DNA of 64,000 nucleotides from Hormiphora californensis (taxonomy: Eukaryota > Animalia > Ctenophora), in contig CM035358.1 of NCBI GenBank assembly GCA_020137815.1, forward strand, positions 6,200,001 through 6,264,000, written 5' to 3'. A program made the position numbers and the translations under genes. Positions 1-64,000 of this stretch are shown in pieces. Below the pieces are notes generated by a model. That model was not told the DNA's origin and made no database searches. It saw only the letters and a program-made list of their open reading frames with translations. Positions within the stretch are counted from its first letter, which is position 1; each line of letters begins with the position of its first letter.

Positions 1-994
1 CGCCCCTTTCTAGATGTTTTTGAAAATCGTCTTATATCTAAGACAGTCATAACTCTAGATATGACTACCAATTTTCACTGAAAATGCGGCAGTAAGCCTA
101 ATTTTATAAAACAAATCTGATTCAATGTTAATTTAGACTCTGAATCGCTTCTTTGTAGGTGTTTTTAAAATCGTCTTAAATTTAAGACAGTCATAAATAT
201 AGATATGACTACCAATTATATCTGAAAATACAGCAGTTAACCAACGTTGGAAAAACATGTATGATAAAATCATGATTTATAGTTTAATTTGCTCTTTTCT
301 AAGTTTTTTTGAAAATCGTCTTAATACAGTAAGATGCCCATAACTGAAGAACCGTAACTCGGATTTGCTTGAAATTTTAAACGTTTGTTCAAGATGTCAA
401 GGCAACACCACGTACCAAGCGGCGTATTCGTAAAACGATGGGAAGGCCGTCTTAATTGCCAAAGAAAACTTAAGACAGTCATAACTTTTGTTATGACTGT
501 CCGTTTTCTCTGTCCAAGCTTTAATACAAGGTTCACCACTAGACCTACCATCTCCCAAAGTTTCATGGTGATAGCTTTAAAACTGTGGCCTCCATCGTGT
601 ACGCAAAAAAGTCGTACAATCAAGGTCGTTAGTCACGCTAAAAACGGACATTTTGTCTAAAATACGACCATCTGTAGCACAAAAACCGTAACTCCGATTT
701 GCATGAAATTTTGAACGTGTGCTCTAGGTGTCAAGGCAACACGAACTACCAAGCGGCATGTTCGTAGTACAACGGGAAGGTTGTCTAAAACAAAGTTGAA
801 ATTGCCGATTTCAGACAATAAGTATAGTAGCGCTGTCACAATTTTCAAAAATTTTCAAAAATTCTCAAAAAAATTTTTTCCCGCAATTTCGATTTTCCTT
901 TTACTGGGAGTAAAGATGCTTGTTAGAGGGACAATTTTTGGGGAAATGATGGTTGGGGGAAGGGAGGATTGGGCCCCGGGCGCTTGCCAGCGCT

Positions 995-1799
995 ATGATA
1001 CGATGTTGTTGGTTGTAACTGTTAAGTTTCAATGACTTCCTGTTGTTGCTGCATGAGTTAGCTTGTTTTGCATAGACGCAGTGTTATAGGTAGACGATAT
1101 GTCCGTGTACTACAGCAGTTAATCTACCGGGGGAGATGGATGGATAATATTTTGAGTAATTAGCTGGGATTGATAACTGAAGTAGGAGCTCGATCGGGCC
1201 ATAGAACAAACAGATGGGCCTCCCTCCATTTTAACGGTTTGGATCACTAAAGTGATCGTTAAACGGTCGCTTTGATCAATTGATTAACGATCGTTGAACG
1301 ACTGTCGATCGCTTGACTAAACTCTTGCTTCGTCGAACTAAATTCTGGTAGGGTATCTGTAATCTTGCCTCGCTCAACCCTCTCTTACTAAAGGAGAGTT
1401 CGAACAACTGTGATCTCTATCTGCGACCTCTTATTGAGTCATTGAGATCATAATATTATCCGGTTTTTAGTCTCCTGTCATTTTGTAGACTGTTTTAGAA
1501 AAGAGACAGCAATTTTTCATCATTTGCTTATATATATTCTCGCTTATTATAGTCACCTATTCAAAGCTCTGGTTCATTCATTATGATAAAACTCATGGTA
1601 CCCAGCCCCCAGCATACCTCACTAGCCGGTCTCACTATGGGTCCAACACAGTCTCTTTATCTCTCTCTTGTGACTATATAGACTGTCTGTTAAGGAGCTG
1701 ACTCTTATACAATGGGCTGACAGACCCATATCACAATCAGATTATTTGTCAGAACAATCATTTGTCTGACAAATAGTGATAGAAAGTGGGAGATAGATA

Positions 1800-1842
<43 letters not shown>

Positions 1843-3060
1843 TAATCCAAAAACCAAACAAGTTTGGTGGACAGCCGGGGCCGCAGAAATTTAAAATCGT
1901 GCGAAAGTTTTGATACATGACCTTTCGGGGCCTGGGTGCTGTTAAATTCGCGTTTCCATGATTATAACCAATAACATTTTCAACTATAACGCCAGGAAAA
2001 CTAGTGCAATGATCAAACCATTAATTCATTCCACATTATCATAATACGATCCACGCATGTCACATATATTTACTGTGCACAGTGGTCGTTTCAGAGTCTG
2101 TTTTACAGATAATATTATTCTGATAATAATAGTGTGTCTTGAAAGAACGGCTGACTATCATGGAAACGCGAATTTAACAGCACAGTAGCAAGATTTGGGC
2201 TTGTTGCTAGAGTGTTCGTCGAATTGTGCATCATGCAGCTGCCTCTTTATTTGGCCATATGATATATCAAATGATACGATGTTGTTGGTTGTAACTGTTA
2301 AGTTTCAATGACTTCCTGTTGTTGCTGCATGAGTTAGCTTGTTTTGCATAGACGCAGTGTTATAGGTAGACGATATGTCCGTGTACTACAGCAGTTAATC
2401 TACCGGGGGAGATGGATGGATAATATTTTGAGTAATTAGCTGGGATTGATAACTGAAGAAGGAGCTCGATCGGGCCATAGAACAAACAGATGGGCCTCCC
2501 TCCATTTTAACGGTTTGGATCACTAAAGTGATCGTTAAACGGTCGCTTTGATGAATTGATTAACAATCGTTGAACGACTGTCGATCGCTTGAATAAACGC
2601 AATTGCTTCGTCGAACTAAATTCTGGTAGGGTATCTGTAATCTTGCCTCGCTCAACCCTCTCTTACTAAAGGAGAGTTCGAACAACTGTGATCTCTATCT
2701 GCGACCTCTTATTGAGTCATTGAGATCATAATATTATCCGGTTTTTAGTCTCCTGTCATTTTGTAGACTGTTTTAGAAAAGAGACAGCAATTTTTCATCA
2801 TTTGCTTATATATATTCTCGCTTATTATAGTCACCTATTCAAAGCTCTGGTTCATTCATTATGATAAAACTCATGGTACCCAGCCCCCAGGGAAAAACTC
2901 CTAAAAACGGTTCTCACATGGGTCCCAACACATCTTTTTCTTCTCTTTTGTGACTATATAGGGATGTTGTTTAAGGGGGCTGACTCTGATAAAAAGGGCT
3001 GACAGACCCATATCACAATCAGATTATTTGTCAGGGAAAAATCATTTGCGGAAAAAATAG
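995..3060 (+). repeat. Direct duplication (995-~1800 vs 2271-~3060)
   Basis: Offset 1276 bp; nearly identical for ~620 bp, then the second copy degrades progressively. Confidence 0.9.
1936..2183. mobile_element. MITE with 27-bp TIRs
   Basis: GTGCTGTTAAATTCGCGTTTCCATGAT at 1936-1962 and its exact reverse complement at 2157-2183. Confidence 0.7.
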
Positions 3061-4169
3061 TGAAGAAAGGGGAGATGGAAGAGGAAGAGAGAGAGAGGGG
3101 AAAAGAGAGAGAGGAGGAGAAAAGAGAGAAGGGAGAGAGGGAACGAAGAGAGAGGGAGAGGAAGGAGGAGGAAGAGGAAGACCAAAGGCCCGGGGGGATG
3201 GAGAGGAAAAGAGTGGAGAGGAGACACGAGAGACGGAAAAAGAGGGGAGAGAGAAAGACGAGATTTGTTGAAGAAAGGGGAAGACGAGGTGAAGAAGAGA
3301 GGAGAAGAAGGGAGAGGAGAGGAGAGATAGAAAGGGAAAAACAGTGAGAGGGAGAGAAGAGAGGGAAAAGGGTAGAGAGAGGGAGGAAGGAAGAGGGGGA
3401 GGACGAGGAGAAAAGAGGAGAGGGAAGAGAGAAGAGGACGAGGAGAAGGGAGAGACGAAGAAGAGAGGAGAGCAAGGAGGAGGAAGAGAGAAGGGGGAAA
3501 GGGGAAAAGATGAGGAAAAGAGGGAAAGATATAGATAGAGGAAGGGAAGAGAGAGAGAAGAGAAATTTAGGGTGAGAGAAATAGTAAATTAAGTAAAGAG
3601 GAAGGAAAATTTGAGGAAGAGAGGGAAGGAGGAAAAGAGAGGACCGGAAAAATATAATAATATATTCTAAATAAATAATGTAGAATTTCCCCTCTTTTGA
3701 CAGATACAAAAGGGTTATTAAAACCTACAAAATGCAAAAAACAGATGGGGCCAAAAAAATTTTGATGGGGGGAAGTTGGGGGGACCGAGTTGCCCCTATT
3801 TTGGGGCTAGGGGGGCACGTAAAAGGGAAAAAGGAAGTAATAATGAAAAAAAAATTTTAAAATCTCGTGTATAAGACAGTTTTTGATATTTATCCCCATA
3901 CTTTTTGTTTTAGTATTTTGAGTCCATTAAAAGAATTTTCACTTTTCCCCCACTATTTTCTTCCCTCTTACTCTTTATTTATGAAAAATTCGTCGTTCTT
4001 TTTTTTAAATTTTAAAAAAATGAATGAGTTTTTATAAGGGTGAAAAGGGGCCGGGTCTTGGACGGCCCTTTTGAAAAAACGAGATCAGTGCTTTTTTACC
4101 CCTAAAATTACGTTTTAAAAAAATGCGTTTCCATTTCTGCGGTCAGAAGAAGAGGGAGAGGGGAGAGAG

Positions 4170-4223
<54 letters not shown>

Positions 4224-6425
4224 GAGAGACTTGAAGAGGACTAAAGTGAGAAGATGAGCGAAAACAAGAATGATCGTGGAGACAAGAGGTCGGTCAATGA
4301 GAGATCAATCAGACACGAGGGTTGTGGTGTAAAGGCTGGAGCCAAGAATACCACCAGCAGTATCAGTTGTTCTAGAAAACGAGGAGAGAGCGGGAGAGAG
4401 AGAGGGAAGGAGAAGAGGAAAGAGAGAAGAGGGGAAGAGAAGAGAGAGAAAATAGAGAGAGAGAGTGAGAGAGGGAGAGAGAGCGAGATGACGCGAGGCG
4501 AGGAGAGGAGCGAAGCCGAAAGCGACAGCTGATTCTTCTACATTTCTAGCTCTCTCTCTTCCTCTCTCGCCGTCGACTCGCTCTATTCTCGTCAACACTC
4601 TATTGATCCATGGTTTCCAGAAAAAAACTCAAAGTTTAAATCAGCACTATACTTAGATCGGACTCTGCAGATAGAGTCATGGCGACTTTAAAACAACACG
4701 TGCGGAGACACTATCGCTATTGATTACCCCCGATATATCGTATCGACAACAGACTTTTATCGAAAGTGATCACGTGATTGATGACACGTAATGTATTACG
4801 TTATCACGTGCAATATAGCGTGTCGGTGGTAATCGCTACATAAGCGGTTCATCTCGAATACTCTCCCCGCCCTTTTCACATCTTATCAGAGAGTTGGAAT
4901 GTCAGTTGATTTGTTTTTTATCTGAGTTCTAAACCCCAGCAGCAGCTCCTAAGTATGAATTTCATACTTACCGAGCTGTTGGAATGTGCGTGAGAATTAG
5001 AAGTTTGGAGAATTTGAACTGGAGCAAGTCTGACATAATCGGCGTGTCATATTTTCACTGAGAGTCTATAATACTTTTCCCGTCCTTTCCTTCGTGATCT
5101 ATAGATTCTGCAGTTGCTGCCTATGAGTCTATCATATCCTGGTTTATATGTAAGAAGGATCATTTTTAGTCAAATAATGCCACATATTTGACTAAAGACA
5201 CGTACGTGCCACACCTCCATTCACCATGGGTCTTTCTGTCTTGAAGCTTGTTCTAAGAATTCCATGGCGACCTATAATATTGAGGAGGACCCCCCTGCTT
5301 GGACCCTCTATAATATCACTTTGTGTCGATCGTTAGCCCAGGCATGATTGATGAAGGTCAATTCGTTTAAAGATCAGTAGCAGGAATTTTTAGTAGCCGA
5401 TCTAGCTTTATCTATCTATAATAGAGGTCCCGCGTGTCCTACATTGATAGCCCTATTATAGAGGTCCTATTGATAGCCCTATACTAGCCAATTGTGCAGA
5501 TAGAGCTGAGTTCTGAGTCTCTGCTATAAATTAGGGCAAAGTCACTGTCCAGACTTCAGACATTATCTTTTGTATGACCGTTCTGTATATAATGTGGTTT
5601 TCCCTGAACTTGTTTAGGGACCGTTTTACAAATATGTTGCCTCTGTAATCGGAGTGTGTGTTTAACCTAGTTTAGTCATATATTATACCGGATGCCCTCC
5701 CTTTCCTATTTTTCAAGGGTCATGTGCCCCGTCTTGTTTTGGTTGCTGCAGTTATCAGCGTGTAGGATAAGCTCTGACGACTCATTTTTGATACATGGTA
5801 AATTCTTCGCTAACGATACTTCGCTTCTAGTTGAACAGAGCGAGCTGAGATTTACCAGTGGCTGACAATTTTCATCGTTATACCTGGCCGCTCTTTGTTC
5901 CAATTCTGACCCCATTCCGACAAGCATCTTAAAATACTTGTCGGAATGGGGTCGGAATTGGACCAATTGAGATTCTTGGGTATCATAAATAGCTTTATTG
6001 TCACAGTCGTGTCGTCTTTATCTTGTTTAACAACGTGGGACAAATGAAAAAAATTAGAGTCCCATTCAATAAAATTATTCCCTATTTAGAGGGGGGTATG
6101 ATCATGCTGATACCTATATTTTACTATAAACTTGTTACTAGTTAGTTACCTAACTCTGAGCCTCAAATCTGAGTCAGCTATAATCCCGCGTACTACTAAG
6201 TTGGTGAGTTCTTAAGAAAAAGTAGAACCTATCAGGATGTTTGACAATGCACATACCTCAAAGATAGACTGATAGAGATCCAGACTAAAGATCAAAGATA
6301 GATACGGATCTTTCATCACGTTGTTGTTGCAATATATATCTTTGATTATTTGGAGTTTTAGTGGAGCCTTGGGATCCGCGGGTGCAATGGGGTGCAATGG
6401 TATATTACCCCGGCCCGTCACAAGC

Positions 6426-6513
6426 AAACAGCCAATCAGAACTCGTTATTTAGGTAACGTGACTGGTTATCAGCCAATCAGGGACCCGTATTTCCTGATT
6501 CGGTCGGTTCCTG
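6426..6513. repeat. ~90-bp interspersed repeat (copy 1)
   Basis: AAACAGCCAATCAGAACTCGTTATTTAGGTAACGTGACTGGTTATCAGCCAATCAGGGACC..TTTCCTGATTCGGTCGGTTCCTG, flanked by GGTATATTACCCC..CCGTCA direct repeats. Confidence 0.8.
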
Positions 6514-7088
6514 GTATATTACCCCCCGTCAAAGTGACCTGTCTACGGCTTCCGGTCTCCCTATCAATGTGATCATATCAGGTGATATATATCTTTGGTT
6601 GTTGCAATCCTTTAGCCATCATGAGCTTGCATAGCATTTTGATCAAATCATAAGATAACTCCTGTCATACAATGAAATGGACGAAGGGACTACACTAACT
6701 AGGGTGCCTGGCCGTGTTGTTGTGAATTCCTTTGTCAGAGTATTGGCCCGAAAGGAATTCCTTGCCTCTTTTGGACTCTTTTCGGGCCATATATCATGAT
6801 ATTATTATTAATTAATATTATGAGAGGTCAGAGGGGAGAATAAAGAAAGAGAAAGAGAGGGGGAAGGAAAGGGTAAGAGAGCGGGACAAAAGAAAGGTTC
6901 ATATGAAACTCGTAATTCTTTTTATTCATCCACTACTCTCCCTCTCTCCCTCTCTTATTTATCTCCCTGTCTCTCTATCTCCCTCTCCCCCTATTTACTT
7001 CATGTGATAATAATTACCAAACTGGGGTGTTCCAAAGACCTGGAGATGGCATTTCCTTTTTGGTAGCCCAGTAACAATGGATCTCTGA

Positions 7089-7274
<186 letters not shown>

Positions 7275-7434
7275 CCATTTCTCCTTGTTCCACCCTCCCC
7301 ACTAATTGCTGTCGATTGTCGGCAAAAAAGCCTCTCTCCTGAGCCTAACCGCAACACTTTGTCGGGGCTCCCTCCTTCCCACGTGGTGTGCACTGTAATT
7401 GAAAGAGCGTGTCATTGTGAGTAGTATATTAGTA

Positions 7435-7967
7435 CCCCCATAGGAATTTCGCGCGGAGGAACTTGCATTCTCCAGCCTTTTCGTCACGCGAATGAAGGTG
7501 ATTATCCAAGAAAAAACTAGCTAAATTCCTGGAGAAAACAGGCATTAGTGCAGTCATTGTCTACTGCCGCGTTCCCCCTTTCAACACTGTCTGGCTGGAG
7601 AGGGGCGAGAATGGGAGAGAAAGAGGGGGTAGCTGTCAAGTGAATACCTACAACAATGGGAGAAAATTATGACACCAAGTGTCACTAACTATAGCTATGT
7701 ATCTGTGCATTAATCTAAATAAAACCCAGATAGTATTATACTTTCTACAATATTATGTTACCTCCCGTTTTTTGGGAGTCTGTAAGTTAAATATTTTCTG
7801 AGATACACCAGACAGAGTTGAAAGGGGTAACGCGGCAGTAGACAATGACTGCACTAATGCCTGTTTTCTCCAGGAATTTAGCTAGTTTTTTCTTGGATAA
7901 TCACCTTCATTCGCGTGACGAAAAGGCTGGAGAATGCAGGTTCCTCCGCGCGAAATTCCTATGGGGG
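7435..7967. mobile_element. TA-flanked MITE, ~150-bp TIRs (Tc1/mariner-like)
   Basis: TA|CCCCCATAGGAATTTCGCGCGG ... CCGCGCGAAATTCCTATGGGGG|TA; near-perfect arms. Confidence 0.85.
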
Positions 7968-8319
7968 TAACGCCATGCTTGCCGGAAAGGGAGCTAGACA
8001 CAGGAATACCTCCGAAAATAGCACATGACGATCAGCATAAGAAGGGAAGGAGGAAGAGAGCTAGAGAGAGGGAGGGAAGGAGGGAGGGAGACTGCTGGAA
8101 AGCTCTATCTGACGTCATTTTGCCGCTTGTGATGATCCCCGCCCCTTCCAAGGTGGTGATATAAGAGAGAACTGTTCAAGCGAGAAGAGCCACTTCTACA
8201 GTCAACACCATCTTGACGATAATCATTGTGGGCTACCAACCAGTTGTCAGACCTCTCTAGCTCTCTAGCTCTCTAGCTCTCAGTCCCACTGTCTATTTAA
8301 TGTCTATCTCTCTTCCTGT

Positions 8320-9924
8320 AGTAGGGACGAATCTTAATTTTTTGACTCACTATTTGGTGAAAAGCAAATTCCGGTTGTAACCCACTAATTTTGACCCGCT
8401 GAACACGATCCCGTCCATAGGTAAGCTCGCAAAATTGGAGAAAATGCTCAAAATGAACATTTTTGTTCATTCCCAACTCCAAAATTGAAGATAATTTTCA
8501 AAAGTGGCCTACAGTCAAGATATACATCGATTCCTACTATTTTCGAGCCGCTGAGAATGATTCTGGCCATTAAAATTTAATAGGATGTCAGGAACATGCC
8601 AAAAATGGTTAAAATTGGACAAAATTGGCAAAAATGTTAAAATTTGTCTCAGGAGGTCGGGAATGGTCGCAATTGTTCACAAATACCATCCTAGTCATGT
8701 TAGAATAATGCAAGAGATTATATTTGGCCATTATGATGCTTTAATGACTCCTAATTAGTGAATAAATGACATAAATCATTGCGCATATAGCCGTTTTTGG
8801 CCATATGGCTATAGCCACTTAGTAATGGTTTAGAGACATTTCACTGGTGCCATTTTGTAGGCAATGGCCAAGTTATGGGGGGTCGACGTCGGACATTTAA
8901 GCTCTATCTTCAACCGTTTAGCCGTTATTTGGCTTTAAAGGTGCTCAAAATCGGATTTTTTACCGTTTTTTGCTCATTTTGAGCACCTTTAAAGCCAAAT
9001 AACGGCTAAACGGTTGGAGATAGAGCTTAAATATCCGACGTCGACCCCCCATAATTTGGCCATTGCCTACATAATGGCACCAGTGAAATGTCTCTAAACC
9101 ATTCCTAAGTGGCTATAGCCATATGGCCAAAAACGGCTATATGCGCAATGATTTATGTCATTTATTCACTAATTAGGAGTCATTAAAGCATCATAATGGC
9201 CAAATATAATCTCTTGCATTATTCTAACATGACTAGGATGGTATTTGTGAACAATTGCGACCATTCCCGACCTCCTGAGACAAATTTTAACATTTTTGCC
9301 AATTTTGTCCAACTTTAACCAATTTTAACCATTTTTGGCATGTTCCTGACATCCTATTAAGTTTTAATGGCCAGCATCATTCTCAGCGGCTCGAAAATAG
9401 TAGGAATCGATGTATATCTTGACTGTAGGCCACTTTTGAAAATTATCTTCAATTTTGGTGTTGGGAATCTCTATTATAATTTGGAGATGTCGCGTCGAAG
9501 TGGTCGTTCGTTCAGTGCGTTTCTACGCGACAGTCTGCTCCTTCATAAAACACTTTATGTGCTCAAAGCTTTAAAGCTGTTGCTCACACTTTTGGAACTT
9601 CCAGTGGAAGTTTGTTAATATTTTCGAATGACTTTTAAAATGCAAGTCCCCATAGTTACCAATTCAGTTGTCATGGCAACCGTGTTATTGACGTTGAAAG
9701 CGTCGAAAAGAACCACCCGGCGAAGCCGGGTGGGTTATCAAAGAACCCTTACTTGAGGCGCACCCCACTAAAATGTTCATTTTGAGCATTTTATCCAATT
9801 TTGCGAGCTTACCTATGGACGGGATCGTGTTCAGCGGGTCAAAATTAGTGGGTTACAACCGGAATTTGCTTTTCACCAAATAGTGAGTCAACCACTTCTT
9901 TTTGTGAGAGATTCGTCCCTACTA
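8320..9924. mobile_element. Foldback (palindromic) non-autonomous DNA element with ~640-bp arms
   Basis: Termini AGTAGGGACGAAT / ATTCGTCCCTACT; arms near-identical in inverted orientation, centre ~8960; right arm interrupted at 9468-9770. Confidence 0.85.
9468..9770 (+). mobile_element. Mini-Helitron-like insertion inside the foldback element
   Basis: Begins A|TCTCTAT, contains hairpin CCACCCGGC-GAA-GCCGGGTGG, homologous to 28328-28635; 3' end degenerate. Confidence 0.65.
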
Positions 9925-11586
9925 CTGTGGTACTCTACAATTGAATACTGTTATGTAACCGATATATTGCAGTACTTGATACTTGCCGCGGCCGGATTTT
10001 CCAGACGCATCCAGAGGGTTCTCTTCTCTTCACGCAAAGTTTTTAACAATGATAACGCGTGTGTTTAGGCCAGAGGGGTCTCTTAAGTGAATACAGAGGT
10101 AGATGGAACTATATATCGTGTTGTGATTATACCACCCTCTTTTGTTTGTCATTAGTTTAATCTTGTTTCAGGGTGATCCTGGCATCCTTCCAACAGTCTA
10201 CCAGGGTTGATATTATAACTGTCCCAACTAGTTTCTTCCAGTGTGTTGTTATATATTGGGAGAGGGGGGACTATACTATCCCTGTGATATAGTCTCACTC
10301 CCAGCTGGTATGTTTTATATTTGTCGGGGTATAGACTTTCTGAGAGGAAGGAGTTAGGAGAGATAATAGAGACTTCCAGGAGGGAGAGATCAAAACATTA
10401 AGAGGTGATGACGGGGGTGAAATAGAAACTATTTCGACAGTGGTACGGGTTTCAAAAACTACTTTAAATTCCTGTGATGAAGTAACCTTCCCCTGTTTTA
10501 TTTTTTTCATTTTCACTAATGCATCACGAACCATATGGTGAAAGAAATTAGAGCCATGCCATTAAATCTATATTGACGTGATTCGTTATTGTAATCTGTC
10601 ACGTGTTAAAACTTTAAAAACCTTGTCGCGACTTTAATATTAATTTTAAAATTAAGACACCATGTTGTTTGTTGGCATGAATTTAAAACTGTTGTTTGTG
10701 AATTGGACCTTGATTAGAGAGCGTCCTTCAATTACCGAATACAGACGTTACGCGTGCATTTTAACAAGCTAGGCACTTAGTTACATCATATTATATGCTC
10801 CATTAACTACTTTCTATCTCTCTCTGTGAGACTAACCACTATATATAAAGGGTAGCCCTAAGTATCACACTACAAAATTGTTTCAACGCAGCTGCGAAAT
10901 ATCTCCAGCCCTGCTGCAACCAGTACAACTATATAATATTCCACTTCTCGCTTTGCTAAATTTACTACTGCAGGGGTACAGCTACTACCCTAATTTTTCC
11001 TCGCTTTTTGTGACGTCCATATTATAGAACTACTACTTATTAGCCCGTGTCGAGGAGGAACCACTACTTTTTATTCTTTTTTCGGTAGCTGTCTGAACAG
11101 AGAGTATGCGTGCAGACAGTTGTTATTTCAAATGAATAATGCTTTGATTGTTTGGCTTTCGAGTATGACGCACTAGAAGCAGTTACTAGTTAGGTTAGTT
11201 TTCAGTAGTGAAATCCGCTCGTTGCTCAATCACATAAAAACAACAACAGCAAAACCACTTTTAATATGTATGTGACTACTACTTGTTGATCATAGTCCTT
11301 TGTGATCGTAGCAAGATACATGGCTTGTGTTTCCACACATAGTTGCCATTAGAGAAAGAGATAGAGAGATAGAGATAGAGAGATAAAGATAGAGAGATAG
11401 ATCTCAGATAGAGAGATAGACCCCAGATTGAGAGATAGACCCCAGATAGAGAGATAGACCCCAGATAGAACTAGAGAGATAAAGATAGAGATAGAGAGAG
11501 ATAGACCCCAGATAGGCACTGCAGACGGCACACCCACCACTAAGGGTGCAATGTTTGTCGATTGTCCTGTATAGAATTAGACATGA

Positions 11587-11666
<80 letters not shown>

Positions 11667-11900
11667 CCGATAATCCAGCCCACCTCCTACTTGCAACAAT
11701 ACTGATTTCTTTGTTTAGCATTTATAGCTTTAATTTGAACAGAATTAAATTTTCAGTTTACTGTCTCTGCTTGACCGCTCACGCATTATATTGCCAGGTT
11801 TCTGACCGATTTTACTGTTTTAATTCTTGAACGATTATCCATCGTCTTGTTTGTATTCTAACCGATTCTTTTCGTTTAGCCGATTGTATTATAACAAGAG

Positions 11901-12813
11901 ATGAACTACGTTATCACACTCCTCGTCGCTTTTCTAGCCCTTACACAAGGTAAAAGTCCAGAATTATTATCACATTATATTTATGACGTAACGAATATAA
12001 AAAACAATTCCCCCTAATCGGTGTGTTATTATCTGATAAGGCCATTCTCTTCATTCTATCATTTTCCCATTCATGATCGTTCATCTTCTAATCGTCTCTC
12101 TCTCTTGCAGGCAAACCAGTCCGACACAGAGGATCAAGAAGACCACGAGTGTATTACCGACAGGAAACAGTCCCAGAGCTCGTCCTAGAAGCAGAAGCAG
12201 AGGTCCCTACGGTAGAAAATACTGACCCCATCCCTTCCAACACACATCATGCAGGTAGGGGTTCAAGGTTTTTAGGAATTTGAAATTTTAATTCAATTCA
12301 TTTTAATTCAATTGATTATCCACAATGGATAGATAATATATTCGGATGTCTTTCTGTCCCTTATTTGGTAGGGTAACCCAGCTTGCCCTCGACCCTATGG
12401 CCTATCTTCCAGTTTCACTAACGTCACGGGTATAATTTCAGAGAGAGTGGGCAGTCTTGAGAAGAACGTCAGAAAAGTAAGACCAGCCGGAGGAAACCGA
12501 AGAATGAACAAGAAGAAAGAGAAAAGTAAGTTATTACCACCACTCCCTTTTCTTGGCTCATGATCTCATGACGTATACATTGTGTAGTCCACATTGCAGT
12601 TTATTTCACGCCCTGTGAGGGTTCGGTAGAGCATGACCTACATTCCAAAATGATGACATCACTAACATGTTACATCATGTTACATCATTACATTACTAAC
12701 ATCATGACATTACTAGGTGCAATGATTACTAACATCATGACATTATTTCAGCTGTTGTGGCACGAAGAGCAAAAGCGTTCTTTTTCCACCAAGACTGGCC
12801 CGATTACTACTGA
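11901..12813 (+). CDS. Small secreted protein, candidate peptide precursor (112 aa, 4 exons)
   Basis: Exons 11901-11949, 12111-12254, 12442-12525 and 12752-12813 splice in frame (339 nt, all phase-1 GT-AG introns) to MNYVITLLVAFLALTQGKPVRHRGSRRPRVYYRQETVPELVLEAEAEVPTVENTDPIPSNTHHAERVGSLEKNVRKVRPAGGNRRMNKKKEKTVVARRAKAFFFHQDWPDYY*. The N-terminus is a hydrophobic signal peptide. Confidence 0.75.
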
Positions 12814-13547
12814 GAGAGAAACTGAGAGGAGATTCTGAGTTATCTGATGTCACGTGCTTGGTGCACAAGCTGGGAGAGTGTTCAAAAAGGAAAGGTTGGG
12901 GTTCTGGAGAGAGAGGAGGTGACTGGTGGAGGATTCAAACGAAAGATATTGTCATCATCATTTCAAGAACAGGAATATCCGAGAGAGAGAAATGGAGAGA
13001 ACAGAAACTGAAAGACTGTCAGAATATGTTGAGTGTGTGATTGTCTGTAGTGTGATGGTGTGATATGACGCTGGGTGTGTGTGAGTAGTGCTGTGTGAGT
13101 GTGAATTTGACTGTGATTGAGCTGCTGTGTATATTTAAATTATTTATTTATTTGATCTTCAAAAAGAGTGCATTCGAAAATATATCGTGTTTTTCATTCT
13201 ACTTCCCTACAAGTTCAAGTTGTGCAAATATAACACCCCCATGATATGGTCTATTGGAGCCACTGTGTTGTTAGATCTGTTTAGCTGGTGTGAAGTTAGC
13301 AGGAAGTTACATTTCCTGTTTATATTGTGAGGGAGCTGTAGTGAGGGAGTAAATTGGGGGAGTAATGGGGGAGTAGTGAGGGAGTAAATTGGGGGAGCAG
13401 TGGGGGAGTAGTGGGGGAGTAGTGGGGGAGTAGTGGGGGGGGGGTAGTGGGGGAGTAGTGGGGGAGTAATGGGGGTCATGACTTGTTTTAACCAACAATA
13501 TCTTATATCTACCCCAACTTCCACAAAACAAAGTGGGATTCTCTAAC

Positions 13548-33313
<19,766 letters not shown>

Positions 33314-33406
33314 GACGAGATATCAACTAACATTGGGAATATTTTAGTTAGTTGAATAACTATGTGATTGATAAATATGTTAGTTAATCTGTTCGTTAAT
33401 CTGGTG

Positions 33407-33682
33407 GCAGGGTGGTGTAGTGGCCAGTGCACTCGCCCTCCACACGCTAGGTCACAGGTTCGGGCCTGGACTAACGCAATGTCACCTATACCGCCAAGCT
33501 ATGATTGGTAGAGACTCTTTCGAGGGTTTCGCAAAAACGGTGCATATCTAACCGATAAGGTTGCCTGCTTGGGGTGGCGCCCAAGCTATGCTGCAGAGAA
33601 ATCTGTACCAAAATGGACCGTCGCTGAACGCCATGAGAAATAGGAGATCAGCACCACGGCATCGTTCCGACCTACTTTTTTT
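33407..33682 (+). mobile_element. tRNA-derived SINE
   Basis: A-box TGGTGTAGTGG, B-box-like GGTTCGGGCCT, ~200-bp body ending in a T8 run; divergent from the FBP1 start codon. Confidence 0.55.
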
Positions 33683-34276
33683 GATCTGGATTATAAACTT
33701 GTAATTTGTTGAAACCACACTGCCCTGAGATCATTAAAATATGTTGCTTAATTTGAAAAATAAAATGATATCAAATGACCGGATATATTCGATTTGCGTA
33801 ATAATATTGGTAATTATGTACATCATTTCATATTCAGTAACCTCTAGTGAGGTCTCTGTGTGTGAAATGAAATGGAAATTGGCACTATCCTTGGTATTTA
33901 ACACATTGCTCAACTGTTGTAGCATCACGAGCCATGCAGTTGTTTATTCCTGCTGTTCATAATACTGTCGACAAAATAGTAACTTTTAGTCTACCATAGT
34001 AATTCGATTTATCGTGTGTACTATTAATGACCAAATTTTGATATGGGCTGTTCATCATTTCCCACTGCAATGCGGTGTTATATGGTCCATCGCTAATTGT
34101 GATGCCTGTGGGTCGAAGAGGGTGGTGTGATTTAAGTTCGGCGCTAATTTACTTAATTAACCATGACTCAGTTCAATTAAAATTCCTCTGTCCAGTTCCA
34201 ATTATTCTCCTATGTCTCGTTTCTGTGTCCCTGTGTTTCCGGAGTATCATATGGGTATGTGGAAACACTTCCCCAT

Positions 34277-34604
34277 TATAGAGGCTACAACAAAACGATG
34301 TGCTGTCGCACCGTACCATTATTGCCATGGTGACGAAAGGGGGTTTACAGGATAATGAGGTGATGATAATCACCGCGGTGCGACAGCACATCTAATTAAG
34401 GGGCGTACTGTTACACAATAGTATTGCTATGGCTTCGTTTAAAGATCCTGTCATTGGTTAAAACCGTAAGGGAATGTGTTTAAACTATGATGTGCTGTCG
34501 CACCGCGGTGATTATCATCACCTCATTATCCTGTAAACCCCCTTTCGTCACCATGGCAACAATGGTACGGTGCGACAGCACATCGTTTTGTTGTAGCCTC
34601 TATA
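34277..34604. mobile_element. MITE with ~115-bp TIRs
   Basis: TATAGAGGCTACAACAAAACG ... CGTTTTGTTGTAGCCTCTATA, flanked by CCCAT on both sides (TSD is either CCCAT or TATA). Confidence 0.8.
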
Positions 34605-34975
34605 CCCATTTGTATTTCTCCGTGTAAAGTGTTATATCACTCGATAGCTAGCCCTATTGTCCGTTTCACCAGCTTCTTCGCACGACTGGTGTGAAGAAGC
34701 TGGTGAACTTCACACGACGACTTCACACACTTTCAATGTTATAGTTTCCGGGAGTAGTTCCATGTCGAGTGTCACGTACCACGCTATAGTGTCTCCTAGT
34801 ACTGTCTCTCAGTCTCAATGTTACAGAATAACTTCTTTCACACTATCGAATGACATGATATATATCTTTTTATTTCTGCGGATTTGTATGGCTCCTTACT
34901 GTCAACATATCACTGACAAGTATTCCGTGCTCACATCTCTTAACACTGCAGTGTTGACTATCTCTATACATACTA

Positions 34976-36346
34976 CCGTAAGTTGGGGTAACTTTGTACC
35001 ACTTTTTAGCATTCTCCTAAAATAACTCCTTGTCCTAACCACACTCGAAAATTTTTGAACCAAATAATCCCGTTCCAGACCCAGTACACCAGATATAACT
35101 AGTGAAATTTTCGGTCCCCTCTCATTTAATTAGATTAATTAACGTGTACTTTAGTGTAAGTGGAGTTTTAGGGCATGGGGTAACTTTGGAATCGGGGTGG
35201 GGTAAATTTGGACACATTTTGCAATGACAAATAAATGAACATAAAATGTTTAGGTTTTCGATATGAGCGTTTGTAGAGTTGCCTTAGACCCTCTCTGCAC
35301 TGACTAGTTTAGGACCATATGACCAAAATTCAGCCCAATCCACGCCCGTTTTCATCCATCTATCCGCTAGGGTAGTGAATAAACAAGGATTTGGTCTATT
35401 TTATGGAGCTAAATCACAAACAACCGGCCTGAAACCCATCAAACTTCAGTAATTTGGGGTCACTCATCCACCCTGCACTGCAGGGCCTGCAGTAGCTTGG
35501 TAGGTGGTATTGGCTCCCTAGGCGGCAGTATTAGTTCTTTTTACTGAATTGGACCGCCAGCAAGTGGTCCACTAATATGGGTACTGGCTAAATAAAGGAG
35601 TTTTGCTGCCTGTGTTCCTGCATAGATTGTCCACAAGAACTAATACACTCGCATAGAGGGTCAATACCATCTACCAAGCTACAGGATGGAAGAGTGACCC
35701 CAAATTATTGAAGTTTGATGGGTTTCAGGTCGGATTTCTGTGATTTAGCTCCATAAAGTAGAACACATTTTCTGGTTTATTCACTACCCTAGCGAATAGA
35801 TAAATGAAAATGGGCATGGATCGGGCTGAATCTTGGTCAAATGGTTCTAAACAAGTCAGAGAAGGTTTAAGGCAACTCTGAAGACATCAAAAGATCAAAA
35901 CCTGTAGTGTGGGGTAACTTTGGCACCCCGTCCAAAGTTACCCCAAAATTCAAAATATGGCGGGGTAACATTAGCCACCCCAATTAGTCTCAATTAAAGT
36001 AATTGATCGAGTTTGAAAAATGGTGCCCCGAATTATTTGATCGAAACCCTTCCACTCTATAGAGCAAACTTGATTCGGTCATTTGCCCGGTCAGATCTAT
36101 GGTACCCATTTTGATTTGAACATTTTTAGCGAATTTGACTTCAATTATGTTTGACCCTAATTAGGAGATAATTAGTAAAGGCTTGGAAAAAATAATTGTA
36201 CCATTAGTTAGACATTTATGGGTCAGTTACTTGTACACCAAAAATTTTTTCCAAATCTCTCGTTATCTGTTGGTAATTTTGGATTAAAGCCAAATTTTGA
36301 AAGTGTCCAAAGTTACCCTGCAAACCAAAGTTACCCCAGATTACGG
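34976..36346. mobile_element. pogo/Tigger-like non-autonomous DNA transposon
   Basis: TA|CCGTAAGTTGGGGTAACTTTG ... CAAAGTTACCCCAGATTACGG|TA; repeated GGGGTAACTTTG subterminal motifs and an internal degenerate inverted repeat at ~35270-35880. Confidence 0.8.
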
Positions 36347-37230
36347 TATGTCTATTAATATTGCCAGTGCTGCCAGTGCTGCATATTGCTAGGCTTACAG
36401 CTGTGTTCCGCGACTCCCGTACGAGTAACACACGTGTGTGTTACTCGATTGTGTGCATTCCCTTGGGCCAGCTGTGCCAGCTAAAACTAGCTATTACAGC
36501 ACATAATTAGCTGTGATCACTGACCTTACTCCTCCAGTGTAGGACATACAATATTTTTCTTTGTGAATTTCGGCCTTGCCTTGCTCGACCCTGACTCGCT
36601 GGACCCTGAAAACAAACATAATGGCCCCACATTAATCAGTGATCAGGGCCATACAAATAATTTCTTTACGGCCTGGTACAGATGGTAAATATAGAATCAT
36701 TTTCCTACAAAATTACATTACAACGAGTGAGGTGTGCTCAGCTTACTCTAAACTTTCTCTTCATTTTTCAAGAAATTGCATTATTATGCTGGTTGTGACT
36801 AGTGTTTCCCCTAGTTCTCTTTGCAGATTATCAGCTTGTATTTCAATGCTAGGACCGTGACTTATATTCTATTGATTAAATAATTGTTGTTTAATTGAAT
36901 TTATTTGTTGTGTAAGGCCAGGTAAAAACTATTTGGTCACGAATAAATGCGATAAAGTGCGATCGAAATCGTTGTAGACGTTTCAAGTAAACTAAAAGCA
37001 AGAAATAAGGGATATATATATCTTTCTACGTTGATTATCTGCCCAATGAAAGACCTTTGTTCTCAGTTTGAATGTACCAACTAATGATTTGCACCCAACT
37101 TTGGATCAAACACCCAGTGCTACCAGTTTAATAGCGCTTTAACACAACAGGAACAATAGTTCTAACACAACTCTCACCATGTTTTAGAAACAACACATCT
37201 AACACAGTTCTCACCATGTTTTAGGAAAGA

Positions 37231-38298
37231 ATGATATTCGGTAACGACAGTCTACACAACGTAACGGGAGACCCAATATGGGATCCAATCATGAACACCA
37301 GTTACGCGTTCATTGTAGCCCTCTGTTTCCTTGTCTCCCTGCTCTTAAACCCTGCCCTGTTTGTTTACCACCTCTCCATCCACCTCTCCATCCCCTCACT
37401 CCTCTACCGGGTCCTCAACCTTGGAGACTTCCTAACAACAACGATACTCTGCCCTTATATCTTCTACGGACTGGTCACACCGGAATTAGTTCCCCACCTC
37501 GCACCCGCCACCATATGGCAGCGCATCTACTCAGGGATCTTTGGGTTCCTACTCTTCATGAGCGTTAGTGTAACGACTGTATTGTCAGCTAATAGGGTGT
37601 ACGCAATCAAACGACCGCTTCGTAAACTCAACTATCGGTCCGCAGTTATTTACCCTCTAACTGTTGTTGCATCCGCTGCAATGATAGTGATGTTAGTTCA
37701 GTTCTTTCTAAATAAGAACTGGAACAGATACCTGTACAGCACTAATCGACTGAAACTAATGCTTTTCAAGGAGGGAACTAACGAGATATCAAACTGGCCC
37801 GAGCTTGCTTATGCAGGGTGTTTGCTACCGGTAGCAGTTATCGGGTGCGTCTGCGCAGTGGTCACGGGCAGAGAAATCATGAAGCAGAAGAACGTTTGTA
37901 ATACCGTCTCAAAGAGAAATAACCGCAGTTCTATGACAGTGGTATTCCTTTCTTTAGGGATCCAGGCAGCCATTTTTCTGGTTTTTGTCCAATTTTTATA
38001 CTCCCTGCTAGCACGAGATAACTACTCCTACGCTTCCCAGTATTTCATGTATGGAAATTCCTTGTTTTGTACACTAATCCTGTCAGTTATCAACCCGATT
38101 ATCATTGCAACTCGCTCATCAGAGTTCCAGAAGTTTTATAGGAAGAAAGTCCTGCTGATACAGTCGACTGTCATGGCAACAACCGGAACCCCGGGAGAAC
38201 AGAGGGTGGGTGTTGTTACGACCCATCACAAAACTGAGTTTGCTAAATCAGAAGTTATTAATTTGCGGCTTCTTGAAAAGAGGAGATCTTCTATTTGA
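37231..38298 (+). CDS. Intronless rhodopsin-like 7TM GPCR
   Basis: 355-aa ORF with seven hydrophobic segments, N-terminal N-glycosylation sites (NDS, NVT, NTS), TM1 N, TM2 LxxxD, an NRV variant of DRY followed by AIxxP, and TM7 INPII. Confidence 0.85.
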   Translation: MIFGNDSLHNVTGDPIWDPIMNTSYAFIVALCFLVSLLLNPALFVYHLSIHLSIPSLLYRVLNLGDFLTTTILCPYIFYGLVTPELVPHLAPATIWQRIYSGIFGFLLFMSVSVTTVLSANRVYAIKRPLRKLNYRSAVIYPLTVVASAAMIVMLVQFFLNKNWNRYLYSTNRLKLMLFKEGTNEISNWPELAYAGCLLPVAVIGCVCAVVTGREIMKQKNVCNTVSKRNNRSSMTVVFLSLGIQAAIFLVFVQFLYSLLARDNYSYASQYFMYGNSLFCTLILSVINPIIIATRSSEFQKFYRKKVLLIQSTVMATTGTPGEQRVGVVTTHHKTEFAKSEVINLRLLEKRRSSI

Positions 38299-38844
38299 TT
38301 CTATTTGATTCTTCGATTTGATTCTATTTGATTCTTCGATTTGAAGTGTTAATTGAATATAATGTTGTACATTCCAATCAATCATGAGTTTTAGAATCTT
38401 TATTGTTTAACAATGTTTCACTAGAATGACATCCTGCAGGATGTTATTCGAAATTGCCTGGTCAGTGGTCAGCGAGAAATAAACGGCTAAATTTACACAG
38501 ACCCTGTAATTATGTAGTGCACGTCGCACGATTAACAATAATTTTTTCCCTGCCCGGGTGAATGCCGAAGGCATTCACCCGGATGCCTTTTTACTTTGTA
38601 AAAAGGCATAGCAGGGTTAGAATTCGAAAACGACATTTTGGTATACTAACTAATCGGTAGAGGGACATTTTTTGGTCACACTTTCGTTGCGAGGGCAACG
38701 GTGTAGCAACTAGAGCCGCGCGCACAGTGACGAGCTACTCCTTCATCAAACACCTCATTGACACAGTTTGATGGACGTGTGTGCGCGCGCCACTCAACAA
38801 AACATGAAATGCTCTGCCGTGCGTTTCGCGTGTTACATACACAT

Positions 38845-40225
38845 TTAGTGGGAGACACTAGCGTGGTACACACAAAAAAATGCGCGCCACACCAATTTCG
38901 TTTTTCAAAAAACACGCAAGAAAAAGTTTTTCAAGATCGACTTTTCACGTTTTGGCTCATAACTCCTGTTCCTGATAAGATAAAGACTTCAAACCTTCGC
39001 CATTCGATGGGGCTTGAAATTCCCTTTCCAACGGTATGCAAACGATTTCTGTAGCTCATCAGGAACCGGAGATATGATCAATTATGATAATAACCGCGTA
39101 AGTTTCCCCAGTGTCCCGATCTCTGGAATATGCAGGAAAGATAAATGCAAAAATTCTGCAGCAAAACAAAATCTATGCAGCAAAATGAAAAAATATTAGG
39201 GCACTGCAGCAGCAGCTGCTACTGCAGCAGAAGATATTTCCCATACTTACACACAGAGCAGTGCTGAGTGCTGCAGCAGTGTGTAACATATTCTATCTCT
39301 CTGTTATAACAGAGAGATAGAATATGTTGGGGCATGCCCCAGTTGTGCCTAGTGCACCGACAACAGTCAAGTAAGGGGGAAGGGGGAAGAAAAGAGAGAT
39401 TCATACTTTAACATAGCTCTCTTTTTTCCCCATAGCTTTACAAAGGGGTGAGATCGTTACTGTCACTGTTGCAGTCTCTGCAGTGGAATTTTCTTGGAAT
39501 TTTCCATCTCTGCAGTCCCTGCTGCAGTGCTGCAGGGACTGCAGCAGTGGAATTTTCAAGGAATTTTGATAACTGTGAACTGCAGGAACTGCAGTAGGGA
39601 ATATTCTAGGGAATATTCTAATCTTATAGGGACTGCAGGGGACTGCAGTAGGGGAATATTCCAGGGAATATTCTAATCTTATAGGGACTGCAGTAGGGGA
39701 ATATTCCAATCTTATAGGGACTGCAGTAGGGAAATATTCCAATCTTATAGGGACTGCAGGGGACTGCAGTAGGGGAATATTCCAGGAAAAATTCCAATCT
39801 TATAGGGACTGCCGGGGTATTTTTTCCAATGAAATCATGTTTAGGACGGTAGAAAATTTGGAAAATCCCTATCCATGACTGCAGCAAAAAGTAAAATTCT
39901 TGCAGCAAAACGAGCCCCCAAAATGAAAATTCCAGGCGTGAAAAAAAAAATCGGGACACCGGGTAAGTTTCCTTCGGCATTATCATAATTGATTATATCT
40001 CCGGTTCCTGATAAGCTACAGAAATTGTTTGCATACCGTTGGAAAGGGAATTTCAAGCCCCATCGAATGGTGAAGGTTTGAAGTCTTTATCTTATCAGGA
40101 ACAGGAGTTATGAGCCAAAACGTGAAAAGCCGACCTTGAAAAACTTTTTCTTGCGTGTTTTTTGAAAAACGAAATTGGTGTGGCGCGCATTTTTTTGCGC
40201 GTACCACGCTAGTGTCTCCCACTAA
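38845..40225. mobile_element. Non-autonomous DNA element with ~250-bp TIRs and internal minisatellite
   Basis: TTAGTGGGAGACACTAGCGTGGTAC ... GTACCACGCTAGTGTCTCCCACTAA; internal GGGACTGCAGTAGGGGAATATTCCAATCTTATA repeats at ~39585-39810. Confidence 0.8.
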
Positions 40226-42467
40226 TTTTCATCTTGCGAGTCGAGTGTGAGATGTTAGATAAGTATTAACAAGATAGACAACGATATAATGGTACTAAAT
40301 CAAATAAATTGATAGAAGCTTTCGAGATCACTGTGTATCACGTCTTCAGCTATGATAAGTAGTTAAGTTGGAATGTCAAAAGCTGGTTAGCAAGTGTCAT
40401 GTGATTGGGAATTAGCTAACTCTAAGCTATGTGAGAAGTATACTGACAGCTAGATCGTATGCATCTCACATTACATTATGACCAAGCCTTGATCCTGTTG
40501 GCAGTGACAATGTCACTGACATGTGAAACGGTAGGGCAGGGAAACACAGCATTATGAATACATAATGCAATAATTCTTGTTTTTGGAATTTCCCAAAAAA
40601 AACTGGGTGGTTAAAGGCCTTTTTACAGGTGCGTGCTGCCAAAAAAGTATCCTGTAGGTCGTACTGAAATGGCTCTCTGCCCTAATCACAATACCAATTT
40701 AAGGCTCAACTGTTATGGCTAATTCAAAATCTATCTGACAAGAAATGTCAAGCGGCTTGAGTCAAGCCCTAACCCCAACCCAATACTGTATGCTGAAACT
40801 AAACACCCAGATTTTAACGTTTCTCGAAAAGTTTGGGCGCCGTTACAATCTGGTTTTTACAGGCCTGCCAAGAAAGTAACTGGGCCTGCACTAAAGTAGC
40901 TCTCCTCAGATCGCTCTCTAGCATCTAACCACTCAACCGATTTGGGTAATCCAAAGACGAATCAGCACAGCAGACAGCTGACACGGGAAACTCAAAACAA
41001 AATAATACTACACAACCCACTAGGGACCTCAGGGGTGAAACGGTGCAGAGCAGCCACTAGACACGGTGAGGTGTGAATCAAGTCATCATATGGTCCCTGT
41101 GTGGGTTGTGCAGAAAAATAACTTAATCAAACGCCTACACACTAAAAAATTGATAAATAATATAAAAATAGTCTCTCATCACTAATGACATTTCAAAGGT
41201 TGAAGTCAAAATTGTCCAGTGTTGGTGTTTTTATGGGTACCCTACAACCTCTCAAGCTCCTCAAAGTTGACCTAAGGATGGAGAATCTCAACTTTTGCTT
41301 TATTGTAGCCATTACCTCTGGATATCTTTCTCCGTGTTTTTCCTCAATCCTTGAGGCAGCTTTCTTCAGGGTTTTCATGAATTCGTCTCCGAGTCCTCCT
41401 GTAGTTGACATTATCAGAGGGGTGAATGAGCCCCCTTCCACCATCTGTACTCTCCTCATGTAGCTTCTCTTCTTCCTCTGTTCATGGTCTCTGTACAGAG
41501 ATGTTGGAGGTGTTGAGAGATATGATGCAGAATTGGCATGGACAACTCTGACATCGAAGAAGTTCAGTTGTTCAGGCTGCCACAATCCGGTTCCGACAAT
41601 GTCCATACGGGCATCCCTATCTTGATTTGTCCAATGTGGGAGCCTTTCGGCAAAGTCATCACAAGGTTGCAGGAGTCGTTCAGTCTCTACTCCTTTCACA
41701 CCTGCATAGCTGAGAATTTCAGCTGTAGCGTCTCGGATCTTGTCGTGTCTCATGATAGTGTATCCTCCTTTGGCACAACTGAGGGCGTGGTTTACATCGT
41801 TGTCCTTACCGCATGCACATCGGAGGTTAAGATCAGGGAAGTGAAGTCCGAATCTTAGGCGCATAGCGTCATGGAATTCCTGCTTCGTGAGTTCGTAACC
41901 AAGACTATCGATTGGCCGAGCTGTTAGCCATGAGGATGCTCCTGGTTCAGTGTTGAGAGCTAGAAGACGCTGGCCGTAACTATCCATCATTGTGTGGATG
42001 ATCTTGAAGTTTGCTTGATGTCTGGTTTTGGTGGCTAGCTCACACTCTGTAATCTTCTCAGAAACGGCTTTGTCTAGTCGAGCGACAACTGCATGATCAT
42101 GGATTTCTTCAGACAGTAAGTGGTTGACCAACGGTTCTGTGCAAAATCTGGAGTGGGTGTAAGCATGGTTCGCAGTTTCGACAGGGTTGTCCAAACCTAG
42201 TCCGCCCATTCTGACCGGTAGAGCCAACAAGCAGCGTTGCTGATCATTTACGTGGGTGCCTAGTAGAACCGGGATCAGCTCGTGTCTAATAATGTCCTCC
42301 AGGGGCTTGAAGAGCGTTCCAATGTCTGGAACTGTTCTCTGAACATATCCCCATTTGAACTTCAGATTTCTTGTGAAATTGGAGTAGGCTAGATGAGGAT
42401 GGGTGCGACCAATGCTAACCAGATTTTTCAACGAGTCAGCCCAACCTGCGACTAGATCCATAATATA

Positions 42468-42498
42468 TTCAACACTACTTTAAACAAACTAATTTGAG
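42468..42498 (+). other. Spliced-leader-like sequence (5'-truncated) at 5' end of element A
   Basis: TTCAACACTACTTTAAACAAACTAATTTGAG, one mismatch to the copy at 52686-52716; ORF1 ATG 9 nt downstream. Confidence 0.75.
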
Positions 42499-42507
42499 CA
42501 TGACTCA

Positions 42508-43737
42508 ATGACCCCCCTCGGAACGCTGACGATGAACACGACTAAGCAGTGCAAGGAGGAGGAGAACAAGCGGAATGAGGCTGTTATGGAGAAGCTGAGA
42601 AACCATGAGGACGCCAGCAACGATGTTAAACGCGTGCTAAAGGCCTACATCGTCAAGGTCAAACACGATACTAACCTGAAAAATCTGGCCAAAATCAACG
42701 ACGATGCCCTTCATGATGTGGCAGAGTTTCTCGGGGGGAAACCCCTTAACGACTCCGGGCAGAAAACGTACAGGACCCGAACCAGCTTCATAGATTGGAT
42801 AATCATGGCCATAGAAGGTCTGTTTCAACAAGACTGCAGTGCGTGTAAAGGGTCATATACCCTAGAGAGAGGAGCTAAAGCCAAGTTTACCTGTGCCAGC
42901 TGTGGAGGAGGATCCCATGACTGTGAACAGGTGATGAGTCATCCTGCATTGAACGTCCCCGGCTTTGTGTGGGTGTGCGACGGATGCACCAAGAAGTTTA
43001 GTCTGGAGACTCTTTCAGGCACGGATGATGTAGATGAACCGCCTCAGAGCGGCGCCAGCGAGAGAAAATTCAGTTTCCCATCTACTCAAGCAGCAACCAC
43101 CACTGACAAAGAAGACGAGCCGGAGGAGAAGAAGGAGGCAATCAAACCTACAGAGGTATGTTCTTTCTATCTCAGGAGGAAATGTCGGCATGGGAGAGAC
43201 GGCACCAAGAAGTGGAAGGGGGCAGAATGCCCGAAAAAACACCCGGAAATCTGTAGAAAATACAGTAACTATGGGACCATGAGACGCGGGGGTTGTAATC
43301 GAGGGGCAGAGTGCAGATTCTACCATGTACCATTGTGCCGTTCATCGGAAACTCGCCATGAGTGCTTGAAGGAAGACTGCCAACACCAACACCTAAAGAA
43401 TACCAGAAGATCCAACGACGAAGGATGGAAGATAGCCGGGCAACGGAATCGCAACACTTCCGGCCAGTACCAGCCTAAAAACTGGACTCGATCACGATCT
43501 AGTTCCAGAACCAGGAACGCCAGCAACATTTCCAGTGCTGACAGGAATAGGTCCAGGGAACCATCCAGGGAGGACACAAACAAGAGTAAAGAGGAGGATT
43601 TTTTCGAGCGCCTCCTAGAGAGGCTAACAATCTCTCTCCCAGGGCTTGTGGCGTCCGAGATACACAAACACAGGCCAGTCTCGAACATATCGTGGAACAT
43701 TCCACCCGGCACGCAATTGACACAGGGTGCACGCTAA
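42508..43737 (+). CDS. LINE A ORF1 (PHD-like finger + CCCH-type zinc fingers)
   Basis: 409 aa; CSAC..CASC..HDC..WVCDGC followed by repeated C-x-C-x-C-x-H clusters and an RS-rich tail. Confidence 0.85.
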   Translation: MTPLGTLTMNTTKQCKEEENKRNEAVMEKLRNHEDASNDVKRVLKAYIVKVKHDTNLKNLAKINDDALHDVAEFLGGKPLNDSGQKTYRTRTSFIDWIIMAIEGLFQQDCSACKGSYTLERGAKAKFTCASCGGGSHDCEQVMSHPALNVPGFVWVCDGCTKKFSLETLSGTDDVDEPPQSGASERKFSFPSTQAATTTDKEDEPEEKKEAIKPTEVCSFYLRRKCRHGRDGTKKWKGAECPKKHPEICRKYSNYGTMRRGGCNRGAECRFYHVPLCRSSETRHECLKEDCQHQHLKNTRRSNDEGWKIAGQRNRNTSGQYQPKNWTRSRSSSRTRNASNISSADRNRSREPSREDTNKSKEEDFFERLLERLTISLPGLVASEIHKHRPVSNISWNIPPGTQLTQGAR

Positions 43738-46700
43738 ACAAAGGCACCAAAGGAGAAGTATGCGGATCAAAGCTTCTCCTTATTAACGGCAGGAGTCTCA
43801 ACCCTGCCGCCACTAGCAAAACAAAGTGGAAAATGAGATACCTTGCGGACCAAATCACCAGCTCTGATCTACCTGTAATGGCAGTGGGCCTAACTGAGAC
43901 TTGGTGGGATGGAAGAGTGGAGGACGCACAAGTAAAGATACCGGGATACAGTCTGTGGCGAGCAGATAGGGAGACCAGGACCGGGGGAGGCTGTGCTCTG
44001 TTCGTTCATGGCTCGCTGATAGTCACTGATAAAACTTCTTGGGGAGACAACTTCAACAACATGGTTGCTGTGTACATTGCTAGGTGTCACACCATAGTTG
44101 CCTCAATCTACCGCACCAGTGATTACCAAGACCTGCTTGAGACACTACAGGCCTTTATAAACAAGCACTCCCACGAAAGAACTGTCCCTGATCTCTACAT
44201 CATGGGGGACCTAAACCTACCACACCACAATTGGGATCTTTTAACCCTGGGGGGAGACAGAGAAGACAGAATATCAGCAGCAACAGAGAACTTTACACAA
44301 CAAAATTTCCTATGTCAAGTTGTCGACGATGCAACAAGAGAGTCCAGTTTGCTTGATGTAATTTTGACTAATAGACCGGACTACTTTATCAAAACTGAGG
44401 TTGAAGCAACCATTAGTATGTCAGATCACAAAACAGTAGCCGGTGTACTAGGGTATAACATGACATGCACTCCACACTTTAAGAAGAAAAAACTAGATCG
44501 TTGGTCATTCGAAGGAGTGTGTTATCACAAATCGGATATGAATAAACTGAGGGACTTGCTTAGTGATATTGATTGGGATGTTCTTTGGGAATTGTGTGAA
44601 TCACTTGAAAACATTGATAGGCTCACAGCATTCACAAACCTACTAACCCTCACTGTCCTTCAGGTCACATGCTCCAGTGCCCCACTGAAGAAAATCCAGG
44701 ACTACTCCCATCTTGTTAAGGACAATGCACTAACCAAGTTGAAATCAAAGAGGAGGAGGATCGACAGACGAATAAAGAAGCTACAGAAGAAGGGGGCCGG
44801 CCAGACCAGAGTTGCTAAACTAGAAGCCCTTGCAGCTGAGATCATCACCAATATCAAGGAACACATTACCCGAAGTATAAATGCTGAGGAAGACAAAGCA
44901 GTGGCACAGATCAAGAAGAATCCCAAAGCTTTTTACTCTTTTGCGAAGAGGAAAAGAAAAGTACAGTCGACAGTTGGACCATTACTGTCACAGAGTGGAG
45001 AGCTGACGGATGATCCACGGAGGAAAGCTGAAATACTCCAGGACCAGTATGTTAAAGTTTTCAGTGACCCCTCCCTAGTCAACGTAGAAAACGCCCTAAT
45101 GGATATCGAAGAGAGGAAAGCCGAGTTGACAGATATTGAACTCTCCCCTGCAATCATCGAAGGGGCCTTGAAGGAGCTAAACCCACATTCCGCAGCACCC
45201 AAAGGCGATATTCCATCACTGATTCTCCACGAGGCCAGGGATAAACTTTGCTATCCACTATGGATATTGTGGAACCAATCCTTTCACCGCGGGTTCATTC
45301 CCGCCGAACTGAAGAAACAACAAATTGCACCCATTTTCAAGAAGGGCAATAAGAGTCTGCCAGAGAACTACCGCCCAGTGGCACTGACGAGCCACGTCAC
45401 TAAAACCTTCGAACGAGTGGTAAGAAGTCAACTAGCGGACTTTGTGGAAAAGGCAGGGATCATAAACGAGGAGCAGCATGGATTCCGGTCGGGTAGAAGC
45501 TGTCTGACGCAACTACTCAACCATTACGATGCAATCCTAGAGGATCTGAACAATGGCCACGAAGTAGATGTGGCCTATATCGATTTTGCTAAAGCATTCG
45601 ATAAAGTCGATATTCGAATCCTACTGGGCAAGCTGCAAAGATACGGCATACGAGGAAAACTGTTGAACTGGATCGAGGCCTTCCTTACAGGTAGAGCACA
45701 GACGGTAGTGACGGAGGGCTACTGCTCCAGACCAGAATATGTCATCAGTAGTGTGATCCAGGGCTCAGTGCTGGGTCCACTTCTGTTTATTATCTATGTT
45801 AGTGATTTGGCCGCTTGCACGCTGGGTGGTACACTAACGTTTGCAGACGACACGAAGAGCAGGCAATCGATCGAACAAGCAGAGGACATGAAATCACTTC
45901 AGGGAGACCTCGACAGAATCGCCGATTGGTCAAAGAAGAACAACATGCTTCTACATGAGGACAAGTTCGAAATTCTCAACTACACCCTGAACAAAACAAA
46001 GCTTCTACGAGTTCTTCCCTTCAATGTGGAAAACTATCGATACTACAATACAAATGGTGAGGACATTAGCCCTGCACACTGTGTGAAAGACCTGGGTATC
46101 CACATGACCAATGACGCATCGTGGACAACACACATCGGTATCATCACCAGAGAAGCCAAAAGATTAGCTGGATGGGTCCTAGGAGTGTTCAGAGACAGAT
46201 CTACAGCAACCATGGTTACCTTACTGAAATCGCTCATTCGGCCGAAGCTAGAATACTGCTCGCCACTATGGTCGCCATGCCAAACTGGCGAGATTGCAAA
46301 GATCGAGGGAATCCAACGTTTCTTCACACGGAGAATCACAGACTGTGAAGGCATGAATTACTGGGAACGATTAGCCCACCTCAGGATACTTTCTTTGCAG
46401 AGAAGACGGGAAAGATACATGATCATACATATGTGGAAGATATACAAGGGGCTAGCACCTAATAGCACGAACATATCCTTCTACGTCCACCATCGACACG
46501 GTCCGAAAGCAGTTGTCCCTCGGATCATCACATCGGCACAGAAATCAGTCCAGACGCTACGGGATGCATCATTCGGAGTTAGAGCGGTTCAACTCTTTAA
46601 CAGGATGCCCGAGGAAGTACGGCTGGCAACATCAATCGAGAACCTAAAAGTCACACTTGGAGACTTCCTTGCTACCATACCAGACTTTCCACCTGTCAGA

Positions 46701-46757
46701 GGATACTCGAGCCCTAGAGATAACTCCCTTGTTGCCCTGCTCACTGAGGGGAAGTAG
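43590..46757 (+). CDS. LINE A ORF2 (APE endonuclease + reverse transcriptase), intact
   Basis: LLINGRSL, LTETW, DR..GGG.AL, GDLN, LDVILTN and SDH (APE); ENYRPVALTS, QHGFR, DFAKAFDKV, IQGSVLGPLLF, FADD and KDLG (RT). The frame is open from 43590, overlapping ORF1 in the -1 frame. Confidence 0.95.
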   Translation, partial: RGGFFRAPPREANNLSPRACGVRDTQTQASLEHIVEHSTRHAIDTGCTLNKGTKGEVCGSKLLLINGRSLNPAATSKTKWKMRYLADQITSSDLPVMAVGLTETWWDGRVEDAQVKIPGYSLWRADRETRTGGGCALFVHGSLIVTDKTSWGDNFNNMVAVYIARCHTIVASIYRTSDYQDLLETLQAFINKHSHERTVPDLYIMGDLNLPHHNWDLLTLGGDREDRISAATENFTQQNFLCQVVDDATRESSLLDVILTNRPDYFIKTEVEATISMSDHKTVAGVLGYNMTCTPHFKKKKLDRWSFEGVCYHKSDMNKLRDLLSDIDWDVLWELCESLENIDRLTAFTNLLTLTVLQVTCSSAPLKKIQDYSHLVKDNALTKLKSKRRRIDRRIKKLQKKGAGQTRVAKLEALAAEIITNIKEHITRSINAEEDKAVAQIKKNPKAFYSFAKRKRKVQSTVGPLLSQSGELTDDPRRKAEILQDQYVKVFSDPSLVNVENALMDIEERKAELTDIELSPAIIEGALKELNPHSAAPKGDIPSLILHEARDKLCYPLWILWNQSFHRGFIPAELKKQQIAPIFKKGNKSLPENYRPVALTSHVTKTFERVVRSQLADFVEKAGIINEEQHGFRSGRSCLTQLLNHYDAILEDLNNGHEVDVAYIDFAKAFDKVDIRILLGKLQRYGIRGKLLNWIEAFLTGRAQTVVTEGYCSRPEYVISSVIQGSVLGPLLFIIYVSDLAACTLGGTLTFADDTKSRQSIEQAEDMKSLQGDLDRIADWSKKNNMLLHEDKFEILNYTLNKTKLLRVLPFNVENYRYYNTNGEDISPAHCVKDLGIHMTNDASWTTHIGIITREAKRLAGWVLGVFRDRSTATMVTLLKSLIRPKLEYCSPLWSPCQTGEIAKIEGIQRFFTRRITDCEGMNYWERLAHLRILSLQRRRERYMIIHMWKIYKGLAPNSTNISFYVHHRHGPKAVVPRIITSAQKSVQTLRDASFGVRAVQLFNRMPEEVRLATSIENLKVTLGDFLATIPDFPPVRGYSSPRDNSLVALLTEGK

Positions 46758-47954
46758 TTCACTCATATAGGGAATATCATTTTATCACGCGGAAGCTCTG
46801 CTGAGTGCGTTGTATTCATTTGTTATGTATACTAAAACTTATTTGTAATCTTGTAATCTTGTAATCTTGTAATATTCATTTCTGAATTCTTCTGATCCGA
46901 TCACAGCTCCCAAGTGTCTGGCTCCTCTCTTGGTGACAGTGACTCCCGTATCCTTGAAAAGGTTGATCGCCTCATCGTAGTATTCCGGTTTTACTATTAG
47001 GATACTCTTCCCTGGGTTGACGTGGTATCCAAATGACGCACCGTTGATGTATACGTCCTCGTACCAGTCAAGTAGATTGGAAATAGTTCCGGCCGCATTG
47101 CCGTCATCGGCAAACCAAGCTTGAAAGGTATCATGTTGCTCTACTAGGTCGATTAGAGGAGCGATACCTACACAGTATAATCCCATAGAAGAGGGACATC
47201 CCTGGGTGGCACCTTCTTCACTGCTCAGGATATTACCTCCAGTGTACAAGTCGCGAGGGGAACCATAGAGGTTGGTGAAAAATGTGTTCATGATGGGGCA
47301 GACCACACTGGAGTGATATAAAGCCAATTTGCGATTTAACGAGTTGAAGGCATTGCGGGCGTCTAGGAGTAGTACTCCCTGGCATTCCGGGCTTGAAAAC
47401 TTGTCGTTGAGCGCATGTATAGCTGCCTCACAGCCACCATTTGTCCCTGCGGCAAGCTGGAACTTCCCTGCCGTCACCTGAATTTCTTGCTTTTGACTTC
47501 TCATAACTGATTTGGCCAAAACTCTCCTCCATTTATTTATTTATTAAATCTATATAATAATTTACACAGTTTGATGTATAAAATTATCAGCCCCTTTTTG
47601 TGGGCAAAAAACGGTTGATCAAAGATATGAGTCCATTTAAGAGTCCAGTTTATAAAGATAGTCTATGAAAAGTTTATCGCTCCTTTCCGTATCCGAAATT
47701 GTCTTTCGGGATTCGATTCCCTTAACTCCTTCAATGTAAGGTGAAGTTCCCTCCTCTCCGTTCTCTCTACGAGTGACATATCTCTTGACAAGTATACACC
47801 GCAGTACGATTCGGACTGTTTCAACTGCCTAGCCTTCTGGAGAAGGCTCAGCAGCATTTCTCTACTCTGTAGCTTCACGATCACGGGTCTCTCCCTTCCT
47901 TCCCGTTTCAAACCCACCCTTTTAGCTACAACAATAGGTTTCTCATCAAGTTTA

Positions 47955-50900
47955 CAAGTTTACAAGTTTACAAGTTTACAATTAAAGTTTTATTTATAAC
48001 GAAACAGGCCTTCCCTGAATGGGTCCACCTAAATAAATATTAAGTTAAAAACTATCCCTTCACACTCACACTCATCAGCACAGCACAGCACATTGAGGCG
48101 AAAGGTCATTTGGAAGTGGCGGGTACCCTCTGACTGGAGGACGATCATGAAATCCTGTCAAGTAATTGCCCAATGCTGATTTGAACTGATTCAAGCTCAC
48201 ACATGAATTGACAGCAGCTGGTAGAGTGTTCCATAAATGAGCTGCTCTAGGACCGAATGAGCAATGAAATTGATTAGCTCGTTTGGTTTCTGCTCTGTAG
48301 GGGTAAGGTGGAGGGACTATCCGCGTACCCAATCTAGCGTGCTGTTGAATTACTAGGTGGGCGGAATTCGGTACAAAACCCTGAATCGTCTTCCACACAT
48401 GGATCAGCATATAGCGCTGCCTCCGACGCTGAAGGGACATAAGATTGAGCAATTTCAGCCTATCCCAATAGTCATGACCCTTCATACCATCAAGACGTCT
48501 GGTGAAACATCTCTGTACATTCTCAATAGCCTTGATATCACTGGCCTTGGATGGGCTCCAGACAAGGCAACAATACTCTAGTATAGGCCTGACCAAAGAC
48601 TTAAAGAGTTGCAACATGACGTCTGGTGAACGGTCTCTAAACACACTGAATATCCAACCACACAAAAGGGAAGCCTTCCTCACAATAGTAGAGATATGTT
48701 TCGACCATGTACCGTCCGCAGACATCTGAACACCTAGGTCGCGGACATCCGGATCTGGCATCAACTGAACCCCTGACCCGGTCGTGTATGAGAACACCTC
48801 TGCTGAGAAAGGAAACTCACTGAAGATCGCCGATTTATTCAGTCTATAACTCAGGAGTTGGAATTTGTTCTCATGTAACTTCATGTTATTCATCCTTGCC
48901 CACTCAGTAACTCTCAAAAGATCGTTCTGAAGGCAGGCCTGAGTAGTCATATCCGATATAGCTTTCATCAACTTAGTGTCATCGGCAAAAGTGAGACACA
49001 TGCTACCATCCAGCACTGATTCCAGGTCCAGGATATAGATGAGAAAAAGTAGTGGTCCAAGCACACTGCCCTGGGCAACCCCACTTAGTACGTCAACCCA
49101 GAGTGACCTAACTCCATCCACCATTACACACTGTTTCCTGCTCAGGATCCACGCACTGATCCATTTATGAAGTTGTCCTCCAATACCGTACCTTTTCAGC
49201 TTGGCCAGCAAAACATTGATATCAACTGAGTCGAAGGCCTTGCTAAAATCCAAATAAATTATGTCAACTTCCTGGCCATTGCATAATTCGTTTAAAATGT
49301 AGTCAACGTGGGTAAGAAGCTGAGACATGGTGCTGCGCCCAGTCCTAAATCCATGCTGTGTCTCACTCTGTAAGCCCATTTCGTCCAAGTAGTCAACTAT
49401 CCGCTTCCTAACCAGCCGCTCAAACACCTTAGATAGGTGGCTCGTTATAGACACAGGGCGATAATTCTCAGGTTTCGATTTAGCCCCCTTTTTGAACAGC
49501 GGTGTAATGAACTGTTGCTTCAGGCAACTAGGGACAGTACCGTCTTCAAATGATCTGTTCCACAGCATCCAAATCGGGTATGACAAGCTACTGCTACACT
49601 GTTTCAGAACACAGGAAGGAATGCAGTCTGGAGGGGAGGCTGAGAATGGTTTCAGTTCCCCCAACGCAGTCTGAATACAATTCTGCGAGAACTCCAAACT
49701 TGTCAGGATCTCACCGAGGTCCTCAACGTTACCAGCTGCCTCTGTGGGGTCGATAGCGGAAGGGTCGCTAAAAACGCTGGAAAACTGGTGTTGGAGTAGT
49801 CCAGCCTTCTCTTGAGGATTCACAGTTAGTGAACCATCTTCACGCTCAAGGGGTGCAACTGAAGATCTGACTTTAGATTTCTTCTTGACATGTGAATAAA
49901 AGAACTTCGGGTTCTCTTTAATTACGTCAACAGCCTTCCTCTCTGCCTTCTTTTCCCTTGATATCAAGTGTTCCTTTATCCTGCCGATTATATAGTCAAT
50001 CTGTGATTTCCGTTCTCGCGTTTAAACAATTTACGTCTCCTGCTGGTCAAGTGCTTCAGCTCTTTGTCAACAAAATCCTTCCTGATTTTCTTCAACCGAC
50101 AGTGTTTCTTAACAACTTTGAAAACTTTATCACGCATGGCCTCCACAAAAAGGGAACCATCCTCATCTCCCAGTTCTTCACATTCCGTCAACATTTGATC
50201 CCAATCAGTAGCCGCTAGTTCCGCATCAATACTAGTGAAGTCGGCCGACTGAAGATCCAATTGCCGATAACCCTCAAGTGTACTGGGAAGAAATAAACTT
50301 TTAGGACCGAGAGGGTTGAAAGAGAGTTCACATGATACCCAGGAATGATCCGAGATGCCCCCATCCGTAATAGAGATATCGCTGAAATATTCCGGGCGGT
50401 TAGTAAACACAAGGTCTAACGTGTTGTTGCCTCTTGTAGGGCCCTCGACAACTTGGGATAGAAAGTTTGCGTCCATGAAATCAGCAACAACATTGTAGTT
50501 AGGCTGGTCAACCGGAACAGACGACCCATCAGCCCACTGAAAAAGAGGAAGATTAAAGTCCCCAGAAACTATGACCTCTGGTAATCGATCATCACTGTGA
50601 TTATCAATAAAAGTCTGGAGATTGTCCATCAGCTTTTGAAAATCTAACACACTTGACTCAGAGCGATACACAACAGCATAAATAGTGTTTATTTGTTCAA
50701 CATAAACAGCACACATATTGTTATTCGCACTCGCAAAACATGTAGTATCAGAAACAGCCAGCGAACATTGAACATATAAGGCACAGCCACCGCCCACTCG
50801 GTTTTCTCTATCACTTCTATACACGTCATACCCTGGTATCTGAACCTGAGCATCAGAATGATAGCCTTTAAACCAAGTCTCAGTTACTGCAATGGTTACT

Positions 50901-51962
50901 ATGGGAGTTTTCTCTTGCTTAACATAGTCTCTAATAAGCCCAAGTTTCCAACATGTATCACCTGCTGGACTTAAACTTCTCCCATTTAACAGTAAAAGTT
51001 TGCTCGTAGGCGAGACAGGCCCTAACGTTCCCTCCACGTTCGTCTTGGATCCAGTCTCACGTCTAGCATTTCTCTCATTCTCGCGTCCATTCTCGCGTCC
51101 ATCGCCCCCAAGAGTCTTTCGAAAAAAGCCTGCTCATCAAATGGGGCTGGCTCCCGTGATGCATTGGAGCTCGGTTGCTGGGACCGTGGTATATTAGTGT
51201 TCCTATCCGTAGTGTTTGTAGCATAGGGTGTCATGGTTTTTGGCCTGCTCACGTCGGTTGCCTGGGTGTTATTTGGCTTCGTGTTGGCAGGAGCACGACG
51301 TGTGTTCCTCAGATGCTGAAAACGACAGTCAGTCTTGAGACATTGATGACTGAACTGCGAGGAACGACACAGGGGTGGGTGGAAATAGCGACATTCCTTA
51401 CCCAGCTGACATCCGTACTTCTTCATAGATCCATGTGAGCAGTACTTCCGGCACAGTGGAGGGTGTGACTTCTGGCAAGCAACTCCATTGACATTCTTCG
51501 TTCCAGCACGACCATGCTTACAGCGATGTTGAAGGTATTGCTGGCACACTGGGATTGGTTTGTCTGCCTCACTATCGATCTTTTTCTCTGTTTCCTTGGG
51601 TAGTTCTTTCTCCTTCCTGTCCCCGGCTGTGGTCACCTCCCCTGGTTTCTCGCCAACCTCAGCCGTCGACAAGAAACTGAACTTCCTCCTCAAACTGTCA
51701 TCATTTGCCTCACTAGCTGCACTTTTAGGAGGACTGGCAAACTCCCCGTTTTCGCCAGAGAAAGTTTCCAGTCTGTTCTTTTTCATGCAGCCTGAGCAAA
51801 TCCAAACAAAACCAGGGACACTACACTTGGGCTGCTCCTGGATTAGGTGGCAGTTGTGGCTACCACCACCACAGCTACTGCAGTTGAACCTGGATTTTTC
51901 TCCTCGTTTCATTGTGTAATCCAACTCACAGGTCTCGCAAAACTGAGGGAAGAGACCCTCGA
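47955..51962 (-). mobile_element. 5'-truncated CR1-group LINE (element C) inserted in element B
   Basis: Starts within ORF1 at AIEGLF, homologous to element A ORF1 (MAIEGLF). PHD/CCCH region, ORF2 APE-RT, and tail (TTGTAAAC)n at ~47955-47982. Confidence 0.9.
48075..51127 (-). pseudogene. LINE C ORF2 (APE + RT) broken by a frameshifting deletion near 50020
   Basis: ORFs 51037-49988 (APE: VTETW, GDFN, LDL, SDH) and 49967-48075 (RT: ENYRPVS, QHGFR, DFSKAFD, QGSVLGPLLF, FADD). The segment aligned to element A around RRRKLFKR/ERKSQID is shorter and out of frame. Confidence 0.85.
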
Positions 51963-52685
51963 TAGCCAAAACGTTCTCTATCTCACATTTCAACACAGAT
52001 TCAGATTCCGCCTCAACTTCCGGTAGACCAAACACCATCAGATTTTTGGATCTGTCTGGATCTGGACTCGAATCAACTTTTTTGCCATGAGCTTTCCCTT
52101 CATCTTTCTTGATATTTTTCGGTGCAAGAGCAGACCTACAATTCTGCGTCAAGACAGTTGAGAAAGAGCGCAGATCTTTCTGCACTGTTTCGGTTACTCG
52201 ATGTAGTTGAGTGTCCTGAAGCTCAATGACCTGCTCTTGTAACCTAATAGTCTTTCTCAACAGGTCATCCATCTCAACTCTCAATATATCCTCTTTTTTC
52301 TGCAACTCCAAACTCTTTCTCAACAGTTCATCTCTTTCTTCCTTTAATTCCAACTCAGGCGACTTCTCGACGTTGAAACGATGTTGGAAGTACTTTAGAA
52401 GTGGCAAGGTCGACATAAATACATCTTCTAATACAGATGCCAAATCACGTTTCGTGTGGGATGAGTGGATATTGAAAGATGTCGGTATTTCCCTGATATC
52501 CTCAGGGCTACTCCCTAACTTTCTGGCTAAGTCCGGTGAAGGAATCCCTGCATACTTGACCATGGTCAGGATCCGGCTCGCATACCAATCCAAATCAGCC
52601 TGAGTCAGCTCCTCTTGACGTACTGGAATAACTGTCATATCGTACGGTCTGCCCATAGGGGCTGTTACACCACCATATCTACCTG

Positions 52686-52729
52686 CTCAAATTAATTTGT
52701 TTAAAGTAGTGTTGAAAAGTTTGAAACTC
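52686..52729 (-). other. Spliced-leader-like 44-nt sequence at 5' end of element B
   Basis: GAGTTTCAAACTTTTCAACACTACTTTAAACAAATTAATTTGAG. It is shared (30/31 nt) with the 5' end of element A and, from memory, resembles ctenophore SL exons ending AATTTGAG. The first 6 nt overlap the TSD. Confidence 0.75.
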
Positions 52730-53511
52730 TCCTCCAAGTTTCACCTATTCCAATAGGTCGAGTGCCACCATCGGATTTCGCCATGGGTATGAGTTTGGAA
52801 GCGCAGAAGATATCAAGGAATCGAGGGTGGATGGGACTGGTTGCTAACTTCCGGGCCACCATGCTGAGACTGTCACGGAGGTCGGCGGTAGATCTTTTGA
52901 ACTTCCTAGAACAAAGGATCCGTTGGATGCCGACCGCGTCTAATCCACTCGGGCCTGCAGATCCTCGCAGGTTTCTGGCACATTTGTAGATCGACTCGCC
53001 TGTAATTTTGTCGAAAGTTACAGGAACACTCAGATTTGAACGTTTCCCGAAAAGTTTGAAGCGGGGGGTTCGAAAGTTTGGACAAGTTTTTGCTTAGCTT
53101 TTGAAAATAGTCCAACGCACATTTTAATTTTAAATGTAACGCGCGAAATATAATATAACTACGCTGCAAATGTGCGCGCCAAATAAGGCCAAATAAAAAT
53201 TTCAGCTTCCAAAAATTTCAAAATCGAAAAACAAAAGTTTTCTGTTTTTGTTTTTAGGGTTTTGTATTTGTTTTCGTCTTTTACTCGTGTATCCATCACT
53301 TTTAGTACTTACAAACCATCTAGAAATGTCAAAAGGTATATCTTCAATGAAATTTTTCGTTAAAACTTTACTTTGAATTGCATTATTAACAAATTTCTTC
53401 CCCTCAGACACCCACATAACCCGTGCATGGGCCGATATTGGCGAACTGAGGACAGCTGTAAGTTCATCTGAATCCATTCAGCGGTTATGAACCTAACATA
53501 CCATTTTTCAG

Positions 53512-56500
53512 ATGAGTGGGGTTGAAAGAAAGCTGATAGAGTACAACGCCCAGAGGAACCACCGTGGAAATCGACCACTTTTTACTGACCGTGATGTCAC
53601 CAACATCACAGCTGATTCAGTCCCACGAATGGTTGTTGAAACACGGGATCCTAGACTCGATAACCTCCGTCGGGAAACCGATCCCACCAGCACTGCCAGA
53701 CTTTCATCCTCTCCCCTGAGGAAAAACCGGAATGAGGTTCATTTTAGTGACACTGAGAGTGTATCTACCATTCACAGTTCAGCCCGACCTGTATCTGACC
53801 CTAAAGCATACGAGCAGGGAATGATGAAGCTGAAAGAAACAATTCTCCGGCAAAAGCAGCAGTTAGCGACAAAGAAACGTAATCCTGAGGAGCAAGAGGT
53901 TCGATTCTTGGACCCTGCCATTTACAATACCTCAAGGACAACTAATAACAACAGTGCTTCCAGCAGTAGAGTACCGGGTGCCGCCAAGGATGTCGCCCGT
54001 AAGAGAATTAAAGCCACAGCCCCTGTTATACAAAACTATCCGGGGTGTAACGAAGCACAGAAACCTGTTAGAAAAGTTGTGCAACCTGCACCAGCTGCTG
54101 AACCTGCTCCTCCAGCTGCGGTAACTAGACATCCAAAACGGAGGGTAACTGCAACAACAGGCGATAAAGGTGCCATTATAACGACCTCTAGTTGGCGGCA
54201 AGGTGCCGCACTGACCCGCAAAGTTCTGAGCAACAAAACCCAGGAGACAACTAGCACGACCACGAGTGTCACCAGTGAAAAGTCAAGCGAGAAATCTGAA
54301 TCGGTAAAGCAGCCGAAGTCTAAGACATTTATATCAGCTCCCCCAAAACGGGCAAGGTCCCCAGTGAAAAAGACTAAAATCAACACGCCTCCAGTGGAAG
54401 AAGTCCCCGTTGTGAAGGCAAAACATTATGACACGGCGAAGGTGCAGCGGTATATTGAAAACACGAGGAAGCAGCGGAAGAAGCAGCAACAGGACGAGAA
54501 GAAGAAGTTAGAGGAGGCTGAAAAGAAGAAGGAGGAGCGATTGCAGGATTTGTATAGTTTTCAAAAGAAAGCTCTGAAACGAAGTAAAGGTGCTGCTTCT
54601 CCATCTCCAGTCTCATCGAACGAGCAGTAGATCAACTAAAACCACCTCCAGTGAGAGTGAGAAGGAGAATACCCTGACCGATCCACACTGAGACAGATCA
54701 TCCTGAGAAGGAAGACGAAGGGAGAGTTCCTGAGGATATTCCGCTAATGCCAGACTTTCTTCCGTTGAGAGATCACTGTGGGATTGTGGATATCCCGCTC
54801 ATTCCACCCACCGACACTTTAGATAGGACTCTCACTGAAATCGAGGTACCAACAACCACCACCACAGCAGCAGGAATCTGAAGAACCGGAGTTACTGGAA
54901 CAGTATCTGGAGCCAGTTCGGTCTTCTCCCCAGCTGGAAATGTATAGTGAACAGAAGAGAAGAATGGACGCGATTCGGCAAACTGCCTTAGCACTGAGGT
55001 AATATTGATGTTGTAATGATCGTGGCACACCCAAGACGTGCCTCAACCCTCCCTATCTAGTAGTTGTGATCATTATATTGCAGTTGTTCTAACATACGAA
55101 CTTGTTTCCAATTCTACTAACAAACCTTATATTCATTTCCAGGCAAAAGATATACGATGAAACGAACCGGTTGACGGCAGAAGCCTCCAAATTCACTAGG
55201 ACTGCTACAACTTTACCTCACAAACACGCCTGGCAGGAAGAGTCAACACGTGATCAGTCACGTGATCAGTCACGTGATGTTGTGTCACGTGATGTTACTA
55301 AGGAGGACCAGGAGGAGGAATCTAGTACTAGTTACGCTAGTTTGATTGATAGGTAGGATACCTGTTACCAATTGCAATCTCCCGCTACCACGGGACCATA
55401 TAACTAGTGTCTAGGGAACCAGCCTCATGATAGTCATTGTTCTAACTACCCAACTTATTTTCCAGGTCCATTTCCCCTCCGGTACGAGAGGAGATTCAGC
55501 CAGAACCTTACCAGTTTCCAGTAACAGCAGATCCGTATAGTATCATCAACATATACGCTAGAAAACGGCAGCTTGGTTAGTTGAGAGAGAGAGAGAGTGA
55601 GAGAGAAAGAGAGAGAGAGAGAGATGGCGTGGGAAAAATTCGTTCCATGCTTGTTAGGTATGCATATCGTTATTCCTGCTTGCGCTAAACTGTCATCCTA
55701 ACATATCTCTATCTTTATCTTTTCAGAGGTGGAAAGGATAGAGGAAGAATCAAGGTTGAGAAAGGAGGCTGAAGATCGTCGACAAGAAGAAGAGGACCGT
55801 GTCGCTAGATTAGAGGAGGAAAGAAGAGAGAAAGAAGACAGATTAGCAGAGAAGCTCGCTGTAGAGATTGAGCAAGATGAGAGGGACATGGAGGCTCTAC
55901 GAGAGAGAACTTTATCTCGGTCTACAACAGCTCTTGAAACTGCTGACCAGACCCACAACACAACCGGGCTGTCCTCAATTCTCGGCCGGTACACGGAGGA
56001 GGAGGAGGGGGAGGGGGTGGAGAAATCAGAGATAAATAATACTGAGTGAGTGTTATTTTAGATTAGTCTAAAAATGTGCATAGATTTTCATTTTTCACGC
56101 TGTTATTATTCTTATTTGGGTTACCTCATGAGTCATGCTCATTACAATAAACTAAAACCTGACAATCTCCAGGTCCCTTCTAAGAACCTCGGACGACTCA
56201 GATGCAGATGACTCTCAACTAATATCCGCTGCCCCTGATCTCACGGAAGAGGCCCTCTTCTCTCCGGGTGGTCTAGAGAGAAAGATGAGGGGTGAACTGG
56301 CGAGATATGATACTTATAGTGCTGGTTTGGAGCATCTGAATACCCTGCAACACGCCCAAACACACGCTGAGTCTCAACAGGATACTGTTGCTCTGGCAAG
56401 GGCCCTACAGGTACCAACAAAATACATATTATTATAGCCCTCACTTGGTTGCCAAACCATGAGATATAGGCGTTATTTGTTTTGACCAACTAGAAGTAAC

Positions 56501-59500
56501 CAACCCACATTCTTCCCCCCTCCTGGTAACACCAATGACCCACCTCCCACGTTCTCTAGAGAGGTAAGGAGGAGCATGCAGTAGAGATGACAGAGCTACA
56601 AGATAAACTAAAGAATGATATGGCAGCCTTTCAAGAGAAACTACAACAACTACAGCAGGTAATATGGGGGGTATTGGGTTGGTATTGCTGCGTCTGAACT
56701 TGAGGGGATTAGAAATTGTAATAATAAAATTTTATACTTGCCATCTCGAACATATTGTAACAAATTTGAAGGTACTAAATATTCTCTCATCCCTCTTTTA
56801 CATGGTTTAGGAGAACATATAATAACATACGTTATTCTCATCTCTCATTCCTCCCTCAGGAAAGTATGATAACCAAAGCGGAGGGTCTGGCACAGCAGGC
56901 TGAAGCTAAGGTTAAGAGCTCAGAAGCCACACTCCAAGCGACACAAGCACTGATCCAAAATCAAGAGGATACAAATAGGGAGTTAGTTAATATGGCTCAG
57001 CATATCCTGAAAGGCCATGCATCCACCAAGCAACAGGGTACGTTTAGAATTTCTAGAGTATTTGGGATGAAATTTCGGTGATGATTTGTAAGTTTCTGGC
57101 CTCTGGGGACAGAGCTTGCAAGTTGCAGTTTGGGGGAAGGGGGCAAAATTCGGTTGTGTTGTTCATTAGCCATCACTCGTTTGAAAAGCGCGCGCAAAAT
57201 GAAAGTACACTTTTCAGCACTCTGTGGTTATGGAAACGCGCGAAAGAGCTTGTTTTCAATTCCGCGCCCACCTTGTGGGACGTGTGTAACAAACTGTCAC
57301 AATAATTAGTAGGGACGATAGTGTCAGTCGATGTCAGGGATCTTAAAATTTCCCTATTCAAGTGTTCGGGGAGCCTCTCCCGAGTAAAATGCGCCCAATT
57401 AGAGCTCCCAATCTTTTCTCGTTCCCTAATTATTCGTGATTATGCTAATTATGACGTCATCAGCAACTACCAGAAATCTACGTCTTAGGGCTTAAATTTT
57501 GATTATAGCTGATAGGGGACCACTAGATTAGTGGGCAAAAAAATTTTCAGGTCGATCGGAGTTATGGGCGTGGCGCTATGGCGTTTTAAAGTGTGTAATC
57601 CGGTGATGACGTCATCAAGGATTATCAAATTAGGTCAACGCGGGGGGTCGAGACCGGGTGCGTTTGATCGAGCCTGATAAGCTGATCAAAAATCTGTAGG
57701 GGTAGATCAATCCCCCAACTAGGAGCCGAGCTATTAGCGTTTTTCGTGTTTTAGGTCACGTGACTTCGTCAAAAGTCGAAAAAATGCTAATAGCTCGGCT
57801 CCTAGTTGGGGGATTGATCTACCCCTACAGATTTTTGATCAGCTTATCAGGCTCGATCAAACGCACCCGGTCTCGACCCCCCGCGTTGACCTAATTTGAT
57901 AATCCTTGATGACGTCATCACCGGATTACACACTTTAAAACGCCATAGCGCCACGCCCATAACTCCGATCGACCTGAAAATTTTTTTGCCCACTAATCTA
58001 GTGGTCCCCTATCAGCTAGTATCAAAATTTAAGCCCTAAGACGTAGATTTCTGGTAGTTGCCGATGACGTCATAATTAGAATAATCACGAATAATTAGCG
58101 AACGAGAAAAGATTGGGAGCTCTAATTGGGCGCATTTTACTCGGGAGAGGCTCCCCGAACACTTGAATAGGGAAATTTTAAGATCCCTGACATTGACTGA
58201 CACTATCGTCCCTACTAAATGGACAAAGTTAAATTGAAACTTTACCTAATATAAAATCACCACATTTATATCACATTTCTATAATTCTCCCAAGATAATT
58301 CTCCCGAGTTTCAATACTGAAAGACTCCAAAAAGTGTTAAAAACTAACTTGTTTCGTCAGGTGGTTCGGTGACAAGTGTAACAGAAACAGCTTACACCCC
58401 CTCCAAGGCAACACCGAACATTTCACAAGAATCTGTGGAGATATCCCATTTAGCTGGTTAGTAGTAGTAACAGTAGTAGTTGGTGTAGTTATTCTGTGTT
58501 ATAATGTCTGGGGGGTTCAGCCCTAAAAATGATAGTAAGATAGTTCCTTTTTATGTCCGTGTCCTCCTCTCTCTCTCTCTGCTTACACACACCGCCAGAT
58601 ATCACAGAATCCCTGTACTTGTAAGAGACGAGACACAGCCCCCTTTATAATGGACTCTCTCTGTATCTTGTTTTAGTAACTATACAAACTATGTGACTGT
58701 GTGCTACAGAAGGGACTTTTATTATTGTCAAGTCTGTGTTATTCGAAAATTATATTGCAAAATGTGTATTTAGCTGTGTGTTTGTATCTTTATTATATCT
58801 CCATTTTCTCCAAACACATTCCCAAATTGTTACTCCCCTCCAGATTCTCCTGGACCTGATTATACTGCTGACTTTGAGACGACCATTAGAACAGAGGTTG
58901 ATAGCCCACTGAAAACGGTACCAAGTGTTAGTGTGATACAAACGGTTAGTTCAACTGTCACATAGTACCCTCCATCCTCCAAACATACCTTTCTCATCAT
59001 GCAATTTCCTTGGTTACCCATGTTATGGTGTTCAACTGACAGGAATATACCATCCTTTTATCATGCCATGCAATATTATTTGCATCGCTTTCAATCTGCC
59101 CCTGGTTCTCCCAAATAACCCGAGTGCTATCCCCTCTCCATTTCTCCCAGATCACCCAATATTCTCTCACCAGGAAATCCCCGAAGAGGAGGAGACTGAA
59201 CACCAAGATAGCACCCTGACACACACAATTGAGGAAGAGATAATAGAGGCCCCAACTAGAGATGCAGGAGATGTTGATGAGACCCCTAAAACAGAAATAT
59301 CGACTGATACAGAGTACTCGTCACCTGAGAAAGGTATGTATAAATCTCATGTTTATCTTTGAGTCGCTGGAGAAAGGTAAATTCTGATATTTGTTTGTTG
59401 CAGATAATTAACATGGAACATGTTACTAATTTATCGGGCATTTTAGAGTTTTTGTCACGGTTACTTTCATTTCAGTTTTCACAATGACTTTCTAGCACAG

Positions 59501-61369
59501 TAAGACTTTCTAACAATTATTTCAGCACCAGAGTCGTTCAGAGCAGTTCTCCCCTCTGAGTCTCACAGAAGGAGAATGAGCGCTTCAGAGGATTCTATTG
59601 CGTCTGCTGCTGCCCCTAACTCCCCAGAGAAAGGTAACAATCTTGAGTAGTATGGTAGTTAAGGTCGTGCGCACTTTTTGGCGCCAAATTGGCGGCGGAC
59701 ATAGTTTATTCAGACAAATTCGCATCGCCACGTGGCGGTACCGCCAAATACCGCCAACACTTGGCGATTTACAATCGCCACGTGGCGCCACTTGGCGCCA
59801 AAAAATCGCCAACGTGGCGGTTGTGCGCAGTCGCCCAATTTTGGCGCCATTTGGCACTAAAATATCGCCACGTGGCGCCGCGTGGCGCCAAAAAGTGCGC
59901 ACGACCATACTACCCAATCTTGAGTAATAATAAACCTGTTATGTCTCGTTCGGAGATGTATATTTAGGATTTTTAGAGTAACTTACCCAAGTTTAAATTA
60001 CACCTCCTCTTTCTAGGACTCCTTTGCTACCTTCACCCTGGACCAAGTTAACCAATACATGAAGGATGAGAGGGCACGTGCTAGACATCAGAAGGCCTTG
60101 TTGAAGCTGAGGGAGCAAGCTGTCCAGGAGAAAACAGAGGCGAAATTAGAGCTTCTTGACATGAAGAAAAAGTAGGTTTTTTCGTCTGTTTGTTTGTTTG
60201 TTTGTTCGTTTATTCGATTGTTTGTACCCAGATATATTGTGTCTGCTATTTGCTGTCTGCAACACACAATGACACAATATACACATATCATAACCTACTA
60301 TAGATCATGTGGGAGGGTTATTGTTGTAGCAGCATATCACACAGACATGTGATACAGGGCACATGTCGTGGGATATCATGAACTCTTTGGATATCTAGGA
60401 TTCTTTTGGCCAAAGATTTAGAAAAACTACTCCTTCAAATGATCGTTATCTCATGGTTGTTTTAGGAAGTTAATAATTCACCGCTCTTCATGCATGATTT
60501 GCTTCTCTGTCTTTTACCCTGTCTACTTCTTTCACTTTCTTTATAATACTCTTTCACTTTCTTTATAATACTCTTTTGCTAGCTATATCTGAGATATATA
60601 AGACGCGATATTTCTAAACTACAGCTGTTATGTGGCTTGTAAGAGTTTGGTTATGTAGTAACTAAGATCAGTAAATAGCCCCATTTGTTTGTCCACTGCG
60701 TAGTGTGGTTTGGCAAAGACTGTGCAGGAGGTATTATTTGACTCAGCAGCTAGTGGCAGGGTATTATAGTATCTGTACTTATTTTGGTCACCAACTACCA
60801 CTACTGTCTGCATGGCAGCTATTGTGCGTGTGCAATTACATTTCCCCCTGGTTCTGCTGCTGGGTCAGGCGCTGGGTATCTCTCCCTCATTTTACCTGCC
60901 CGTATCTCTCTCCCACTTTACCTGGGTAACTCTCCTATTTTACTAGTGCACCTCCACTTTAACAGCCATTGCAGTTGTCTATTGCGAAATCTGCAGTTCC
61001 ATTTTTGGAAGCAGCCTCTTTAGAAAATTGTGCCTCATTTCTATCTCTCTCTGTATCTCCCTCTCTCTATCTCCCTCTCTCTCTATCTCTGTCCAATTCT
61101 TACGCAACCACTACACCCTTCTTCTTTCTGTCTAACATGTGTCTCCCTTTTTCAACCATCTTGTTTCTCCACCAGCTCTGTTAACTACATCTCTCGCCGT
61201 TTCCTGCTCTGGCGACCCACGTGGTTACTTCATTGTTATCACGTGACCTTGTCAGTGGTGCTCCTAGTAACGGTTGCTATGGGTCACGTGACCTTAGTTA
61301 CCAACAATCACGTGATAGTAGTGTTGCAGCTAGTGCAGGACTGCAAATATAGCTACATTTTATCTCTCT

Positions 61370-61467
<98 letters not shown>

Positions 61468-62948
61468 ATCTCTCTCTTTCTATCTTCCTATCTCTTTTCT
61501 TGCTTTTCCCTAGCTTGTACACACTAGCTTGTTTTTTTCTTGAAGGTGCAAGCTTCCCCCATTAATTTCTAGCTGGCTTAATTAACATTCGCTCTACATG
61601 TATTGCGTCTTCAAGGTGTGTTAACGGATTTGAGTTCGAGAGAGGGAGGGGAGGGGAGGGAGAGAGAGGGAGGGGGTAGTTAATTGAATAAACTAGACAA
61701 TCAATCTGAAATGTAGACTCTCTTCTCGGAAGTAGCCCTGAAACATGGTTTCTTTCTCTCTGCTTTGCTAAATAGTGGGTTGCTTGATATACAGTGCTTT
61801 ATCTGTTGCCTTTCAGAAGTTTCTCTGTTGCTTTTTAGAAGTTAATTAACTCACACGCTCCTCAAAATAACCCCAATTATAATTGATTAATTCCAATCAT
61901 AATCAGCTTCCTCAACCCTGCCTCCGCCCCGCTTACTGTTTCAAAAGTAATTACAGTCGGTTGCCATTCATTTCTGCCATTCTAGCTGTTCTTCTGGCCT
62001 ATGAATATATCAACCATTATTTGTGTTCTAGTGTATCTTTTTATGCTACTACAGCCCATTTTCCCTAGTTTTATCACACACATAATGGGTATCAGTTATG
62101 CCACATCATCGCCAACTGTGGATTATCTTTTACATGATGCCCTCACACCCATCACACTTATTGTTTCTGTTATCCTTCACGGGATCCTCGTCAGATGCCT
62201 TGACTACTTCCTCAGGTAGGTGGCCGTCTGATTTTGGTAATGAAATTACCCCTTCACGAAAGCAACGTCGGATTAGGGCGTGTGATTCCCATTCTCTCTC
62301 GTTTTGTAGTTAGTTCCACCCAATTCTCTATCTATATTTCTCAGTGCCCTTGTTGTGGTTTAAGGTTCTTGGCTTGTCTCACATATAAGCCTATCTCCGG
62401 GACAAAGATACAGCAGTATCAGACAATTCTTGGCACCTTCTGCAGCACATACATGTACAATAGGGTGGGGTGGTGTGATCTACAATGTGCTATATTTGGT
62501 TCTCTCCTTTTCCTTCCCATATACCCGGGGGAGAGGTCATTGTGTACATGTTCTCTCCTTCAATATATAGCTATCCCGGTGGGAAGGAGCTAGGTCATTG
62601 TGTGACTTGATAGAGCTAGTGAAACTCCTCCCTTCTTTTGTTAATATCACTGCACTGTTAACTCAAAACTAAAAGTCCGCTATTCCAGATGATCTGTAAA
62701 AGAATTCCCAGCCATAATACTAAATTCCTCCAATACTCGAATACTAACCCCTCCATTACCAATCCTAACCTCCTCTTTACATCCCTTATCATCCCAATCC
62801 TAACCTCATCTCCTTCAGACGGATCCTCAGTAAGGGGTACGATGAGAAACTACCGCCCCTTATCAAACAGGAGAAAGATATCCTCGCCAAGCTGGCAGTT
62901 GAGCAGCAGGAAATCAGGCGCATGGCCGCCATGCAGCGGGCTGCACAG
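53512..62948 (+). CDS. CEP350: Centrosome-associated protein 350 orthologue, 5' part (continues past window)
   Basis: Exons approx. 53512-54998, 55143-55352, 55466-55575, 55727-56045, 56173-56410, 56560-56658, 56860-57037, 58361-58456, 58844-58896/58917, 59174-59333, 59526-59633, 60017-60171, 62819-62948. Blocks recognised as CEP350-like: KHYDTAKVQRYI..ERLQDLY, RMDAIRQTALAL, FSPGGLERKMRGEL..QQDTVALA, FRAVLPSESHRR, FTLDQVNQYMKDE..HQKALLKLREQA, KGYDEKLPPL. Several apparent frameshifts. Confidence 0.85.
57306..58218. mobile_element. Foldback element with ~440-bp near-perfect arms in a CEP350 intron
   Basis: TTAGTAGGGACGATAGTG ... CACTATCGTCCCTACTAA; spacer only ~30 bp around 57760. Confidence 0.9.
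59647..59913. mobile_element. GC-rich MITE flanked by CAATCTTGA direct repeats (Mutator-like)
   Basis: GTAGTATGGT..CGTGCGCACTTTTTGGCGCCA / TGGCGCCAAAAAGTGCGCACGACCATACTAC; many GCCACGTGGC palindromes. Confidence 0.7.
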
Positions 62949-63002
62949 GTACGTGGTAGTGAGAGAAGGGGCTGCACAGGTACGTGGCAGTGAGGGATCA
63001 GG

Positions 63003-63591
63003 CCCAGTGGTGCTCGATTGAAAATCTTAACTCTATCGAAATATTTTGAACGGCAAAATTTAAAGAAAATAGCTCATCTGAACGGCAAAATTCACAATAA
63101 CATAAACCAAACCCCATTTGTGACTAAGTGTGGTTTAATGAACAGTTTAGAACCGTAGATAGGCGGTAGATCGGTAAGATAGAGTCAATTGTTTTCATAG
63201 GTCTACTAGTGAGACTTAGTCAAAATTTGACAAAATGGCTTATTTGATGAGTTAAAATTCAAAACAACCAAAACCAAACCCCATTTGTGACTAAGTGTGG
63301 TCTAATGAACAGTTTAGAACCGTAGATAGGCGGTAGATCGGTAAGATAGAGTCAATTGATTTCATAGGTTTAGTGAGTATTAGTGACACGAATAAGGTAT
63401 AAAGGCGTTAAAAAACGAATATCTACATCTCCGATGTAGCCGAGTGGCTAAGGCGCCATACTTAATACACTCAAGGTACCGGGTTCAAATCCCGCACATG
63501 AATTTTACATTTTTTACTGAAATTTTCCAACGGCAACGCTTTTTTGAACGGCCAATTCAATTTGAACGTTAAGCAATCGAGCACCACTGGG
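63003..63591. mobile_element. hAT-like MITE (8-bp TSD) carrying a tRNA-like segment
   Basis: TSD GGATCAGG (62995-63002, 63592-63599); 18-bp TIR CCCAGTGGTGCTCGATTG; internal ~100-bp direct repeat (63103-63202, 63271-63369). Confidence 0.85.
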
Positions 63592-64000
63592 GGATCAGGG
63601 AAGGGGTGGTGAGGGAGGGAACAGGGGGAAGGGAACAGGGGGTGCTATTTGGGGGAAATTTTTTTTGCAACAGATATCCCAAAAGTTAAGACGGATTCTG
63701 GTAGAGTAGGCCCTAATTAGCAAGTGTACGAAAGGGGAAGGTCTAGATCTTTGTGATCTCTGTGTTCAGGGGGTTTTTGTAGATAAGAAAAAGTTTAGAA
63801 CTTATCCCCTAAAAACGACTGTTCCCGATATCTTAGAGCTCTAAAACTTTGCAGATCGGCTTTATATGATAAAATACAAAGTTGGTAAAAATTTCAGACC
63901 TTTAGCTCAAAATTCATTTTCATGACCGGAATGAACTTTGTTCATTCTCTCAATCAGGAGTCCATTTGACTTCAGAATTTTATTAGAAATGTTTGGCAAT

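What the first reader, a model, noticed from the sequence alone, without database searches (positions are those of the whole stretch)
42468..52729. Two unrelated retroelements are capped by the same spliced-leader-like sequence: retrotransposition via trans-spliced RNA?
Seen: element A (CR1-group LINE, + strand) and element B (ORF1-only, - strand) have non-homologous ORF1s and different tails. Yet both start, right at the TSD, with TTCAACACTACTTTAAACAAA(C/T)TAATTTGAG (42468-42498; 52716-52686, extended in B to GAGTTTCAAACTT...), and similarity stops 2 nt after ...TTTGAG. The ORF1 start codons follow within 9 and ~30 nt, leaving no room for the internal promoter 5' UTR usual in LINEs. Established: ctenophores add short spliced leaders to mRNAs by trans-splicing. 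From memory their SL exons end in AATTTGAG (not verified here). Inference: these elements are promoterless passengers whose RNA is SL-trans-spliced, and the SL is reverse-transcribed into the new copy. Because the integrated leader is AT-rich and ends in AG, it could itself act as the next trans-splice acceptor. Any read-through transcript would then regenerate a precise capped element RNA, a self-renewing 5' end.
Basis: partly seen in the sequence, partly recalled or inferred. Interest (0 to 1): 0.92.

Follow-up and report, generated by a model that had tools for sequence, protein, structure and literature searches.

The report
Comb-jelly retrotransposons capped by spliced leader
Several unrelated jumping genes in a comb jelly begin with the exact short leader that the animal splices onto its messenger RNAs, so they were likely copied into DNA from host-processed RNA; whether that leader lets each new copy restart the cycle without a promoter is untested.

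Summary
Confirmed, with corrections. The shared head is the published Hormiphora spliced leader (44 of 44 nt in B). A is an intact LINE. B is a 1.18-kb ORF1-only element split by a third, 5'-truncated LINE; their ORF1s are unrelated. A metagenome scan gave 20 loci: 9 mRNA-type 5' ends, 1 SL RNA gene array with 5S rRNA, and 10 retroelement heads of four ORF1 types. All 12 heads join at the exon's last base and none carries the SL intron. Copying from trans-spliced RNA is therefore very likely (about 0.9), and repeated re-capping likely (about 0.7). The self-renewing step is unproven: the leader ends in GAG, while 10 of 10 acceptors inferred here are YAG. 'Promoterless' is untested, and a conserved uORF motif follows the leader. 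My scan required the leader, so the capped share of copies is unknown. The idea is in print as one sentence for flatworms (PMC12582326) and for dinoflagellate retrogenes. This scan noted it earlier in dinoflagellate and Perkinsus LINEs, not in ctenophores.

The parts
42468..42498 (+). SL exon copy heading element A (last 31 of 43 nt, one T-to-C difference at 42489; first 4 nt shared with the target duplication)
42465..42471 (+). Left copy of A's 7-bp target-site duplication
   Evidence: longest duplication that keeps the host element's frame open across the empty site
42500..42529 (+). Three-codon uORF and C-rich motif shared with B and four other capped elements
42508..43737 (+). A ORF1, 409 aa, Cys/His fingers (CCCH weak Pfam hit; PHD-like by eye)
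43743..46757 (+). A ORF2, open, APE endonuclease plus reverse transcriptase
46843..46873 (+). A 3' tail of 8-nt tandem repeats
46872..46878 (+). Right copy of A's target-site duplication
52686..52728 (-). SL exon copy heading element B (43 of 43 nt; first 5 nt shared with the target duplication)
52724..52736 (-). 5' copy of B's 13-bp target-site duplication
52648..52676 (-). Three-codon uORF and C-rich motif of B
51964..52656 (-). B ORF1, 5' part (coiled coil, start of RRM)
47663..47952 (-). B ORF1, 3' part (rest of RRM and C-terminal domain)
   Evidence: fold of the family
47532..47662 (-). B 3' UTR and (TAAA)n tail
47519..47531 (-). 3' copy of B's target-site duplication
47953..51963 (-). 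Element C: 5'-truncated LINE related to A (ORF1 45%, ORF2 39-47% identical), nested in frame inside B's ORF1; one frameshift near 50000; 8-nt repeat tail; no leader
41193..53023 (-). Host retroelement (RT; CRE-like motifs, recalled) into which A and B inserted; frame open for 738 codons across both empty sites

Best explanation
Elements A and B are retrotransposon insertions whose 5' end is the host's spliced-leader exon, likely because their RNAs were trans-spliced like ordinary mRNAs and then reverse-transcribed into the genome, and the capping likely recurs in each lineage. Shown: the leader's identity, the junction at the exon's last base, the target duplications and tails, and the same head on four unrelated ORF1 types. 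Inferred: the element RNA receives the leader, target-primed reverse transcription runs to within 0-12 nt of the cap, and the cDNA end attaches by 4-5 nt of microhomology. B, which has no ORF2, would be mobilised in trans. For closing the cycle I commit, at about 0.4, to the capped copy being the propagating form: transcription starts upstream of or within the DNA leader, and a fresh leader is spliced on at the same junction at least part of the time, with an occasional slip to a downstream AG. That last step is untested.
For: Leader equals the published H. californensis SL, 44 of 44 nt. It heads 9 of 20 loci as mRNA-type 5' ends (7 of 9 with Pfam hits to ordinary host proteins) and is followed by GT in a 778-bp array with 5S rRNA (fold z -3.9). 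10 of 20 loci are retroelement heads. All 12 heads join at the exon end; none scores above shuffles against the SL intron (12 tested) or the SL gene's upstream DNA (9 testable). 9 of 12 match 40 or more of 43 nt although the scan required 31. Four ORF1 types carry it; ORF1 identity within the largest group falls to 31%, and ORF2 identity between groups is about 21-32%. The 43 nt after the leader match at only 24-39 of 43 between relatives (8 pairs). Leader-to-ATG distance in A and B (9, 29 nt) lies in the range of the host mRNAs (1-30 nt). A's junction falls where its relative L011 has a second AG. About 30% of Hydra TE long reads carry an SL (PMC12220107).
Against: The scan demanded an exact 31-mer, so perfect leaders were selected and uncapped or diverged copies could not appear; scans by ORF1 protein found nothing in viral contigs. 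No RNA evidence for A or B themselves. The leader ends in GAG; 10 of 10 inferred collagen acceptors are CAG or TAG, and the leader's only branch-point-like word is 6 nt from its end. Better-looking YAGs follow the leader in 4 of 12 heads (B, L010, L011, L018) and should compete, though 2 of 9 host mRNAs show the same. A's one mismatch fits inheritance as DNA as well as a later mutation. 3 of the 10 outside heads have 6 nt or less of flank, so their genomic nature is inferred. L017 is called an ORF1 only from its uORF motif and Cys pattern.
Confidence: 0.7

Rival explanations
1. One-off capture, then inheritance as DNA: each lineage picked up the leader once from trans-spliced RNA and now transcribes it from an internal promoter starting at its first base, with no further trans-splicing.
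For: GAG is unlike the 10 of 10 YAG acceptors. Downstream YAGs persist unused in 4 of 12 heads. A carries a variant base. A conserved motif follows the leader in 6 elements, and six others have long 5' UTRs. In dinoflagellates the integrated leader was proposed to supply a promoter motif (PMC5585692).
Against: Needs at least four captures, each kept identical to today's SL gene while the neighbouring 43 nt and ORF1 diverged. Only 2 of 12 copies keep all 43 nt. The shared motif begins with a stop codon in frame with the first ATG in 6 of 6 cases and uses all three stop codons, which looks translational rather than promoter-like.
Confidence: 0.15
2. Capped copies are side products: master copies keep their own promoter, outron and YAG acceptor; the trans-spliced share of their RNA gives leader-headed daughters that are mostly dead ends, and the unspliced share carries the lineage. 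(This shares the first step of the best explanation and differs in how the cycle closes.)
For: Explains an exact leader without any GAG acceptor. Cer1 RNA is found both with and without SL1 (PMC3315495). My scan could not see uncapped masters.
Against: 7 of the 12 B-family proteins with a contig length lie on contigs of 1,157-1,311 nt, about the 1.18-kb element length, which leaves little room for a long shared 5' extension (indirect). A is capped and has both ORFs open.
Confidence: 0.2
3. The leader comes from the SL gene or SL RNA directly: insertion into SL genes (SLACS/NeSL style) or a template switch or ligation to SL RNA (U6-L1 style).
For: Both kinds of event are known (PMC4640811; PMC11838501).
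Against: A and B sit in another retroelement with target duplications that enclose the leader. 0 of 12 heads carry the SL intron and 0 of 9 testable ones the SL gene's upstream DNA. Junctions lie upstream of an intact ORF1, not at random truncation points. A encodes an APE, not a restriction-like endonuclease.
Confidence: 0.03
4. Assembly or library artefact (cDNA sequence in the assembly) or chance similarity.
For: No reads could be laid on the locus.
Against: Target duplications on both sides of A and B restore an open 738-codon host frame; the same heads occur in independent contigs of three other data sets; 0 of 100 shuffles.
Confidence: 0.01

Closest known systems
SL-like loci beside LTR and LINE elements in parasitic flatworms (PMC12582326, section 6 read)
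   Same: 597 discarded loci with partial leaders near mobile elements; the authors suggest integration of retrotransposons whose transcripts were trans-spliced.
   Different: One sentence, proximity within 500 bp only; no junctions, duplications or families analysed in the passages read. Here the leader is near-complete and is the element's terminus inside the target duplication, in four ORF1 types.
Dinoflagellate DinoSL retrogenes, 'mRNA recycling' (PMC5585692, passages; Slamovits and Keeling 2008 as cited there)
   Same: A trans-spliced leader is reverse-transcribed into DNA at the 5' end of a retrocopy; an AG in the integrated leader was proposed as a later acceptor.
   Different: There the cargo is host genes and relics stack up. 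Here the cargo is the retroelement, and no stacked relic was found downstream in 12 of 12 heads.
SL-bearing TE transcripts in Hydra (PMC12220107, passages) and Cer1 in C. elegans (PMC3315495, passages)
   Same: Transposon RNAs use the host's trans-splicing.
   Different: RNA-level only; in Cer1 the full-length RNA is not trans-spliced. No integrated leader described in the passages read.
SL-gene-targeting non-LTR elements SLACS, CRE, NeSL (PMC4640811, passages)
   Same: Retroelement next to an SL exon.
   Different: Those insert into SL genes with a restriction-like endonuclease; A and B carry the exon to unrelated sites.
HAL1 (half-L1) elements (PMC5753468, passages)
   Same: B is non-autonomous, encodes only an ORF1 that folds like human L1 ORF1p, has an A-rich tail and a 13-bp duplication.
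   Different: Descent from the L1 clade not tested; 5' end is a host SL exon.
[quoted passage not shown]
   Same: Same sequence, dispersed in the genome.
   Different: The paper does not link them to retroelements (0 occurrences of 'retrotranspos'); this finding predicts that many are element heads.

Membership tests
Ctenophore spliced-leader exon | Identity to the published SL | tested here: met
   44 of 44 nt in B, 30 of 31 in A
Ctenophore spliced-leader exon | At 5' ends of unrelated mRNAs | tested here: met
   9 of 20 loci, leader within 20 nt of the contig end before a host-type ORF; RNA origin of these contigs inferred
Ctenophore spliced-leader exon | Followed by a GT donor in an SL RNA gene | tested here: met
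   L013, two copies, donor in a hairpin, alternating with 5S rRNA; Sm site not tested
CR1-group LINE (element A) | ORF2 with APE endonuclease and RT | tested here: met
   Pfam PF14529, PF03372, PF00078
CR1-group LINE (element A) | 3' tail of short tandem repeats | tested here: met
   8-nt unit, about 4 copies; that this typifies CR1 is recalled
CR1-group LINE (element A) | RT falls in the CR1 clade in a tree with reference elements | not tested
   No reference clade sequences were on hand; the CR1 label rests on recalled C-terminal motifs
HAL1-like ORF1-only element (B) | Encodes ORF1 only, with tail and target duplication | tested here: met
   327-aa ORF, (TAAA)n tail, 13-bp duplication; L018 and L010 likewise end after ORF1
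HAL1-like ORF1-only element (B) | L1-type ORF1 fold (coiled coil, RRM, CTD) | tested here: met
   Model pLDDT 79; the top 11 PDB hits are human L1 ORF1p, best E 9e-7
HAL1-like ORF1-only element (B) | Derived from an L1-clade element | not tested
   No autonomous partner with this ORF1 was found or sought at longer lengths
Dinoflagellate-type SL retrogene | Genomic copy begins with the SL joined at the exon end | tested here: met
   12 of 12 heads
Dinoflagellate-type SL retrogene | Cargo is a host gene | tested here: not met
   A, B and the 10 outside heads are retroelement ORFs
Dinoflagellate-type SL retrogene | Stacked degenerate relics from repeated rounds | tested here: not met
   0 of 12 downstream, 1 of 9 upstream marginally above shuffles in an AT-rich flank
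SL-gene-targeting elements (SLACS, CRE, NeSL) | Inserted in an SL RNA gene | tested here: not met
   Flanks are another retroelement or unrelated DNA
snRNA-LINE chimeras (U6/L1 type) | Small RNA body joined to a randomly truncated LINE | tested here: not met
   Exon only, intact ORF1 start in all heads
Self-renewing trans-spliced 5' end | Integrated leader's terminal AG is used as acceptor in vivo | not testable with these tools
   No reads; indirect test unfavourable (10 of 10 acceptors YAG)
Self-renewing trans-spliced 5' end | No internal promoter | not testable with these tools
   Needs start-site mapping or reporter assay

The most novel reading that the evidence does not exclude
Ctenophore LINEs of several clades have handed their 5' end to the host. 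Each new copy carries a DNA leader whose terminal AG is re-used in the germline as the trans-splice acceptor, so any read-through transcript is cut and re-capped into a precise, translatable element RNA. This would be a promoter-free replication cycle, a further solution to the LINE 5'-end problem beside internal promoters and self-cleaving ribozymes, and would make most dispersed genomic 'leaders' portable acceptors.
Probability: 0.3. Interest if true: 0.88.

Novelty: new variant of a known kind. Interest (0 to 1): 0.66.

Why it matters
Non-LTR retrotransposons must rebuild a defined 5' end each round; known answers are an internal promoter or a ribozyme in a co-transcript (established knowledge). 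A host trans-spliced leader as the regular terminus of several unrelated LINE lineages would be another answer, in an animal. It offers a concrete explanation for the hundreds of dispersed leader copies left unexplained in two ctenophore genomes, warns that SL-gene counts and 5'-exon annotations there are contaminated by element heads, and gives a sequence tag for full-length insertions. The C variant in A and the species differences between ctenophore leaders make 'renewed or inherited' directly testable with existing long-read data.

Tried and rejected
No whole genome is held for this window and no sequencing reads could be laid on it, so family-wide copy surveys and RNA tests were not run. 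The leader pattern found nothing in viral contigs or prokaryote genomes; A's ORF1 and the B-family alignment found no relatives in viral contigs; the A-family alignment was too variable to scan with. I first read B as a full LINE with an ORF1 homologous to A's (544-aa fused frame); rejected once the nested element C was recognised. A 6-bp duplication for A starting at 42461 was rejected because it breaks the host frame. A ribozyme after the leader: no Rfam match at gathering score. Stacked leader relics: not found. A 12-nt match of the leader near the host element's 5' end (53049) is treated as chance. A search for a close ctenophore collagen to map introns returned only distant proteins (none used), so acceptors were inferred from the Gly-X-Y register instead: 6 of the 10 with a matched donor, 4 from the run start alone. 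PDB sequence search with the B alignment gave nothing significant; the Atlas gave only a lead for A's ORF1 (0.89) and no answer for L017. The chance figure for the uORF motif is not a valid test, since the pattern was written from the same six sequences. Derelle et al. 2010 is not held, and the supplement of PMC8527503 could not be read; both may list SL variants or discuss the genomic copies.
Full report
Observation. The 31-nt word occurs twice in the window, at 42468-42498 (+) and 52716-52686 (-), and in 0 of 100 shuffles. The region is a nest of four retroelements. A host element on the minus strand (RT hit; CRE-like motifs, recalled) is interrupted twice; with both insertions set aside its frame is open for 738 codons, which fixes the target duplications: 7 bp for A (42465-42471, 46872-46878) and 13 bp for B (52736-52724, 47531-47519). 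A has an open ORF1 (409 aa) and an open ORF2 with APE endonuclease and RT and an 8-nt repeat tail. B is about 1.18 kb (from the junction coordinates), ends in (TAAA)n, and is split in frame by C, a 5'-truncated relative of A. B's halves differ at 3 of 316 compared residues from an uninterrupted database protein, whose model matches human L1 ORF1p. The A and B ORF1 profiles are unrelated. The leader overlaps the duplications by 4 nt (A) and 5 nt (B), as expected for microhomology at a LINE 5' junction (established knowledge).

Identity of the head. The 44 nt at B's end equal the H. californensis leader in PMC8527503 (passages read), which reports it on 56% of Iso-Seq reads and 718 times in the genome, with 491 copies of the Mnemiopsis motif in that genome; the two leaders share the AATTTGAG end. 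The window is therefore likely from a pleurobrachiid ctenophore (inference). One scan of metagenome contigs gave 21 matches in 20 loci. Nine are mRNA-type: leader at the contig end, then a long ORF after 1-30 nt; 7 of 9 have Pfam hits such as cathepsin, TCP-1 chaperonin, a PCI-domain proteasome subunit and Cdc37. One, L013, holds two leader copies followed by GTAAG in a 778-bp unit with 5S rRNA and folds with the donor in a hairpin (z -3.9): an SL RNA gene array. It defines a 43-nt exon.

Generality. The other ten loci are retroelement heads. With A and B they form four ORF1 groups with no BLASTP link between groups: A and L011 (70% identical); B, L018, L010 (ORF1-only); L002, L005, L006, L009, L012, L020 (31-61% identical, each followed by an endonuclease ORF; three ORF2 pieces scanned, all with Pfam hits); and L017, whose status as an ORF1 is inferred only. 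In the two data sets whose hits look genomic, 9 of 10 loci are element heads and one is the SL gene; DNA or RNA origin is my inference from content. Seven of the ten outside heads have 15 nt or more of flank; three have 6 nt or less. All 12 heads join at the exon's last base; they match 31-43 nt of the exon, 9 of 12 at least 40, 2 of 12 all 43. None scores above the 95th shuffle percentile against the SL intron (three ties) or, in 9 testable cases, the SL gene's upstream DNA (one tie); none has a second, degenerate leader downstream, and one upstream score is marginal. Caveat: the scan required an exact 31-mer, so it selects perfect leaders, and low-coverage assemblies favour high-copy repeats. 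The share of full-length copies that are capped is unknown.

Mechanism. A junction exactly at the splice donor, without intron and without SL-gene flanks, inside the target duplication, is what reverse transcription of a trans-spliced RNA gives; I put this step at about 0.9. That the leader equals today's SL gene in four unrelated groups, while the next 43 nt match at 24-39 of 43 between relatives and ORF1 identity falls to 31%, favours repeated capping over single old captures (about 0.7, limited by the caveat). How the cycle closes is open. In the collagen IV gene of this window, 10 of 10 inferred acceptors are CAG (7) or TAG (3), and the leader's only branch-point-like word lies 6 nt from its end, against 12 nt or more at six of the seven introns that have such a word. 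That argues against. In favour: any downstream acceptor would shorten the element each round, so only the leader's own end is a stable junction; L011 and L018 read AG then TTTCAG, the arrangement in which the C. elegans germline uses the upstream AG without consensus (PMC4484395, passages; cis-splicing in another phylum); and A's junction falls after the second AG of its relative L011, as a slip would give (one case). A's single T-to-C difference cannot be read either way without its family.

Promoter. 'Promoterless' is untested. Six capped elements have long, T-rich 5' UTRs. The other six share, between leader and ORF1, a uORF of 1-4 codons whose stop codon opens a C-rich motif; the first ATG is in frame with that stop in 6 of 6, and all three stop codons occur. 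This looks like a translational control element shared by elements with unrelated ORF1s, but a promoter role is not excluded.

Comparison with what is known. The principle is in print: dinoflagellate retrogenes carry integrated leaders, with an internal AG proposed as a later acceptor and a promoter role proposed for the relic (PMC5585692, passages); about 30% of Hydra TE long reads carry an SL (PMC12220107, passages); and a flatworm survey discarded 597 leader-like loci near LTR and LINE elements, suggesting in one sentence that they come from trans-spliced retrotransposon RNA (PMC12582326, section 6 and passages). SLACS, CRE and NeSL insert into SL genes (PMC4640811, passages), and L1 forms chimeras with snRNAs and mRNAs (PMC11838501, passages); neither fits. 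HAL1 is the model for B (PMC5753468, passages). Passages of PMC9911081, PMC7986045, PMC4558846, PMC12460157 and PMC11067881 held nothing on integrated leaders heading LINEs. Ten searches listed no paper describing SL-headed LINE families in ctenophores or a junction-level analysis in any animal; the library lacks most subscription papers, Derelle et al. 2010 and Repbase reports, and I could not read the Hormiphora supplement. This scan's earlier notes describe the same pattern in dinoflagellate and Perkinsus LINEs (32 findings, 8 shown, none with the word ctenophore); I did not check them, and look-ups by place, by sequence and for other animals gave nothing.

Verdict. Real, and a new variant of a known kind: the host spliced leader is the 5' terminus of several unrelated LINE-type lineages in a ctenophore. 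Interest 0.66. The promoter-free, self-renewing cycle stands at about 0.3 and would deserve 0.88.

Noticed in passing
window 42500-42529 (+), 52676-52648 (-); L010, L011, L017, L018 just after the leader: A 1-4 codon uORF whose stop codon opens a conserved C-rich motif, shared by elements with three unrelated ORF1 types and found nowhere else in the window or the 20 loci; possibly a re-initiation or packaging signal.
   Followed up: partly
L013:263-381, 693-830, 1041-1159, 1471-1608: Ctenophore SL RNA genes alternate with 5S rRNA genes in a 778-bp tandem unit.
   Followed up: partly
window 51963-47953 (-): Element C inserted in frame into B's ORF1, making a 544-aa fusion of an L1-type coiled coil and part of the RRM to C's zinc-finger ORF1; junctions show microhomology and no clear duplication.
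   Followed up: partly
window 53023-41193 (-): Young CRE-like host element; a 34-bp near-repeat (91%) lies at 53025-53058 and 40802-40835, possibly its ends, and includes a 12-nt match to the leader, probably chance.
   Followed up: no
L011:1-2289: A capped A-family element with 350 nt of upstream flank comes from the same data set as an mRNA-type contig (L015); if that set is RNA, this would be a read-through transcript across a capped copy.
   Followed up: no
window 17954-26000 (+): Collagen IV gene with short introns (about 80-140 nt) and branch-point-like words as close as 12-16 nt to the acceptor.
   Followed up: partly
window 39400-40230 and the 3' end of L017: A repeat with tandem sub-units appears by eye in both, interrupting L017's ORF.
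   Followed up: no
window 37231-38298 (+), 29730-30041 (-), 53512-63021 (+), 14020-14093 (-): A single-exon rhodopsin-family receptor (weak Pfam hit), an exon resembling fructose-1,6-bisphosphatase and a multi-exon CEP350-like gene (both recalled, not tested), and a tRNA match.
   Followed up: no
P0006, P0008, P0020: Relatives of both ORF1 families are held in the EukProt source, which hints that the families are expressed or annotated in a eukaryote data set.
   Followed up: no

Follow-up and report, generated by a model that had tools for sequence, protein, structure and literature searches.

A putative −1 frameshift site at the ORF1/ORF2 junction of two CR1-like LINEs from Hormiphora californensis

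The stretch of DNA analyzed here (the window; 64,000 nucleotides of Hormiphora californensis contig CM035358.1) contains two LINEs, termed A and C, in which the second open reading frame (ORF2) overlaps the first (ORF1) and has no AUG ahead of its endonuclease. This arrangement raises a question: how is ORF2 translated? The original prediction for this locus, made from the sequence, held that ribosomes shift by −1 at a U_UUU_UUC heptamer shared by both elements and thereby produce an ORF1-ORF2 fusion. We evaluated that proposal against related sequences, RNA folding, and other ways in which the enzyme could be expressed.

Two elements with overlapping reading frames

Elements A (plus strand) and C (minus strand) are non-LTR retrotransposons that encode an APE endonuclease (EN) and a reverse transcriptase (RT); their tails consist of octamer repeats. 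Their features, in coordinates of the window, are as follows.

Element A
42493-43737, + strand: ORF1 frame, 415 codons (409 aa from the first ATG at 42508); stop TAA at 43735-43737
43587-43589, + strand: TAA, the final −1-frame stop ahead of ORF2
43590..43737, + strand: ORF1/ORF2 overlap, 148 nt, with 0 stops in the −1 frame and 3 in the +1 frame
43590..46757, + strand: ORF2 frame, intact, 1055 codons, −1 relative to ORF1; APE endonuclease, then RT
43594..43625, + strand: nucleotide-conserved island around the heptamer, containing the 5-bp hairpin GCCTC (43610-14)/GAGGC (43620-24)
43599-43605, + strand: slippery heptamer T_TTT_TTC, ORF1 phase GAT TTT TTC; predicted −1 shift site
46843..46873, + strand: 3' tail downstream of ORF2, octamer (TTGTAATC) x3.9

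Element C
52686-51022, − strand: ORF1 frame, 555 codons; ATG candidates at 52656 and 52638; stop TAG at 51024-51022
51139-51134, − strand: TGA TGA, the final −1-frame stops ahead of ORF2
51127-51121, − strand: slippery heptamer T_TTT_TTC, ORF1 phase GCT TTT TTC
51022..51133, − strand: ORF1/ORF2 overlap, 112 nt, with 0 stops in the −1 frame and 3 in the +1 frame
48075..51133, − strand: ORF2, split in this copy between two frames (51133-49988; 50021-48075) by a frame break near 49988-50021
47947..47981, − strand: 3' tail after ORF2, octamer x4.4 (CAAGTTTA on the + strand)

The overlap of C also holds a 12-nt tandem duplication at 51076-51102.

The proteins of A and C are 38–47% identical (44.7% over 300 aa for ORF1), and both families are present as multiple copies in the sequencing runs compared. 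Both elements match Exo_endo_phos_2, Exo_endo_phos, and RVT_1 in Pfam, and the RT block of ORF2 reads YIDFAKAFDKV ... FADDTK. ORF1 of A is Cys/His-rich, with CCCH-type fingers (zf-CCCH, E = 9e-4, which is under the Pfam cut-off), and its C-terminal tail past the peptide FFERLL is conserved. Judging from motif resemblance, A and C are probably CR1-like LINEs, with named relatives from comb jellies; 3' ends made of 8-nt repeats are presumably a hallmark of the CR1 group.

The beginning of ORF2 can be placed by homology. Structures of human L1 ORF2p are matched by the sequence profile with E = 5e-31, and in the profile alignment its position 37 aligns to residue 37–38 of that protein. This register assigns the LLL(I/L)NGRSL stretch to the start of the nuclease fold; we take the stretch to correspond to the L1 strand bearing the catalytic Asn. 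As had been noted, it precedes the first ORF2 ATG in both elements. SKLLLINGRSL of A lies at 43767-43799 and the first ATG in frame at 43833 (residue 82, within the endonuclease), while SKLLLLNGRSL of C lies at 51004-50972 and its first ATG at 50716 (residue 140). The sole ATG in any frame within 43590-43770 of A, at 43760, is out of frame. An ORF2-frame ATG ahead of the endonuclease start is likewise absent from L001, a metagenome contig with a 70% identical ORF1, an A/C-like layout, and a different upstream −1 stop. AUG-lessness is not universal, as the ORF2 relatives P0170 and P0027 have a start ATG in the overlap, some 60 codons before the endonuclease.

The heptamer and the open −1 frame

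Re-reading of the junctions bore out their original description. In A, GAT TTT TTC (heptamer at 43599-43605) follows a −1-frame TAA at 43587-43589, after which the ORF2 frame is open; in C, GCT TTT TTC (heptamer at 51127-51121) follows TGA TGA two codons earlier, and the frame is then open. The peptide FFERLL is indeed conserved between A and C within diverged sequence. T_TTT_TTC occupies X_XXY_YYZ phase at a homologous place in both elements, where the codon before TTT TTC differs (GAT in A, GCT in C) and its final T is kept. Besides TTTTTTC, no in-phase XXXYYYZ (Y = A/T) occurs anywhere in ORF1 of A (415 codons) or of C (555 codons), and the overlaps of A, C, and L001 contain no second one. 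The heptamer is kept in all three of the DNA sequences compared (A, C, and L001), always 2–4 codons past the opening of the −1 frame. The upstream stops that open the ORF2 frame are non-homologous: TAA in A, TGA TGA in C, and TAG in L001. Because −1 stops occur every ~14–15 codons in ORF1, the presence of one no more than 4 codons upstream is unremarkable.

Two assemblies have the run of six T residues (T6), as do contigs from several sequencing runs. A single contig from an RNA library covers 43540-43727 unspliced and includes T6, and the differences listed for the contigs of every run include no indel at the T-run. T6 is very unlikely to be a homopolymer error. The nucleotides around it are conserved as well: identity between A and L001 reaches 90% at 43589-43628 but is 30–70% in the surrounding region, and diverged Logan contigs from two organisms align to A solely around 43579-43643, with no differences or indels listed in 43588-43616. 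At the corresponding junction of C, variant contigs that are 5–10% diverged have in common a 56-nt contig at 51098-51153.

Could chance have supplied such a site? Given the residues x-F-F, the heptamer arose in ~22% of resamplings that used each element's codon usage, and the conservation of F-F could have protein reasons alone. Of the 13 aligned ORF1 proteins that span the site, six (P0009, P0010, P0012, P0013, P0014, and P0016) have F-L there in place of F-F. P0013 is a close relative of C.

ORF2 lies in the −1 frame relative to ORF1, and the two overlap by 148 nt in A, 112 nt in C, and 181 nt in L001; the ORF1 stop falls 35–56 codons downstream of the heptamer. The original prediction had named stops between the heptamer and ORF2 as evidence that would count against it, and there are none in A, C, or L001. 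When synonymous codons were resampled with the amino-acid sequence fixed, 2.5, 2.2, and 4.2 −1 stops were expected in the overlaps of A, C, and L001, respectively, vs. 0 observed in each (P = 0.059, 0.067, and 0.006); taken one element at a time these statistics are modest, A and L001 do not count as independent, and in upstream ORF1 the null predicts ~25% too many −1 stops (37 vs. 48.5 in C, 25 vs. 33.5 in L001). Other parts of the ORF1s also have −1 stretches without a stop, 50, 40, and 69 codons long. In the +1 frame, the overlaps of A, C, and L001 hold 3, 3, and 4 stops, as expected from the resampling. The resampling suggests that stops have been kept out of the −1 frame between the heptamer and the end of ORF1, but not out of the +1 frame. 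We consider the arrangement to be moderately more than chance, with the stop-free −1 overlap a stronger signal than the heptamer. The −1 peptide across the overlap shows no conservation among A, C, and L001 beyond FFRAPP, which fits the role of a linker; in the ORF1 frame, by contrast, relatives conserve the tail.

Routes to the ORF2 protein

U_UUU_UUC is a shift-competent heptamer. From the sequence features described above, a −1 frameshift that yields an ORF1-ORF2 fusion appears to be the best single explanation of the junction, and we hold the probability that it is correct to be about even. Ribosomes translating ORF1 would slip back one base at U_UUU_UUC in a small fraction of passes, and the endonuclease/reverse transcriptase would then be synthesized fused to the ORF1 protein, as in retroviral Gag-Pol. 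A low shift efficiency would suit an enzyme required in small amounts. The fusion would trade the conserved C-terminal tail of ORF1 (~35–56 aa) for a linker plus EN-RT; the predicted linker, unconserved, would comprise 41 aa in C, 58 aa in A, and 73 aa in L001.

A stimulatory structure downstream of the heptamer was sought by several means, including the folding that had been suggested with the original prediction. Compared with shuffled sequences, folding was no better for A (z = −0.04, 0.04) or C (z = −0.69, −1.12); for L001, z was −2.56 over 95 nt and −0.85 over 55 nt. The consensus fold amounted to just −2.8 kcal/mol, with no conserved structure, and stem-based folding of A, C, and L001 revealed no stable stem-loop or pseudoknot 5–9 nt downstream that is conserved among relatives. 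No long-range pairing of the site region with the 3' UTR was found. The GCCUC/GAGGC hairpin of A (5 bp) begins 4 nt past the heptamer and is absent from C. The AGAGAG (43617-43622) and CTCTCT (43632-43637) motifs put forward as a possible stimulator do exist in A, but their absence from L001 speaks against that role. Slippage at this site would be of a kind that needs little or no downstream structure. The fusion proposal retains its heptamer, phase, AUG-less ORF2, and −1 overlap, and gains a recurrence in L001, but it loses its stimulator and lacks a consensus structure.

Might ORF2 instead have an initiation event of its own near the ORF1 stop, either termination-linked reinitiation or initiation at a non-AUG codon, with the heptamer a by-product of the conserved F-F in the ORF1 tail? 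Models of this style have been proposed for human L1 and SART1: L1 ORF2 translation is AUG-independent, and SART1 uses UAAUG coupling. The endonuclease start lies close behind the ORF1 stop (10 codons in A, 6 in C), and a near-cognate ACG in the ORF2 frame sits immediately before that stop or overlaps it in both elements (offsets 132 and 99), but the ACG is missing in L001, which has AGA TAA there. Separate translation would also accord with the lack of a frameshift stimulator detectable by folding, 3'-UTR pairing, or consensus fold, with the F-L found at the site in the six ORF1 relatives, and with the expression of L1 ORF2 without bypassing (as given in a review passage). However, no ATG accompanies the ORF1 stop or lies close to it; the stop reads TAAACA in A, TAGGGC in C, and TAAACG in L001; hence, the stop-start overlap that defines SART1 is absent from all three. 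Further, reinitiation gives no reason for the 38–61 open −1 codons upstream of the ORF1 stop, where 2.2–4.2 −1 stops were expected, 0 were found, and +1 stops are present. We regard separate translation as less likely than the frameshift, but as a serious rival to it.

It is improbable, in our estimation, that the same fusion arises by another route, namely RNA polymerase stutter on T6 that adds a U or a ribosomal shift elsewhere in the overlap. T6 is a homopolymer, an extra U would bring ORF2 into frame and give the same protein, and the open −1 frame fits any entry point in the overlap. However, T6 is short for polymerase slippage; it is intact in the sole RNA-library contig across the site, no indel is listed there for the contigs of any run (contigs drop rare variants), and the overlaps of A, C, and L001 offer no further in-phase XXXYYYZ. 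That the arrangement is functionless, an accidental overlap seen through decaying copies or homopolymer assembly errors, strikes us as very improbable. Copy C does have a broken ORF2, and the per-element open-frame P is no better than ~0.06, yet A keeps an intact ORF1, ORF2 (1055 codons), and tail repeat. The frame layout is identical in A, C, L001, and independent-run contigs, no indel is listed at the T-run, and both families are multi-copy in the runs.

Comparison with known systems

The junctions of A and C resemble those of Gag-Pol −1 frameshifting in retroviruses and LTR elements in three respects: an in-phase X_XXY_YYZ heptamer lies within the overlap, the polymerase ORF is in the −1 frame without its own start codon, and the predicted product is a low-ratio fusion of structural protein and enzyme. 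The related heptamer U_UUU_UUA is used by HIV-1 and for alphavirus TF. In contrast to Gag-Pol, A and C are non-LTR elements without a protease to free the enzyme, and stem-based folding of A, C, and L001 showed no conserved stem-loop or pseudoknot 5–9 nt downstream. Their site also lies right where a long overlap begins, and the fusion would thus lose the conserved ORF1 tail. According to a passage in a review, pol lies in the −1 frame in 28 of 51 surveyed animal LTR elements, and classical heptamers are present in many of these.

Among LINEs, the premise of the original prediction that most reinitiate is broader than what we could document; a review passage in PMC5911963 states that Dictyostelium TRE5-A and TRE3-A require a −1 frameshift for ORF2. 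These are two-ORF APE-type LINEs like A and C, which differ from them in clade and host and have a CCCH-type ORF1 and octamer-repeat tails. The literature passages on TRE5-A/TRE3-A contain no statement of a canonical heptamer or its conservation. The bicistronic RNAs of human L1 and Bombyx SART1 have a counterpart in A and C, where ORF2 would likewise be expressed at a low level and not by conventional AUG scanning. In L1 a spacer separates the two ORFs and in SART1 they overlap at UAAUG, whereas A, C, and L001 have 112–181 nt of overlap, no ATG at the ORF1 stop, and a −1 frame that is stop-free far upstream of it. The CR1-group LINEs (CR1/L2-like) are similar in their APE + RT ORF2, in the RT block quoted above, and in 8-nt-repeat 3' ends. 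Their esterase-type ORF1 is not seen in A and C, whose ORF1 has CCCH-like fingers and is rich in Cys and His, and the U_UUU_UUC heptamer lies 35–56 codons before the ORF1 stop, not beside it. The words frameshift, slippery, and overlap are all absent from the CR1 survey PMC13343379.

Junctions of the fusion type recur in this broad group. In L003, an unrelated LINE contig, an AUG-less −1 ORF2 opens 2 codons before an in-phase A_AAA_AAC; in L007 and L010, which are distant LINE contigs, ORF1 is joined to an AUG-less ORF2 via a single in-frame UGA. We tentatively propose, at somewhat less than even probability, that the EN/RT of these ctenophore-type CR1-like LINEs is expressed solely as a fusion, via structure-independent −1 slippage on a U_UUU_UUC set as early as the long overlap allows, with the conserved ORF1 tail exchanged for the enzyme. 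Taken with L003, L007, and L010, this would mean, if true, that a large, ancient LINE branch ordinarily relies on Gag-Pol-style recoding and not on separate initiation of ORF2.

The ORF1/ORF2 junctions of elements A and C

Two convergent non-LTR retrotransposons occupy the window, A on the forward strand and C on the reverse, with the following parts.

Features of elements A and C
42508-43737, forward: A ORF1, 409 aa, Cys/His-rich, with a sub-threshold zf-CCCH match
43590-46757, forward: A ORF2, an unbroken frame of 1055 codons encoding an APE-type endonuclease and a reverse transcriptase (EN-RT)
46843-46873, forward: A 3' tail, (TTGTAATC) x3.9
~52656-51022, reverse: C ORF1
from 51133, reverse: C ORF2, in two frames, 51133-49988 and then 50021-48075
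47947-47981: C tail, an octamer repeat

Because C ORF2 changes frame near 49988-50021, we regard the C copy as damaged; A is intact. Judged by their sequences, A and C are old relatives rather than recent copies, with 44.7% identity in ORF1 (over 300 aa) and 38-47% in ORF2. Both look CR1-like from their RT motifs and their 8-nt tail repeats, the latter being presumably a CR1 trait. The named relatives of the ORF1 and ORF2 proteins are ctenophore models, one from Mnemiopsis leidyi and the others from Pleurobrachia bachei, and marine and aquatic samples are among the runs containing related sequence.

Other frames were observed in the window. Between the tails of A and C, a 233-codon open frame (46842-47540, reverse) matches RVT_1 just below the Pfam cut-off (E = 1.7e-6, 28.4 bits) and is probably a piece of a third retroelement. 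A 428-codon open frame without a Pfam match (41193-42479, reverse) ends 14 nt short of the opening of the A ORF1 frame. At 15656-15925 (forward), there is 49% identity to residues 135-223 of C ORF1, an N-terminal, coiled-coil-like region; no ORF2 match lies nearby, and an ATG16 coiled-coil match is weak. Two readings fit this segment: an isolated piece of ORF1, or a host gene containing a related coiled coil.

The original prediction was that ORF2 is reached by a -1 frameshift on a slippery heptamer, T_TTT_TTC (U_UUU_UUC), within ORF1, and all of its coordinates and frame statements were correct on recheck. In A, ORF1 reads GAT TTT TTC, so that the heptamer occupies 43599-43605 and is in X_XXY_YYZ phase; a TAA (43587-43589) is the last stop of the -1 frame, which is open from 43590 onward. 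The ORF1 of C reads GCT TTT TTC (heptamer 51127-51121), and TGA TGA (51139-51134) closes the -1 frame immediately upstream. TTTTTTC is the sole in-phase XXXYYYZ across the entire ORF1 of A, and likewise of C. The start of the endonuclease, SKLLL(I/L)NGRSL (A 43767, C 51004), lies upstream of the first ATG of the ORF2 frame (A 43833, C 50716); we take the Asn of LNGRS to be the catalytic Asn of L1. A search of the PDB with a single ORF2 N-terminal sequence gave no match. A profile search succeeded: human L1 ORF2p structures matched this N-terminus at E = 5e-31 and in register, profile position 37 falling on residue 37-38. Given this register, initiation at the first ATG would delete the beginning of the nuclease fold.

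Within the ORF1/ORF2 overlap of C, a perfect 12-nt tandem duplication (x2.2; 51076-51102, reverse) doubles MDAR in ORF1. The unit is a multiple of three, so both overlapping frames remain open.

Recurrence of the layout and constraint on the overlap

A search with A ORF1 retrieved 13 relatives. Thirteen aligned sequences, A and C included, span the site: seven have F-F and six have F-L. Each of the 13 continues for another 35-56 residues beyond the motif; within lineages this tail is conserved, and the unshifted ORF1 protein therefore has a functional C-terminus. A metagenome scan reduced 208 pattern matches to two loci, of which only one, L001, reaches the junction. This contig carries a third related element: its ORF1 is 70% identical and reads GAT TTT TTC, again in phase. 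Four codons upstream, the -1 frame is closed by a TAG whose position is not homologous to that of the TAA in A, the overlap of ORF1 and ORF2 is 181 nt, and no ATG precedes the endonuclease. The ORF1 family was found in 0/78 and 0/38 viral contigs, and its profile in 0/47 prokaryote genome contigs.

Could such a layout arise by chance? Stops in the -1 frame occur every ~14-15 codons in these ORF1s, so a stop four codons or fewer from the heptamer should be expected roughly one time in four. With x-F-F fixed, ~22% of codon resamplings produce the heptamer, and -1 gaps of 40-69 codons without a stop also occur elsewhere in the ORF1s. The nearby upstream stop, the heptamer given x-F-F, and the open -1 gap are thus each weak alone. 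We also resampled synonymous codons across the overlap, holding the ORF1 amino acids fixed and drawing codons from each element's own usage.

Stop codons under synonymous-codon resampling (observed / expected; elements A and L001 are related to each other)
A: -1 stops in overlap 0 / 2.5, P 0.059; +1 stops 3 / 2.4; -1 stops in upstream ORF1 26 / 27.6
C: -1 stops in overlap 0 / 2.2, P 0.067; +1 stops 3 / 1.6; -1 stops in upstream ORF1 37 / 48.5
L001: -1 stops in overlap 0 / 4.2, P 0.006; +1 stops 4 / 4.3; -1 stops in upstream ORF1 25 / 33.5

The stop-free -1 overlap is a stronger signal than the heptamer or the nearby stop, with true P values somewhat weaker than those tabulated, as the null predicts about a quarter too many -1 stops in the upstream ORF1 control of C and of L001.

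A and L001 are most alike in 43589-43628, where nucleotide identity reaches 90% against 30-70% in the surroundings. Logan contigs, which are assemblies of sequencing runs, were aligned to A and C. In diverged pieces from two organisms, the alignment to A was confined to ~43579-43643, and among the differences listed for these contigs, none, nor any indel, fell in 43588-43616. On C, a 56-nt contig (51098-51153) is common to variant contigs that differ by 5-10% on both flanks. No contig had an indel in the T-run of A or C, which argues against a homopolymer artefact. Runs X11 and X12 each supplied one contig on A; neither X14 nor X11 provided one at the C junction. An oligo-dT RNA library (X11) yielded one contig, unspliced, across A 43540-43727. 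It is identical to A save for a 6-nt insertion behind 43587, and both frames and the -1 stop are retained.

Downstream structure and distant junctions

In folding, the sequence downstream of the heptamer showed no gain over shuffled sequence, with z ~0 in A and -0.7 to -1.1 in C; in L001, z was -2.6 over 95 nt and -0.85 over 55 nt. No consensus structure was found across A, C, and L001. The AGAGAG/CTCTCT pairing that had been put forward as a possible stimulator forms a stem in A only; we rejected it as a conserved element, for it is absent from L001 and the A fold is at the level of shuffles. A 5-bp hairpin, GCCUC-N5-GAGGC, begins four bases past the heptamer in A and L001 and is missing from C; it is encoded by R-L-L-E-R. 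Long-range pairing of the 55 nt after the heptamer with the 3' UTR or tail was likewise discarded, its duplex energies falling within those of shuffles (fractions 0.6 and 0.48). The predicted signal of the three elements would work as in the Gag-Pol frameshifting of retroviruses and LTR elements. Unlike in those systems, a defining feature, the conserved downstream structure, is missing, and we therefore class the site as probably heptamer-only or weakly stimulated.

More distant LINEs were sought with an endonuclease profile among prokaryote genome contigs. Seventeen contigs, presumably eukaryotic contaminants, bore LINEs, and 15 of these were analyzed (L014, 585 nt, and L016, 858 nt, were left out). 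An ORF1-sized upstream frame adjoins ORF2 in four of the 15. In L003 (1063-1114), ORF2 is AUG-less and in the -1 frame, with its first M at 1582 and the endonuclease at ~1096; an in-phase A_AAA_AAC (1069-1075) lies two codons past the opening of the -1 frame, and a second heptamer, C_CCA_AAA, is at 1084. ORF1 and an AUG-less ORF2 share one frame in L007 (1475-1480) and L010 (1701-1706), separated by a single UGA (UGA CUA and UGA CAA, respectively); these junctions look like the stop-codon readthrough type. L009 lacks a heptamer; its ORF2, in the -1 frame, has an ATG five codons past the opening. Recoding-type signals thus accompany the AUG-less junctions in this small sample, and fusion-type expression may be common in this broad LINE group.

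Expression of ORF2

The best reading of these data, which we hold to be about as apt to prove right as wrong, is that -1 slippage on U_UUU_UUC yields an ORF1-EN-RT fusion. The majority of ribosomes would complete ORF1, producing ORF1 protein that retains the conserved tail. A small fraction would slip back by one nucleotide, both tRNA-Phe re-pairing on UUU UUU; re-pairing of both tRNAs is the established logic of tandem slippage. Before reaching EN-RT, the shifted ribosomes would translate a linker of unconserved sequence, 41 residues long in C, 58 in A, and 73 in L001. With no strong stimulator, efficiency would be low, which is plausible for an enzyme required in trace amounts.

The main rival, possible though in our view doubtful, is reinitiation or non-AUG initiation close to the ORF1 stop. 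An ACG does overlap that stop in A and C, but L001 lacks it, and such initiation leaves the protected -1 frame upstream of the ORF1 stop unexplained. Two ORF2 relatives, P0170 (60% identical to A) and P0027, have an ATG start ~60 codons ahead of the endonuclease; a start codon in the overlap is therefore present in some lineages. As an ATG is expected in 60 random codons ~60% of the time, these proteins neither require nor exclude translation from ORF2's own start. A similar fusion would result from polymerase stuttering on T6 or from a shift elsewhere in the overlap, which we consider improbable, and an accidental arrangement without function strikes us as very unlikely indeed.

In a search of longer proteins for fused ORF1-ORF2 products, the single protein retrieved, P0169, was without ORF2. 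This Pleurobrachia bachei model (1112 aa) runs from a Tudor domain (PF00567) into the C-terminal half of a family ORF1, EDFFERLL and tail included, and represents either a chimeric gene model or an ORF1 that was domesticated or inserted. In P0039 (a Mnemiopsis gene model) and P0130 (a 1015-nt contig), the endonuclease and an ORF1-like stretch share one reading frame; both were set aside as possible gene-model or copy-specific artefacts. By eye, no 2A-like NPGP motif was seen in the linker peptides.

In the textbook view of LINEs, the two proteins are translated separately. To our knowledge, the mechanism that yields ORF2 protein is understood in very few LINEs, namely human L1 and SART1. A full-text search, limited to papers outside subscription-only access, turned up no paper describing slippery heptamers in non-LTR elements, and the words frameshift, slippery, and overlap are all absent from a survey of CR1 elements (PMC13343379). 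In the excerpted part of a 2016 recoding review, non-LTR elements are mentioned only for HeT-A, TART, and L1. A -1 frameshift is stated as required for the Dictyostelium LINEs TRE5-A and TRE3-A in a portion of PMC5911963.

If true, a conserved canonical heptamer where an AUG-less ORF2 opens in the -1 frame would mean that a fusion protein is made. Such a fusion would change the view of ORF2 dosage, of the enzyme's loading onto the RNA that encodes it (cis preference), and of how these LINEs relate to the logic of retroviral Gag-Pol.
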